From Takakia lepidozioides (Eukaryota; Plantae; Bryophyta), in assembly GCA_030704615.1 (NCBI GenBank), contig CM060733.1, positions 29,388,001 to 29,452,000 on the forward strand: a stretch of 64,000 nucleotides of DNA. The letters run 5' to 3'. Positions within the stretch are counted from its first letter, which is position 1. Each line of letters opens with the position of its first letter. Shown one piece after another: positions 1 through 64,000 of the stretch. The notes below the pieces were generated by a model, which did not search any database, was not told where the DNA came from, and was given only the letters and a program-made list of their open reading frames with translations. The position numbers and the translations under genes were made by a program.

Positions 1-332
1 AAAGACCTCTCCATGTCACTGTATCTATAGGGTCTCCGAAAGATTGGCGTGTCAGTGGCCAACTCAATACGGATCTCTTGACCCTTCAGTGCTCCCAAGT
101 CCTTCAAACTGAAGGCAAAGCAATTCCTGTAAGCCCTCAGGAACCGCCGTATACGTCGTCTCTCTCCTCCGGTGACAATGGGTCCAATGTCAGGCTCCCA
201 ATTGTCCTCCGTAACTGCAACCTTAAGTCAGTGGGCTTAGAGGTAGAGGACGCGTCCTGTGGTTGCTATGCTGCAACCTCTTGAGCAGTACTCCTTCCTG
301 CTCAGTCAATGACAAGGCCTCATCCTGCCCCA

Positions 333-1728
333 TCATCTCATCATTGAGAACCTCCTCAACCCGAGAAGAATCCCAATCTCATCCATCACAGCTGCCTTGG
401 CTGCCAACTCCCTCTGAACCTCGAGCACCTCCCACGTGTGCCATGGATGTCTACACCCCGTGGTCCTCACCGGCTCGCCCCCACTCACTGCCTGTACCGT
501 CTCGGTAGGCAGAGAGACCATGAAGGGGAGTGCACTCCGCACTCTACGTTGCTCAGCCATAGCCAAGCTGATAATCCAGGTCAAGCAATTGAGATCCATT
601 GCTTGCCCCAACACCTGACGCCGTGATGCCTCAGAAAGAGAAGGCACCGTTGTGGTCCCAGTGGAAAACCCCATAGCCCGCTCTCGCTCGTCGGCATTAG
701 GCTCCACTAACTGCTGCAACTGAGCATCCCACAGGAGGCCAGGTCCACCATCCCGAAAAGCATGGGATCCTGGGAAGCTGAGCAGTGTAGGTAATGCTGC
801 TCGTGGTTGACCCACCCTGTTGACCACTGCCAAAGGCGAACGGTCATCGTGTCTCACACGTTGAGACTGCCTCCCTGTGTCCAAAATGCTGTCCACTATG
901 AGGTGTGTTGGCCGCTCCACCCCATCAAATGCACGCTTGAGCAGTGCGGGTGGCATCAAGTTAGTCCACCATAGCCGTGGACGATGAGCCCGTGATCCCA
1001 CTGCAGTTGCATCCAGCAGCACTGCTGACCCAAGCCACGACCGGACTTGATGCACACTGGCCATCACCCTGGCCCGAGAATCGCCCATCAGTGGCACATT
1101 CTCCAAGATGTATGCTGGCGATACAGCTTGATGAAGCTGCAAGTGGCGCAAAATCCGCACCATCTCCCAAAACAGACCCGTCCTCGAGTCTCGCAATCCA
1201 TTGCCATGCCCGGTGATGAATGCCCTTGGCAGGGCCAACCTGCCACTACCAGATCAATGGAGCCAACTGCTCCAAATCCGGCGCCCCCAGCAACGAAATG
1301 TCTGCTGGCAAGGCTTGGTGGTATCCACGAACTGCAGACACTGGCAACAAAGCAGGGTACTGCTGTACCAACTGAGCAACATGGCGCAGTGAGACGCGTC
1401 GTGCAGTCTCATCCCTCTCCACATACAGGTAACGCCTTACCCGCACACCTGCCTGTAGCATAGCAGCCAATCCGGTGCTGATCCCGCCAAACAAGTCCAG
1501 AAGGCAAATGCCTTCATCCGGATACTGCCACACAATAGGTGTGGTATCCAATGGTGACAACTGAGGTGGTCCTGGTGCAATACCCGCACTCTCCTCCTCT
1601 CCTGACGGTACAAAAGCCTCTACCCAGGCTTGTTGCACCCGTCGATCAGCAACCTGCTGCAAATCCTTGCTCGTACCCCACAATGGAGTGTGAGCAGCCA
1701 TGGCAGGCAACTCCGCCATACCATGCAT
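333..1728 (-). pseudogene. DNMT3-like C5 cytosine methyltransferase domain in pol of copy A (frameshifted)
   Basis: Motif I LLDLFGGISTGL, catalytic GWPCQ (in a third frame near 1225-1240, between two 1-nt deletions relative to copy B), LFWEMVR, YILENV, AHRPRLWWTNL, ERAMGF, RRQVLGQAMD. Confidence 0.92.
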
Positions 1729-1734
1729 GTCATC

Positions 1735-3360
1735 CTACTCTGATGGAGGTGGCACATCCTCTGCATGGGCATTGCCTTCCAGCAACTCTCTATTCCATCT
1801 AACTGAAGCTGTAAAGGCGACTAATGTTGGCATCTTGCCCCGCTGGGCAGCCGCTATATCCCCAATGAATGTCACAGGGAGCTGTGCACGGCGACCATTG
1901 CCTGACTGCCATCCAGGCCTGTAGGATGCTAACTCCTCCCAAAAGTCCAGGGTGAAGCCCATGGGGTATAACACTACCCCACCAACGAGGACATCGTAAG
2001 AGACTGCGTCTATCACAATGGCCTTGGCTCGCATTACTGAGCCATCGATAGGATGATCCGGCTGCAGTCTAATGGCCAACTGATGTCGTGTCATGCCCCG
2101 AGCCTGCTCTGATCCTCCCAGAGATGTCTGTATCTGGAAAGGACAAGGCTCCATATCCGCCTCCATGAGGCCCAAACCTGCAATAGCAGCTCTGCCCAAC
2201 ATCAGTGGCTGAGCTCCCGAGTCCAACAAGACCCGCAGTGGCCGGTACTTCTTGCCTGCCGGTCCACTCAAAGTGAAAATGCCTCCCTGGTTGTCTAACA
2301 AGACAACTCCAGGTGTCACCATGGCGCGCTCAAAGGCTGGCCTAGCTGGCAGCTCCGTCAACCTGACAGCTGCAGCTTGCCAGGGCGCAGCCGTGGCAGT
2401 TTTGACCCTCAAATCCGAGGATCCCTCTGCCACTACACCTTCCACTAACTCCGCAGAAGATGAAGTGACATCCCCACTCTCACAGAGTGTTGCTGCTAGT
2501 CGGAACACTGCAGCTGGTCTCACCCCCGGCGTCGCAATCATTGTTGCCGAGAACAGTGGGGCCTGACACACAGAGGTGGCTGCCCCCAATAACACACCGG
2601 CCGCACTAGCCTTGGCAGCAGGTGTCAGTGCTGCACGTGTAGCTCTCCCCAATGGCATAGAAACCTCCGCCTCGGTAACAGTCGGGCGAGAACTAGGTGC
2701 CATGGATGGCGTTGACACTGTCTCCGCCAAGGTGAATGACTGAGGCAGCCTTGCCTGACGGCTTGCCTCCCCACGTTGTGGATCCAACTCCACCTCTGCA
2801 CCTCGTGGCTCAGGAACTCGTGCTGCTCCTCGAGTCACGGCTGCAGCAGACTCCACCTGCTCTAGTGGTAGTGCTGCTCCGCACATGAATCCCATGCCTC
2901 CCATATCTCCTCCCTCAGGAGCAGGAGGTGGACCATCCCGCCTGGGAGCCGGTACCGCCTGAGCTATAGCCATGGCAGCGAGCCTCTGCTCTAGCTGCTG
3001 AAGCCGATTGGCCATGCCTTGGTCAACACCCTGACCTCCGCGTCCTTGGCCATGTGGAGCTTGCCCTTGGCCTGCACCTTGTGCCCGACCACCTCGTCCT
3101 CTTTGGGCTGGTCCACCTCGCCCCCGGCCACCATTGTTCCCTTGGAACTGGCATGGGCGCAACTCAGGATGCAAATCATAACACTGGGCATCTCCATGCC
3201 CATACTTGCCACAATGCCCACACTGCAATTGTGCAGGCTGTGCTTGTGCCGGCCTTTTGCCACTCTCTGGGCAATCTCTCTTGACATGGGGTCCTCCACA
3301 TGTCCAACATATCACCCCTGGTTGCTGTTGGCCTGCAAAAGATGCCACGGGCCTCTGCAC
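1735..3360 (-). CDS. Gag C-terminus with two zinc knuckles, plus retropepsin-like aspartic protease (copy A)
   Basis: CWTCGGPHVKRDC and CGHCGKYGHGDAQC knuckles, RGG-rich tract, VLLDSGAQPLML active-site motif, YDVLVG motif. Confidence 0.88.
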   Translation of the reverse strand: MQRPVASFAGQQQPGVICWTCGGPHVKRDCPESGKRPAQAQPAQLQCGHCGKYGHGDAQCYDLHPELRPCQFQGNNGGRGRGGPAQRGRGGRAQGAGQGQAPHGQGRGGQGVDQGMANRLQQLEQRLAAMAIAQAVPAPRRDGPPPAPEGGDMGGMGFMCGAALPLEQVESAAAVTRGAARVPEPRGAEVELDPQRGEASRQARLPQSFTLAETVSTPSMAPSSRPTVTEAEVSMPLGRATRAALTPAAKASAAGVLLGAATSVCQAPLFSATMIATPGVRPAAVFRLAATLCESGDVTSSSAELVEGVVAEGSSDLRVKTATAAPWQAAAVRLTELPARPAFERAMVTPGVVLLDNQGGIFTLSGPAGKKYRPLRVLLDSGAQPLMLGRAAIAGLGLMEADMEPCPFQIQTSLGGSEQARGMTRHQLAIRLQPDHPIDGSVMRAKAIVIDAVSYDVLVGGVVLYPMGFTLDFWEELASYRPGWQSGNGRRAQLPVTFIGDIAAAQRGKMPTLVAFTASVRWNRELLEGNAHAEDVPPPSE

Positions 3361-3423
3361 CTGAGGTCCCCTGTAAGCTCCATGGAACTTGGGCTGGGCA
3401 ACCTTGCCCCCCTGACCACGCTG

Positions 3424-4464
3424 TTAGGTAGTCCCTTGTGCCTGTGGGCTGACAGCTGTGCCCCGTGCAGGCATGTCCTTGCCAAATCCAATTGTAACAA
3501 CTCGCTCCTCCACAATGTTGAGCTCAATCCGCTCAGCCAGCAGAAACACATCTGCTAATGTGGGTTGGGCTGCTTGTAACAGGGTTGCATCTCGCACCCT
3601 TCTCTTGAGCTCCTTGTCCAGAATTCTATACCAAAACTGGATTGTCTGAGCTTCAGTAACCCCTTGGGTCACACTTATCAAGCGCCTCATACGAGTGTAC
3701 GCCTCTCGCAGGCTCTCACTGGGTTTGCGCTGGAAGTCTTGCAAACTTCGCAGCTTCTCTGTCCGTACACCTTGGTAGTTCCTCCGCAACTCCTGGAAGA
3801 ACTCCACCACCGGGTTGAATCTAGGCACATGTGTTGTAGTCGTGGCAGGAGAAGTAGTAGCACCTTTTGAACTGGTACCACCTGCAGAAGTACCAGCACT
3901 ACTTGCTCCACTACTAGTGCTGGCAGTGGGAGCTATTGGTACTGATGCAACTACTGGTCGCGTCGTGCCTCGAGTAATGGAGACGTAGTCAGGTGACCAA
4001 TATATCCTCCACTCCTCAATCTCTGCTTCATGTCCTCGCCTGAACTCGTGGTAATCGTCCATAGGCGGGCCTTCCAAATGCTGGAACAGTCCCTTCCACG
4101 CCATGAATGGGGTGAATAGCTGTGGATTGCGCATCTGCTGCAAATCACACCAGCTGTCGAACTCCTAGATAAAGTCATCCAACTCGATTGTGCCCACAGC
4201 TCCAGAGTACCTACGAGGCCCCTTGGTAGCTCCATACATCTCCTCCATGTCGTCCCACAACAATGGCGAATGAAAGTGCACACCTGTTGATGAAACCTCC
4301 GAGTCTGTGTCTGACTCTACAGTAATTGAGGGTGGCGGTGAAGGTGGTCTGAACCGAATACCTCGTCTTGTGAACCCACTCTCACTGTTACTGCCTGTAG
4401 CCGTACTCCCCTCAAAACCCTTGGGTAACTCCGTAATGACACTCACAATGTGCACCTCCTCCAC
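3424..4464 (-). pseudogene. Gag capsid region of copy A
   Basis: ORFs 4165-4464 and 3424-4143 are in frame, separated by a TAG where copy B has CAA (FIQEF). Contains a QRKPSESLREAYTRMRRL major-homology-like motif. Confidence 0.82.
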
Positions 4465-4983
4465 GTGACACTATAAGGCTCTAGTACTAATCTAATAGTG
4501 ACACGGGTGGGCACCTGTTGCAGTTTAAGGGTCATATCCCAATGGCTCAGGGCACCTGCACCTGCATCCACCGCAAGAACTCCTATGGTTGGCTGGTCAT
4601 CAACCCAGCCTCACCATAGAAGAAACATTGGTGGTCTTGCTGGTCATCACTCCAGCCTCACCACCGACAGCATACTCTAGGATTGACCGGTGATCAAATC
4701 CGGCCTAATCCCTATGAAAGCAAGCGCCCACACAAAACCAACATGGCGCACAGTCAAGCATGCAGGTGTTGGGGGGGATCCAAACACAAGAAATCAAAAC
4801 ATCAACACCCCCACACCAAAATCCAGCTGCAATGCTGATCCTGTAGAATAGCCCAGCCCAAAACCCCGGACTGACTGGCCTCCACCAAGAGAGGCTTTGG
4901 CAACTACAAGTACAAGGTAATGAAAATAGTACAGAGATGGAGGGGAAGAATAGAAGCCCGACCAAGCAAGATCTAATCCTGAT

Positions 4984-5631
4984 CTATGCTATCAACTGCC
5001 AGACTTCTCTCAAAGTGCCTCGCTCTGCATGATGGTAAAGTGTAGGAGGTATATCTATGTCCAGAAACCTGCCACTAACCTTGTCCCAAGCTACAGTAGC
5101 TCGCTCTAACCAACCCTTCTCCTCTTTCTGCCAGGTAGAGACAAAGCAATACTCCCCTATCTCCGGCTCACTGAACACTAAGGAAAACAAAGGTAGGGTC
5201 TGATAGTCTCTCAACTCGAAAGCTTTGAGACGGTTGCGGGTGTCCTCATTGCGAATGACTACATCTCCTTCACGTACAACAAACATGTCATTGTTAATGA
5301 ACCCCCGCTCGTGGTTGCCCTGTGCAGAGCGTATCCAGCTGCAACCATGTCTGATTGCACAAACTTGTGTAGCTCCTGCTCCTCTGCTCCAGTACACCAC
5401 GGCCTTGTGGCTGAACACCTTGGTCCCCGGGGCTGTCTTTGGCTGTGTTCCAAGCCTAGCTTTCACCCACTTTGGTATTTCACCTACAGCTGCAGAACTG
5501 CTGGCTCCAACAGAGTTCTGACTGTCCAAGGCGATATTGAGGCCCTCAATGCCAACTACAACAGTCTGTTGTCTACTGCTAATGCCTGACTCCCAGTATG
5601 CAATCAACTCGTCCAACTGTTCTCCACTCAA
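4984..5631 (-). CDS. Extra orphan ORF upstream of gag in copy A
   Basis: 215-aa open frame with globular-looking composition in the element's sense strand. No family recognised; not seen in copy B. Confidence 0.45.
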   Translation of the reverse strand: MSGEQLDELIAYWESGISSRQQTVVVGIEGLNIALDSQNSVGASSSAAVGEIPKWVKARLGTQPKTAPGTKVFSHKAVVYWSRGAGATQVCAIRHGCSWIRSAQGNHERGFINNDMFVVREGDVVIRNEDTRNRLKAFELRDYQTLPLFSLVFSEPEIGEYCFVSTWQKEEKGWLERATVAWDKVSGRFLDIDIPPTLYHHAERGTLREVWQLIA

Positions 5632-6184
5632 ATCAGTCTGAGTTCCTTGGGAAACATAAATCTTGTCCCCTTGTGGGGGGATAGCTGCAGAAAGGGGATA
5701 TCTACCTATCTAGACCTGGTTTTTGTTTTTGGGACTCTGCTAGAAATCTATGGAATTTTTAGAGTGTGAGTGTGCCATGAAAGATCCACAATCCTGTTTC
5801 TAGAACCTATTCTGGTCTACATGAGAGATAAATCTGGGGATGTACTCCTTGTATGGCTGGGGGAAATGAGGACGTAATTGAAGGGCAGGTCTCTTCTCTT
5901 AGCCTGTAGGTCAAACAGAGTCCATTTGACAAAGATATGACCAATTTGGCTTTAAATCATTTAAATTAGATCAAAATGCCCTGTTTTTTTTTTTTTTTTT
6001 TAAGGTTTTCAAATTTAAAAATTTAAAGTTACACCCAAACTATCTGGTAACTGGTTCCCGGTTCCCTATGTTCTATATGGTTTCCTAGGTTCCCTGGCCA
6101 CGTGCCCTATAATTCACACCTTGCTCCAGTCTTCTGCATACCGAGAGTGAGAGAGAGAGAGGGAGGGAACTGTGGCACTCAGCA

Positions 6185-6570
6185 GTGTCTTGCTGTGAGA
6201 GAGAGTGGTGTCAACATTCCGTGATTGCTTGCAGGCTTGCGCACCAAGAGAGGGGGAGGAAAGACATGTTTATGGACGCCATGTACAGGCGAGGGGTCAC
6301 TCACAGTCTGTTCGAGGCCTTGGTGGCTAACGATAAACTCACTGAGGAGGATTACCAGCGGGAAGCACTGGACTTTGTGCTGGAGCTTGCGGGTCCCCGG
6401 CCCATTCCAGTTACGGGGGAGAAAGCCCTCGGCACTGATGCGTTTGTCTATGTCGATGAGCTGCCGGTTCCTGCGTTTGCTGTTGATTGTAACATGCGCT
6501 GTGTGTTGTGGAACAAGCGCGCTGCTGATCTCAGTGGCTGGCTTGAGTCTGATGTTGCCACCATCTCTTT
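6185..6570 (+). pseudogene. PAS-domain-like gene fragment in the leader of copy A
   Basis: VDELPVPAFAVDCNMRCVLWNKRAADLSGW resembles the PAS signature (PIFAVD...WNxKxAELTG) of phytochrome and sensor proteins. Confidence 0.6.
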
Positions 6571-6953
6571 TTTAGATTCAGCATCAAATTCTAGTTGGTC
6601 TCCTTTTTCTGAAAGTCTTTCGTCATTGCACCCTCTCTGTCTCGCAGGAAGATTACACGGCATTGTCCGCCCTTTCTCTCTTGACACGGCCTGCAGCCTC
6701 GTACTCTCCTTGCGGTCTTCACCTTTACTTTTGTTTCCCCTAATATTAGTCAGATGGTACGGACACCCCCTTTGGTCTCCGATTCCGAGCTTTCTCCTCT
6801 CCTCCAGCTTTAGCTTCGCAGCCTGTCTCAGGGTTGTCTTCTCTTGATCCGTCAATGTCTTTCTCTAACTTGCTTCGGTCGGAAATAGCATCGTCCTCAT
6901 TAGGTGAATCTTCCGATGGTCTGTCAGCCTTGCAACCAGGCTCGACAAGTCTT

Positions 6954-7199
6954 GCCGTGCAGAGGATGGCTCACCCTGACGGTGAGCTGGCCACTGCAAG
7001 AGCAGTATCTGCTGCTGGCACAGTCATGACCCTGTCATCCTGGGCAACCAGCAATGTTGAAGAGGTTGCATCAGTAGGTCCTGGCATCCGCTTCTTCCAG
7101 CTTTACGTATACAAGGGCAGAAATGTGGTTGCACAATTGGTACGCCGAGCAGAGCGTGCAGGTTTTAAGGCCATTGCCCTCACTGTGGACACCCCTCGT
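6954..7199 (+). pseudogene. GLO/GOX: Intronless glycolate oxidase (FMN alpha-hydroxy-acid oxidase) fragment
   Basis: [80 protein letters not shown] closely matches plant GOX. Confidence 0.92.
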
Positions 7200-7600
7200 A
7201 CTCGAATGTCATAGGGCAGAATGCCATTCAGGGATGTATGCGAGAATTGTAACTGGTCAAAGCAATATGGAGTCACAAAATGAGCCACCTGATCCCAGGC
7301 ATGAACACCAGCATCTGTGCGGCCTGCAGCGCAAAGAAGCAGCTGATCACGTGTGCATCTGGTCACCTTGGCCAGTGCATCCTCTACCAAGTACTGCACT
7401 GTCACACCGTTTGCCCTTGACTACAGTCGCCACCCTGAGTAATTGGTGCCATCATAGGAGATAACCAACCTCCATTTCCATGTGGGTTTGCTCTCCACGC
7501 CGACTTCAGTTTGAGTGAGCTCAACGCCACTGTGAGGAGTCTCGAAGGTTAAAAGCCCGTTGTCTGGCTTCGCACTCTTAGCACGATTCATCTGACCACT
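7197..7600 (-). pseudogene. Intronless tRNA pseudouridine synthase (TruA family) N-terminal fragment
   Basis: KWRLVISYDGTNYSGW...TVQ...AAGRTDAGVHAWDQVAHF...[12 protein letters not shown] in one frame, with a single TAG at 7421-7423. Confidence 0.9.
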
Positions 7601-7614
7601 GCGACAGCTATAGG

Positions 7615-7742
7615 GAGTTCTAAGTTCCTTGTAAACCCAACCCCCATCGTTGTGCCTTATCACGATGGGCCCGTTCTTGTAGGGACAAATGGAACTCTTA
7701 ACATTTATACCATCTACTACGGTACTTTCACTGCTGCCCAGC
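7615..7742 (+). pseudogene. Phi-1/EXORDIUM-like N-terminal fragment
   Basis: PYHDGPVLVG..TLNIYTIYYGTFTAAQ matches the YHxGxxL...V.LIWYG.F...Q start of the Phi-1 domain. Confidence 0.65.
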
Positions 7743-8166
7743 TAGTACCCCTTATGCACAGCCCACATAATCCTTCTCCCCCAACAAGCCCACTGGCCTG
7801 CTCAACACAAAGCCCAGCGAAGGCCCTCAACGAGAAGACCCCCGGCGCCACTGACACCACGCCCCCGCAGCCTCTCCATACGCCTGGGCCAGTTACCGGA
7901 TCACCACACGTACCTTGCACCTCGCCAGTAGCTTCACTGGCGCGACTCCTCAAGCTTCTCCAACATGCTGCGATTCTGGATGGGCTACTCTTTGTTTGAG
8001 CAGCATGTTGTGGACGCCGAGCTACCACTCATTGAAGAAGAACGCTCCGGATTCGAACTGCAAAGCATTGGCCTCTGGCGACCATCTCTACTATAATAGT
8101 GCTTAAAAACAAAAACATCATATCTAGCTTAGCACTGGAAAACTAGATAGAGTCATCTCTCTCGAG

Positions 8167-8515
8167 TGATAGAAAAGCTAAGTACACACTGTTGACACAA
8201 AACATGACAACCAAAACCATCACTCTTTAGAATAGAAGTCGAGCCAGGGGCACCCCAAGCTGTGGGGACTCCACCCCACAACAACCTACACTCCCATCAT
8301 GAGCACACTCAGTCCTACACGATGAAGGAGCTCGGTCGCGCAGGCTCAACTCGAGAGAGATGAGCCGCGCGACTGCCGCTCTCGTGAAGATAAGACGGGT
8401 CAGGTGTCAAACTAAACTTGACACCTGATTTAACACTTGACCTAAATCCAAGTGTTAAATACAAATAACTAGCTTTATTCTAGCTAGTTTCACACTGTGC
8501 TTATTTAACTTGACA
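8167..8515 (-). repeat. 5' terminal repeat (X-type LTR segment) of copy A
   Basis: TG...CA ends. Shares blocks with 41405-41731 (GGCTCAACTCGAG, CGTGAAGATAA, CTAGCTAGTTTCACACT, AACTTGACA) and contains several hairpins. Confidence 0.85.
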
Positions 8516-9149
8516 TTGGCTTCAGCATGGGCTGCCAGCTGGGGCAGCTCTCTGGGTTCAAATCCCACCCATGCTCTCCCACTATGGATGGGAGATGAAG
8601 TAGTTGGCTGTTGTGCTTGATTCTGGCCTTTGTCTTCATGTTGCTAGACTCCATTTTGTGTGCCTTAGGCTTGTGTGGAACTTGGGCAAAAGAATGAGAG
8701 CAGGTGGAAGCTGATATGCACATGCCAGCTGTCTTTGTGCTTCAGCAAAACTGCTGCTGCCTATGGCATTTTGACCCCCCTTACTTTGACCAGTTGTAAA
8801 TCAGAAAATATGAATCCATTTTTTGCATTCTATGGCTCATCAGAATGCCAATGTGCTGGACAACAGGTCCTGAAGATTTCATCCCATCATTGAAAATTGC
8901 AAATTCCTCCAATTTCCCTTATTGTTTTGGGAGGGGCCCAAAAAATGGGCCCCACACTCAACGGTGGCGTTTCTCTGATTGTTTCCTGATTGGCCTGGAA
9001 ATTTACAGGTGTCTGGAAGGGGTAGGTATGAGCATAATGTCCGGTCAATTTTCCCAAAAACACTTTTTTTTTGCTGAGATATTCTCATTTTTCTGAGCTG
9101 GGGTCCACTTTTTTCAAAAAGTCAACATTGGGCACTGGGCGCTTAAGGG
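8516..9149. mobile_element. Right end of a piggyBac-like element, probably the insertion target of copy A
   Basis: Ends GGGCGCTTAAGGG|TTAA at 9149/9150. The terminal ~50 bp resemble the right end of the TTAA-flanked element at 43816-44433. The left end is not visible. Confidence 0.5.
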
Positions 9150-10477
9150 TTAAACACATAGTAACATGGACCATGTCAATCAACTAACATAACCATTTAT
9201 TGACCTTAAAGTAACCTCCCACCTTAAAGAAAACTGAGCTCAAGGTCCATATCAATCCTGGATCGTTGATCTAGGTGAAACTCAATCAGGATCATTGATC
9301 ACGGAATGTGATCCCTTCTCCTACATGTTTAGATTCATTCTTCTTGTCTCGACTCATTCATGACTTGGTACTTATCTCAAAGTGCGCGCCGGTGGTTATT
9401 AACTTGTCCATTAAGTGGTATCATCATGATCATGTATGAGTTAAAAGGGTTCATTGGAGTTCCATTATGGCCCACCACATGACCTAATCTGGACCACTTG
9501 TGATCAAAGCACATTTTAGAGATGGCATATGGTTAGTTTTATGTATTTTTCTAGGGGTACGTTTTGGGATGTGCTCCATTTTAGGTGTTTCTACCTTAGA
9601 TGTTGCGAGTGCTCTCGCCACAAGTCCCATGGGGGAAGGGCATGTAACCTATGCAGAACAATTGTAAACCGGAAGAGGGCCTCATTTTGCAATGGCACGC
9701 ATGCAAATTCTGCACTCAGGATGTGAGATGGACTTGTGCCTCTGGCGCCAAGCATTGCTTGGAGAAAAGATGACTGTAATGGTTCCTTATTCTTTTCCCA
9801 ACAGGAAACTGGGACAGCAGATGCCTAGAATTCCCAACCAAAAGTGGGGGAGACAACGTTGTCAAACAGCCACTTTTTGGTTGGGGGATGGCGCAGATGA
9901 ATCTGTTTGCATTTGGCGGATGGAGGCAGCCTTGCCTTTTGTCAATTTGTCCATGGCAGTTGCTGCAAACTGGAATTTGGGGGAGCACACCATGCTTATT
10001 GACCTCCACTGGTGGCACAACAATCTTTGCCAACTCCACGTCCTCTATCCCCCGGAATTTCTTCTTCTTCGTCCCACCTTCTCCCTTCTTTGTAACCTCT
10101 TTCCCCTCCACCTTTGTTACCCCATTGGCCTCCCCCGAATGCACAATCACCACTTCGTCTTCATGGGACCTCTTCTTCTTCTTCTTCTTTTCCTTCCCCT
10201 TCTCCGTCACTATGTCTTTCCCCTTCCCCGCTACTTCCACTCTCTCATCTCTCTTCCTTCTCTCTAGTCTCTCCTCGGTAGCCCCTTCATTGATGGTAAA
10301 AGGGACCTCAGGAGGTCGAGGCCTCACCTTTGGTGTTCGGGTCCTTCATGAAGACCACGTGCCCTCCATCATTGGCAACCCCACCAGACTGCACCAATGT
10401 GGCCAAGAATGTTGCTGCCTCCTGAAGACGAATAACCCCCCCAAATTCAAAAAAAGAAACAAACAACAAAGAAAATC

Positions 10478-12197
10478 ATGCATGCAAAGGAAAGGACAAA
10501 ACATGGAACAAGGTGCGACAGTTGTACCTTTGCAAGCTTGGCCGACTCGGCCCCGGTGTCACTCGATGTGGTAGGAGTCCCTGCTGCCTTCAGTCTGTGG
10601 GAGCAAGGCGAGCTCATCGACCCAAAAGGATTATTTCCACAGAAGGAACGAGCTCCTCTAAAGAAATTTGCGCTGGCTCGACTTGAGGGACTAAATGATG
10701 ATCAGATTACAAAGGTGGCCAAAATGGTTCTGGCAAACAAAGTTTTCATTTGCCACCCATACACTGGTCATGATCCGGATGTGAAAAGTTTCGAGGACTA
10801 TTGCAAGTACAAGAAGCATCGGAGGCATGTTATTGACGACATAATGACAGCATTTGGGTTTAAGGAGCCTACGAAGGACAACAGGAATCTGTATACACTC
10901 GCTGAGTGGAGGGATATCAAGGAGAAATACCACATCAACAAGGGGCAGTTCTATTCACTGAAAGAAGCCCTTGGAGAATCTCATCTCGATGCGAAACTCA
11001 AGGCTACAAGTGCCAAACAGAAGCTTCCAATATCTTTTCTGAATCTGATTCAGGCCTGTAAAAGGCTGCACGAGGAGGCCGCAATGAGAATGGATCTAAC
11101 AAACTATTACAGTGTTAGTGAGTGCAAAGACAATGGATCGGATATTGGGAAGCTCACAATGTTCTCAACCAAAGGCTTTGACGTTGTCTCTTTGGTGATG
11201 GTTAGTGCACTCAATGACCTTCCCGATAAGGTGGTACCCTGGACAGAAAACGAGTTCGCCGATTTCTTCAACGCTTTTGGTCCAGAAAGATCAGGACATG
11301 TTTTTTGTGTCATCACAGATCCTGTAAGTACACAGCATCTCACAGGCTATATTCTTTCAACGAAAGGGAAAAATATATGATGCCTCCCGAAGGGAGCGTA
11401 ACTTATGGTGTCACTTCACCACAAGGGCTACTGTCTTCTAGCTGAAAGGTGGACACTTTCATGACACACCAGACGGTGGTTTGAACCCACAACCACATCC
11501 AACGTGGTATGTGCCCATTATCACTGGTCTACATGCTGATTGTCAACGAAAGGGAAATTCCACATAGAGACAAGCTTTTATCTTCCATCGCCGGATGATT
11601 CATTCTTTAAGTCAAAGAATTTTGTGACAGCAGTAATACATTTCAATTATGTGTTCCCAATGGAGTCGATATATGTGAACGAACTTCAGACGTCAGCTAT
11701 TGACCAAGTTATCTACCTTTTTTGTAAAGATGGTTGTTCTGCTGTCAATGTGTTTTGTGGCGGAATGGCAACTTACTTGATATTGGTACGTTGGACCACG
11801 GTTGGCCTCCCGTCCTCCCCTCTTTTCAAAATTCCAATCTGTTATATAATATCTTGTTTGTTTTCAAGTTGAAAATTACCTTCGGGTTAAGCTCTAACCC
11901 TATCTTTCTTTAATCACTCAGGAGAATAGATGTAGGGTGTTGGAGATCACCCACAGTGGTCGCTCTTTTACAGCACATGGCTGCGCAATGAAGTCCTTCA
12001 ATACTCTCGAGCTGGCCATCGCCGAGGACACAGAGACTATTTCGGATATGGGCAAGGAGTCAGGGGAAAAGGCCAAGCCAAGACTCCATCCACCCGACGC
12101 GCACCTGTCGGGGATGAGGAATTTACCCCAGAGAGCGCTAGATGCCGGAGCCACAAGAAAAAGAGGATGGACAAAGCAAAATCTGAAAATGTTTTGA
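10478..12197 (+). pseudogene. TE-associated gene with a possible degenerate beta-class amino-methyltransferase fold, interrupted by a SINE
   Basis: Removing the SINE joins ORFs 10478-11380 and 11540-11872 in frame (STKGK|FHIETS). A GT-AG intron at 11786-11921 continues the frame into ENRCRVLEITH. Contains a DQVIYLFCKDGCSAVNVFCGG motif. Confidence 0.5.
11372..11542 (-). mobile_element. tRNA-derived SINE
   Basis: 15-bp TSD TCAACGAAAGGGAAA (11357-11371 and 11543-11557), A-box-like TAGACCAGTGATAA, B-box GGTTCAAACC, 3' hairpin and T-rich tail. Confidence 0.88.
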
Positions 12198-12796
12198 AAC
12201 TACGGAGGAGCCCGAGAAACAATAAATTAACGGGTTCAAACTTCCTGACGGATAAGGGTGAGGATGAGGATAACGAGGACAACGAATCCAGTGGTGGCAA
12301 TCCCACCCAGGAGAAAAGGTCAGAAGCATCCCCTCGAGATGGTGTATCCCATTAATTGTCTCCCCAGTTGACAATCAACCGCGCCATGGGTCCGGCCCAT
12401 TGGTGAACAGATAGGTTTTGTCCCCCGAGCCCATTAATTCCAAACCTCTTCGACCACCATTTACCTCTAGTCGGATGTTGTATGGCGAGGGGCCGTCCGG
12501 TAAAGGCAAGGGGGTTCTGGTGGAAATGGAGGAAGAAGCCGAGGTTGACAAGAATGGGATGTAGCTGCAATTTGAGCTACAGCATTGGTAAGAGGCACAA
12601 GATGTGTCCGGGGACAACCCAATCCATCCGTAGACGTTACATCACTTGGTGAGAGGCCAACTGACTTCTCAGCGCAGACTCCAAGCCGGACCATGGGAGT
12701 CCTCTCGTCCTTGCTGCTTTCTCTCCATCGCCCAAATATAGGGGGTGCAGGGTATGTGATGAGCGGGCCATCTTCTTTCCCTATAATGAGGTATAA

Positions 12797-15239
12797 GCAC
12801 GGGAGGCCTCCCATGCTCCCTGATTGTCGACTTATGCTCATGTTGTCTTATAGCTTATGCTCTATCAAACTTCCTTGAATGTGGATTTTCGAATGACTAA
12901 TATGTTTTACGTTCTGTTGTTTTGACATAAACTTTATTCTCGACAGAATCTAACAAGCCAACGCCATCAGATGGATCATCACTCCCTTCTTTCTTGCGAG
13001 GCATCAGTTGCCTTACAGCCGAAGAATCGCGTGAGGACCTCCTTTGCGGGTCAAAAAAAGTTAATCATTCTCAATGTTGTTGGTTTACTATGCTATAAAC
13101 CAAAAGTAGTGGGAGCCCAGAGGCTCAAGGTTCGAACGATTCCCTTGGGCAAGGATCCCATACAACTGGGACAATGTCATTGTTCGGCTTGGTCTTGTGA
13201 ACTTTTTTGAGCTCGCCCTAAAACATTTCTATGTGGGCATCTGGTCTTGCGGCGTCTAGCACATGGTCGAGGCCCTTCTGAAATTTCTTCTACCCAGTGA
13301 CATTGTTAAGAAATTGGTGTTTATCTGGTGTGGGGATACTTGCACTCAAACACCAGGCTATATCTCTCAACTAGTCCCTTCGTTCTTAAAGACATCATTG
13401 CTATCTGGGCATACTTTGTGAAGACCTCTAGGCACTACGGTAAGAAAGGCCAGACCATCCTGATTGACGACGAGCCTTCAAAGGCTCTAAGGAACCCAGT
13501 GAACACTGGCTTTTTCCCACAATCTTTTGATGGCACCTTGACGCCAGTCATCAAGGATGGTCGAAGCACCTTTGCAGAGGATCTTGTTGATATTCTGTGG
13601 CCATTCCTCTCTGGCATGATTTCCTCGCCGACTATGGAAGCGTACATGGAGGAGAAGTGTCCTAATGTCCAGAAGCCTATTGATAGTACTCACTCTGATT
13701 GGAACTGGCTAGGTAGATATGCAAATCCCCTAGGGATATCTGACCCTATGATTTACTTGGGTATGTATCCCCTCATCTAATCTCCCGATAATCTCTGTTT
13801 GTATATTCTATATCTTTCTAGTTTCCGTTTTCCCATCTGACTTGATTTTGTCGATATTTTGTGAACACTTTGGCTTCCTCATGTATTCAAAATTGCGACT
13901 TTACATTTTGTTTAACAGATGAAGGATACGACGGGAGGTCTCCCGTCCTCAGGTTTGACGTGATTTTTTTATTTTAGTATTTGTTTCGTGCAGTGAAGGG
14001 CTCCAAAGAATCGGAAACAAAAATCAAGGAGGAACAAGGGTGCAAGTCGATCCGGAGAGGCCCTGGAGCTGAAGTGGAGGTACAAGAGCCTTTCGTCAGC
14101 CGAAGACGGTGGATGCAGAAAAAGCGTTATGATGTACCCCGCAGAAATCCCAGGGATGCCAGAAATACCATAGATCCCCCGAGCGTGTCTTACTGTTCGG
14201 ATGATACTCCGCAGTCTGTTCGAAATTATCCTAGGTTACCAAGAACATAGATATTTTACCCTCATATCTGTAGTGACATTTCAATGATCTTCTCGGTGCA
14301 ATTTTTCACTTTCACTTTTTTATACTTCGACAATGAACACTGTTCACTTGTGTAATGTTTTGTTCACATATTGAATGGAACGATGGATCTAAAGCCACGT
14401 GCGTGTGTCTCGTTTAATATTTCTACATATTGAAAAATGTCTCGTATCTTGACACTCTTGAGGACGGGAGGTCTCCCGTGCTTCAATACACTCCGTAAAA
14501 TTTGTGCATGGGTTGTTATTATGTGTAGGTTTTGTTTTTCAGATACTGAGGCATAAGGCTGTCCGCTTTCTCTTCTCATAATAGTCACTCTTGAGGACGG
14601 GAGGTCTCCCGTGCCTCAATATACTGTGCAGGTTTCTTTTTGCCTAGATTCTATTTTATCGAAAGTGGTTTTTTTTTTGTTATATCCCTATGCATACGGC
14701 TGCTGTCCGCCTTTTTCCTCATTATATACTGTCACTGTTGAGGACGGGAGGTCTCTCTTGCCTCAATATACCGCGAAAGTTTGTTTGTGGTTGGATTCGG
14801 AGTATATTGAGGCACGGGAGACCTCCCGTCCTCAATATAGCTTTTGTGGTTGGATTTTATCTATGGACGGATTTTTTCTGTGGAATGTATTTTTTGTACT
14901 TAGAGGCATACCGCTGTCCGCAGAATATTTGTCACTCTTGAGGACGGGAGCTCTCCCGTGCCTCAACATTCTCCGATTTTTTTTTTGTTCGTGGAATTTA
15001 CTTAGGGAAAGTAGTTTTTAGTAGTATACTAAGTGAATGTAGTATATCCAAGTTTTCAGGTTTCAGTTCTCTATGTTTTTGCATTCCCTGTTGACATACA
15101 TGGTGGACATGTGACGACGGGAGATCTCCCTTCATCTATTAAATAATTTATATGTTATATTTAATTATATTTAATTTATTATTACATATATAATTGGTAT
15201 TTATGGACTTTTGAATGTCCAGATTTAGTTAAAACTTAG
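12797..15239. repeat. Dispersed ~20-bp palindromes (G[C/G]ACGGGAG-nn-CTCCCGTGC), subterminal region of an unclassified element
   Basis: Copies near 12797, 13930, 14463, 14595, 14742, 14812, 14943 and 15116, with more at 16611, 16804, 27273 and 27469. Confidence 0.75.
13040..13780 (+). pseudogene. FCP1/NIF (HAD-type CTD phosphatase-like) domain, decayed
   Basis: KKLIILNVVGLL, FYVGIWS and TILIDDEPSKALRNPVNTGFFP motifs across frames. Stops and frameshifts are present and the DxDxT motif is degenerate. Confidence 0.65.
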
Positions 15240-15240
15240 T

Positions 15241-15810
15241 TATTGGGCTGAAACCTCTCACATTCGTACTAAGGGACAAACTGGTTTCGTCGCAACAGAT
15301 CCACTCTTGACCACATTTTCACTCTTCAGGTTATGGTGGGATGTGCTAGCTTTGACAAAAAACTAGTTTATGTCTGCTTTGTTGACTTTCACAAGGATTT
15401 GATTTGGTTCCTCGTGACCTTGTTTTCCAACGGCTCCATAGGGTGGGAGTCCCTCGGGACAATCTTTATGCCATTTCCTCCATGTATGAGATCGTCACTG
15501 GTATGGTCAATGTCGCAGGGGAATTCTCAGCATAGATCCATTGCAACATTGGGATCAAACAGGGCTGCCCCTTCTCCTCACCCTATTCGGAATCTACATT
15601 GACGCCTTGGAGGTTTACATCTCAAAAAACCATGGTATCAAGGTGCCATTGGATGGAGGACCAACACAGTCAGATCTCCTCTACGCGGATGATGTTGCAT
15701 AATCTCCTATCTTCCTGCAATGTCATCTCCACATCCTAGAATAGTTCTCCAAAGACTATAGGCTGCAGGTCAATCTTACCAAAAGCAAGATCATGGTTTT
15801 CATTGTAGGC
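15241..15810 (+). mobile_element. LINE reverse transcriptase fragment
   Basis: KGQTGF, STLDHIFTL, VCFVDF, GIKQGCP and LLYADDVA across frames. Confidence 0.85.
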
Positions 15811-15849
15811 GTCTTTCTCTGAATTGAAATAAAGTGTGACGATCATTCT

Positions 15850-16465
15850 GAGCTCAAATCTGCCATATATTCATATTCCTCTTTTTGTGCAAACATTGCA
15901 GACATGGTGCATGGTGGCCCTTTGTTTTGTCCACGGTAATAGGCCCTCTTCCTGCAATCCTCGCCTATAGGGCCTGCTTCTCCAGCACATTTGTGCCGCT
16001 CACGCTTTGCAGCTACAACGTGAGCTCAGCTCCCAGGCTCACGGGGCTGGGCTCACACCGTAGCTACGCTGCAGGTGTATACACCGGTGAACTGGGGATG
16101 TATCTTGGGGAGGCCGGCGAATACCCAGGTGATCCGGGGACATAAGTGTGATCCAGGAACGTATGTAGGGGATCGTGGTGAGTACGAAGGGATCCTGGTG
16201 TGTATTCAAGTGATCCTTGCGCAGGATATCCCCAATAGTATTCTGGTGACTCCGGTGTGTACCCAGGAGAGAAAGGAGTGGATTCCACACAAGCCGGTGA
16301 CCCGGGTACATATCGTGGTGAGATCGATTTGTATGGCGACTCTGATGTGACGTATTCTAGAGATTCTTCTTACACTTCCGGGGTGCCTGGAGTGGTGCCG
16401 AGAGAAAAAGGAATTGTGGAGTTAACCACATCCCCGTTCTCATCGGAGGATCCTGGACTGAGCAT
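15850..16465 (-). pseudogene. Decayed ORF with RNA Pol II CTD-like heptads
   Basis: YKSISPR YVPGSPA ... YTPESPE ... YVPGSPG YSPASPR YIPSSPV YTPAA, with several in-frame TAG/TAA stops. Confidence 0.5.
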
Positions 16466-16860
16466 GAACAAAAAGTTTAACCGAGTCGATCACTATAATC
16501 CGGAAAATGTCTCACGTTCCAGCCACTTCCCCCATTTTAGAAATACGCCATTTTCACCCAGACTAGGATCGAGCAACTGAAGATTTTCCCAAACTTGTTC
16601 TTGGTGAAGAGCACGGGAGGCCTCTCGTGCTTCTTCACCTTTCTACTACCCTTCATCTGGAAAAATACAAACTCTCTTGATTTGGAAAGTATCCCCTGAT
16701 GCGAAACATAATCCCCGAACTCAAAAGATGCAAAATGTTTTAGATGATGAGCTAGCAGACATCCTCACATCTTTATATGTCCGACAAGTTTCGTCGGTGA
16801 ATAGCACGGGAGGCCTCCCATGCTTCTTCACTTTCTTGCCCTTTATACAAATAAATAAGT

Positions 16861-16899
<39 letters not shown>

Positions 16900-17372
16900 C
16901 AAATAGATATTATAATTCATGACATCTCTACCCTTCGATTGTTTTTACGCGATTGTAGAGGCATGAGAGCATTTTCCTACACGAATTGAAGATGCAGATT
17001 GTGACAAAAAATGAGCATGACGATTACGAAATTACCTTGAGCTTGAAGCCATTTGGACAGTCGCTCTGTGATTACGCCTCCTCAGCCCTCCAAGCCTCCT
17101 TACAATCGGCCCTCAGCCCTCTCTGCCCTCCTCTGCAATCAGCCCTGACCACTCAGCCTCCCTCACCACTCAGCCCTCGGTCTCCGCTCTCAGCTCTGGG
17201 GAATTTCAGCAGGGCTTCGCCGTGGAGTTCGGAATGAAGTGAGGCATAGCAAGAGAAATGGGGCCCATTCCATGCATGCATGGGCCCTTGGCCATGATAA
17301 TCAGATGTCACCACACCCCTACCCGTTAGCCACGCGGCTGCCATGCTGTCCATGCGCCGCAACTTTTAATAT

Positions 17373-18075
17373 CACTACAGGAAAAGGGGGCGGGGGGGGT
17401 TTTGACGCCGCAGCAATGGCGCGGCAGCGCCGCGACGTTGCTAAAAAGGCCATTTTGCAGCTGAGGCGGGGGGCCATTTTTGCGACGCCTTGGAGTCGCA
17501 CGCCAGTCGCCAGGGCGTCGCTGGAATATCGTCGCATATATGCGACGGATGGGGGTCGCACGCCCCTGTCCTCCTCCAGCGACGCCCGGACGTAGCTACT
17601 TGGCGATCCAGGGCGCTGGCAGGGGCCTCCTTCTAGCGCCGGCCGATTGTCGCTGCCATCCAGCCGACAGCGTTGGATGGGGCGACGCCCCGGCGTCGCG
17701 TCGTTGTTTTTTTTCCTATGCCCGGGTGTCGCATGCTAAAAACAACGCGACCCCCGGACGTCGGATACGTAAAAGAACCCCATCGCAAGGGAGGCGGTCT
17801 TTGCGACGCCCGGCCGTGGGTTTGAGTGACTCCTGGGAGTCGCATATTTATAAAAATGTTTTTTTAAGAGAAAATGCGGCGTACGGCGGGAGTGGGAACA
17901 ACTACGCTACGGCGTCGCTTCTAGCGGCCCCCGGAGGTCGCCAAAGAAAAAAACCAGTCGCAAGGGGGGGGGGGCGTTGCTACGCAATGGGTTGTGGCAA
18001 AGGCGGGGCGTCGCCTCTTGCGATCTCCTCCCATGGCAAGCCAGAAATTCCCGTCGCATGGGCGCTGTCGAGCGG
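17373..18075 (+). mobile_element. CACTA (En/Spm) element left terminus with subterminal repeats
   Basis: Starts CACTACAGGAAAA, followed by ~700 bp dense in GCGACG/CGTCGC motifs in both orientations. Similar motifs recur at 26550-26780. No convincing right TIR. Confidence 0.65.
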
Positions 18076-18689
18076 CTTTTACTCACCCATCCCTTCGCTA
18101 TCCGAGGTGGAAACTCCAAGATAGAAGAGTTGGATATCTCTAAGCACTCAGCCTGCTCAGAACAATCAGTCATGACCTACAGCTAGTGAATCATGGTTGT
18201 GCTTCCTATTTGTATTTCTTCTTGCCTTCATGTTAGCAAATTACCTTACTGTGTATACTGAACAATCAGATTGCTTCAGTAACTACCAGGTTCCATTCAC
18301 TCATCCATTCATTCCACAGCTTCACTCATGTCTCTCTACATAGTGTGATTGTATCGAATAAGTATCAGATTAAGATTTATCGGGTATCAGGCCAATGCCA
18401 TGGTGTCCCTAATCTGCCCTACTGTATGATTCTGCAGCTTGCATGAATTAAGCATCGATCAAGTCATCTTCCCATCTTCGCCGTTTCCCGCTCTCCGCTT
18501 CATCTCCTCTCCCTCTGACCAAGTCGCTCTACCAAGAAGTGATCCCCCTCCTGTTGCTGCTCTACCTAATCTACCTGCAAGCTATTCTAACCGCCTAACT
18601 AACTAACTGTCACCCCTGAAGTAACATGTTCCCTCTGCAGATGTCGTTCCCACACAGTCGTTCCCTGCCAATGATAACCGTTCCCTATG

Positions 18690-18870
18690 TACGCTGTGAC
18701 GGTTGTGACAAGTTGTGTCGGGCTGTGACTGTGTCGAGCTGTAACTGGCTGTGTAAAGCTGTGTCGGGCTGTGTCAAGCTGTGATTGGCTGTGATTAACT
18801 GCGACAATCTGTGTAAGTCTGTGTCGGGCTGTGTAAGACTATGACCAAGTGTGTAAGCCTGTCTACCGCC
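18690..18870 (-). repeat. Degenerate CACAGC-type minisatellite, probably a remnant of a copy-B-like leader
   Basis: GCTGTG/GGCTGTG repeats, the reverse complement of the array at 38900-39880. Confidence 0.55.
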
Positions 18871-19305
18871 CCTACAGCCTGTGCCTGACACCCCTAAGGC
18901 CTTTGTTGGTCTAAATCTACCATCCATAAGGTTGCGCAAAAATTAAGGGTACCCCACAGAGCCCATAAAAGTGTTTAAGTCCCAGACAACCCTCTAACAG
19001 CGCTGTTGAAAGCGACGCCCTACCGAGGCATGCCGCTTGGTGGGGGGGGGGGTTGATTTTGGGGGTGATTTTTTGGTGTGTTGGAAGACCTTATCGCTTC
19101 CATTGCTCTGATTTAACGGGTACGTAGCATAAGTTATTGCATAGGTTTGACCAAGCATGAATGAAGGGTAAGGCCGGTGCAACACATGAATAAGAGGGAA
19201 GATGGAAAGATGAAAATATATGTATAGATGGAAATATATTTTGAAGTAATGAGCTGAAATGCTTTGCTCACAAGGGTTCAGTAGGCTGACCCTGGGACCT
19301 ACACG

Positions 19306-21744
19306 GAGGTTTGTTATTTCATGAGCATGAGCGGCATGAGCGGAGTAGTAAGACAATCGGTTTTCATGAGCAGAAGTACAAATTTCGAAAATAATAAATA
19401 ATAAAAAACAATAATTTAATGCAATGTGTCAGGAAAAACAAATATATTATTCGGCCCCTTGAAGGGAAAATTGCAGTTTTGACAGTTGTGCTCATGATAT
19501 TTCGTCTTCCGCTCATGCCAATTCCCAGCGACATGTGCAAATATGGCGCCGAATTTCGCGGTAATAGGGTCCGTAACCTGAAAAAACAGAGACGTATTTC
19601 GCGGTAATAGGTCTCTCTGGCGAAAATGGTGCCGAATTCCGCGGCTATAGGTCCCCTCATGACAGGTAATTCGGCGCCATTTTTCAAATGCATGTTCGGA
19701 CTTAGCCAATTTTCGGCGCAAAATAGGGAAATTCGGCGCCATTTTTCCAGACACTGTACCAGTGCATGTTGGGACTTAGCCAGTTTTCGGCCCAAAAAAG
19801 AGAAATTCGGCGCCATTTTTCCAAACACGGTACCAGTGCATGTTGGGACTTAGCCAGTTTTCGGCCCAAAAAAGAGAAATTCGGCGCCATTTTCCCAGAC
19901 ACAGGTACCAGTGCATGTTGGGACTTAGCCAGTTTTCGGCCCCAAAAAGAGAAATTCGGCGCCATTTTTCCAGAAATGACCCCAAACTGCTTCTGTTGGA
20001 TCTCAGTTTGAATGGAATATTGCCTCATTCCAGGAGTTTTGGGGTGCATTTCATTACACTGCAAAAAAAAGTCTGATACAGCAAAATGCAATTGAAAATA
20101 TCCATATGGAGGATTCCCTTTGCCCCATCAATGATTTCTGGAATCCCTAAGGAGGAGTTTGTGCAGCTCGTTCACGCTCAACGCCGGTGCATGAATAAAG
20201 TCATCAATAGTCACGTTCATCCTCAACCTCTTCAGGTAAATGTAATACAGATGATTGCACGGATAATACTTCGAACCCTTCTTTGCTTCCATCAACGAGA
20301 AGTCCGTACAATTGCAAGTCGGCTCCACTCCAATCGTAATTGTGTATACATCGTCGCGTACAGCCGAGCCGGCCGTTGCCATCCGATACACACGCCCAAG
20401 GCCGGGTGGGGGTACGTCCACGGAGCTCTGAATAGTGCAAGCCATCCCAAGAGCATTGGCAATCCGAGTCTCATTCAACTTGTTGGGAGGGTGTCGTCTC
20501 TTCACTCTTCCGAATCGCATTGTGGGATGTGCAGAATTGTCCAATCCGTCTCTACTAGACCGAGCAGTCTGCAATGGCTGGGTCTGAGGAACCGGAAATG
20601 CGTGGGTTGGGATGTCTGTGCGTTGCACCATTCGAAATCCTGATGCAGATAGAGCATCCGCCTCATTCTGAGAGAGGCTGCAACCCGGTGCAACAGGCCA
20701 GACGTCCGGAGGCTCCGGCATTCCCTGAATCCCGTACTTGGGCTTGCCAAATACACAGGTCATTATGTCGTGCCTACAGAACCAAAATGTCTACGTTGTG
20801 GCGTGAGCAAATGTGGGAGTCAAAAATCTGCCGCTGAAACAAGGTGCAGGTACAGCACCGTGTGGGTTCCTCCGAATCATCTCACCACAGCGTGCTCTCG
20901 TATCCACCCGGATGGCGCAGCACTTCCCTCGAAATGCCGGCAATGTCCTCGCAATTCTCCACTGTGACTCCGACACTCTTGTCTCCACAATGGGAATGTT
21001 GTACTGCTTTACTACAGATGGCTCGTTATGTTGCCGGGGCACGCGCCCTGTGCTCAAAGGAGATGACGATCTTGAACGTGCAGGACTTGCGGTGCTCGAC
21101 GAGACCTCCTCGGGCAACATCACCGGACCACGAGGGAGCGTGCGAATATTCTTGTCAACTCGCCATGAATCCTCTTCTCCACCAGGTGCCTCGTCAAGTC
21201 TTCGTCTCACTGGACGGGTATGAACATCTCCTTCCAAATGTTGGCCTCTTCGCAGCAATGGCGTGTCCCGAAGGCCCTCTCGCAAGGCCGCCGCCCACTT
21301 CCGAGGATTCTTCGATCTAGAGGCAGTCCGCATCAGCATTTCCTGCCTGTCCGGCCCCAAGCCCCACTGTTTCCCTTTCAAGAACTCGTTGTACCTGCAT
21401 TGCTGCATAATTGACCTCACAATGTCCTCCGTTGTGGCAGTGAGGATGTCCACCAGATGCGCCGCAGAGGAGGCACGCCAGGAAGAGTGCACTGATTCGG
21501 CCATGTTTGTCGTGGGCATGTCGGTGTCGGAGTCGAGACACATTTCCTGCACAAGCACATGTTGAGGTTACAAGCAAGTTACAAATATGGCCAAGAATAA
21601 TATTCAACGGGACGCGAATTCGTGCAACTCACCTCCCGCATATAGTCGCCGAACTGGAGGAAACGATAATGCCACCATGCTAGCCAACTGACCATTGCTC
21701 CCTCGTCTGATTTCCTTACAGCACCTGACGATGTCCACCAAGCC
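19306..21744 (-). mobile_element. Mutator-like (MULE) element copy 1: terminus and 3' part of transposase with SWIM finger
   Basis: TTNMAESVHSSW (catalytic E region), WLAWWHYR exon, SWIM CNCTDF...PCNHLYY. Terminus GAGGTTTG is followed by 74-75-bp tandem repeats. Confidence 0.75.
19660..19975. repeat. 74-75-bp subterminal tandem repeat (about 4 units; duplicated at ~22110-22425)
   Basis: Unit GGTACCAGTGCATGTTGGGACTTAGCCAGTTTTCGGCCCAAAAAAGAGAAATTCGGCGCCATTTTTCCAGACAC. Confidence 0.9.
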
Positions 21745-23860
21745 GAGGTTTGCTATTTCATGAGCATGAGCGGCATGAGCGGCATGAGCGGAGTAGTAAG
21801 ACAATCGGTTTTCATGAGCAGAAGTACAAATTTCGAAAATAAAAAACAATAAAAAACAATAATTTAATGCAATGTGTCAGGAAAAACAAATATATTATTC
21901 GGCCCCTTGAAGGGAAAATTGCAGTTTTGACAGTTGTGCTCATGATATTTCGTCTTCCGCTCATGCCAGTTCCCAGCGACATGTGCAAATATGGCGCCGA
22001 ATTTCGCGGTAATAGGGTCCGTAACCTGAAAAAACGGAGACGTATTTCGCGGTAATATGTCTCTCTGGCGAAAAATGGTGCCGAATTCCGCGGCTATAGG
22101 TCCCCTCATGACAGGTAATTCGGCGCCATTTTTCCAGTGCATGTTCGGACTTAGCCAGTTTTCGACGCAAAATAGGGAAATTCGGCGCCATTTTTCCAGA
22201 CACGGTACCAGTGCATGTTGGGACTTAGCCAGTTTTCGGCCCAAAAAAGAGAAATTCGGCGCCATTTTTCCAGACACGGTACCAGTGCATGTTGGGACTT
22301 AGCCAGTTTTCGGCCCAAAAAAGAGAAATTCGGCGCCATTTTCCCAGACACAGGTACCAGTGCATGTTGGGACTTCGCTAGTTTTCGGCCCCAAAAAGAA
22401 AAACTCGGCGCCATTTTTCCAGAAATGGCCCCAAACTGCTTCTGTTGGATCTCAGTTTGAATGGAATATTGCCTCATTCCAGGAGTTTTGGGGTGCATTT
22501 CATTACACTGCAAAAAAAAGTCTGATACAGCAAAATGCAATTGAAAATATCCATATGGAGGATTCCCTTTGCCCCATCAATGATTTCTGGAATCCCTAAG
22601 GAGGAGTTTGTGCAGCTCGTTCACGCTCAACGCCGGTGCATGAATAAAGTCATCAATAGTCACGTTCATCCGTAACCTTTTCAGGTAAATGTAATACAGA
22701 TGATTGCACGGATAATACTTCGAACCCTTCTTTGCTTCCATCAACGAGAAGTCCGTACAATTGCAAGTCGGCTCCACTCCAATCGTAATTGTGTATACAT
22801 CGTCGCGTACAGCCGAGCCGGCCGTTGCCATCCGATACACACGCCCAAGGCCGGGTGGGGGTACGTCCACGGAGCTCTGAATAGTGCAAGCCATCCCAAG
22901 AGCATTGGCAATCCGAGTCTCATTCAACTTGTTGGGAGGGTGTCGTCTCTTCACTCTTCCGAATCGCATTGTGGGATGTGCAGAATTGTCCAATCCGTCT
23001 CTACTGGACCGAGCAGTCTGCAATGGCTGGGTCTGAGGAACCGGAAATGCGTGGGCCGGGATGTGAAGGTGCATTTGGCGGGCAAATGAAGTCCCCAACA
23101 GCCCTGTATATGATGTTGTCCGATGGTGGAACTCGCCATTCCCTGCCATCGCCGAAATCATTGTGGAGCACAACAATACTCTCGACAACAAGGCCGTTTG
23201 AGTCCTTCCTTTCCTCCTCCAAAAAAACCGACCCCGGTTTCAGGTGGTATCGAACGCATAGATATTCCTCCATCACCCGGCAGATGTCCCCTCTGCACGG
23301 AAATGAAGCTCTATGCTCGTGAGGAGGGCAGTACACTGTAGCGCTCGGGTTTTCCGCCATGGGAGATGTGCACACAAGACTGCCAGGATGGCGTGCGGGG
23401 AAGCTCCCTGGTAGAAGGGGGATGCAGCGAAGGGAAGGAATGCGGTGCCGATTTGTCCGAGCGACGAAGCCTGATCCAAATCCAGGGAGCCATATCTCAA
23501 AAATCCATAGTCAGAGTGTTAATGAACCTTGTCTCCGGAATGCGGCCCCTGGTCTTTGCACAATAACTGCCAACGGTATGCAGTCAGAAAGTGGGGGGCC
23601 GTCCGGATGATGATGGCTGAAGGGGAGAAGCCGGCACCGTGCCGTCACATTACTACCCCTGAATGGAAATTCGGCACCCAATATCCAACAGGGGCCGCAC
23701 GGATGAAGTCGTCTGGAGCAGAGATGCCGGCACCTGTCCGACAGAGAACATCCCCCGGACGGAAATTCAGCGCCGAATTTCCATTCGGATCCCCCCAAAG
23801 GAAGTCCACCATACAAGCTGCTGCTGCACATCGGACACTGCAGTCTTGTCACTTTTGACT
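21745..23860 (-). mobile_element. MULE copy 2, internally deleted
   Basis: 21745-23064 is nearly identical to 19306-20615 and starts at the same GAGGTTTG terminus, then switches to different sequence with AATTCGGC(A/G)CC motifs. Confidence 0.72.
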
Positions 23861-26800
23861 TCCTAGTCGGCCCATGCTGGTAAGTATGATGTTAATCATT
23901 CTTTGGTCATCAAGCAACAGAAGAGGATTTTCTTCAAACACCAGGACCTGGTTTAGGTCTGGGGTCATTATGTTACCACCTTAACAAGGTGTTTGCAAGG
24001 TAAAAAAGACATTTTAATGAAGTTCAGAAATGCTATAGTGCCAATACATGTTCAAACCCCAATGTTACACAGGTTTTGAAGTCATAACATCTGAAGAAAA
24101 GGCTGTGTTGCCAGATATCAGAGCAGCTGATATCTTCAATCCAACCTACCAAGAGTCTATAAAGCCAGTACATGTTTTTCTAAAAAAACAAAAGCTTGCT
24201 TTTAGAAGAGTAATTCTGGGTCCCCACCAGTCCATGTTTCTTGTGGAGCAGAAACAATGAGTCCTGTGTTATTTTATTGTAACCCAAAAGCCACAAACAC
24301 AACTGTATACAATCTGTAATTACAGAGTGACATGAAGAGGTAGTAGGTTACTTACCTTAGCAGATTGTATGCAAGGTAAAAAATGAAAGGGGGTTCAGAA
24401 AGCCACAGAGGTTCCATAGATTGAGCACATAAAGGCATACAGGGCTTAGTATAAACTAGATGCAAGCTCTGGCCTCTCCCCTACCGTGTTGCTTGAAAGT
24501 GTACATATCAGAGTAGCAAATCGTGCTCTAAGCATGAAAAAAGAGCATATATTTGGTCTGGAAACCCTACTTCCAGTACCATATTTCAATGCAGCGGAAA
24601 TCATAACCCAGAGTCCTTAATAGAATTCATGTGTTCTAAAAAGGCTCGCTAATGCACTTGCTGCTTCAACACAGAGATAAAGGTTGTAAGCATATCCAGA
24701 TTGGTCAAGGTAGGGAGGCAAAAATGAGACATCTCCCTGGATAATCAGCTGATGTCGATGTCACTTCACTTGCAGGTTTGTCATCAGATTCAAGCTTCAA
24801 AAATCACATTAAGTGAGGACCCTCACCTGGTCCCATCACAAGCCCCCACAAGAACCAACAGGTTAGTGAGAATTGTGGAACCCTAGGTGAATCGGGTCTC
24901 ACGCTTGTTATCGCTGTACAACATGAGTTCTAAAGCAAGAATCAATTCTAAACACAAGCAAGGTTATCCACAACCTTAATCGATTGCGGAAGAGGACTCG
25001 ACATCGCTCCAAGCACTTGACAATCAACAGCACAAACAAGCAATGGTTTGCTGAAATCTATGCGCATTTTAACAGGTGAAGAAACCCCCTGAGTTTTTAT
25101 GAGCAGTGTTGAAACTTAATGATCCAGAGAGGATCTACAAGCAATCGGGTAGCCTAAGGTAGATTGCCCGCCAAGGGAATAGGCCACCATACTGAGGGAA
25201 TTGAAGCACTGCCGCCGTTACGCATCCCAAGGGAGATGAGAAAGGACTGGAATCTTGCCAGAGTACTTGTAAGCAGCATTGAAGCGTCTCCATATCCATC
25301 AAAATCATAAAATTCATGCTAAGAGATCCCTCTGACACCATCACTTCATCTCCCGTAGAAAAAACGCACAGTGTCGTGCAAGATTTATGGCAGGAGAGGA
25401 AATATGGCAAACCATTGTGATTTCATCCATGTGGGATGAAAAATAAGGAATGAAAGGTGAATATTCCCCTGTTGTCATCGCCATGTCATCCAGCAGGGAT
25501 GACATCCTAAAATCGATGACTAGAACCTGGCATTCATTAGGGTTAGATATAAATGACCTTAATAATCCAAAGGAACAAGGTAAAAAATGATAACCAGAAT
25601 TAACATTTAATGGAATTCATCCATTATTAACTATATCCGGTATGGATGAAGATAGCAGAAAGTTAATTATAGTTTAGTAAAAAATTACCTTAGTACCAAA
25701 CCCTCTGGGTTATGGAATAAGTTACCAACAGGATCCATGTACAGAGGGAGAGAGAGAGGGAGAGAGAGGGGGAGAGGGAGAGGGAGAGGGAGAGGGAGAC
25801 AGGGTGCATGACAAAAAAAAAAAAAAAAAAAAAAGGTGGGTGCGGGGGGGGGGGGAGTGACTGAGCAGCAGAAGCTGCTCAGTCAGCCCCCCCCCCATCC
25901 TTCTTTTTTGTTTTTTTTATCCTCTCGCTCTCTCCCTCTCTCTCTCCCTCTCCCTCTCTCCATCTCTGTCCCTCTCCATCTCTCTCTCTCATGTTTTTCT
26001 TTCCATTTTGTCCCATAAGCTCGATGAGCTTCCCGCGGACGTTATAACGCACCATTTCATTTCATTTCTCTCTTCTCTCTCCCTCTGCCCCTATCCCTCT
26101 CTCTCCCTCTGTTTTGTCACTCCCCACAAAAAGGAACAAAGGAGAGAGGGAGAGGGAGAGCGCCTACCTCTGTGGCGTCGGCGCTGCTGCCTACGGCGTG
26201 TGTCCCCGCCGCCGGAAGGCCTCCCTCCCCCGCTCCACCACGCCTCTCTCTCTCTCTTGTGCTGCTGCTGCTCCCGCCTCTATGCGGCTTTCCTACCACC
26301 CAGGGGACAGAGGTGTTAGCACCCTCTTAGGGTTTGGAGAGGAAGAGTGGAAGTGAGAGAAGGAGGGAGCTTACCAGCGGGATTGGAGTGGCGCTAGGGC
26401 GTCTTTGCGTGGCGACCACCTCACGCTCAAGACGAGGTTAGTTTCTCCTCCACATTCTCCCCTACACTCTCAGCCCTGTCCCTCCCAAAGGAGAAATGAA
26501 AACGGGGGGGGGGGGGCAGGTGCTTCAAGCACTTAGAAAAAAAAAAAGGCGCGGCGCCGATCTGCCACGCCTGGCCGTCACATGTCGGCGCCCCGCCTTT
26601 TTTTTTAATGTACATTGAAGCTTGCCACGCCCGGCCGTCGCAGCGTGCGACCCCCCGGCGTGGCAAGGTAAAAAAACCCGTCGCAGCCTGCGATCCCCCG
26701 GCGTGGTAGGGTCAAAAAATCCGTCGTATGATGCGACGCTGGGTAGTGGCATGAAGCATGGCAGGGCGTCGCATGCCCAGGCTCCCCCTTGTATGTTGGG

Positions 26801-27662
26801 CAAGCAGGGGGTCACTTTTTGGGGTTTAGGGTTTAGGCCCTTTTGGGGTTCATAGGTTTTGTTTTTTTGTTTTTTTTGTGTCGTGCCTTCTCAAGACAGG
26901 ACTACAGAAAGGGTTCAGCCGTATGAATGAATTGCGTGCATTTGTTTTTTTCCCCAGGCCCTTGGGCAATGTTGGACTGGTCATTTTGGGATTTTTTTTC
27001 TTCTTTATTATATATTTTTTGATACTGGGTTCTGGAGTTTGAATTTTGCAGGGTCACCAAGGCCTCCCGACGTTGGGGCGTAGCGACCCCTTGCTGTCGT
27101 AGGGTGGAAAACAAACATAGGTTTTTTTTTTCTGCCAACGAGTTTTGAGAAATGAAAGTGCTGGTTGTGTGTGTTAATTAGAATGCGATGGTGAGGAAAC
27201 ATCGACCCGTCTCCCTCGAGGATGGGGAGGCGTCGGAATCCCCTGCGTCCCAGCGGTTCTATATTACGTAGTGCACGGGAGGTCTCATGTTCATCAATGA
27301 CCACAATGTGATTTGTGAATATGATATTAATTTTTTCTGTTCCTATCTCAATTATATTTCAAAATCAGAGCTGAAAATCTTTAGCCAATTTCTTGAAGGT
27401 GTAGCACTTGCATTGATTGCTAATATATGATCTGGTTTCGTGGATTGTACTCGTTTCATGCACAAAGTGCACGGGAGATCTCCCTTACTCAATTGCTATA
27501 TGATTATCGAAAGTTATTTTTTCAATAATAATTCCCAAAAGTTGAACTTTATTGTATTAAAGTTGATTTTAATACAATTTTAATACAATTTTTTAATCAC
27601 TTTATGCTATTTATGAAAAGTCCAGATTTCATGTTTTAGTCCAGATCTAGTTAAAACCTAGT

Positions 27663-28450
27663 TCAGTCCTCCAACTCCATGGCCAATACTGCCCCAAACA
27701 GTTTAGCCAGTAATGAAGACACCATACTGGTGCGATAGTTGGTCGGTGCGAGCCTGTCACCGCTCTTGGAGAAGGGGTGGATGATGCTCTTTGTCCACTC
27801 TATAGGAAAACCATGTTGCATTGCGCCCTCATTGAAGAGGTGAGCCATAAATGGGTCCAAAAGTGGGTGTCGCGTGCTAGATGAATTCACCGGCCTGTAG
27901 CCCTGAAATATCCAATGCCATGGCATTTTGCAGCTTCTTTATTGCCTTGCTGACATTGGCTGTAGTAAAGAGAGAGAAGTATAGGGGTTTAGAGGTTATG
28001 GGAGATGGAGTTTGGCTTGGGGAATGGTACAATGACTGGGCATACTCATGACGGTGAGTCTGTTCGCATGTGGAGGCCACTGTGTGGAGATGCAACCGGG
28101 GCAAAGTAACATCCCATAGAATGTTTGGTTGGGGATTGTAGCCTTTGAGGTGACACCAAATGTACCTTGCCAATGGGTTTTTGTATGAAATGAGATATGT
28201 GGGAGAAGCTAGTAAAAAAAGTAACAAGCTACTCCACCAGAGCCTTTGAGTCTTGTGCGTGGATGAGTCACTGACTGAAAGCTATATCCGAGAATAGATG
28301 GAGGGTCCTTGCCTTCGTATGCATGTGTTTCCAAGAAAAAAAGAATATCACACTTGGAGAGGATATCGAGAAGCCCTTGAGGATGGCTCCACAAAGAGCC
28401 GTTGCAGTTCCATGAGCCTACGTTTAGATTTGGTCTCATAGGGCCCCAAC
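27663..28450 (-). mobile_element. LINE ORF2 fragment (APE endonuclease start plus RT N-terminus, internally deleted)
   Basis: NVGSWNCNG, DILFFLETH and GSGGVA, then WTKSIIHPFSKSGD..PTNYRT..LLAKLF. Confidence 0.85.
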
Positions 28451-30337
28451 CCCTATTTAGAGTTAGAGGGGCGACGCTTTTGTTTTCTGATGATCATAAC
28501 TCTACCATCTCGGTACACCGTGTAGTGTCCCTGTGCCCGAGCCTGTTTAACTTGCGAGTTGAGCCCGCATGGCATTGTACTGCATGGGGGTCAAATCCTC
28601 ATTCAAATACATGTCGTGGGCTCTAAATTGAGGCCTCTGACGTAGAACCCTCTCCCGAGCACCCTTGTCCCTAAATCTGATGAACAAGACTTTGTGCTAT
28701 GAAGTTCCTGCATGCACAACTCAGCCTTAGATTTGTCTTTCTAAGTTGTGTCTATGACGCCAATTTACTACAACTTCATCTGCATCAATGGGGGGAGCGC
28801 ATAGCACTAACGGAGCTGCCAGTAGGTAGGGATGGAGTCTTTCCATCCAATTCGTGAGTTGAAAATCTGCCTACAGAAGACATTGTCTTTTCCCCAAGAG
28901 TCATTCGAAGGTTGCAAGCAACCGGGTTCTCCTTATATTGTCGCATTTGGGAAGAGCTCATGTCACAAGTACAAACCAGGATTTGCGAGCCTCAGACATT
29001 AGGCCTGAGTGAGCCAAGTACAACACCTTATGTAACACAATGGATAGCATTTTGAAAGACTACTACACACCTCATTTTCCAAATATGCTAGACTACAGTT
29101 CCTCTTAGCGATTCCCAAACTGGACGAGCAAAAAATGTTCCCTTTTCTGATGGTCAGTAGCAAAGAAAGAGTAGATCAGTAGTTTAGATTCGGGGTCTAT
29201 AAAGAATACTAGTCTTTCTCCAAACCGCATCTGCAAAAGTCACTAGGCAATGTTCTATATCTTCTGGAGAATGCAGATTGTAGGTAGTACAATTAGAAGG
29301 AGCATCAGAAAAGAGAGCGCCAACATGAATGATTCTGTTAGCTATCTTCCATCGAAATACATCAATCTTAGATGATCTGTGCTTCTTCCAGATATCTCCC
29401 TAGACAGGTTTCCAAGGGATAGGATGTCCTGGTACAAGAGCCCATTTGTTGGTCCATTTGCGTTCAAAGATCCGCTTTGGCATAGGCAGAATGTAACCCA
29501 GTCTCATTGAATAGCTTAAGACTGGTCATGGTTTTTCCGAATCCATTCTCCAGGGTCAAACTGCAGCAGTCTCAAGGGAGCAGATAGAACCAGTGAAATG
29601 AGCGATTATAGTGACGTAGCTCAGCAGCCGATGGAAGCGGATTCAGTTTACCCGAGATCGAGCAGAATGTTAGATTTATCAAATACAAATATTAATATAA
29701 ACATAATACCTATAGTATGAGCTCTCTCCTAACCATAGAAGACATTCTAAAAACAAATGCCTCATCCCTGAACTCGTCTCTTACATGAAGGTCTAGTACT
29801 GAAGTGGTTGTAACTACCAGTTCACTTATTATTGACTCATTAACCTACTGAATGAACTCATCCTCTAACACTACCACTTAGGTTGTTGGTAAGTGCAGCA
29901 CCATTTAATGTATCACTCAAAGTTGATAATGAGAAGACATCAGTCCAAGTTTAGTCTAGAGGTGATCAATCTCTCAATAGCTATTAACTGGAAATTAATG
30001 TCATGGACATTAATCTTCAAGTAATTCTAAGAGGGTTCCATATGAAAGGACTACCGCTCAAAGTCCGGTGACACATTTCTCATGCTTGAACTTGGTCAAT
30101 GATTTTGTAAATATATCAGCAATATTATTTTCAGTAGTGCAATAATGTAACTTCAGAAATCCTCCCCTGTTGCATTTAAAAATAATAATAATGCGGACAA
30201 CATAATTACGGTAAATTTGAATACCCAAGATATAATGAACCGGACCATTATCAGTCATTCCATAAGTGGATTTTAGCTTATTTTTTGTGTCCAAGAGTAA
30301 ACCAGAATTATCAGAAAATAATAGAGCATCATCCACA

Positions 30338-30526
30338 TGTCGTACGCATACATATCGCTACACAACTACATCGTTGTCCAAAACCACACAACACATGTGC
30401 ACGCCACACACTAGTATATCACTAGTCCATCACTAGTCCAGCCACTAGTCCAACCACTAGGCTACAACTAGTCAGTCACTAGGCTGGCACTATGCTGCCC
30501 ATTATGGCAGTCACTAGTCCACACAA
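30338..30526 (-). repeat. Repeat Y, outer copy (3' terminus of copy B)
   Basis: Near-identical to 30856-31043; rich in CACTAG motifs. Confidence 0.95.
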
Positions 30527-30853
30527 TGATAAAGAAAAAGAATACAAGCACAAGCTCATGCGAGCTCACAAAGCTGAAGCATAAACTCATGCATATATAA
30601 CCTCATCACTCAAATACAAGTCAAGCCAAATGCACCCCACGCCATGGGGAATCCACACTACGACGTCATAGCTAGGCGCGGTGAGGCTCAACTCGAAAAA
30701 GATGAGCCTCCCGCGCTTGCCGTGAAGATAACCACTCCAGGGCCTAAATCTGCCTTGACCCCTAGATTGACACTTGGGCAAATCCCAAATGTCAATATGT
30801 AAAAACTAGCTATTTCCTAGCTAGTTTCACACTAGTGGTAAAATAACTTGACA
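30527..30853 (-). repeat. Repeat X, internal 3' copy
   Basis: 327 bp, about ten substitutions (counted by eye) relative to 41405-41731. Confidence 0.95.
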
Positions 30854-30855
30854 GT

Positions 30856-31043
30856 TGTCGTGCGCATACATATCGCTACACAACTACATCGTTGTCCAAA
30901 ACCACACAACACATGTGCACGCCACACACTAGTATATCACTAGTCCATCACTAGTCCATCACTAGTCCAACCACTAGGCTACAACTAGTCAGTCACTAGG
31001 CTGCCACTATGCTGCCCATTATGGCAGTCACTAGTCCACACAA
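30856..31043 (-). repeat. Repeat Y, inner copy, directly downstream of a polypurine tract
   Basis: Near-identical to 30338-30526. The minus strand reads AGGGGGGCGA (31044-31053) then TTGTGTGG. Confidence 0.95.
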
Positions 31044-31302
31044 TCGCCCCCCTAGCTGGTGCTTAGGTCCCTCTAAGTCCAGGTAGCCACAAGATGTGAT
31101 AGTGACCATAGCCTCACTAAGTCTTCCACCACTATCCCTACTACACTCAAACTCGATAGATCAAGAGGCCGGGTGCAAGAGTTGCCCCATCGTTAGTCGC
31201 CGTCTTGCAACCTATGAACTTGAGCTTGGGATCTCATGTATTAACTCCTATGAGCTTGGCCTCCCATGTCTTGTTAGCTGCCTCCAGTCATGTCCATTGC
31301 CA

Positions 31303-31446
31303 CTATCCCAAGTAGTGTGGACACAACCAATCTCCGTCAGGAACCTTCTCAAGAGGTGGAGTTAAGCATCCCATATGCCAACCCCTTGAGCATCGATCAC
31401 ACGCCAGCATGGTGGCTGCCCCTTTGGCAAACCCACAGAGCATGCA
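31303..31446 (-). pseudogene. PHD finger at the integrase C-terminus
   Basis: Manual translation: CMLCGFAKGAATMLACDRCSRGWHMGCLTPPLEKVPDGDWLCPHY*. This is a C4HC3 pattern with the last Cys changed to Tyr; it is not in the ORF track. Confidence 0.9.
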
Positions 31447-31544
31447 CCTCAAACCTGCAGGTGCCACTGCCAAGTTTGGGTCAACTCTGCCATCGACATT
31501 GGGAAGATGACATGGCGCACAATTACGAACATGGTCCTTTTAAG

Positions 31545-33491
31545 TCATGCCATCCGACCCTCCAAGATCAGGACCCCTGAGGGCAACACCTCTCGAACCC
31601 TCAGAATAACACGCCCTGCAGTAACATCCAGAGTCGTAGGAGCAGTCTGCTGCAAATAAACATAGTCACCAGGGCTAAACCTCCGAACCCCAGGACGATA
31701 TCCTCCACCACGTATAGTGGCATACCTCAACGTATCACGGTGCTGTGCAATGGCAAGGTTATCAAAAGCCATGGGCATGACTTTCTTGAACAACTTTGCA
31801 CGCTGATCACATGCACGTACCGACACGTCCGGATCGTCAAGGTTAAGGACTTGAGCAGTGTCCCTACGAATGGCTGCAGGCAAATCCGGCTCTCAGCCAA
31901 ATAGAAGGAAATATGGTGAGAAGGAGGCAAGTGATGCTTGTTTGCTGAACCTGTAGCCCATGGCTAACCAATGAACCTGAAGATCCCAATCTCCTAGGTG
32001 TCCCTTCTGCAAGCCATACTTGCGCAAACCCCTCTTCACCGTCTGAACAACTCTCTCTGCTAAGCCATCGGCCTCAGGATGATCCCGAGAAGTGGTGCGG
32101 TGGTTTATCAAGGCTTTATCACACAAAGCCTGAAACTCCCCCAAGAACTCTCTCCCTTGGTCCATGAGTACCTCAGCTGGAGCACCAAATCGGCTAAGTA
32201 CACGATCCAAGAATGCATACGTAGCCCCCTCACTAGCCTTGTCAGGCAATGGAACCAACTCAATCCACTTGGAGAAGTGCTCCACCATCACCAACACATA
32301 TCTGTGGTGGCGCATAGTCAGTGGCAACGGTCCTGCGAAGTCAAGACTCCACCTGTAGCCCAATCCCATGATTGGTAAAGGATGCAACTGTGGTGTAGGG
32401 GTGTTGAATGAAGCACGCACCCTGTCACACACCATGCACCTAGCCACGAACTGTTGCACCTCTCTATGCATACCACGCCACCAATACTGCCCTTGCAGTA
32501 AACTGTGAGTACGTCGCACTCCAAAATGCCCCAACTCCTCATGGGCATGCCGCACTAACCGTGCACGCTGTGTGGGGTGAGGCACAATCCTCACCCGACC
32601 ATCCTCCCACACTCGAAGTAGGTGTATCCCCTCCCACTTGAACCTCTTGGCTCGTTGCAGGATCCGATCCCTCTCCCTGGCAGTCACAATGGCTGCCGTG
32701 TCTCCCGTGCGGAGGTAGTCCAACACAGCCGAATCCTCATGTATATCTCTGGCACCACCTGGCTCATCACTAGCCTCAGGGTCCTCAGACACTCCGTCTA
32801 CAGTCATCCCTGTTGTAGGTCCAACCTGACCTCCCGATGCCAAGATACACAAAAATGCAGATGCGTGCCATCCCGGCACCATCTCCTCGTCCGTCTCACC
32901 ATGCCACCGAGCTCCAGTGTCATCTTGCTGGCTCATGCATGGATTGCGACTCAATCCATCCGCATCTCGATTGACCAAACCCAGTCGATGCACAACCTGA
33001 AAGTCATACTCCTGGAGTATGAGCGCCCACCGTGCAAGCTTCCCCGTAAGCTTGTCTGACTCCATCAACCACTTGAGTGGCTGGTGATCTGTGACAAGGG
33101 TGAAAAGATTGTTGTATAGATAGCACCTGAAGTGTGCCACGGCCCACACTGCAGCTAAGCACTCTCCCTCATATGAGCTGTACTTAGCCTCTACAGCGTT
33201 GTTTGAGCGGCTAGCATAAGCCACTACGAACTCTTCTCCCTCATCATCCACCTGTGTGAGCACCGCTCCAAGCCCCAGCATGCTCCAATCCGTATGCAGC
33301 TGAAAGGGACGCCCCCTGATAGGTCGTCTCAGGATAGGTGCCGAGGTCAACCTCGCCTTGAGCTCTTGAAAAGCTCGTTCCTGCTCATCTTCCCACTGCC
33401 ACTCCTGGTCCACCTTGGTCAGCTTGGTTAGAGCCTTTGCAATGGTACTAAATCCCTTGACAAACCGTCTATAATAGTTTGCCAACCCCAT
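31545..33491 (-). CDS. RT connection, RNase H and DDE integrase of copy B
   Basis: GLANYYRRFVKGFS, LHTDWS, YEGECLA, TDHQPL, NRDADGLSR, H-H-C-C finger (HEELGH...CMVC), WSLDFAGPLP, DQGREF, DGLAERVVQ, FSPGDYVYL. Confidence 0.95.
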
Positions 33492-34300
33492 GAAAGCTCG
33501 AACTCAGCTCACATCCGTGGGGCGTGGAATTTGTGCAATGGCCTCTACCTTAGTCTGCTATACCCCCAATCCTCCTGGATATATCATGTGACCTAGATGC
33601 TCAATCTGGTTGTGGAAAAACTTGCACTTCCCCGGATGCAACTTCAATCCGTGCGCTCTCAAGCGCTCCAATACCACCTGAAGGTGTCTCTCATGCTCCT
33701 CCATCGTAACACTAAAGATGATGATGTCATCTATGTAGCACCGAGCAAAGTCCACCCCTGCTAGAATCCTATCCATGACTCTCTGAAACTCTGCAGGAGC
33801 ATTCTTAAGCCCAAATGGTAAGAACCGCCACTGATATAGGCAATCATTGCCATGCTCATTGATCCCCTAGAATGCCGTCTTCTGCTTGTCCGCCTCTTTG
33901 ATTGGCAACTGGTGATATCCGGATCATAAATCCAAAGTGCTAAAGACCTTAGCATGCCCGATGGCATCAAAGATCTCCTCTGGTGTTGGCATGACATACT
34001 TATCGGACTTGGTCTGACAATTTACAGGCCGGTAATCACCGCACATACGTCTCTCTGTCCAATTGCCATAGACATCCTTCTTGGCTGGCATCACTGTGGC
34101 TGAAGCATACTCTCCACCAGAGAGCTCCACCAAACCTGCCTCCCAGAGATCTTGAGTCCTCATCTGAATCAAAGACCTCTCCATGTCACTGTATCTATAG
34201 GGTCTCCGAAAGATTGGCGTGTCAGTGGCCAACTCAATATGGATCTCTTGACCCTTCAGTGCTCCCAAGTCCTTCAAACTGAAGGCAAAGCAATTCCTGT
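33492..34300 (-). pseudogene. Gypsy reverse transcriptase of copy B (nonsense mutations)
   Basis: RMCGDYRPVN, FSTLDL, LPFGLKNAP, CYIDDIIIFS, LKLHPGKCKF, with in-frame stops. Confidence 0.93.
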
Positions 34301-34739
34301 AAGCCCTTAGGAACCGCCGTATATGTCGTCTCTCTCCTCCGGTGACAATGGGTCCAATGTCAGGCTCCCAATTGTCCTCCGTAACTGCAACCTTAAGTCC
34401 AGTGGGCTTAGAGGTAGAGGACGCGTCCAGTGGTTGCTATGTTGCAACCTCTTGAGCAGTACTCCCTACCTGCTCAGTCAGTGACAAGGCCTCATCCTGC
34501 CCCATCATCTCATCCTCAAGGACTTCCTCCACCCGAGAAAAATCCCCAACCTCATCTTTCATCGCCACCTTGGCTGCCAACTCCCTCTGAACCTCGAGCA
34601 CCTCCCACGTGTGCCATGGATACATGCACCCCGTGGTCCTCACATGCTCGCCCCCACTCACTGCCTGTACCGTCTCGGTAGGCAGAGAGACCATCGAGGG
34701 AAGTGTACTCCGCACTCTGCGTTGCTCAGCCATAGCCAA

Positions 34740-35700
34740 GCTAATAATCCAGGTCAAGCAATTGAGATCCATTGCTTGCCCCAACACTTGACGACGTGAT
34801 GCCTCAGAAAGAGACGACACCGCCGTGGTACCAGTGGTAAAAACCCATTGCCCGCTCACGCTCGTCAGCATTAGGCTCCACTAACTGCTGCAACTGAGCA
34901 TCCACAGGAGGCCAGGTCCACTATCCCGGAAAGCATGCGATCCTGGGAAGCTGAGCAGTGTAGATAATGTTGCTCGTGGTTGACCCACCTTGTTGACCAC
35001 TGCCAAAGGCAAACGGTCATCGTGTCTCACACGCTGAGACTGCCTCACTGTGTCCAGAATGCTATCCACTGTGAGATGTGCTGGCCACTGCACCCCATCA
35101 AATGCACGCTTGAGCAGTGCGGGTGGCATCAAGTTAGTCCACCATAGTCGTGGACGATGAGCCCGTGACCCCACTGTAGCTGCACCTAGCAACACTGCTG
35201 ACCCAAGCCACGACCGGACTTGATGCACACTAGCCATCAGCCTGGCCCGAGAATCGCCCATCAGTGGCACATTCTCCAAGATGTATGCTGGAGATACAGC
35301 TTGATGAAGCTGCAAGTGGCGCAAAACCCGCACCATCTCCCAAAACAGACCCGACCTCGAGTCTCGCAATCCATTGCCATGCCCGGCTGATGAATGCCCT
35401 TGGCAGGGCCAACCTGCCACTACCAGATCAATGGAGCCAACCCGCTCCAAATCCTGCGCCCCTTGTAAAGAAATGTCTGTTGGCAAGGCCTGCTGATATC
35501 CACGAATTGCAGACACCGACAACAACTCAGGGTACCGCTGCACCAACTAAGCAACATGGCGAAGTGAAATGCGTCGTGCAGTCTCATCCCTCTCCACATA
35601 CAGATAACGCGGAACTCGTACACCTGCCTGTAATACAGCAGCCAATCCGGTGCTGATCCCGCCAAACAAGTCCAGAAGACAAATGCCTTCATCCGGATAC
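34740..35700 (-). pseudogene. DNMT3-like C5 cytosine methyltransferase domain of copy B
   Basis: LLDLFGGISTGL, IDLVVAGWPCQGHS, LFWEMVRVL, YILENV, AHRPRLWWTNL, RRQVLGQAMD. Confidence 0.93.
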
Positions 35701-35992
35701 TGCCACACAATAGGTGTGGTATCCAATGGAGACAACTGAGGTGGTCCTGGTGCAATCCCCGCACTCTCCTCCTCTCCTGACGGTACAAAAGCCTCCACAG
35801 CTTGTTGAACCCGTCGATCAGCATCCCGCTGCAAATCCTTGCTTGTGCCCCACAATGGAGTCTGAGCAACCATGGTAGGCAACTCCGCCATACCATACAT
35901 GTCATCCTCCTCTCCCGGAGGTGGCACATCCTCTGAATAAGCGTTGCCCTCAAACAACTCTCTAGGCGAACTCACTGTCGCTGTGAATGCTG

Positions 35993-38623
35993 CTATGTCG
36001 GCATCTTGCCTCGCTGGGCAACCGCAACTCCTCCTATGAACGTCACAGGGAGCTGCACACGCCGGCCCTCCCCTGACTGCCATGCAGGCCTATAGGAAGC
36101 TGACTCCTCCCAAAAATCCAGGGTGAAGCCCATGGGGTACAACACTGCCCTACCAACCAGGACATCGTATGAGACCGCGTCTGTCACAATGGCCTTGGCT
36201 CGCATCACTGAGCCATCTGTAGGGTGATCCGGCCGTAGTCTGATAGCCAACTCACGCCGTGTCATGCCCGAGCCTGCTCCAATCCTCCCAGAGACGTCTG
36301 TATCTGGAAAGGACAAGGCTCCATATCCGCCTCTGTGAGGCCCAAGCCTGCAATAGCAGCTCTGCCCAGCATCAATGGCTGAGCTCTCAAGTCCAACAAG
36401 ACCCGCAGTGGCCGGTACCTCTTGCCTGCCAGTCCACTCAAACAGAAAATGCCATCCTGGTTGTCTAACATGACAACTCCAGGTGTCACCATGGCGCGCT
36501 CAATGGCTGGCCTAGCTGGCAGCTCCATCAACCTGGCAGCTGCAGCTTGCCATGGCGCCACCGTAGCAGTCTTGACTCTCAAATCCGAGGATCCCTCCGG
36601 CACTACACCTCCCACTATCTCCGCAGAAGATGAAGTAACCTCCCCACTCTCACAAAGTGTAGCTGCCAGCCTGAACACCTCAGCTGGTCTTACCCCCGGC
36701 GTCGCAATCATGGTAGCCGAGAACAATGGAGCCTGGCACACAGATGTGGCCACTCCTAGCAGCACACTAGCTGCCGTAGCCTTGGCAACACTAGGTAGTG
36801 GTGCTACCAGTGTAGCTCTCCCCAATGGCATAGTAACCTCCGCCTTGGTAACAGTCGGGCGAGAACTAGGTGCTATGGATGGCGTCGACACTGTCTCCGC
36901 CAATGTGAATGACTGAGGAAGCCTAGCCCGACGGCTTTGCCTCCCCACGCTGTGGATCAACTCCACCTCTGCACCTCGTGGCTCAGAACTCGTGCTGCTC
37001 CTCGAGTCACACGGCTGCAGCAGACTCCACCTGCAACTAGTGGTAGTGCTTCTCCACACATGAATCGCCATGCCTCCCATATCTCCTCCCTCAGGAGCAG
37101 GAGGTGGACCATCCGGCCTAGAGCCTTACCACCAGAGCTGTAGCCATGGCAGGCGAGCCTCTCTGCTCTAGCTGCTGAGCCGGTTGGCCATGCCTTTGTC
37201 AACACCTGACCTCCGCGTCCTTGGCCATGTTGAGGCTTGCCCCTTGGCCTGCACCTTGTGTGACTGGCCACCCTCGTCCTCTTTGGGCTGCTCCACTCGC
37301 CCCGGCCACCATTGTTCCCTGGAACTGGCCTGGGCGCAACACAAGATGCAAACCATAACACTGGGCCTCTCCATGCCCGTGCTTGCCACAATGCCCACAT
37401 GCTTTTAACTGTGCAGGTTGTGCATGTGCTGGCCCTTTGCTCGCGCTCTGGGCAATCCTTCTTGACATGGGGTCCTCCACATGTCCAGCACACCACATCC
37501 GCCCGTTGTTGGCCGGCAAATGAAGGGAGAGACCCCTGCATCTGAGGTCCTTTCTGCCCTTCCCTGAGCTTCACCTGAGCCCCCTTGTTGCCTTGAGCAC
37601 GTTGAGGTAGTGGTTGGCTAGGAGCACCACCCCCCGTGGTGTCTCTTTAGCAAATCCCACCATGACCACTCGTTCCTCACCATATTGAGCTCTATCCGCT
37701 TTGCCAGCAAAAACACATTTGCTAAGGTGGGTTGGGCGCTTGGGATTGTAGAGAGAGTTGCATCCCGCACCCTTCTCCTCAGCTCCTTGTCAATATCCCA
37801 TACCAGAATTGGACTGCCTGAGCTTCCGTAACCCCTTGGGTTACATTTATCAAGCGCCTCATGCGAGTGAAAGCCTCCCTCAAGCTCTCGGTCGGCTTCC
37901 GTTGGAACTCTTGCAAGCTCCGCAACTTCTCTGTCCTCACCCCTTGGTAGTTCCCTCTCAACTCTTCGAAGAACTCCACAACAGGGTTGAAGGCAGGCAC
38001 GGGTACTAGTGCTGGTGCGGTAGTGGCTTGGGTGACGTCGTAGCTACTGTACCACCAGTCCCACTAGTCCCACTGCTACTTGCTGAAGCTGCCGGTGCAG
38101 CGGCAGGTGTAGCCACTGCCCTCGTGGCTCTAGTGCCCCTAGTGATGGAGACATAGTCGGGTGACCAGTACATCCTCCACTCCTCGATCTCAACCTCATG
38201 CCCCCGCCTGAACTCATGGTAATCATCCATAGGCGGCCCCTCAAGGTGCTGAAACAGCCCCTTCCATGCCATGAAAGGCGTAAATAGTTGTGGATTGCGC
38301 ATTTGCTGCAAATCACACCAACTATCAAACTCTTGGATAAAATCATCCAACTCGATGGTGCCCACCGCCCCAGAGTACCTTCGTGGCCCCTTGGTAGCTC
38401 CATACATCTCCTCCATTGTGTCCCACAACAATGGCAAAGAAACAACTTGCACCGCCGGTATGAGTCCTCCTGATTCACAATCCGAATCAGAACCTTCCGT
38501 AGAAGACACAGGAGGTGAAGGTGGCCTAAACCGCACACCTCGTCTCGTGTACCCACTAGTATCGCTAGTGCTCGAACCGGCACTGTCCCCAGCAACTAGT
38601 GGCACCTCCGTGTTGACACTCAA
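35993..38623 (-). pseudogene. Gag, zinc knuckles and protease of copy B (many frameshifts)
   Basis: Collinear with copy A: YSGAVGTIELDDFIQEFDSW, CWTCGGPHVKKDC, CGHCGKHGHGEAQC, VLLDLRAQPLML. Confidence 0.88.
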
Positions 38624-38899
38624 CCGGTCATGAACATGTCCCTAACCCCCTCTCCACAAGGTAACCGGGTAGAGAACCTGTTGCGGCTTATGGTTTGGAA
38701 TACTAAGTTCCTAACATAGCCTACACCTGTATTTGCATGACCATTGGATATCAGTGATTACTCCTCAAACCGCCCTCCACGAGCTTCAAAATTTGGCCTT
38801 CAAGACCACATGCCAGTCCTTAGGCAGTCCACCAGTGCCTCCAGATCAGCACAGGCCCGTCCACAGGTCAACACGGGCCACCACATACCAGCACAGGCC

Positions 38900-39880
38900 C
38901 ACACAGCTCACTGGTCACAGCCGTCAGCCCCAACAGGCCACTGGGCTTAGCCGTCACAGCCCGCCGCAGCCTGTTTACAGCCCTCGACAGCTCGTCACGC
39001 CCCCGCAGCCTGTTTTACAGCCCTCACAGCTCGTCACAGCTCGCCACAGCCTTCCACAGCCCATCACAGCCTCACAGGCCACATGGCATAGCCTGTCATA
39101 GCCCCCAATACTCACACATCCTGTAACAGCCCCGTCACAGCCCCACAGGCCCAGGCACAGCCTCTCATAGCCCCTCACAGCCGTCACAGCTTGCCACAGC
39201 CCGTCACAGTCCCACAGGCCACAAGGCGCAGCCTGTCACAGCCCGTCACAGCCCCATAGGCCATAGGGCATAGCTGTCACAGCCCCTCACAGCCCGTCAC
39301 AGCCCCATGGCCACTGGGCTTAGCCTTCACAGCCCTCACAGCCGTCACAGCTCGCCACAGCCTGTCACAGCCCCACAGCCACGGGCACAACTTGTCACAA
39401 CCCGCCACAGCCTGTCACAGCCCACACAGCCCGTCACAGCCCCACAGGCCACTGGGCATAGCATGTCACAGCCCATCACAGCCCCACAGGCCACAGGGCA
39501 CAGCCTGTCACAGCCCCTTATAGCCCGTCACAGCCCCACACCACGGGGCACAGCTGTCAAGCCCCTCACAGCCCGTCACAACCCCACAGGCCATTGGGCA
39601 CAGCCTGCACAGCCTATCACAGCCCCTCACAGCCCCAAAGGCCTCAGGCATGGCCTACACAGCCCCTCACAGCCCCTCACAGCCCCAAGGCCTCAGGCAC
39701 GGCCTGTCACAGCCCCTCACAGCCCATCACAGCCCCAAAGGCCACGGGCCCAGCCTGTCACAGCCTCTCACAGCCCGTCACAGCCCCAAAGCCAAGGGCG
39801 CAGCCCATCACAGCCCGTCACAGCCCCAAAAGGCCACCGGCATAGCCCCTCACAGCCCGTCACAGCCCCATCCATGGCCG
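38900..39880. repeat. ~1-kb degenerate minisatellite (TCACAGCCC core) in the leader of copy B
   Basis: Dozens of CACAGCC units in short higher-order blocks. Confidence 0.92.
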
Positions 39881-41404
39881 CTCTGGCAGTTTAGCCATTT
39901 CTCCAAGGGGTTTAGCCACGCTAAGCTAGGGTTTGTGTCTCTTGGACTCTAGGCTTCTTTCCACCGAGCTATGGCGGCTGTGAGGAAATCAGCAAGGTAT
40001 TCTTGCTCTTTCGGCTCCCACACACCACCATAGTAGCCCTAAGCCATGAGGTGGTTGCCACAAACCAAGCCTTCTTTTCTCAATGGCAAACAACCAAAGC
40101 CCTGCTGGTTCCCAGCCCTTGTGAGCACTCATTCAAGCACTCTCCTTGGCCATAGCATCTGTCTTAGAGCCTATTCCAGCCCCCTACACTTGCTGCTTCA
40201 AGAGTTGCGCTCCCTTCAAGCTTGAAGTTGAAACCCCAACTCTTATAGGCCCTACAAGTGCTTTTCTTTCACTCCAAGTGGAAACCAGCCCTAGACCTTC
40301 CGTTCTAGCTCTCTAAAGCTGAAAACAAGAGCCTCAATGGGCTGAAGGCATGCTCCACACATGCCCCACTCTCACCATAAGAGAATCAGCTCCTTTGCTT
40401 CATTTCTTGCACCCACAAACCTGAAAATACAAGCTTCAGCAGGTTGAAAGCATGCTCCACATGCCCTACAGGGAAACCAGCCCCTTCCTTCCTTTCTTGC
40501 ACTCCACACCCGAAAGTGCAAGCCTTCACCAGGCTGATAGTATGCTCCACACATGCATTGCCCTCACATAAGGGAAGTCAGCCCTTCCCTCTTCCTTGCT
40601 TGCCCTCCAAGCTTGAAGATGAAAGCTTCAATGAGCTTAATACATGCTCCACACATGCAACCTCTTCACACAAGAGATATCAGCCCCCTATCTTGGCTCC
40701 TTGGCTCCTTGATGCTCTCTAAGACAAGACTAAGCACTCCATAGCCCTTGCCAAGCTGAAACCCTAAGGCTTACATTTCCAGCCACAAGACACTCATCTT
40801 GTGGTGCAAGAACTTTTCTTCCAAACTCTGAAACCCTAGGTACACATTCCATGGCCTTGCCGCACCTCTTAGCTCCTGTTCCAGCCCCGCTCTTGCCATG
40901 GCAAGAGCCCTCATACCGCTGGAGTTTCAGATTGAAACCCCCAACTCAACATAGCCACAAATGCATTGGCTTGCATACAAGAGAAATCAGCCATCTCTCT
41001 TCACTCATACCTCCTTATGAGCTTGAAGTTGGAGCTCCCGATAACTGTGACTTACATCTAACACCCTCGCAGCTCCACTTTGCTGCAGCTCCTTAACTTG
41101 GCCTGCAGCTGAAGAAGACGACCACCCGTTCACCCACTCGAGACCAGCATCTCCCCCGCTTCACACTAGAAGCCCAAACTTGGTTGCCATAGCGTTGAGC
41201 TATGCAACGCCGCTCTTCAACATAGGCTACCCGCCTCTCTATCTATTGCAAACCTGCAACCTGTTCGCCTTTGCACTCTATCTACTTTGGATAGGCTCAT
41301 GCACGGATCCCTGCACTCTAGGCTAAACCGCTTCTCATGAAAACACAAGTGCTACAAAACAACTCGAACCTGGCACTCACAGACTTGAGCTGATCTTTCT
41401 CGAG

Positions 41405-41731
41405 TGATAACGAAGAAGAATACAAGCACAAGCTCATGCGAGCTCACAAAGCTGAAGCATAAACTCATGCATATATAACCTCATCACTCAAATACAAGTC
41501 AAGCCAAGTGCACCCCACGCCATGGGGAATCCACACTACGGCGCCATAGCTAGGCGCGGTGAGGCTCAACTCGAGAAAGATGAGCCTCCCGCGCTTGCCG
41601 TGAAGATAACCACTCCAGGGCCTAAATTTGCCTTGACCCCTGGATTGACACTTGGGCCAATCCCAAATGTCAATATGTAAAAGCTAGCTATTTCCTAGCT
41701 AGTTTCACACTAGTGGTAAAATAACTTGACA
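41405..41731 (-). repeat. Repeat X, 5' terminus of copy B
   Basis: Minus strand reads TGTCAAG...TTATCA, followed by the PBS-position sequence CTCGAGAAAGAT. Confidence 0.95.
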
Positions 41732-43815
41732 CACATACAAAGCGATAATGGTAATGAAACGGTTGAAACGATTAATGTACACATTAGAGTCGGATGAACT
41801 AGGAATCCAACACCATGAAGGTCAGTGTCAATGGGCTCATACCACACTTGAGGAGCTTGTTTAAGGCCATGAAGGCTACGGAGCAACTGATACACATTTG
41901 TTTCGTGGCCAGGTTTAACAAAGCCTTCAGGTTGAGACATATATATAGAGAGAGAGAAGACTCCGGCCGAAGCCGGCGTAACTAAGAGCCACTTTGCCCT
42001 ATGGCTACTATCCCCTTTCGGGGGTGGTTGAGACATATATAGTACTATGCAAAGTAAATTACTATGCAAAAAAGTTGTCTTAACATCCATTTGATGGACC
42101 TCCCAGTTATGGACCGCAACCAAGGCTAACAAAGTATGAATTGAAGTTATCTTAACAACACGAGAAAATGTGTCTTGATAATCAACCCCTATCACTTGAG
42201 AATAGCCCTTGGGCATAAGATGTGCATTATACCGTTCAACGATGCCATTGGCTTTAAGTTTAATTTTAAACAACCATTTGCAACAAATGGGCTTACGGCC
42301 TACCGGCAATGCAACTAAGTCCCAAGTATGATTCTTGATGAGAGAGTCATATTCAGAGGTGATCGCCGCTTGCCAATATTGAGAGTCAGATCGAGAGTTG
42401 ATGGTCTCTTGATAAGACAAAGGCTCTGTCAAATTAGGGACACTCTAATGATAATTAGGATATTTAGGATTAGGCTTGAGTTTCCTACCGTATCGAGAGG
42501 TAGAGGATGTAGGAGTAAGTTTATCAAAGGTAAACCCAAAAAAGTCAAGTCCGGGAAATGCTCCCACAACATCAGCCCCACTGGTTGACTTGGAAGGGAG
42601 AATTGTACCTCTGCAATAGGGGTCATCGTCATGATCAGAATAAAATAATGGATTATTAACCAGAGATTGGTGGGAAGGCGTGGAGACTAGAAACTAATGA
42701 CCAGAGGAGGGAGACCTGGAAGAGGTTGGGGAACATTAGGAACGTGTGGATGTGGAACCATAAGAGGGACAACATTATTATATAGGGGCCCCACCACAAA
42801 CTTATCAAGTTCTGAAGTAGGTGGTATAACCTCAGAGCATCCCCACTCTACGCCTCTATGGACCCTGCACCCGTACTTCTCGTATGTAGGTTCAGATTCG
42901 CCTCCAAACGTACCACACCTTTGCCCCACTACCGTATACGCCGTTAAGGGCGGACACTGAACCGCCTCTCTTTCACTGAATACGTGCACAATATTCAGTC
43001 TCCTACATCCGTTCTTGAACCGAGTCGTCCCGACCATGGATATGTCAGAACGCACCGCCCAGCCTCTCCCGCGTTGGTAGTGAAGGTAGGCGGTGGGTCT
43101 CGAACGTGATATGAGAACATCACTGGAAACTCCAACAAGGCGGGAACATAGGATGCAGGGGCGTAACGAGGGGCAAAGGTGTGGCTACAGGCAGCCAACC
43201 CCTTCATACACCTTTCGAGAGTCCTAAACCAACCCCTTCACAATAGCTATAGAGGGGCCATTTCAGTGAGAAGGGTGGGGATGCTCTCATGTACAACTGC
43301 TGTAACACGTTTTTCTCCGAAAAGAGTGGTGGTTTCGGAGGAACGAAGAAGCGGGGCGCAAAAGAGCTTTTAGACTTGCACATGGCGCTTCCAAGCTCTG
43401 CCCGGGCACTAACGTTCCCACACCAAAATGCCCTCAGAGCCTTTTGAGGCTTCATTTTCCAACCCATCAAGAGCAAGGCATGCCATTACCTAGAAATTGC
43501 ATAATAAAAAGCAAGGAGTCAATTCGTCAACCCTGGTCCATATTGGATTTCGGTGCCCCCTTGGTTTTAAGGGTGCCGAATGTAGGAAAGCTCAATTCCT
43601 GTTCAGTCGTTTTGTAAATCTTCTTGAAAAATTACATCATGACTAAAAATGGTTGTCTTAGCTTAAATGTCATAAAGCCGATAATCTTTGGTAGATTCGC
43701 CATATCCCAAGAAGCCACATTGATGGGTTTTACTATCCCAATTTTTCTATGCTCCTTAAGAAGATGAGCATAAGCATAGCATCTAATATTCTCAAATGAG
43801 ATATAAAAGGCTTAA

Positions 43816-44433
43816 CCCTTAAACACTCAACAGACCCAAAACGGGTTTCAGGGTCCACTCAAACGTAAATTGCATTTTCGGATCTACTTCAAATTGTATG
43901 AAATTAGTGCCATCGAGTGGCCCCTATCGTAGATTGGGCAATTGATTGCCCTAATTTCGAGTTAAAGCAAAGTTGTCTCCCGCAAGCAAGTGGGTCAGAT
44001 TTTGAAGGTAATTCTGTCTTTTTCATGTGAAGATTTCTTCATGTGTGTGTGAAAGAGGTATAATTAAGGGATCTCACCAGGTTAGACCAAGTGGCAGCCC
44101 TATATGTGTTGGCCAAATTGGATGGTTTTTGGCTTGTTGGATGAGGGATCCCAAGAGGATGAAGCTTGCCAAATCTCGCCTCACTTTCACTCAAATCTTT
44201 AAAACATTGCTACAAAATGCTATGTTTATCTAATGCGCCCCAATAATGGATCCCACATTTAATGGTGTTGTATTCTGGATCTGGGGTTGATTGCCCTGGA
44301 AATTGGCAGGTGGGTGCAGGAGGAAGATACGCACATAATGTGTTAAAACGTCAATTTCTAGAAGTTACACCATTTTTTCACTACGGGGGTCTTTATTTTT
44401 TAAAGTCAAACTAGGGCCATGAGCGTTTAAGGG
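43816..44433. mobile_element. Non-autonomous piggyBac-like element
   Basis: TTAA TSDs (43812-43815 and 44434-44437); 14-bp TIR CCCTTAAAC(A/G)CTCA; interrupts the Copia integrase region. Confidence 0.8.
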
Positions 44434-46509
44434 TTAAGACCAGTAAGGGCTTTAGCCCAAAACGTAAGAGGAAGATTTGCAAAGTGTAACATACATCTGG
44501 TGGATTCAACCAACGTACGGTTTAACCAACGTACGGTTCTTCCTCTTAGCGACACCATTTTGTTGTGGTTTGTAGGAAAATATATATTGATGTATAATTC
44601 CATTTTCAGCACAAAATGTTTTGAATATTGCCAGATAAATATTCACCACCGATGCATAAAATCTTGATTTGCTTATTAGTTTGTTTTTATGCCAGTGCTT
44701 TATCTGTCTTGAAAGTATGCAAAGCTTTCCTTATGAAGGTTGACAATGGTGTACCTGCTAATCATCAATATACGTTAAATATGGCATGACCTCTTGATTG
44801 TGTTTGCATGGGCCCGCATGTATCTACAAGAGATAAAAGGGCATATGTCTTTTTACCTCCTTAGGAAACTTCTGCCATTTTTGTTTGCCCTGAAAACAGC
44901 CATGACATAATGGAAATTTATATAAGGGAGCCGAAGCAAAGCCATGGACAGCTTGATTGTCTGCATGAGCCTCAGCTTGGATTAATTGACATGAGCACAC
45001 CTTTGACGCCATATAGCTATCATATATAGTTATCATTCTTGGATTTTCTGACTGTATGTAAAGCAAGAGGCTCATGATCTAAAAGCAACAGCTACTGAAT
45101 AGCTGATTTAGATGTCTATATCTGATAAATCTAAACAGGAGACTCTAATCTCATTCAGTGCTGGTAGGGAGAAGCACCAACTCCGGGGCTACAAAAAGCC
45201 ATCATGATGAACCTTGAAGCAGGTACCTCTTAGCTGATCATGATCTCTGAAGCTTCGCTGTAAGTATCTGAATCTCAAAGGGAAACTCTAGAGAGTCGAC
45301 CCCCCCCCCCTCCTTGACACTGGGCATGTGAGAGATGACAAAATATGGACACACAGTGAAGGAGGAGAGATTATGACCCCTTCCGAGTTAACTGCAATAA
45401 CTAATAATGGGTCAGGTTTGTTGGAAAGCAGGCCAGAGTCTAGAGACCATGTCACTTGAAGCTTTTTGCATTACGGGAGGAAGGTTACAGAGTAAAATTG
45501 TGCTGTAAAAAGCGAAGGTCTAGTGCAGCCAGGGTTGTGGGTGGGTCGGAGTGCCAATTGATTTTGTCAACCGAGGAGCTGGGAAAACATCACAAGGAGG
45601 GAGAGGGAGGAGGAGGCTCAAGAACAACTGGGGAGAGAGCGGTTGCTTATCTAAGGAATCCCTCCCTCCACAAGTGTTAAGTGTTAACTCTCTAGCCTAT
45701 GTTTGTCACACTTTCTATAATCCTGCCATTTACGAAGGCCATATTCATTTGTTCTCAGTTATGGTCCTCCCTCCTTTACTATAATCTTTGGGTGTAAGTT
45801 TAGTAATTGTTGTTGTTGCATAGTAAGAGATTTTTTAATTAGATGATGGTTGAGGTTCCAATTTTTTATTTTCTAAGGGGGCGGCTTGCAGAGCCTACCA
45901 AAGGGAGGCGGGAGAATCCTAATAAAATGTATACCCCCCTTACCCTCCTTATATAGTTTTTGGAGGCGGTGGTGGAGCTTTCTAGAAGGGGGCCACCGCC
46001 TCATCCCGCTGCTTCTGGAAAGATCTAGAAGTAGAAGGAGGGCGGCCTCGTCTTCTGCACATGTCTTGGGCCCACCGTCCCATCCCATGCCGTATAAAAA
46101 AAAATCGTCCAGCTGTCTATGTCCCATCGACCCTCCTACTTCTACGCTAGCGCCTCCTCCTGTGGCCCCACTAATTCGCTCTTCCCACAATGTCGGGTTG
46201 CCTGACCTCCCCAAACTGGGCAAATGAGTTGGGGTTACATAGTGGGCACTAAATAAGTATTATTTTGTAAGAAGTAATAGAACAATGGGCTCTCTTGCTT
46301 TGGCAAAACATAAAACGGAGGTGAGACTAAGGGGCACAAACTCAAAGAGAACACACCAATCAGAGCCTTAACACGGTGTAAGGTGCTTTGACCACATTTT
46401 CCCGGTTTGACTTCAACACGATGCACAGTCTCTCTTCTACATAAGAGTGCCAACAAAAGCATGGAATACATTCAACCTCACCTATTGTAATTATGAATAG
46501 AAAACCAAG

Positions 46510-46685
46510 TTGTAGTCAGACTTGGTAAGGGGGCACATACCACCTCGGAAGTGGTTATGGGTTCAATGTCCAATCCACCTTTTGGTATCACAAAGGTGTC
46601 CACCTTCCCTGCTGGAAGGCACTAGAGCACTTCCGGATCAAGAGACACCTTAATTTATGCTTCCTTCGGAGGCGTCATACTTTTT
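46510..46685 (+). mobile_element. tRNA-derived SINE, related to the 11372-11542 copy
   Basis: GGGCACATACCAC..GTGGTTATGGGTTCAA head and TTCCTTCGGAGGCGTCATAC 3' end shared with the other copies. Confidence 0.7.
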
Positions 46686-47610
46686 CTCTTAATTTTGAAT
46701 AGGTTAGATGTTAGATCATCTAGTGCCTATTTTCCTTGGATCTGTCAGTTTTGTGCATGTGATCCTTATGTGATTTGTCTAGTCTACGGACCTAATGAAC
46801 TACATCCTGTTTAGGTTATTGTGTATGAAATATTCTTGCTACAACTGTCTTGAAGCGTATAGCAAATCAGGAAGCTCGAGCACTGCAGCAATGCCGAGCT
46901 CAGAGTGAAGCTGTGAAGGATTTGTAATCGATGGAACCTATACTCTCCGCAGCCCATCTATCCACAGCCCTTCTGGTGTCGATCATTCACGCTGAGACAA
47001 CAAAATGATTCGAAGCCTTTCGTCAGGGTTAAACCAGGAGGGATTAATATGCCACTCTTGGAGTGCCGGATCTGTCTGCTCCACTCACATTGAGGACGAT
47101 TTGAGATTTTGTTTTACATGGTGCCCAGTCAGTATCCGAGCAAGTATGCAATATGTCCGCCAACTGTGCAGTTGAAATCAAGAGAGGAGAGATCTGAGGC
47201 TCGCAATAATTACCTCGTGGATGTCTAGCTCAGCGTTAAACATAAGGAGTTGTAATTTAAAGATGTACACAAAGACAATCGCTCAAAGGTATGGACCCAT
47301 GGTCATAAAACCACGAATCTTTAGTTCATATCTATCTCTTCACCATGGCTGACTAGAACCTCATAATCATGCCAGCAACAGGTTAAGATCACATTAGTCC
47401 AATAGGAACAGCTTCTTGGACGCCTATAGTACAGGAGACTAAACTGTGTGAATAAACCACAAAATTGCTCCCTCAGGTGCTTCTACCGGATTGATCCTGT
47501 TGTACTGTGTATTTGAAACAGATCAAGAACTTTCTGGCACCTTCCTGCCAATCTATCCCACAAGGTTGAATTCAACTTTGATGCTCACAGGAAGGAGCAT
47601 GTATGTCTAC

Positions 47611-50600
47611 CTAGCTTCTGTCTGAATTCACAGGGGAGAAAGGGGGAGACACAGGTGGGGTTGGATTGAAATGGAAACTCTGGCGTCCACCCTCAGTGGG
47701 CGAAGCGGGTACAGTGGGGGAATGGATTGACTTGATGGACCCAGCCTCATCACTGTAGTTGCTCAAATCAGCTGCTTGTAGCTGTTTGCTAAGTGGGGTG
47801 GACAGATTGCTGAGAGGGGATATTCTGGAGAATGATACAGACAGTGAGGCAATAGTGCCTTTGTTCTCCACATGGAATTTATCGTATAAGAGCTTCACTA
47901 CTTGTCTCATTGTTGGCCGGGCCTTCCCCTCACTCTGCATCCATTGACAACCACAGTAGCTCGGTCAGGTTAAAGCATCCAACTATGGTGCCTGAATTCC
48001 AGGGTGGAGCTAATGACATACATTGAGGAGTGTCCGCGGACTATCAACTTTCTGGAGCTGCTTCTGGGGTTTCACCTCACCAGAGGATGAAATTCGCCAG
48101 TGCTTCCGCAACAATCCAGTCACAGTAGATGGTGTGTGGATACGTTAAAGTCTGGCATGTTGGGTGTTTGATCAGATAGCTTTCATAATACAAATCAGGA
48201 TGCAGATGTTGCTATAGTTGGTACCCTAGTATGCATAAACAAAGGTGTCACGAATGTGGTGTTATTGCACTGCAAGAGAGTGCAGCAAGGGAGACATAAA
48301 GGTTTGGAAGTACCTGGGTGCATATTTTGACAATAGAAACAAGACACAGTAGCTCTTCCAGATTGTAAGTATGCTCCAAGTCAGGGTCCACCATGAGAGT
48401 CACCTTGGCTTCATTGTCCATGTACTTTTGGGCCCAATCTACGAGCTTTGTATTCTCATGGACTGCACGTCTTGCTGTGATGAGTTCCAACAGCAGAACG
48501 CCATAGCTATACACATCGCTCTTCTCTGTCAACTCTTGCGTCACCACATACTCAGGATCCATGTAACCTGCTCACAAGCACCCCTTTTTTTAAGCTGGGA
48601 TGCAGCTTCGTGCTGGAAAACAAAGAATGCTAAGGAGCAGGGGGTGCAAGGCAGCGGGTGGAGTGACAGAAAGAGATTGGCATCATCTCCTAGAAACACC
48701 ATTTTGGGTATAATACTTTGCAGTTTGCTGCAGGATCCTACCTGGGGTGCCTCGGACGTCTGTGGTGACAGGCTCAAAGATGGAAGCCCCGCTTGGTGCA
48801 GCATGTGCCAAACCAAAGTCAGCAACCTGTCGGCCTCACTGTCAGACCCAGAGAGAGAAAGATATGAAAGAATAGAAGAAAAAAGAACTTTTTAAAAATG
48901 AGTATATATATTTTTACCTTGGCCACAAAATCCTCATCCAACAAGATGTTGCTTGACTTGATATCTCGGTGACAAAGTGGGGGGTCACAATATGAATGCA
49001 GGTATTCCTGCAGAAAGTTCAGCCACTCAGCCCTGTTGCAGTCAGCCACCTCCATCTTCAACGTATCACTGGTGAAACCACAACATCTTAGCCCTTTGGG
49101 TTGAAATGCAGAACTCATAATGACACTAAAGCTACAAGGGTTGGAAAGATACAGACTTTTTTTGAAAGGTGTTAATTGTCATTGTACATACTACTGACTG
49201 AAATAAGTCAATTGGAGAAACAAAAGTGCAGTTGACATACCAGGCCAGCTGCAACACCCATAGCAATCCGAAGCCTTGTTCGCCAGTTGAGTGCTGTTTT
49301 CAGATGAGCTGTGAAGAGACACATCTTCCCGATTGTAAAAGCTGCCATTTGATATATGAGTGTCTGAACATCTAGGTTGTTCGAGTCAGAAGACTTGCCA
49401 GAGAGATGACAGAAAGGGAAGAGAGCTACTCACCATGCAACTGCTCCTTCAGACTTCCGTTTTCCATGTACTCATAGACAAGAAACCTGCTTTCCCATAA
49501 CCAAATCCACCAGAAGTCACTATCCCTTGTTGTAGGAGCGAAGGTCAATACAGCAGTAGAAGATACGCTTGTGACCATCAGACAGGAAAATGGTGCAAAC
49601 AGTGCAGACAGAGGGGCACCTCTCATGTCTCTCTGCACAGAATCCTCGCAAAGTGACAAGGTGACGATGATGCAGGCGCCCCAATAGCTCCATCTCCTTA
49701 CAAAATCCTTGCTCCCCTTGATGGGTTCCCTTATTCATGCGCTTCACTGCTGCCACCAGACCGTCCTTGAACCGTGCTTTGTAGACCGTTCCAAATCCGC
49801 CGCGGCCAATGATGGTGCTGAAGTTGTCCGTCGCCCGCCTTATTTCATGCAATTTGAAATGCCTGAACAGTGGGGATGAATCTGCACTAGAAGCCAATGA
49901 GGACAATGTGAGACTTGCTCTTGTCCATCATTCCCCATGGATTATCTGGCTCTCGCTAGCTATAGTAAATTTGCTGCTTTCTTTCTTATTTCTTCTACCC
50001 ATGGGGGTTCTGCGTACAACCACAACATTACAGCAAGCTAAGTGTAATGATTGCATCATCCCTGCTCCCTCTCCTACTTGTATCCCATCGTCTCTATAAT
50101 TAAACATGAACAGATATCTCATTACCTTTACTCCAGTTGCGGATCTGGCTACGAGGTTTGCAAGTCACATCCTTGTTCCAAACAGGCATTCCCTTTCCTG
50201 TCAGGGGCTTGGGTTCACGACGGTCCTTATTCTTGCGCTGTATGAGGAGAATTAGCAGTAACAACAATGTTAGGGCGAGGCCTGTGACCACCACCCCGAT
50301 GGCCAAAACGATTGACAGCCGACTGGTTGACCGGGCATCTGTGGTTGACAGAAGAGTATCAGCAGAGTGAGGGGGGGCAGTCAGAGCTGGCCGTCGGGGT
50401 TGTGGGGAGGCCTTCGGGGTAAGTGCTTTCTCTGTTGGCACCAACAATGCATGAGAGGGCCATAGCTTTATTAGAATTAGCTCGAAGTCTTGGGTTATTA
50501 TTATCTACCACATGAAAATCAGACAATATTACCATGCTACAGTGCTCTTACAATCAGACATCTAATCCACAAATTGAGCTTGTGTCATATCAGTAGGATG

Positions 50601-53452
50601 AGCCAAGAGAAGAAAAATGAGAGGAAAAAGCATCAACATGAGGCCAGAGCTCCTATGGAGCCTAGAAGCAAGTAGTCTCTACCACTCTCTCTCTTTTCCC
50701 TCCCTCCTTGCCAGTTCCCAGACACCTCTGCCCCAACCTGCCATCAACTACATGAGGATTTCATTTTTAGGAGGGAGCTCATGTTGTGACGTTCTACACT
50801 CCTAATACCTTACCTGGAAGGGCATACAGGCAGTCCCCAGTTTCAGTGGCCTCGGCTGCAGTGGCATTGCTAGCCAGTGCCAGAAAGACCAAATCAGTGC
50901 AGCTTTGCAGCACTGTTGGGTCCAGAATGGAACCCCCCAATGAGGCACCAGCAGCATATGTGGCATCCAAGACACCTTTCCGGCATGTGTCACATGAATT
51001 GATGGCCTGCTTGCAAGCCATCTCAATGCCCAAGAAATTGATGCCTTGTTTGTTAACAACTCGAATAAGCTCTTCCTTGGTCGAGATACCATAACAACCA
51101 CGCGTGGACACTTGGAAGATTTCCTCTGATGAAATATTGCATGCCTGGAAGCTCAATTGAGAGAGCTTAAGGTCTCTCATGCTGGTCTCAAGGTTTTTAA
51201 TACATCTGGCCCCTTGTCTGTTGGAAACTACAAAGGCACCAGAGGTGGAAGCCATTTGTGTGATACCAACTCTGAGAGCCAGTAGACCTGAAGAGCAGCA
51301 AGCATACAGGTCTCCACTCGATGTATTGCATGCGGTTGCTACATTCTGAACTTGCCATGGGGGAAGTTCAAAGGGGCACTCTGCAAGGATAGAACATTTC
51401 GCACTGTGAAAATCAAGAACTGTGGATAGGATGCCCTCATCAGTGTAAGTATTTGCCATGCGAAGATGTCCTTGTGCCATTGTGTGCCCCACAGGATACA
51501 GGCCAACCGTACGGAACAGTCATTGCTCCCCTACACCCGAAAAAGTCTGTTTCGCAAGATTGAGGCTTATCTTAATAGCTTCTAACACAACTTTCCAAGT
51601 TTTTAGTGGTAGTACTGTAGCAGGAGACGTGGTTCCATTAAGCAAAGTTCAGAGTCAGAGTATCATGGATGTCTTCCCCCCTATAATCCAACTTGTTGTG
51701 ATAGGGAAGGACAAGATGAGATGCTCTTCGGTTTCAATCCCTGTCATCTCTACCGCAAACTGGGATCAAGAGGTCAGCACACTCCCGGTTGTCCCATCTA
51801 CGAGTCTCTATCCGTAGGCTGTGTGAGAAAAAAAGAACAAATTGCTAATGAGAGCAAGGAGAGATGATGGAAAGTGCACGACAGGTGAGGAGTAGCCCAA
51901 GAAGTACTAATGCATGTGCTAGAGCAGGAGTGTGCACTAACCACTTTGCTGTTGCAACGGAGTTTGAAGCTGGAAGAAGCAGTTGGCTCTCTGCATGGCG
52001 TAATCTGAGTCTCCGAGACTAGCCACTGACAGAAAGGCTGCGTATGCACATGATTTCCATGTGCTTAGATCTCCCCCCACACCTAGCAAGCTGCTTAGAA
52101 ATCTCTGATTTGCATCCAAGCACTTGCCACATGAGGCTCCTGTCAGATTTTGACTGGCACATGACAAAACTACACTGTCAAATCCAGGACCCCTGGAGAT
52201 GGCTGAAACTGTAGTGAAGTTTTTGCAAGGTGAATCAGGGCCGACTCCAGCTCTTAGACCACAGAAAGTGGAGACATTTGCTTGGATGCTGTTGGCTTGC
52301 AGGGTGCTGTTCAAGTAAAGCTTGCAGGGTTCAGTGATATCAGGAGAGAGACCAAGATTGTTGGTTGTGTTGGAATATTGCGAAATGGCTACAGCCACAA
52401 GTGCCTTCAGGTGGCTACAGCAGCTTCCATAGTTGGGTCTCGTGCATGCTGATGTAGCCTCTGTGAAGTCCAAGCCACTGAAATCAAGCGGACAGGCTGC
52501 AAAGAGATCGAGAAACAGCTCAGTTTATGGAAATAACATACACCAAGAGAGGTCTGATCGATACATGCGTTGCATTTCACTGACATTCTGCAGGAGCACT
52601 CGAACATACTGACACGAGACTCCCTCCAACCAACAACCATCAAGGAATTAAGATGTAGGATCTGTGTTCTTGACAGATCCAGTAATTGCATCCAAACAAT
52701 GTATTGGAAGTCAAATTGTGTTGACAAAAAGTGTGAGTGAAACTTTCAGGCATGACCCTGCTTGTAAATTTTTGAGTATTTTGTGCTTAATCTTCAAAGG
52801 CCTTAATCTATGTACGTTTCATGCCGAGCTCTCCAGTCGCACATTACCTTCACGAGGGGGGCTCTACGTTAGTGCAACGTGAGATTTCCTGGCTTACCCG
52901 TGGACGTCATGAAGTTCGTTTCTTTCTTTTTTTACCCTCTGGAATGCGACTTAAATGATGAGAACGCCATATCTCTTCCAGTCCATCAGAGCCTTATGAT
53001 TTTGGTGTTGGAGATCCCATTAGGAACCTTTTCTTATTCCAGAGGCCCTCGGGTTCCAGTGAACGCAGTGCAACTTCTTTCCTCTGCTCCCATAATTCGG
53101 GTAACGATGATGCCCCCTGTTGTCCTCCTTCCCACCTTCCCCTTACCTTACGTTTCACTCTGAGTTATCTTTGTGATCTATTCCCACAAGAATGTATGGA
53201 AAATGGTAAGCATGCCAACATAGTCTCATGGGCTTCCCCCCTCATCCCTGAAGCCTCCCCCAGATAATCACCAGGAGGATCAACGAGCCTAGACAAGAAC
53301 TACAACACAACAGAGTGTCATGTGATGATCTTACCTGACGGAAGCCCATTTGTTATGTAACTCCAGACACAGAGCAGCGTGAACCATATGCCCAGCGCCC
53401 CTCTGTGCCGTCCCATCACTGCCGGCGATGCACCCGTCAGTTCAAATTGCAT
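47611..53452 (-). CDS. Receptor-like Ser/Thr kinase with two SPARK-like ectodomains (At1g49730-like), 11 exons
   Basis: Exons 53452-53335, 52496-51942, 51380-50814, 50431-50126, 49881-49620, 49486-49434, 49308-49241, 49007-48918, 48826-48742, 48567-48314, 47934-47611. All introns are GT-AG and phase-compatible. Signal peptide, CPLDF/CPFEL Cys-rich domains, TM helix, [30 protein letters not shown]. Confidence 0.93.
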
Positions 53453-54765
53453 AGTTTTCGCAATGACATCACTTTCTGCATCGCAGGACAAAATTTCAAT
53501 CTCCTGGGTTTTTCGTCGAGAGCAGGCGGCAAATAGATGGGCTGTCTCTCTCTTTTCCCTGTCTTTCTCAAAGCAGCGCCTGAATGTGAAGCTTAATCAT
53601 GTTGGGTGCAAATAAGTGCCAGAGCTATGGCAGTGAAGCTTAGTGTCAATCCATTGGGAGAAGTTATACCCTGGCAGGGTATTCTACGCTTATGAATCTC
53701 TCTCCCTCACAATCGTGAATGAGGGCACCCAATTTTAACGTTGAAAATTGAGCTCACAACATACCTCAGGTGGACTTCTATACGACAGCCCAAGAGAATG
53801 TTACCACACGATACAACAAGTTCCTAGAGCAAATTTAAAGTAGAGATCAGAGAAGACTGGGGCGGAAGCCAGCGTAGGACAAAGTACACGCTAAGTTGAT
53901 CTTGCTGTAAATGTTAGACACATTCATGTATGGCGGAGTTAGTGCCAATGCACCACAATATCAAGGAGCTGTCTACCTGCACAAAATGATTTTTGTTTCT
54001 TCTTCTCAGTAGAGCTGAATGACCTCCACTTCAAGCAAGACCTCCTTCCAGCTCCCTTCCAGACCTCCCACTGAGATCAGGAGAAGGCTTCCTCCTTTGT
54101 TCACCCCTGTTTAACGTGGCCATGAGACTGCTCCAGCTCATGCCCATAGTACACTGTCCTTTAGCCATCAGAGCCTGATGAAATCGACACATGTGGCCCA
54201 CATAGATGGTTGCTTTGGTTCCATCAGATCCAAGTATTTATAGACCCGTGACTCTCAGTTAAAGAAAATGCAGTCAGTCCTGTCCGCACTATCTAAACTA
54301 AACCAGGCCTTCAAATTTCCATGCAGGCGTACCGTAAGAAGACCTCGAAAGAGTTCTGAAATTTGGTCTCTTTCTGCTGTCCCACTCTTTGAACAGCACT
54401 TGGATCTGTGACACCTTTCTTCAAAACGGTGTACTACAAGTGTATTCATCATGTACACAGTTCACCCTCTTTCTTCACCCATTGCTTCTCCAAGCCTCCC
54501 TCCACCAAGTCTATCCCTGCTCTTATGCGCTCCAGGTGCGCTCCCCCCTCTCCCACACAGTACTACGTACCCACCTCTAGCTCAGCTCTGGCTGTCCTCT
54601 CCAGACTACTGCACTAAGATCGTCTACCCTCCTCTCGCGAGTTGGGAACTCCGTTAGCACAACAAAACACATTATACTTTCCTACTCGCTACCTTCCCTC
54701 CTCTGGCCCTCCCGCAACCGACCAAAAAGCTACACACTGATCTCATCATTTCCCCTCTTCTCTTC

Positions 54766-54990
54766 TCGGAGAGAAGTAACTCCGTCTCTCCTTCTATTTT
54801 GTGGGTTCTCTAAACTAGTGAATGCTCCAGACTCAAGTCTCACCCCCGTGGGAGAGTGATGGGCGAAGGGGTGACGCATTCGGAGAGAAGTAACTCCATC
54901 TCTCCTTCTATTTTGTGGGTTCTCTAAACTAGTGAATGCTCCAGATGCCCCGTGGGAGAGTGATGGGCGACAGAGGGTGACGCAGTCGGG
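54766..54990. repeat. Tandem duplication of a ~114-bp unit upstream of the RLK
   Basis: TCGGAGAGAAGTAACTCC...GAATGCTCCAGA...CCCCGTGGGAGAGTGATGGGCGA occurs twice. Confidence 0.85.
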
Positions 54991-57900
54991 AACGCACCCC
55001 GAGAGTAATTGGCAGTTGGCCGTTAATTCACTAGAGTGCCTCCCACCTCTTTGCATATCTCCACACTCTAAACCTAAGGCAGGTACGAAAAAGCTGTTCA
55101 TTTATGATCTGATCAGATGTTCCAACGCAGCTGTTACATGCATTTTTTTTGCAGTATGGAGTTACCACAAACAGGAATAGTTCCTTGCCAAGAATTGCCG
55201 CAGTTGGAACAATGAGAAGCTACGTCTTTGCTTTGCGGCCATGTTGATTGGGGCCTCCTGAGATGAGGATCATATTACACCTTACCTAAGATCAGGCTTT
55301 GATCACCTCCTGAGTCCTCCCTTTCCATTTGTCAGTCTTATTAATCCCGACTTAGGACCACATCATCATAACTCTCTCTGTCAACTTCTGTGTACCTACA
55401 TCCTCAAGTAGAGTCAGTATACGTTGGAGAAACATTGGCTTGCAGAGCCTGGCACAACCTTCCAAATTGCTCCTGGAAGAAGAATTAACCCAGTTCCTTA
55501 ATACTCCAATTAAGACTCTGCTGATGGAATTTGTACTGTGTTTCTTCCATAATCCATGCCAATCTCTGCTACAAAACACTAACAAACAGAGACTCACAGA
55601 GGAAGAATGCAAAACAGTGTTGCTTAACGAGGTCCGTAATCTCATTTAAGACATCAATACTCAGTCTGCAGTCTGCACCGCCACCAAGCAAACTTAACTT
55701 TCTGGCATTAATGTCACTCTGGTAACTTTATTCCCAAGTAGTTATAGAAATTATGGCTCACTTATATACACAAGGTACATAGTCAGGTACGTAAGTAGTC
55801 GCTTGTGAAATTTGATGTCATACTATCAAGACATGAAGTGTAGAGTACTTTACTACTTTGCTGTATGTATGCAGCATACTCATACTCATCATATATGTAC
55901 AAACAAGTGTGATAGATTGTTTTTTGAAAAGGCCAATGAGTAAACTTAGAAAGGCTTAAGAACTAGGATTTTAAGTCAACAGTGTGAACACATTCTATCC
56001 TTTGTTGTCGACCGCATTACACATATTGAACAGTAATAGGAGGCCCGGGTTTTAGTTTTTTTCCTTAACCAGCACCCATGGTCGACAAACAGGAAGTCCA
56101 ATGTACAAGGGACACCAATGAACCTCATCAGCATCTGGGAAAAAATTTGAGTTGAATTAGTCGGTGGCCCCTCATTCTGAGAACCAACAGGCTAAGTGGG
56201 TTGGGGAGTTGATTACTTCCCCTTAGTGGTAACTACAATTGTCAATTTCCTAGGTGAACTTCCTCGATAAATTTCCTAAGGTTTCAATTATCAATCGAAA
56301 ATTCCTCAAAACCACTCGGCTAGCATGTAACTGGCTGCCGGTTCATGATGTTACCTTTAAATAAGTCCTTAGACCGGAAAATGCAAACATATAAGAGTAT
56401 CATCTGGCCGTGACGATTGCATTGAGATGTGTTGCAATCACTCATACAATAATTGTATTGTTACCCCTTCATAAGAGTGGAACTCAAAGTGCCCAAGGAT
56501 TGAATGAAACATGCGACCGGACCTATCCACCGACTTAAAAGAAAGAGTTGATGCCAATTGGGCCTCTTCACCTTGCAGGTATAGTGTCTTTTTGGGGGTT
56601 GGGTCTACCGTCCGGACAACGAAACAATATTGTCATGAACGATCATTTATAACATTGTTCAAACTTCAGGCAGTTGGGTCAACTGGCTACCCAATGTTAT
56701 CTGGAGTATTTGGGTGTATCAAGTCCTCTCGCAATTGCAGTCCCCTGGTTACAAGTTACAACTGCGGTTACAACGGTTTGGGAAAAATGAAGGCAGTAGT
56801 CTTTCCGGATGAAGTGTCACCATAAGTTAGGCTTGCTTCAACAAGAGTCAACATTTTCTTTTTCCTCCTTGAACTTGAAATTTTATGTAAGCTTATGTGT
56901 AATGTATGTGAAACACTGACCTAGAATGTGGGCATCATTTCCCTAGGTTTATTGCACTTGTGTGGGAGCTACTCACTTCTACACAAGAAAAATGGTAAAG
57001 TTCATCCAGGGCCTCTGTCCCAGGTTCAGCAAGAAAAACAAAAAAATGGAGGTAATGTACGTAAGTATGTATCTAAGTTACTAGTCTGCACTGATCAAAC
57101 CTCAGTCCTCCATCTCTGCCCTCTGACACCCCAAGGACACCCTGACACTACCATCTTAAAAAAACCCAAACCCTCCAGCTCCCATCATTCCAACAACACT
57201 TTCTTCCAGATAGTACCAAAGTCGTCCCTGGGAGCTGAGCAGGAGACAACTGACACACACAACAATTGCATCTACGGTGTTTACTACCAAGCAATTTACT
57301 TCAAAGTTCACTAATCCTTCAAGAATGCTGAAATTTCTTGTGACATGCCTGAAGGGAGGCCTAAGTTCACAAAGGCACAACCGTCCAATAGGATTGGTAG
57401 TTTGTGCTAGTCATAATACTAGGACACTGCCATTCCTGCATCCTGAACCTGATAATAAGCAAGCTGCAACAAATATTGGTGGGAGCCTGACACAACTTCT
57501 AGCAAGAAACTGAGAATGTTGACTGGCAGGCAGCAAGGCCTCCATGGACCAGAGCCATAATGCTCCAGGTACCACCTGTGCGACCGATGTCCTTCAAGGT
57601 CATGTGATTTGATGCCTTTTAATTGGGCTTTCAGCCTTAAACAGTTTTTTTGTTAGGTTCTCTAGTTGGGTTCTGGCAGAATTTTTCCATGGGGGGTTTT
57701 CTCCTAGCGGCAGTTTGTGGTAAGTGATAACATACATTCTTTGTTTCAGATAACCCAGTGTCAAAGGCTGACTCTCAACTGGGAAGAAATGTTTGTTGTG
57801 ATACTTTGAGTTTGTCGTCCATGGACCTTTGACAATATAATCTGAGATCCTAAGATGTAAGAGGACGACGAAATCCTAACAGTAACCAAGCCAAGAGCAC

Positions 57901-58306
57901 CAAATTTTCTGCAAGATTTGCCACCAGGGGAAGTACTTAAGCTATAGGACGCTCAGGTCAAGCACTCGAGGTGAAGTCAAACTAAAGTGATCATCTCTAA
58001 CACCACAAGTAGGCATTCCCGCCTGACTCGAGGTTAGTACCCAAACCTGCAATGAGCACCAAGCATGTGATCACCACCTGCCTCACTGCCCACTTCCCAC
58101 TATGCACTGGCTCTGCCTCTGTGTGCTCGGGAGGCCATGAACTATCCCTGCAACTGTACCGCCATGGCATAGAGATATCCATACTTTATTTATGGAGAGA
58201 GAGAGAGAGAGACCGCTCCATTTTGGAGGCCTTTTTCCTCTGTGGACCTCCAAGGGCCCTAGTTAGTTGACCCGGTGAGGGAGATGACTAATTTGGATGC
58301 ATAGAG

Positions 58307-59492
58307 TATAGGAAATATACAACTCAGATGTTGCTCAGATTCAACAACAACTCATATAGTTCTCAATGTTTCACTTGTCTCGCAGATACACAGTCACAAC
58401 CAGTTCTATTTCATCTCATAGCTAGATTCTAGGAGAGGTGTCTACTGGCCATTTATAATTGAATGTTGAAGCTGCAACTAATAACATCTTCATATCTCTA
58501 GATTTCTAGCACTCCACCTGCAGCAAAACACTCAATTGATCATCATGATCTTTTAAACTCTCTGTGTCTTCAACCTTGGTTTCATGATCAGCACTTCAGA
58601 AAGACAATGTGACAATCTTCTTCTCATGGTTGTATACATCCATGAGGTCCATTCTTGACACTTCTATTCCTAGATCCTGTTAAGAAATCCTAGGCTTAAA
58701 GACAAACATGCAAAGTTTGCTTCCTACTACTTCTTTGAAGATTAATTCTTCCTTATTCCCTTCTTCCTTCTTAGCATCTTCAGCTATCCTTTTCTTCCCT
58801 TGTGACCAAATTTCCACAATGATGACATTTGAGTACTTTCTTCCTTGATTCATATTTTTCTTACTTGATCTCTTCCATTAATAGTGCACCCACAACTGTA
58901 TTAAGTGTAAGATCTACATTCGTCATCATTGCACTTCTTACCCTTCTCTCTCTCTTTCCTAGCTGCTAGATCTGCTTGTGCTGCAGTCACTACGGGTCGA
59001 GGTACACGCCCATCCACTATTTCCCAATTCTCTTTCTTCCACATTATTTTGCATTCGAATAACTATCCATTCCATAATTAGAACAGTTAAATGTATCTAT
59101 CCCTCTCAAATCAGGAGAGAAGTTATATGTGACATTTGGGGCATTTGCACCACCTCCAGGACTACCCGCACCAGTGGTGCAACTTGTTCCTGTTGACATT
59201 TTTACCTCATCTTTTTCCCTCGCTACGACTCTCATTTCTTGAGTTCTAATATATGAGCCCAGCTTGGCTCTCATACCATGTAGAAAATCTATAACTGATC
59301 CAAGATCTCTCCAAGATTCAACAATAACTCATATATTTGTCAATGTCTGACTTATCCCTTTTATACACACTGAATAGTCACAACCAGTTCTATCTCATCG
59401 CATAGCTAGATTCTAAGAGGTATGTCTACTGGCCACTTATACTTGCAGGTTGAATCTGCAACTAGCTTCTTCATATCTCTAGATTTCTAACT
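58307..59492 (-). mobile_element. Old non-autonomous LTR element (TRIM-like)
   Basis: Diverged LTRs 58307-58511 and 59279-59492, TAGAG 5-bp TSD, Met-i-type PBS TGGTATGAGAGC, purine tract AGGTGGAG. Confidence 0.82.
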
Positions 59493-60289
59493 TAGAGGTC
59501 TGTGAATGGCAGTTTCAACGGTGATGAAGTGAGACAAGGATAGGAACACCCCATCAGAACCTATGTAGGAATGATAAATTCAAACTGTCATATTACTACT
59601 CCTTATCTTGGGCAGAAGCAGATTATCCTCCCTGAAGTGTCTCCGAATTTGATGTCATTTCAGTAGTTTTGGAGTCCATCTCTTAACAAAAATGTCAACG
59701 CAGTGGTGGGTCTCCATGGTGATAGAGTTTTTATAGCCACATGAAAGGGTTGAGGTGGAGGCATCTTACATTCACCACATAGGCATTGAAGTTTGGTCAC
59801 TTCTGAGATGATAGATGGATGGCAAATACTTTGTAGTTTGGGAATCAGGTTTTCAGTGAAGTTTTATGGGAAATTTACTACTGCATTTCTCTTTTGTATT
59901 GGAAGCTAGTTACTGTCTCTATTGAACTATGTTTCAACCTTTAAAATTTGCTCTGCAGTAAGCCCCTACATAACTTCAATCCTCAAAGGATTCAACAGCT
60001 AAAACTGGACATTGAAAGCTTGCTGCTGAAATCCTCTACAGAGTGTGAAATCCTTCAAGGCAAAAGCTTCAATATTTTCTCCATCTCAACTTTTTTTACC
60101 ATACTTGACCTTCGGGCCCCACTCTCTCATATATTGCAACCAGGGAGGTTCTTCCGGCGCAGCCTTCTCACCTCTCTTTGCTATGTAGTCAGCAGAAAAA
60201 ATCTGCTATGCAAAGTATCACACTTGATTATCTGCATAAGAATGAAGACATATAGTCATCAGCAGTTCCATGTTGATTGTGAAATACAA

Positions 60290-60990
60290 CTACCAGTGTA
60301 GCCCATGGAAGTGGACCTGCCAATGAGAATCCTGTGGTTCAGTTTGCAGTCTTGCAAAAAATGGAGGTCTCATGGGCACAAAGAAGAAACATAAGAGGAG
60401 GGATGGAGAAAAAATTAAGCTTCTAATGGAAACAGCCATTGAAGTTCTCAAATGAATTTTTCCCCAAAGACAGAGAGGCCTCACCTGGAACCTTCTGATG
60501 GTGTCGATGCCAAGATTGCTACACGCTATGTCGCCCACCCAACTGTTTCAACATCTGCAAAGCCTCCCTACCACACCCATTCTGAGTATATCCTGCAATC
60601 ATAGCAGTCCATGACACCACATTTCGTTCAGTCAAATTGTTGAACAGTTGATGTGCATCCTTTCCACTCCCACATTTAGCATACATGTCAACAGGGTATT
60701 CCCCAGAATGATGTTGGGAACAATCCCTTCTTTGATGATGTCAGCATGGACCTCTTTCCCCTTTCCAGGACTCCAAGGCTAGCAGGTGCATTTAGAACAC
60801 AAATGAATGTGATCTGGTTCGGTCTCACCCTTCCCAAATCATTTGCTCATATGTCTCCCAAGCCTCCGTACCACACCCATGTTGAGTGCAATCAGCAAAC
60901 TCCATGCCACCGTAATATCTAGCATGATCCATCGTTGATGATGTCAGCGTGGACCTCTTTACCCTTTTCAAGGCTTTTCAAGGGCCATCT
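60290..60990 (-). pseudogene. PLS-type PPR gene remnants
   Basis: GKEVHADII motif twice, IILGNTL and PNQITFICVLNA motifs; heavily frameshifted. Confidence 0.6.
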
Positions 60991-61628
60991 TCCTACAATA
61001 CATACTACACCTCAGTGCAAGTAGCTGACAACGACAACACATAACTCACAGAAAAGACACATCACCCCAGCCTGCAATCCACTATTTTCTATGCTGATTC
61101 AGTAGCAAAATTTGAAAACCAAGTGAGTTGGTGTATATGTGTGTGAAGAAATGAAATGAAATGAAATGGTGCTTTATATCGTCCGCGGAAAGCTCATAGA
61201 GCTTCTGGGACAAAAAAGAGAGAGAATATATATCCCCAATGGAATACTAAACCTCCCAGGTCAGTACGGCCGTAGAGAGAGAAAGATCCGGGCACGGTCA
61301 GGCCATGGTAAAGCAATTCTCCAGAATTATAGCAGTTTGGGAGATATTGACCGACCAGACTACGAAACTCTGACCTAAATTGCCATAGCACGCGGAAAAT
61401 CCAAATGCAGTATCAACTCCAGTATTTGATTGAGCATTTGTAAGAATACTAAATTTCACGTTAGATGCAGGATGCTTTGGAGACCTATGATCAAATGATG
61501 CGGGAAAATGAGGCCTGATATAAGCCTGAATTTAAAAGGTGGAACATTGCTGAGCCAATCACCGCGAATGAAACATTTTGGTTCTTGAGAGAAAGAAAGG
61601 AGCTGTGTGTGTACATGTTAGTCTGTGA

Positions 61629-61684
<56 letters not shown>

Positions 61685-61999
61685 CTGTAGGCAGATGCGA
61701 TGAGATATTGGGGTGCCGCACACCGAATGTAGCAGCTTCTGCCAGCATTCCGCCGATGCACCATCTCACCATATATTCAAGCAATTGCCAGCCTTTGCAA
61801 TGCCCACATTACAGATTCTGCTCACCAGGCGTTCTGATGACCACTCTCTCTCTCTCTCTCAAAGTTGGAGGCCGCATTCGTCTCTCTCACACACATTTCA
61901 AGGCTGTGCATCCTTCTCTCTCTCTGGCAATTTCCTCAAAAACTGAGAAAAAAACTTCGGAAGATGTAAGTAGTAAAAAGAGCAACTCCATTGGAGTGC

Positions 62000-62083
62000 T
62001 GCTGGCTGTGGGGTTTGAACCCACGCGTGCTGAAGCACAGGCGATCTTAAGTCGCCCCCCTTAGACCACTCGGGCAAGCCAGC
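62000..62083 (-). tRNA. tRNA-Leu(UAA)
   Basis: Acceptor stem GCTGGCT/AGCCAGC, D-arm GAGTGGTCTAAG, anticodon arm GGCGA-CTTAAGA-TCGCC, long variable arm, GGTTCAAACC T-loop. Confidence 0.95.
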
Positions 62084-62131
62084 CTTTGCATCGTAATACT
62101 TTCCAGGGTGTTATATTTATATCTTTAAAGT

Positions 62132-62443
62132 TTGATGATAGAAAACACTATGTATGTATGGCAAATGTGCTTTCCCCTCGCTCGGTCAGGTCTCTCTCTC
62201 TACCTCCTTACCAATCAAAACCTTAAACCCTCCATGCAAATCCACCATCCAGACCTTAATCTTATCAAAGCAATCATTGATATTGTTTCCTCTTTGCCAC
62301 TACAAATCCACATACACAAAGTTCGGTCTCATACACACATAGTGGGCAATGGAATAGCGGACCAAATGGCTCAACTTGATCCACTCAACCTATTGCCAAC
62401 CCATCTAATGACCATATTTATTTGGCACACATATCCATTCTAG
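62132..62443 (+). mobile_element. RNase H fragment of a non-LTR retrotransposon (probably continues after the hAT insertion)
   Basis: HIHKVRSHTHIVGNGIADQMA matches the V..H.GI.GNE.AD.LA motif. Confidence 0.7.
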
Positions 62444-62454
62444 CTGGTCTCAAC

Positions 62455-63389
62455 CAGTGTTGTGCGGGTCCGGGTTTTGAAGGCGGGTACCCTGGCGGGT
62501 TAGGATCCAGGTTACCCGGATCAGCAACCGGACCCGTGCTATCACAAAAAACCCGGACCCTGACCCGGGTTCATTTCTAAAATGAACGAGGAACCGGACC
62601 CGCCTGCTGGGTACAGAACCCCTTAAGCCCACTACCCGCGAGCCAATGTAGCGGGTCCGGTCTTAATTTTAAATTGGGCACCTGGGGTCCACCTTAGATT
62701 TGGTAGGTTTTGTCATATGTGTGTGGAGGGGACCAGCAGCAATAGGCCACTGCAGCGGCCAGCCCCACCACGCTATAGCCCAGTGGTAATGCCCACACAC
62801 CACCTCAAAAGCGGTTGTGGGTTCAATCCACGGAGTGGTGTCACAAAGTTGTGCCCTATGGGACCATAATTTACACCTCCCAAAGGAGGCGTCTTATATT
62901 ATTATTAGGCCAGATCCCACACATCCATGCTATAGTGATCTACCCTTGAGGCATATTACTATTCTTAACATGTTTAAAGAATTGATATTGAAAAATAGAA
63001 AATGGAACTCAAACTTCTATTTTAATTCTTATTCGTGGTATACATATTCATATTCATGGTATATTTTGAAGGAATTTCTTTTAAAATAAAATTCATTATT
63101 AGGATTTAAAGTTTTTTCCAGCCAAAATAATTTTATCCCTAATTAATCTTATTTTTCTAATTTATTTAATCAATAAATTAGGACCCGGATCCGAACCCAT
63201 GAACCCGCTAATATTTCCCAATAACTACCCGGACCCTAACCCGAGTCCGTGTTGACAAATCTGGACCCGAACCCGGACCCCGATTTTCCAAATTTCAAAA
63301 ACCCGGATCCGGACCCGGACTTGGCTCCGAAAAAAACCCACACCCGGACCCGGCGGGTTCCTTAAAAAGGCAGAACCCGCACAACCCTG
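62455..63389. mobile_element. Non-autonomous hAT element
   Basis: 8-bp TSD GTCTCAAC (62447-62454 and 63390-63397), TIR CAG(T/G)GTTGTGCGGGT, many subterminal ACCCG motifs. Confidence 0.92.
62770..62907 (+). mobile_element. tRNA-derived SINE inside the hAT element
   Basis: A-box TAGCCCAGTGGTAA, B-box GGTTCAATCC, 3' hairpin CCTCCCAAAGGAGG, (ATT)n tail. Confidence 0.75.
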
Positions 63390-64000
63390 GTCTCAACTAA
63401 GGCTAGATTCCCAGATATAGTCCATATGGGATCTACGTACGTACATTGTAGGAGAAATCAAAGAACTACTAGAGGCATCCCGCACCTACACAAATTCCTA
63501 CATACCCTAGGGGGTCTCCTCCCCACACCTACTACACAACATGTTCCTCTATAGTTATCGATGCCCAAATTAGACAAACACTACGATTTCGATATGGCCA
63601 AATACATGGGTAACCAAGACGAACCATGTCCTGGCCTTTATTATACCCTAACAAACATTGTACGTTATGCCATGTCTAACCACCCAGAATAGATATATGG
63701 CCACACCTTCTTGACATAATCAAGGAGTTAACTATTGCTAAAAGTTTGTGTCACACCTTAGGTCCAGATGGTTGAACCTCATCAATGCAGAAACGTTCCA
63801 AGGAAGGCAATCAGATCCCCCTATACTCTACCATGCACATGGGTCCACCCTTGTTGCTGCCTATGAAGACTATGTCCGGATATCTTACTTTTTCATGGTC
63901 TCCCTATCATATCGGCATTACCGACAATGCCACTCTCATCCCTCACCATTCATATTATAGACTTTGCATTCGATAGTACCCAGACCAATCGATTACATAT

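Follow-up and report, generated by a model that had tools for sequence, protein, structure and literature searches.

Split direct repeats on a Ty3/Gypsy element of Takakia lepidozioides and a proposed integrase attachment site inside its predicted LTR

For most retroelements, circular DNA forms are dead ends. In the prevailing view, LTR elements and retroviruses integrate from the ends of a linear cDNA, and circle junctions have long been disputed as precursors (PMC1180852, PMC4372172). For foamy virus, integrase is described to cleave the palindrome at which two LTRs meet, on each strand after CA, so that 5' overhangs of 2 nt remain (PMC1180852). Split direct repeats in the order A1-ORFs-B1-A2-B2 are described for PAT, TOC, Kangaroo, Ngaro and VIPER, some of them with a methyltransferase (PMC4157794, PMC6681497, PMC8969392). 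The closest described system is KnitGypsy-Dnmt3 of Klebsormidium nitens (de Mendoza et al., 2018), whose repeats, according to the legend of Fig. 4c, follow the DIRS arrangement (A-coding-B-A-B; PMC5890265). The first-pass annotation of the locus studied here had called this layout typical of tyrosine-recombinase elements and not of Gypsy; its novelty was overstated, since that legend already states a Gypsy case. Concerning mechanism, our search yielded only the legend and the name 'Gypsy-DNMT3' in a preprint (bioRxiv 10.64898/2026.05.21.726589), most subscription journals and Repbase reports lying outside its scope. 

Structure and coding content of the two copies

In this study, we analyzed a 64,000-nucleotide stretch of the T. 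lepidozioides genome (the window), which contains two copies of the element, A and B. Copy B is of the Ty3/Gypsy type but broken; its coding region combines a DDE integrase with a C5 DNA methylase and a PHD finger. The features are as follows.

41732..42444, minus strand: host Copia reverse transcriptase remnant, upstream half (RVT_2, E 4.6e-41, and flank translations); the downstream half continues below 30337
41732..41735, minus strand: left TSD copy, TGTG in element sense (sequence)
41405..41731, minus strand: 5' X repeat, starting TGTCA, with a predicted self-primer at 41581-41569 (sequence; complement and fold analysis)
41393..41405, minus strand: predicted self-priming PBS, a 13-nt complement of X positions 151-163 (complement and fold)
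38896..40687, minus strand: two degenerate tandem-repeat arrays in the 5' leader (sequence)
37782..38641, minus strand: gag, in pieces (Retrotrans_gag, E 1.5e-4, under the curated cut-off; 86% identical to copy A)
35996..37646, minus strand: probable zinc-knuckle and protease region, broken (no Pfam match; copy A has VLLDSGA)
34884..36089, minus strand: C5 cytosine DNA methylase domain, broken (PF00145, E 4.4e-13, a general family match)
33561..34436, minus strand: reverse transcriptase, broken (RVT_1, E 2.4e-24)
31896..33503, minus strand: RNase H and DDE integrase (H2C2 zinc finger, rve core, D-34-E spacing)
31306..31539, minus strand: PHD finger downstream of the integrase (PF00628, E 1.1e-10)
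31044..31057, minus strand: polypurine tract (PPT) adjoining Y (sequence; same place in related families)
30856..31043, minus strand: internal Y repeat, ending CGACA (sequence)
30850..30859, minus strand: internal Y/X junction GACA-AC-TGTC (spacer mostly GC in the family), proposed integrase attachment site
30527..30853, minus strand: 3' X repeat (sequence)
30338..30526, minus strand: terminal Y repeat, its start fused to the X end (proposed end-joined cDNA junction)
30334..30337, minus strand: right TSD copy (sequence)
8153..8515, minus strand: copy A X homologue and 15-nt self-priming PBS with a compensatory change (sequence)
1..4380, minus strand: copy A, region of gag, protease and methylase, continuing beyond the window (sequence, domain search)

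On the minus strand, copy B reads X (327 bp), ORFs, PPT, Y (188), 2 nt, X and Y, between the copies of a 4-bp TSD. The two X repeats (41731-41405 and 30853-30527) show 10 differences in 327 positions, and the two Y repeats (31043-30856 and 30526-30338) 3 substitutions and 1 indel in 189. The AC spacer at 30855-30854 is missing from both element termini, and TGTG (CACA on the plus strand) borders each end. Re-reading of the sequence thus confirmed the X and Y coordinates, AC spacer and CACA TSD of the first-pass annotation. In translation, the left flank reads ...IIALYV and the right flank VDDALLF..., which form the two halves of a Copia reverse transcriptase motif (RVT_2); as the insertion splits this motif, the TSD and the element ends are fixed independently. 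In addition, the flank-Y end is spanned by contigs from two runs of one sample with zero differences.

The gene order, gag followed by reverse transcriptase, RNase H and integrase, is as in Ty3/Gypsy, and both the DDE core and the HHCC domain of the integrase are present. The D-to-E gap is 34 residues in all 50 of 50 motif-matching relatives, one residue shorter than in Ty3 and foamy virus, and the best solved structural relatives are Ty3 Gag-Pol and foamy-virus integrase. Together, the rve/DDE matches and the TSD reading bear out the earlier claim of a DDE integrase with a 4-bp TSD. A search of 59 six-frame stop-free segments (at least 70 aa) gave no match to a tyrosine recombinase, while rve was present; the domain search likewise gave no chromodomain after the integrase, where the PHD finger lies instead. 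Methylase relatives were found in Marchantia, Calypogeia, Sphagnum and Klebsormidium, and PF13650 accompanies the methylase in relatives. A K. nitens protein, P0162 (methylase, reverse transcriptase, RNase H and integrase; not tied to the named KnitGypsy-Dnmt3), shares 51% identity over RNase H-integrase and 44% over the methylase. In a 41-row integrase tree built without canonical Gypsy outgroups, from which L047 and P0170 were omitted for their short matches, P0162 falls just outside a 39-row group that includes the other Klebsormidium rows.

The X homologue of copy A (8515-8167, 349 bp) opens with TGTCAAG and has no Y upstream, so that copy A does begin at its X homologue as first proposed. 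We infer, rather than read directly, that it belongs with the ORFs at 1-4380, because 3.8 kb of unrelated DNA intervenes.

Ends, internal junction and predicted priming sites among relatives

The related loci are short-read metagenome contigs. Among 79 loci, 46 were kept for the 3' count and gave 35 distinct resolved ends; the 33 left out comprised 27 in which no Y was matched downstream of the integrase, for the most part because they were too short, and six with damaged or cut ends (L040, L042, L046, L060, L075 and L077). Loci lacking a full X start, including the partial L009 and L011, were left out of the 5' count. The 3' ends were Y-X-Y in 19 of 35, a single Y in 16 and X-terminated in none. 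All 9 distinct 5' ends (10 loci) start at X, as do both window copies, and the mirror form X-Y-X...Y occurred in 0 of these 11 5' ends. Full-length single-Y loci had a plain X start in 5 of 5 cases, and canonical symmetric LTR ends were seen in 0/11 5' ends and 0/35 3' ends. The termini are TG...CA, and of 9 full-length elements, 6, copy B among them, carried an exact 4-bp TSD (cross-match rate 0.02); L036 and L072 failed, and L018 matched at 3 of 4 positions. The X...Y-X-Y layout was present in five sequence families between which the BLAST map detects no similarity of X or Y. In these respects the layout and TSD claimed for copy B recur across the family, and the integrated ends fall at the Y/X boundary.

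Same-flank locus pairs were concordant in class in 11/11 cases. L001 and L002 are 99.4% identical but belong to different 3' classes and have different flanks, so that mis-joining or recombination may have affected some ends. The X pair and the Y pair diverged to about the same extent in 3 of 4 elements, with X more diverged in L041 (p 0.019). Within the window's organism, the Y end showed mixed loose ends in 37 and 23 contigs (agreement 0.37-0.40), and the X start did so in 23 contigs (agreement 0.38); the X end continues into the PBS (8 contigs, agreement 0.97). A 127-bp terminal overlap in L080 was rejected as a physical circle and read as an assembler cycle.

At the internal junction, the spacer was GC at a contig depth of 777,084 out of 811,903 in one sequencing run of the window's organism, a depth that is not taken as copy number, and the AC of copy B is a minority variant. 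With GC, the junction GACA-GC-TGTC is a perfect 10-bp palindrome. The motif was present in 23 of 24 Y-X-Y loci, with GC, AC or AT as the spacer in 22 of those 23; the search pattern required a 2-nt spacer, so its length rests on separate locus readings. GC is also found in the young copy L081 (Y pair 100% identical) and at the contig end of L082, a 45%-identical relative. Old loci carry AC in 10 cases versus GC in 9, with GT nearly absent, a pattern that uniform decay of the palindrome does not explain. The X|Y joints hold 0-4 variable PBS- or PPT-like bases, with one insertion of ~17 nt (L019). Judged by these sequences, the X|Y joint varies like an end-joined junction, whereas the internal palindrome is conserved.

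The PBS-X complement of copy B is 13 nt long, against 9 for the best of 200 shuffles, and the PBS is predicted to be paired in the fold (z -6.8). Its sequence differs by family (13 nt in copy B, 15 in copy A, 17 in L006/L007 and 15 in L072), and in 7 of 12 old loci the self-priming match does not beat the best shuffle. The PBS had been placed at the X end, and this position held; in kind it appears to be a self-priming complement of X and no tRNA site. Since a covarying predicted PBS follows X and the PPT adjoins Y, the reverse-transcription LTR is likely Y+X, which supports the earlier reading.

Proposed integration route and rival explanations

We consider it rather probable that the integrase cuts the conserved palindrome inside the predicted LTR, in a cDNA whose ends are likely first joined into a circle. 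The RNA very probably begins within X and primes itself at the PBS, with use of the PPT, and reverse transcription would in all probability yield a cDNA of the form YX-internal-YX, its ends without conserved TG...CA. The end of X would then be joined to the start of Y by host end-joining, a step proposed to produce the variable X|Y joint. The integrase would cut after CA on both strands of GACA-GC-TGTC, leaving two CA-3' ends, each recessed behind a 2-nt 5' overhang; these ends, resembling processed retroviral ends, would be inserted with a 4-bp stagger and the spacer lost. The first-pass annotation had proposed a 2-LTR circle opened by integrase. The ends at the internal site agree with it, but random opening predicts the mirror form, which was not found in the 11 5' ends, and the 16 single-Y ends were unforeseen. 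A plain 2-LTR circle does not predict the missing mirror form, and an extra asymmetry is needed. One speculation is that the integrase picks the upstream site, which might become double-stranded first, after second strand transfer; such early double-stranding could explain why X...Y-X-Y is exclusive. Copies of the form X...Y may have arisen by way of 1-LTR circles or double cuts, or through a Y-Y deletion at a later time.

A free circle and a linear cDNA that is cut and then end-joined are expected to give the same product. We hold it unlikely, although the strongest of the rivals, that no free circle exists and that linear YX-internal-YX is cut at the upstream site, both cut ends being inserted and the loose ends joined later by host repair (or by an earlier reverse transcriptase end-to-end jump). 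This course predicts the same variable X|Y joint, is compatible with early use of the upstream site and would fit the few loci with damaged 3' ends (L040, L046, L060); it would, however, require a transient chromosome break per insertion, and 18 of 19 listed X|Y joints are exact to within a few bases. Less probable again is a PAT/Ngaro-like route, in which the RNA would run from X through the final Y, the X|Y joint would be inherited, and the internal Y/X junction would serve only to template a new circle junction for the integrase. It accounts unaided for A-B-A-B without a mirror form, a layout shared with PAT, Ngaro and VIPER. Against it, in every family a covarying PBS lies where X ends and a PPT where Y begins, and the X|Y joint fuses precisely the PBS/PPT boundaries, with primer-side bases that vary among copies.

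The X+Y unit bears TGTC...GACA ends like a normal LTR, which would suit an ordinary X+Y LTR with its 5' Y lost and an extra Y gained; rearranged ends of a Y+X LTR would be the counterpart. We give these readings very little credence: none of the 11 5' ends has a Y before or after X, the PBS directly follows X and the PPT directly precedes Y, and, with no X-terminated 3' end among 35, the end counts refute them in the surveyed loci. Least probable of all is a one-off rearrangement or assembly artefact. L001 and L002 do indicate that ends can be mis-joined, but the layout occurs in five families whose repeats share no detectable similarity and is published for Klebsormidium, the same-flank pairs agree throughout, the TSD splits a Copia motif and contigs span the terminal junction; at the family level, recurrence across loci refutes such an origin.

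Implications and comparison with known systems

Returning to cutting at the palindrome, we regard as evenly balanced the broader proposal that an old streptophyte lineage gave up cDNA-end integration, with a preformed LTR palindrome as attachment site, circles as the normal substrate and the split-repeat layout reached independently. If true, a natural high-copy lineage with an LTR-internal attachment site would offer a clean test case, the substrate being 10 bp long, the enzyme named and the product visible, and the ends made by reverse transcriptase would be uncoupled from those used by integrase. It would also provide a simple model, and a possible route, for the split direct repeats of tyrosine-recombinase elements. 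Moreover, programs that require symmetric LTRs with a TSD are likely to mis-call X...Y-X-Y copies and miss X...Y copies.

KnitGypsy-Dnmt3 resembles copy B in combining a Gypsy Pol, a C5 methylase and DIRS-like repeats (PMC5890265); as far as the text of that account goes, it gives no TSD, PBS, PPT, junction or mechanism. Unlike KnitGypsy-Dnmt3 as described there, the present lineage reaches liverwort- and moss-type hosts, has a very high copy number, bears a PHD finger and counts repeat-less X...Y copies among its members. PAT, TOC, Kangaroo, Ngaro and VIPER are described with a tyrosine recombinase and neither integrase nor TSD, whereas copy B has a DDE integrase, a 4-bp TSD and a predicted PBS and PPT. 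In Tf1/Sushi and the plant Tcn1 chromoviruses, predicted self-priming replaces the tRNA primer, as in copy B; those elements carry chromodomains and are treated as ordinary LTR elements, while copy B has a PHD finger and permuted ends, the comparison being one of features (PMC6317226). Finally, cleavage of the 2-LTR junction by the foamy virus and HIV-1 integrases resembles the proposed palindrome cut in being double-stranded, after CA and with 2-nt 5' overhangs (PMC1180852, PMC4372172). In those viruses, as described, cutting takes place where the two cDNA ends have been joined and the provirus remains colinear, whereas in copy B the proposed site would be preformed inside the LTR and the product permuted.

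Structure and coding content of copy B

Copy B, the minus-strand element under study, is ordered X, internal region, Y, AC, X, Y, with X a 327-bp and Y a 188-189-bp repeat. The X and Y coordinates, the AC spacer and the flanking 4-bp repeat claimed by the first-pass annotation were confirmed by self-comparison of the window and read-out of the junctions.

Repeats of copy B (self-comparison and junction read-out; spacer, junction read-out)
41731-41405, minus strand, 5' X
31043-30856, minus strand, internal Y
30855-30854, minus strand, AC spacer between internal Y and 3' X
30853-30527, minus strand, 3' X
30526-30338, minus strand, terminal Y

Between the two X repeats 10 of 327 sites are different, and between the two Y repeats 4 of 189, indicating similar ages (Fisher p 0.39); X and Y resemble each other over 9-10 bases at most. 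Copy B starts with TGTCA and ends with CGACA, with TGTG flanking each side, which bears out the claimed loss of the spacer at the termini. The flank translations (left finishing IIALYV, right opening VDDALLF) are halves of a Copia RT motif (RVT_2), and this interruption fixes the ends independently of the repeats. Contigs of two runs from one sample spanned the flank-Y end without difference.

All stop-free segments of at least 70 aa in the six frames, 59 in number, were scanned against Pfam, which identified weak gag together with C5 DNA methylase, RT, RNase H, integrase zinc finger, rve core and PHD finger domains, with no match to a tyrosine recombinase or chromodomain in these segments. 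Copy B is dead because its frames are interrupted by stops and shifts. The DDE integrase previously claimed is present: the rve core (window 32160-32055) keeps its catalytic triad, and 34 residues separate the second D from E. All 50 relatives matching the motif share this spacing, one residue shorter than in Ty3 and foamy-virus integrase (35), and it may or may not be related to internal-site cutting. Among named proteins the nearest came from Riccia and Calypogeia (77% and 76%), followed by those of Closterium and Klebsormidium (45-47%); the methylase matched Pol proteins of Marchantia, Calypogeia, Sphagnum and Klebsormidium. These matches point to a bryophyte-grade plant as the likely host. 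Membership in PAT/Ngaro was rejected, given the DDE integrase, the 4-bp target site duplication (TSD) and the lack of a tyrosine recombinase match among the scanned segments.

Other features were also observed in the window. The leader of copy A, the second family member, carries host-like gene fragments between PBS and gag (8150-4400), including on the plus strand a PAS piece and an FMN dehydrogenase (glycolate-oxidase-like) piece, the latter apparently intronless, which suggests a captured mRNA; a stretch near 7460 presumably resembles a TruA pseudouridine synthase motif. A 1.3-kb direct duplication (19306-20615 and 21745-23064, 97.5%) overlaps a tandem array of 62-77 bp and an ORF that we take by motif to be a SWIM-like zinc finger. 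Short direct and inverted repeats interleaved with each other, and an imperfect palindrome of 250 bp, lie at 14449-15019 and 25743-25989, and exons of a host gene encoding a SPARK domain, likely a receptor-like kinase, at 50794-52524.

Element ends across the family

In public contigs for the window's organism (four runs, three samples at most), copy B was covered deeply compared with its flank. Among the loose ends listed (329 weaker ones exist besides), mixed sequence lay beyond the end of Y (agreement 0.37 in 37 contigs and 0.40 in 23) and ahead of the X start (23 contigs, agreement 0.38; 2 contigs in another run), the X end read on into the PBS (8 contigs, agreement 0.97), and no mixed one fell where Y starts or X ends. 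Short loose ends at 31039 (36, 26 and 3 contigs, agreement ~0.56) look like Y variants, which explains them incompletely.

A metagenome-contig scan yielded 79 loci from a host richer in AT. They belong to three additional families, each with its own X and Y. The 3' end was resolved in 46, 35 of them distinct by flank: 19 ended in Y-X-Y, 16 in a single Y and none in X, and same-flank pairs agreed in class (11/11). Complete 5' ends, at 10 loci (9 distinct), all began at X behind unrelated DNA. These counts do not bear out the concern that copy B is a one-off rearrangement. An exact 4-bp TSD was found in five of eight full-length loci (L007, L041, L014, L031, L035), a partial one (3 of 4) in L018 and none in L036 or L072. 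Five full-length X...Y copies (L014, L018, L031, L035, L036) have no terminal repeat at all, and three of them have an exact TSD. L001 and L002 differ at their 3' ends despite 99.4% identity.

A fifth family occurred in genome bins, likely as plant contamination; its L081 is a young copy with identical Y repeats (100%) and spacer GC. L082, a relative 45% identical in integrase and of 60% GC, carries the same junction motif at its end, ~150 bp past the PPT, in the domain order RT-RNase H-methylase-integrase, whereas in copy B the methylase precedes RT. Candidate solo XY units, X then Y with no integrase match near, were seen at L018:368-735 and, on the minus strand, L042:581-901. The layout of copy B is real, family-wide and old.

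Junctions, predicted priming and proposed integration

Directly after the 5' X of copy B, 13 nt are exactly complementary to X positions 151-163 (the best among 200 shuffles reached 9), and the predicted RNA fold pairs this PBS with those positions (z -6.8). Self-complements of differing sequence were found at the PBS position of copy A (15 nt, with a compensatory change), in L006/L007 (17 nt) and in L072 (15 nt); in 7 of 12 old loci the match was worn down to best-shuffle level. A G-rich tract immediately precedes Y in all families. Under the standard model, the cDNA would therefore read YX-internal-YX; its ends at the PBS/PPT boundaries lack a conserved TG...CA across families, and the X of one family finishes TTTTG.

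Of 24 Y-X-Y loci, 23 carried the Y/X motif; the spacer was GC in 9, AC in 10, AT in 3 and TC in 1. The majority spacer in the contigs of the window's organism was GC, so that GACA-GC-TGTC is perfectly palindromic. A palindrome should decay evenly, but departures at L002-L078 were mostly sense-strand G-to-A (AC 10, AT 3, GT 0 of 23), and TATC was likewise common there. In contrast to this constant junction, the X|Y joint was variable: several copies had additional bases resembling the PBS or PPT, and L019 had an insertion of ~17 nt similar to neighbouring X sequence; later mutation may be the source of part of this variation.

A constant Y/X junction marking the ends, together with a variable joint at the PBS/PPT boundaries, is expected of end-joined cDNA cut elsewhere by integrase. 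The X end would be joined to the Y start, leaving the variable joint, and integrase would cleave each strand of CA-GC-TG behind its CA, leaving a pair of recessed CA ends, each with a 2-nt overhang; the spacer would thereby be lost, matching the termini of copy B. A one-LTR circle opened at the same site could yield the X...Y copies, for which Y-Y deletion is an alternative source. Because a 2-LTR circle carries two identical sites, the mirror form X-Y-X...Y is expected as often as X...Y-X-Y, but it was found at 0 of 11 5' ends (0.5^11 = 0.0005 under an even split, less extreme once X...Y copies are counted), and all five full-length single-Y loci have a plain X start. Assembly bias against the longer tandem repeat is a possible cause. 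Site choice by timing is our speculative proposal: once second strand transfer has taken place, ~0.5 kb of synthesis would make the upstream site double-stranded, against ~10 kb for the downstream one. The circle opening inferred in the first-pass annotation therefore fits both junctions but not the missing mirror form, and the same product would result whether joining came before or after cutting. The element is Gypsy-like up to the cDNA and likely circle-opening-like at integration.

Comparison with known systems

The guides and reviews, in the portions consulted, assign split direct repeats to tyrosine-recombinase elements lacking TSDs; copy B instead combines split repeats with a TSD and an integrase, with no recombinase match among the scanned segments. 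The earlier statement that this layout typifies tyrosine-recombinase elements, not Gypsy, thus agrees with those portions but not with the Fig. 4c legend of De Mendoza et al. (PMC5890265), where KnitGypsy-Dnmt3 combines DIRS-type repeats with Gypsy domains, as the copy B family does. The text sections and three supplementary files examined from that paper hold nothing further on element ends or mechanism, and the literature searched yielded no published account of the latter. The layout was already known from that single sentence, and the mechanism is apparently new.

The self-priming predicted here resembles that described, in the part of the source consulted, for Tf1/Sushi and Tcn1 (PMC6317226). 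According to excerpts of the respective papers, end-joining makes two-LTR circles and one-LTR circles arise as gapped intermediates (PMC7197481), and HIV-1 2-LTR circles reportedly contribute to integration (PMC4372172). Foamy-virus integrase cleaves its palindromic 2-LTR junction behind CA on each strand in vitro (PMC1180852), and the same cut is what we propose for the copy B family.

Follow-up and report, generated by a model that had tools for sequence, protein, structure and literature searches.

The window analyzed here, a 64,000-nucleotide stretch of the Takakia lepidozioides genome, contains two dead copies of a Gypsy retrotransposon that its sequence places in the Gypsy-Dnmt3 (KnitGypsy-Dnmt3) lineage as a land-plant variant. 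Its DNMT3-like cytosine methyltransferase (DNMT) forms the end of the Gag-protease frame and does not share an uninterrupted frame with the reverse transcriptase (RT), because a conserved in-frame stop precedes RT. We favor, as probable on balance, a reading in which this stop is leaky, the DNMT is packaged in the manner of Gag, and the element's cDNA is what it methylates. The DNMT-RT stop, a PHD finger, and the element ends were all overlooked in the first-pass annotation of this DNA.

That annotation described a Gypsy element with a full C5 methyltransferase domain inside pol. The Gypsy assignment is borne out by the domain order protease-RT-RNase H (RH)-integrase (IN) and by the DDE integrase (Table 1). 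The domain lies between protease and RT in both copies, with motifs I, II, IV, VI, VIII, IX, and X in canonical order; the PF00145 profile matches the copy 2 piece above the cut-off (E 4e-13) and the copy 1 piece below it (0.0016). "Full" holds for motif content and not for the reading frames, as the copy 2 frame is broken by a stop at 35549 and by frameshifts close to 34901 and 34839, and that of copy 1 by frameshifts close to 1258 and 1211. The copy 2 frameshifts look private, since at both sites contigs from the family's other copies show one-base indel differences. A gag match (PF03732) on copy 1 is weak.

Table 1. Coordinates of the element copies and their parts in the window
Feature	Position	Strand	Basis or remark
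Copy 2, whole element, 11.4 kb, A-internal-B-A-B, ends TGTCA...CGACA	30338..41731	-	self-BLAST, end alignments
4-bp target site duplication TGTG, left copy	41732..41735	-	end alignments
4-bp target site duplication TGTG, right copy	30334..30337	-	end alignments
Repeat A1, 327 bp, TG...CA; inferred promoter-proximal U3 + R-U5	41405..41731	-	10/327 differences vs A2
Predicted self-primer (inferred 5' end of the transcript), complementary at all 12 nt to the primer-binding site (PBS)	41570..41581	-	0/1000 shuffles match
PBS adjoining A1; not tRNA-type TGG start	41393..41404	-	
Leader tandem repeat array, ~10-bp core, higher units 42-50 bp	38951..39868	no strand	
gag, frameshifted in copy 2	37446..38416	-	tblastn with Marchantia P0007
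Aspartic protease, with frameshift in copy 2; copy 1 keeps LLDSG intact	36035..36460	-	
DNMT3-like C5 cytosine methyltransferase of copy 2, broken by one stop and two frameshifts	34690..35720	-	DLFGG 35672-35658, YVE 35600, GWPCQG 35414-35397, ENV 35276, HRPR 35159, ERER 34863, GQAMD 34781
In-frame TAG then CAA CCA between DNMT and RT, copy 2; predicted readthrough signal	34431..34439	-	stop 34439-34437
Reverse transcriptase (YIDD), decay stops present	33560..34298	-	PF00078 E 2e-24
RNase H	32950..33500	-	PF17917 E 5e-35
DDE integrase + H2C2 zinc finger; D, D, E all present	31575..32640	-	PF17921, PF00665, translation
PHD finger ending integrase	31306..31539	-	PF00628 E 1e-10
Polypurine tract (PPT) AGGGGGGCGA adjoining B1	31044..31053	-	same in moss-associated loci
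Repeat B1, 188 bp, inferred distal U3, ends CGACA	30856..31043	-	3/188 differences vs B2
Internal B/A junction CGACA-AC-TGTCA, near-palindromic, predicted integrase cutting site	30849..30860	-	
Repeat A2	30527..30853	-	
Repeat B2, abutting A2 end	30338..30526	-	
Copy 1, gag-protease-DNMT-RT start; truncated by window edge	1..4380	-	subfamily 86% identical to copy 2 over 4.4 kb
DNMT3-like domain, copy 1, two frameshifts	561..1551	-	matching motif positions 1497, 1425, 1240, 1103, 986, 689, 608
TAG CAA CCA stop, copy 1	260..268	-	stop 268-266
Diverged A repeat + PBS, compensatory change in primer/PBS pair	8153..8515	-	71-72% to A; complement at least 13 nt

The likeness to DNMT3 noted at first reading is upheld by profile comparison and by the modeled fold, both of which put DNMT3 nearest. 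Against solved structures, the window piece finds DNMT3A/B first but weakly (E 1.5e-4; HhaI 4e-4). A profile of ten related domains matches DNMT3A at 3.5e-19, whereas the top DRM-type entry reaches 2.6e-8 and HhaI 8e-7. The predicted structure of an unbroken relative, L006 (pLDDT 81, pTM 0.84), retrieves exclusively DNMT3A/B/C among the matches listed (E 1.5e-17, TM 0.66). The host DNMT3 gene of non-seed plants is defined as multi-exon with a C-terminal DUF3444 (PMC6453930), whereas the domain here is intronless and sits inside a retroelement; in the Marchantia relative P0007, PF00145 was all that a Pfam scan found. Viral contigs searched with the window piece contained no relative, and a search of viral contigs with the profile gave 14 weak, partial matches to methylases of phage type, which does not indicate a viral donor.

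Both copies carry an in-frame TAG CAA CCA between DNMT and RT. A stop at the same codon is present in 47 of the 48 loci that span this boundary (31 TAG, 16 TAA), the remaining locus having two TAG codons a few positions upstream, and the following codon is CAA in 46 of the 48. Stops attributable to decay reach at most 15/62 in any column of the DNMT alignment. The conserved stop is common to three families despite differing flanking residues, and the gag-protease-DNMT proteins of Marchantia and Calypogeia have their C-terminus 95-99 residues past motif X. In P0042 and P0047 of Klebsormidium nitens, the DNMT-RT frame is continuous. Placement of the domain inside pol, in one frame with RT, is thus contradicted by both copies and by 47 of the 48 loci. 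The first-pass annotation had set a continuous protease-DNMT-RT frame as a test of its reading; the land-plant form fails this test, and passenger capture does not follow from that.

An RT-RH-IN-PHD product is very probably generated through UAG readthrough. The stop context resembles the type I (TMV-type) leaky context of plant viruses, UAG CAA UYA (PMC2754532), but deviates from it in having CCA or CCC in place of UYA. The self-priming retrotransposon Tj1 likewise requires a stop after Gag (PMC4600332). Reinitiation is a possible alternative in the main moss family, in which an ATG lies two codons past the stop; the window and loci L002 and L072 have no such ATG. With this arrangement, the DNMT would be synthesized at the Gag level, exceeding RT and integrase in amount, and its packaging would likely match that of Gag in abundance.

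Named matches to the element come from Marchantia polymorpha, M. paleacea, Riccia, Calypogeia, Sphagnum, Klebsormidium, and Closterium, with no vascular plant among the named matches listed. The 80 metagenome loci that we gathered represent mostly one moss-associated family in repeated assemblies and are not independent. We built midpoint-rooted FastTree trees of DNMT and RT, without host DNMT3, DRM, or an outgroup, from 61 sequences with near-full versions of both domains, out of about 300. The 10 elements that carry the DNMT ahead of RT all fall in one clade (support 0.99 in the DNMT tree and 0.95 in the RT tree), which takes in window copy 2, Marchantia, moss loci, and K. nitens P0042. Joint membership with P0042 in both trees assigns the window element, by sequence, to the KnitGypsy-Dnmt3 lineage; it is filed as a variant differing in expression type because the conserved stop parts DNMT from RT.

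The other 51 tree sequences have the DNMT positioned after RNase H. A large related group carries the same type of DNMT between RNase H and integrase, often in long unbroken open reading frames (loci L067, L069, L075, and L080; proteins P0048, P0049, P0051, and P0164-P0295). The order RT-RH-DNMT-IN-PHD is complete in 35 of the 300 proteins and partial in many more, and one RT-RH-DNMT-IN protein is annotated as pol of Scenedesmus sp. The seven loci of this group examined for repeats all lack flanks.

A DNMT-bearing Gypsy element with split repeats is already known from Klebsormidium, as the first-pass annotation had noted in part: KnitGypsy-Dnmt3 of K. nitens has DIRS-like A-coding-B-A-B repeats and a Ka/Ks below 0.2 (PMC5890265). 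The window element shares with it the Gypsy order protease-RT-RH-IN with a DDE integrase, a DNMT3-like domain that lies unrearranged and without introns between protease and RT and is under purifying selection, and the repeat arrangement. It differs in the DNMT-RT stop, in its land-plant host, and in abundance, with few copies described in K. nitens. Summed contig depth in sequencing runs, which is not copy number, is ~10^6 on the element compared to ~60 on flank contigs and suggests that the window family is very abundant. The text covered from PMC5890265 makes no mention of a PHD finger, a self-priming site, a PPT, or a 4-bp duplication.

The PHD finger that ends the integrase is followed by a stop. 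Its best solved relatives are CHD4, PHF12, KDM5, DPF3, and PHF21A, and it is without the Trp of H3K4me3 cages. Such PHD fingers mostly bind unmethylated H3K4, the mark read by the ADD domain of DNMT3. Here, the finger may bind unmethylated H3K4 tails and thereby steer insertion, a role to which we give even chances. Tf1, Tj1, and Tcn1 similarly combine a PBS complementary to a site in the 5' repeat with a reader domain at the integrase end (PMC4600332, PMC6317226); the window element differs from them in having a PHD finger instead of a chromodomain, a DNMT domain, and permuted rather than ordinary long terminal repeats (LTRs). The EpiLTRs of Cymbomonas and Euglena are also LTR elements with a cytosine methyltransferase and a chromatin reader, but theirs are DNMT4-related domains, a Dam methylase, and a chromodomain, and their authors treat the streptophyte Gypsy-DNMT3 as a separate acquisition (bioRxiv 10.64898/2026.05.21.726589).

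What a Gag-level DNMT would act on is a separate question. It could methylate the element's cDNA and thereby deliver new copies premethylated, a proposal that we consider evenly balanced. It could instead act mainly in trans on chromosomal DNA, for self-silencing or insertion-site marking, or only bind DNA or nucleosomes, with the cDNA not a target; we regard this as rather unlikely. The large excess over RT and integrase that the stop would give fits action in trans, and de Mendoza et al. listed self-restraint as an option. The K. nitens domain produced no methylation in yeast, a result deemed inconclusive by its authors, and the DNMT3 of SymbioDIRS-Dnmt3 was shown to methylate CG there (PMC5890265). 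A purely structural role sits poorly with the catalytic Cys, which is retained in 64 of 64 aligned loci, and the related group, where RNase H and integrase flank a fused DNMT, points to a cDNA or integration complex as its place of action.

The ends of the element suggest an unusual route to the chromosome. A complement of the PBS lies inside repeat A; it measures 12 nt in copy 2 and 13 nt or more in the diverged A at 8515. Such a complement (9-16 nt) occurs in 10 of 16 decayed loci, two of them at a second site, and is absent in the six others. Primer and PBS co-vary in the diverged A and in the moss family, as Tf1-type self-priming would predict. By analogy to Tf1, the transcript in all likelihood primes its own reverse transcription, through the 12-nt match in A1. 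As the PBS lies at the end of A and the PPT precedes B1, the ordinary LTR is B+A and the inserted form a permutation of it; reverse transcription would then produce linear B-A...B-A DNA.

Three features of the inserted copies bear on how this DNA was joined to the chromosome. First, 4-bp duplications flank copy 2 and 6 of 6 loci that retain both ends (five exact, one with one mismatch). Second, the B/A junction, CGACA-NN-TGTCA, forms a near-palindrome, and each half of it corresponds to one of the inserted ends; its spacer is GC or AT in related loci. Third, the A2/B2 join varies. The window, L011, L033, and L066 show a near-precise join, whereas L018 has an insertion and L038/L040 keep 9 nt of the PBS; this variation would be the pattern of end-joining where native cDNA ends meet. 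Foamy virus integrase is known to cleave palindromic LTR junctions (PMC1180852). We think it likely that integrase would cut ordinary B-A...B-A DNA at the internal CA-NN-TG of the left repeat rather than at the DNA ends, and that the native ends would be end-joined, either before insertion (as a 2-LTR circle) or after it, giving A-internal-B-A-B.

This 3' B-A-B end is seen in moss-associated loci L011, L018, L033, and L066. No B was found upstream of the 5' A in any of the 18 loci with a full 5' A (15 distinct insertions), and the form A-B-A-internal-B occurs in none of these 18. The asymmetry needs an extra assumption because a symmetrical 2-LTR circle also predicts A-B-A-internal-B; use of the left site because it becomes double-stranded first would be a speculative one. 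Separately, we do not read single-B 3' ends (L019, L023, L026, L031, L034, L042/L053, L027, and L052) as proving insertion of 1-LTR circles. L034 and L066 have a common flank but end in B and B-A-B, respectively, so such ends can be explained by collapsed assemblies or by recombination.

An unlikely alternative to internal cutting would follow the split-repeat elements PAT and Ngaro: the whole A-internal-B-A-B unit would be transcribed and remade by template switches, with no end-joining and with the B/A junction as the template for the ends. It would account for the single orientation of the permutation, and an identical A1-coding-B1-A2-B2 layout of split direct repeats exists in the tyrosine-recombinase elements PAT, Toc, and Ngaro. 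Those elements (DIRS/PAT/Ngaro) make no target duplication (PMC4157794), however, whereas the window element, which differs in this from SymbioDIRS-Dnmt3 as well, has a DDE integrase, a Gypsy RT, TG...CA ends, and 4-bp duplications. No tyrosine recombinase match was found among the element open reading frames scanned. Also arguing against template switching are the PBS and PPT, which sit precisely where A ends and B starts, the variable join, and the PBS remnant in L038/L040.

The DNMT domain is under purifying selection. Estimated by the Nei-Gojobori method with codons containing gaps or stops excluded, dN/dS between the two copies is 0.26 (bootstrap 0.16-0.42, 310 codons), compared to 0.33 for protease and 0.08 for gag; between the window and moss-associated loci it is 0.05-0.10 (4 of 6 comparisons, the other two being saturated), as low as in RT, RNase H, and integrase. 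The first Arg of motif VIII matches in just 45 of 67 loci, and its losses are probably CpG decay. CpG observed/expected is 0.47-0.52 in the element and 0.43 in one flank, so the element is no lower and CpG depletion gives no clear sign of self-methylation. That the DNMT is a captured host fragment riding in a decaying family, as the broken state of both window copies and the host-gene fragments upstream of copy 1 might suggest, is highly improbable given these dN/dS values, a domain position that is the same in Klebsormidium, liverworts, and mosses, the agreement of the DNMT clade with the RT clade, and 508 clusters (50% identity) that match the DNMT profile at E<1e-30, among which host enzymes may be included.

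Other features of the window were also recorded. The diverged A repeat is probably the 5' end of copy 1. Between it and copy 1 gag, at 6100-8000, are intronless host-gene fragments, including a PAS domain (E 1e-5), a glycolate-oxidase-like FMN_dh piece (E 3e-25), and, on the opposite strand, a TruA-like pseudouridine synthase piece recognized by eye; these are possibly cargo in the copy 1 leader. The leader is interrupted at 4460-5710, where a minus-strand open reading frame (4984-5709, 241 aa) has no Pfam match. Divergence between the copies drops from a dS of ~1 in gag to 0.18 in DNMT and 0.02 at the RT start (1-200 compared to 34171-34373), a gradient that suggests recombination between subfamilies. 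Copy 2 splits a decayed copia element between the YV and DD of its RT YVDD codons (RVT_2 at 41713-42444, the rest below 30337). Two SPARK ectodomains and a kinase piece (49500-52500, minus strand) constitute a SPARK receptor-like kinase gene or pair; the best match, a Physcomitrium SPARK kinase at 49%, would fit a non-seed land plant as the likely host. Direct repeats of 1.3 kb (19306-20615 and 21745-23064, 97.5%, ~1.1 kb between them), which contain a 74-bp tandem unit, are possibly a short non-autonomous LTR element, and inverted-repeat structures at 25743-25989 and 14450-15020 are possibly MITE-like.

A broader reading, which we offer tentatively and think less probable than the favored one, would see here an ancient green-plant-wide Gypsy lineage. 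Its DDE integrase would routinely cut an internal palindrome, it would carry both a DNMT3 writer and a PHD reader, and readthrough in its land-plant branch would raise the writer to the Gag level and deliver premethylated copies; CpG methylation beside the cut site might possibly choose the repeat. On this reading, LTR finders would have overlooked the lineage because its repeats are permuted.

Within a literature search that had figures, supplements, and most subscription papers outside its reach, we found no account beyond de Mendoza 2018 of bryophyte members, a readthrough stop, self-priming, a PHD finger, or a split-repeat Gypsy element, nor any description of evidence for internal-site integration or of the RT-RH-DNMT-IN order. 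Two later papers mention "streptophytes" without naming species in the passages covered, and their supplements may already include bryophyte members.

Use of an internal integration site is a route met chiefly in side reactions of retroviral 2-LTR circles, and the ends described here are sequence evidence for a DDE integrase using such a site instead of the cDNA ends. Surveys such as REXdb, which demand an LTR pair enclosed by a target duplication, would miss these elements, and gene annotations (UniRef names) list their DNMTs as host methyltransferases. The stop shifts the expected dose of the enzyme from the Pol level to the Gag level. Work on the role of retrotransposon-borne cytosine methyltransferases has been held back since 2018 because the known hosts, Symbiodinium and Klebsormidium, are hard to manipulate. 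Methylation mutants exist in Marchantia (bioRxiv 10.1101/363937), and the M. polymorpha relatives P0001 and P0007 have unbroken gag-protease-DNMT frames, which makes the role of the DNMT testable in that species.

Follow-up and report, generated by a model that had tools for sequence, protein, structure and literature searches.

Probable self-priming of Gypsy-type retrotransposons with split repeats, and a possible hairpin lock on the spare primer

Among the retrotransposons of Takakia lepidozioides is a Gypsy-type element with split repeats (layout X-internal-Y-X-Y) that probably primes reverse transcription in Tf1-like fashion with the first ~12 bases of its own RNA, may lock the spare primer copy in a hairpin and probably inserts through a palindrome. 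We found it in a stretch of 64,000 nucleotides (GenBank assembly GCA_030704615.1, contig CM060733.1, positions 29,388,001 to 29,452,000, forward strand), termed the window. Judged from sequence comparison, the component of this scheme that appears highly probable is Tf1-like self-priming without a tRNA, which the original prediction had proposed. It is supported because the primer-binding sites (PBSs) of five families each track their own partner and all lack an initial TGG, and because a transcript is predicted to start at the partner. Self-priming itself is already known; what is added here is a test across five families, the rejection of a loop pseudoknot, a reading of the hairpin as a primer lock, a count of junction indels and an unexplained asymmetry.

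The element, here called B, occupies 41731-30338 on the minus strand and is flanked by a 4-bp target duplication (41732..41735 and 30334..30337). It starts with TGTC, the left integrated end, in repeat X1 (41405..41731, 327 bp), and finishes with GACA, the right integrated end, in repeat Y2 (30338..30526; 97.9% identical to Y1). Internally, repeat Y1 (30856..31043), immediately preceded by the polypurine tract (PPT, 31044..31053), meets X2 (30527..30853; 96.9% identical to X1) at the junction GACA-nn-TGTC (30850..30859, 2-nt spacer at 30854-30855), and X2 joins Y2 at the PBS edge and PPT edge. Because B interrupts the YVDD motif of a Copia reverse transcriptase (RT) whose halves lie in its two flanks (41732-42444 and 30061-30337), its boundaries are fixed independently. 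A broken gag-pol (31306..38641, minus strand) contains gag, a stretch that looks protease-like by eye, a C5 DNA methyltransferase ahead of the RT (34884-35546; PF00145, E 4e-13 in a profile search), RT, RNase H and an integrase with rve and H2C2 matches (31896-33503), and a PHD finger after the integrase (31306-31539; E 1e-10). No chromodomain was found at E 0.05 in 31306-31892 of this broken copy. The 2.7-kb leader of B carries degenerate tandem arrays at 38900-39870, with 10-nt-based units, and at 40280-40690.

A second element, A, also on the minus strand, has its repeat X1 at 8167..8515 and its 3' end outside the window. Between its PBS and gag, in a leader whose extent we infer to be 5700-8150, lie host-gene fragments with similarity to an FMN-dependent dehydrogenase (6750-7211, E 3e-25), PAS (6113-6844) and, weakly, Phi_1 (7553-7996), which are possibly captured pieces of transcripts. 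The segment 7103-7741 resembles TruA pseudouridine synthase by eye and has no Pfam match.

On the coding (minus) strand of both elements, the PBS opens at the first base past the repeat end TATCA, and its partner sits ~150 nt inside X. In B, the PBS (41393..41404), flush with the end of X1, is the exact reverse complement of a 12-nt partner (41570..41581) that is the predicted self-primer and would place the transcript start at or near 41581; in A, the exact match extends over 14 nt (PBS 8153..8166, partner 8350..8363). This complementarity had been described before and was confirmed in both copies, and a match of that length (12 nt for B, 14 nt for A) never arose in 20,000 shuffled versions of X. 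Under a looser rule, with real inverted repeats counted in, 12-nt matches arise at 0.43% of sampled window positions. The sole difference between A and B within the 12-mer is compensated in both PBS and partner, just as had been noticed. X2, the 3' X copy of B, also has the hairpin described below and retains the partner with one mismatch (30692-30703).

A family survey yielded 78 + 7 loci from the best 80 of at least 486 confirmed stretches, and with them four further families, F2-F5, besides the window's own family, F1. The methyltransferase gave tblastn matches in F2, F3 and F4 loci as well. Of 25 5' X copies in F1-F3, four were left out as the same insertions as others (L037, L049, L045 and L068, equal to L038, L048, L022 and L065) and one, L042, as its partner is deleted. 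The remaining 20 independent copies formed on average 10.7 of 12 Watson-Crick pairs between PBS and partner, with at least 10 in 17 copies and 8-9 in three, compared with 3.9-5.5 pairs for partners combined with PBSs of other families and 3.5-5.9 for slid registers. One locus, L078, shows a two-base compensatory change at positions 13-14. F4 (L079, L006) has its own PBS-partner pair of 12-15 nt, in which differences between the two loci are compensated; F5 (L081) likewise has its own PBS, paired over 12 nt. The complementarity is maintained beyond A and B: five families have five different PBS sequences, each matched by its own partner.

A mature tRNA 3' end requires a PBS that starts with TGG, and none of the five families has one. 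That a host tRNA, a tRNA half or another small RNA primes synthesis, with the complementarity being incidental, is very improbable, given that five unrelated PBSs each follow their own partner and that no shuffle reproduced the match. The sole tRNA gene that ARAGORN located in the window, a tRNA-Leu(TAA) at 62000-62083 on the minus strand, matches the PBS over only 4 nt, and the same program detected no tRNA genes in 39 family loci.

Where transcription would start is suggested by promoter spacing. In F3, the 12-nt pairing opens at T|A, 31-32 nt after the start of the TATA box, in 14 of 14 copies, which is likely the Tf1 arrangement, with the partner at the RNA 5' end. In F4, the partner follows TATA-like motifs by 29 nt. 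F1 has no consensus TATA box; a conserved TTATCTTCAC common to A and B stands at that position (41600..41609 in B, minus strand; 28 and 32 nt upstream in the two elements), the TATA-like motifs of F1 and F2 having been picked after the sequences had been seen. In Tf1, it is the first 11 RNA bases that pair with the PBS, and they are released by an RNase H cut directly behind them (PMC7175516). Against simple self-priming stands the length of the complementarity in F2 (16-20 nt) and in a common F1 variant, 41392 G>C (16 nt; 34,940 of 79,029 of summed contig depth), which exceeds what a start at TATA+30 provides; these cases may have a longer primer or a fold-back step that lengthens the match. 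In the F2 locus L038 (1900-2030), we observed by eye a second copy of the 3' part of the primer in the downstream half of X, which possibly pairs across the repeat end and PBS as a competing fold.

The predicted start is straddled in B by a bulged GC-rich hairpin (41554..41594, minus strand; upstream arm 41594-41581, downstream arm 41568-41554) and in A by a related one (8335..8373) with the same inner 6 bp. As originally described, the outer stem differs between the two elements and stays paired, and both hairpins were borne out (z = -6.0 in B and -3.8 in A relative to dinucleotide shuffles). The partner had been placed in the loop; this needed correction, since 1 of its 12 nt in B, and 3 of its 14 in A, belong to the upstream arm. 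Start-straddling hairpins occur in three of the five families: compared with mononucleotide shuffles they are strong in F1 and F4 (z -3.3 to -5.5) and weak in F2 (z 0.0 to -2.3), and none was found in F3 or F5 (F5 z +1.5). In F2 (L028, L038) and F4 (3/3), the upstream arm has a sequence like that of the first PBS bases and pairs with the primer in a 12-bp stem. Several further strong hairpins lie in the upstream half of X (41630-41731 in B, 8400-8515 in A), kept in position between A and B with different sequences; under the proposed start they would fall outside the RNA 5' end.

Folding of RNAs with different starts was predicted with programs that consider nested structures only, pseudoknots being outside their model. 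For B, the predicted probability of pairing between primer and PBS was 0.67-0.70 for RNA starts at 41581-41585 and at most 0.02 for starts at 41588 or further upstream; with a shorter leader it dropped to 0.06. For A, it was 0.67-0.75 at every start, with no flip. When the RNA starts at the primer, the downstream arm pairs in the minimum free energy structures of A and B with an internal GGCTYGA (GGCTTGA at 41499..41505 in B, minus strand), and 10 of 13 copies reach a primer:PBS probability of at least 0.7. Adding 40 upstream bases abolished this helix in only 6 of 13 copies. A stem at the repeat end is predicted in A and B (P 0.78-0.82) and not in F2/F3, again with nested folding only.

These data bear on what the hairpin does. 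In the loop-PBS pseudoknot of the original prediction, the RNA would start upstream of the hairpin and the loop would present the primer to the PBS. The strong F1 hairpin, with an outer stem that varies between A and B yet remains paired, favors such a structure, and complementarity reaching the upstream arm in A, in the common F1 variant and in F2 would fit a start slightly upstream of the 12-mer. Against this, F3 and F5 have no such hairpin, the partner extends into the arm, and a loop cannot present a primer that, as in F2 and F4, sits inside the 12-bp stem. A 12-bp helix on a closed 12-nt loop would moreover exceed one A-form turn and is sterically implausible, and we reject the pseudoknot as very improbable. 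The other proposal, a conformational switch, survives in a changed form, in which the hairpin and the primer:PBS helix of B are alternatives set by the presence of the upstream arm; it does not extend to A. A true switch, with RNAs started upstream folding the hairpin (primer locked, RNA translated) and RNAs started at the primer or refolded by a Gag chaperone priming themselves, is unlikely: the B prediction does flip between starts at 41585 and 41588, and both A and B offer the downstream arm another internal sequence to pair with, but nothing points to a second start site, the flip is not seen in A, and F3 and F5 do without the hairpin.

It is also unlikely that self-priming is right and the hairpin is a by-product at the DNA level or a promoter feature with no role in RNA. 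A plus-strand 3' copy of the PBS could fold back on the partner and be extended, lengthening the complementarity; Tf1 cDNA is reported to retain a single-stranded PBS copy (PMC11042837), and the further hairpins of X upstream of the predicted start would be in keeping with this route. One locus, L002 (3361-3878), also has X2 directly followed by a PBS copy that passes into the first half of X in inverted orientation, with GACA at its end, resembling the PBS overhang reported on Tf1 cDNA (PMC11042837). This inverted copy is, however, 93.3% identical to its own X2 and up to 96.6% to others, so that identity is not diagnostic; we did not accept L002 as proof of a copied primer, and it may be a fold-back product or an assembly chimera. 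The compensated outer stems of A and B likewise argue against a by-product, as they suggest that the hairpin is under selection, be it as RNA or as DNA.

For the hairpin we lean, without quite reaching even odds, toward a model-based reading in which it locks the spare primer copy at the RNA 3' end. This reading arises because the 3' X copy is transcribed with both arms, while a start at the primer omits the upstream arm.

The split repeats carry a second set of signals, at their junctions. The Y1|X2 spacer was 2 nt long in all 22 copies (12 GC, 4 GT, 4 AC, 1 AT and 1 AA); GC predominates in the window's family, giving the palindrome GACA-GC-TGTC, the halves of which are the integrated ends. 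In F1, F2 and F3, the X2|Y2 junction joins the PBS edge to the PPT edge. Scored by eye in 19 independent copies, this junction was exact in 11, while the other 8 showed 1-2-nt indels, an 18-nt filler in L009 or loss of most of Y2 in L024; L002, L012, L034 and L080 were not counted, and for L066 and L071, which have short end duplications, the X end was adjusted manually (by 5 and 17 nt). Set against a spacer length altered in 0 of 22 copies at the palindrome (Fisher p = 0.0008), these alterations point to end-joining. X|Y indels are not listed for the window's own family, for which contigs were used, where rare variants drop out. Of 11 independent two-ended elements, 9 have an exact 4-bp duplication, one has a mismatched one and one has none (L048, missing its X start, was left out), and 23 contigs from one sequencing run lead into unlike flanks at each of the two palindrome half-ends. 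In 16 of 17 comparisons, the X or Y pair of one element was more alike than the mean of comparisons with other elements, a pattern that recopying in each cycle would produce. If the cDNA ends are those set by PBS and PPT, copying would yield Y-X-internal-Y-X. Owing to the junction, spacer, duplication and recopying results taken together, the old ends are likely joined and the palindrome likely opened, and we therefore consider palindrome-directed integration with end-joining of the old ends a probable route.

A symmetric two-LTR circle predicts the mirror product X-Y-X-internal-Y in half of insertions, yet none of 20 intact 5' ends was preceded by Y (p ~1e-6, assembly bias ignored). This absence does not fit a plain circle. 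IS3-family circle junctions carry a palindromic CA-nn-TG that is cut by a DDE enzyme. A spacer drawn from target DNA, as in IS3 circles, was rejected, as GC and the products of C-to-T changes on one strand or the other account for 21 of the 22. Nor did we accept X-internal-Y forms as products of one-LTR circles: since L045, which has Y only, and L022 (Y-X-Y) lie between the same flanks, at least one of the two must reflect loss after insertion or a collapse in the assembly.

The cycle that we propose would begin with transcription inside X1 at the partner, as the TATA spacing of relatives suggests, omitting the upstream arm of the hairpin. The free 5' end, complementary to the PBS and predicted to pair with it, would serve as primer after RNase H cleavage behind the last paired base, a step taken from Tf1. 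The 3' X copy would be transcribed with both arms, and in F1, F2 and F4 the predicted hairpin would keep it off the PBS. Ordinary LTR-type copying would then yield Y-X-internal-Y-X with ends at the PPT and PBS edges. These ends would be joined, and the integrase would open the internal GACA-GC-TGTC, before or after that joining, and insert there; for this last step, the integrated ends and the 4-bp duplication are observed. Still more tentatively, one may picture a green-plant and algal Gypsy lineage in which the integrase sites left the ends of the reverse transcript for a palindrome inside the element, the old ends are end-joined in every cycle, the upstream one of two identical palindromes is always opened, self-priming arose independently of Tf1 chromoviruses, and a PBS-mimicking, start-straddling hairpin locks the spare primer in one subclade.

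Self-priming has been reported for Tf1/sushi elements, for Tcn1 of mosses and club-mosses and for TAR Copia elements (PMC6317226, PMC4600332). Tf1/sushi elements are recognized by a PBS of at least 10 nt complementary to the 5' repeat and 0-5 nt after the repeat end (PMC6317226); B and A show 12 and 14 nt at offset 0. With Tf1/Tf2 of Schizosaccharomyces pombe and Tf1/sushi elements, they share a PBS flush with the repeat end, the Gypsy domain order and a ~12-nt segment of the 5' repeat, complementary to the PBS, at the predicted start (PMC7175516, PMC6317226). Unlike these, B has a PHD finger and no chromodomain match at the integrase end, a DNA methyltransferase in pol and split repeats, and start-straddling hairpins occur in three of the five families. 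The third duplex of the three-duplex Tf1 pretzel (bioRxiv 2022.12.06.519325) was not found here by nested folding, with no signal above shuffled leaders in any of 13 copies (best 4/40). As no chromodomain match was obtained, we do not class the element as a member of Tf1/sushi. The TAR/Houba lineage is likewise predicted to self-prime in plants but belongs to the Copia superfamily with an unrelated domain order (PMC6317226). The non-chromovirus Phygy/Selgy elements have a tRNA-Trp or tRNA-Ala PBS, no extra domain and, in Phygy, an NCGN target (PMC6317226); they were ruled out by a PBS lacking TGG, the PHD finger and methyltransferase, and differing target sites.

The closest described layout is that of KnitGypsy-Dnmt3 from Klebsormidium nitens, which like B combines Gypsy domains, a cytosine methyltransferase in pol and DIRS-like A-coding-B-A-B repeats (PMC5890265). 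In its accessible text, that article describes neither how the element primes or integrates nor any target duplication, its main text does not contain 'PHD', and three of its supplements do not mention KnitGypsy. A Klebsormidium RT-methyltransferase-integrase protein, P0032, which may not be KnitGypsy-Dnmt3 itself, is 51% identical to B. In a quick tree with a long-branch outgroup and no Tf1/Tcn1 reference, and with the badly extracted rows L017 and L030 ignored, both fall into a group of 27 rows with 99% SH-aLRT support. Named relatives come from Coleochaete, Klebsormidium, Closterium and chlorophyte algae, and no relatives were found among viral contigs. L079-L084 are relatives within prokaryotic bins (Synechococcales, Mollicutes, Halanaerobiaceae, Minisyncoccia), likely a result of binning contamination. 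A PHD-bearing Gypsy element is active in Chlamydomonas (PMC9940879). The second DIRS type, the split-direct-repeat tyrosine recombinase elements, has the same layout, A1-internal-B1-A2-B2 (PMC8969392). DIRS elements lack target duplications, whereas the elements described here encode a DDE integrase and mostly have exact 4-bp duplications. The integrase of foamy virus, also a DDE enzyme, cleaves the palindromic junction of two-LTR circles (PMC1180852). It shares with our elements the CA-nn-TG junction, but there the junction is formed by the joined cDNA ends, while here the palindrome is inherited internally and the joined reverse-transcript ends remain inside the element. The literature searched, which did not extend to subscription papers, theses or Repbase, yielded no description of the combined system.

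For Gypsy elements with DIRS-like split repeats, self-priming would supply the missing priming step. As the priming site fixes the ends of the reverse transcript, these ends lie inside the integrated element, and a DDE integrase would thus routinely use an internal palindrome, which bears on the old question of whether two-LTR circles are real integration intermediates. A hairpin lock would offer an answer to a problem that every self-primed element may face, namely how the 3' primer copy is kept off the PBS. Elements of this layout are likely mis-bounded by LTR-finding pipelines that use TG..CA pairs and a tRNA PBS.

The window has no Rfam match. The region 50794-52524 contains two SPARK-domain reading frames, which suggest a green plant as host. 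Two direct repeats of 1.3 kb (19306-20615 and 21745-23064) are 97.5% identical, and a short tandem array lies inside each. Four 79-nt copies lie at 14445-15003, at least one pair of which forms a 40-nt inverted repeat.
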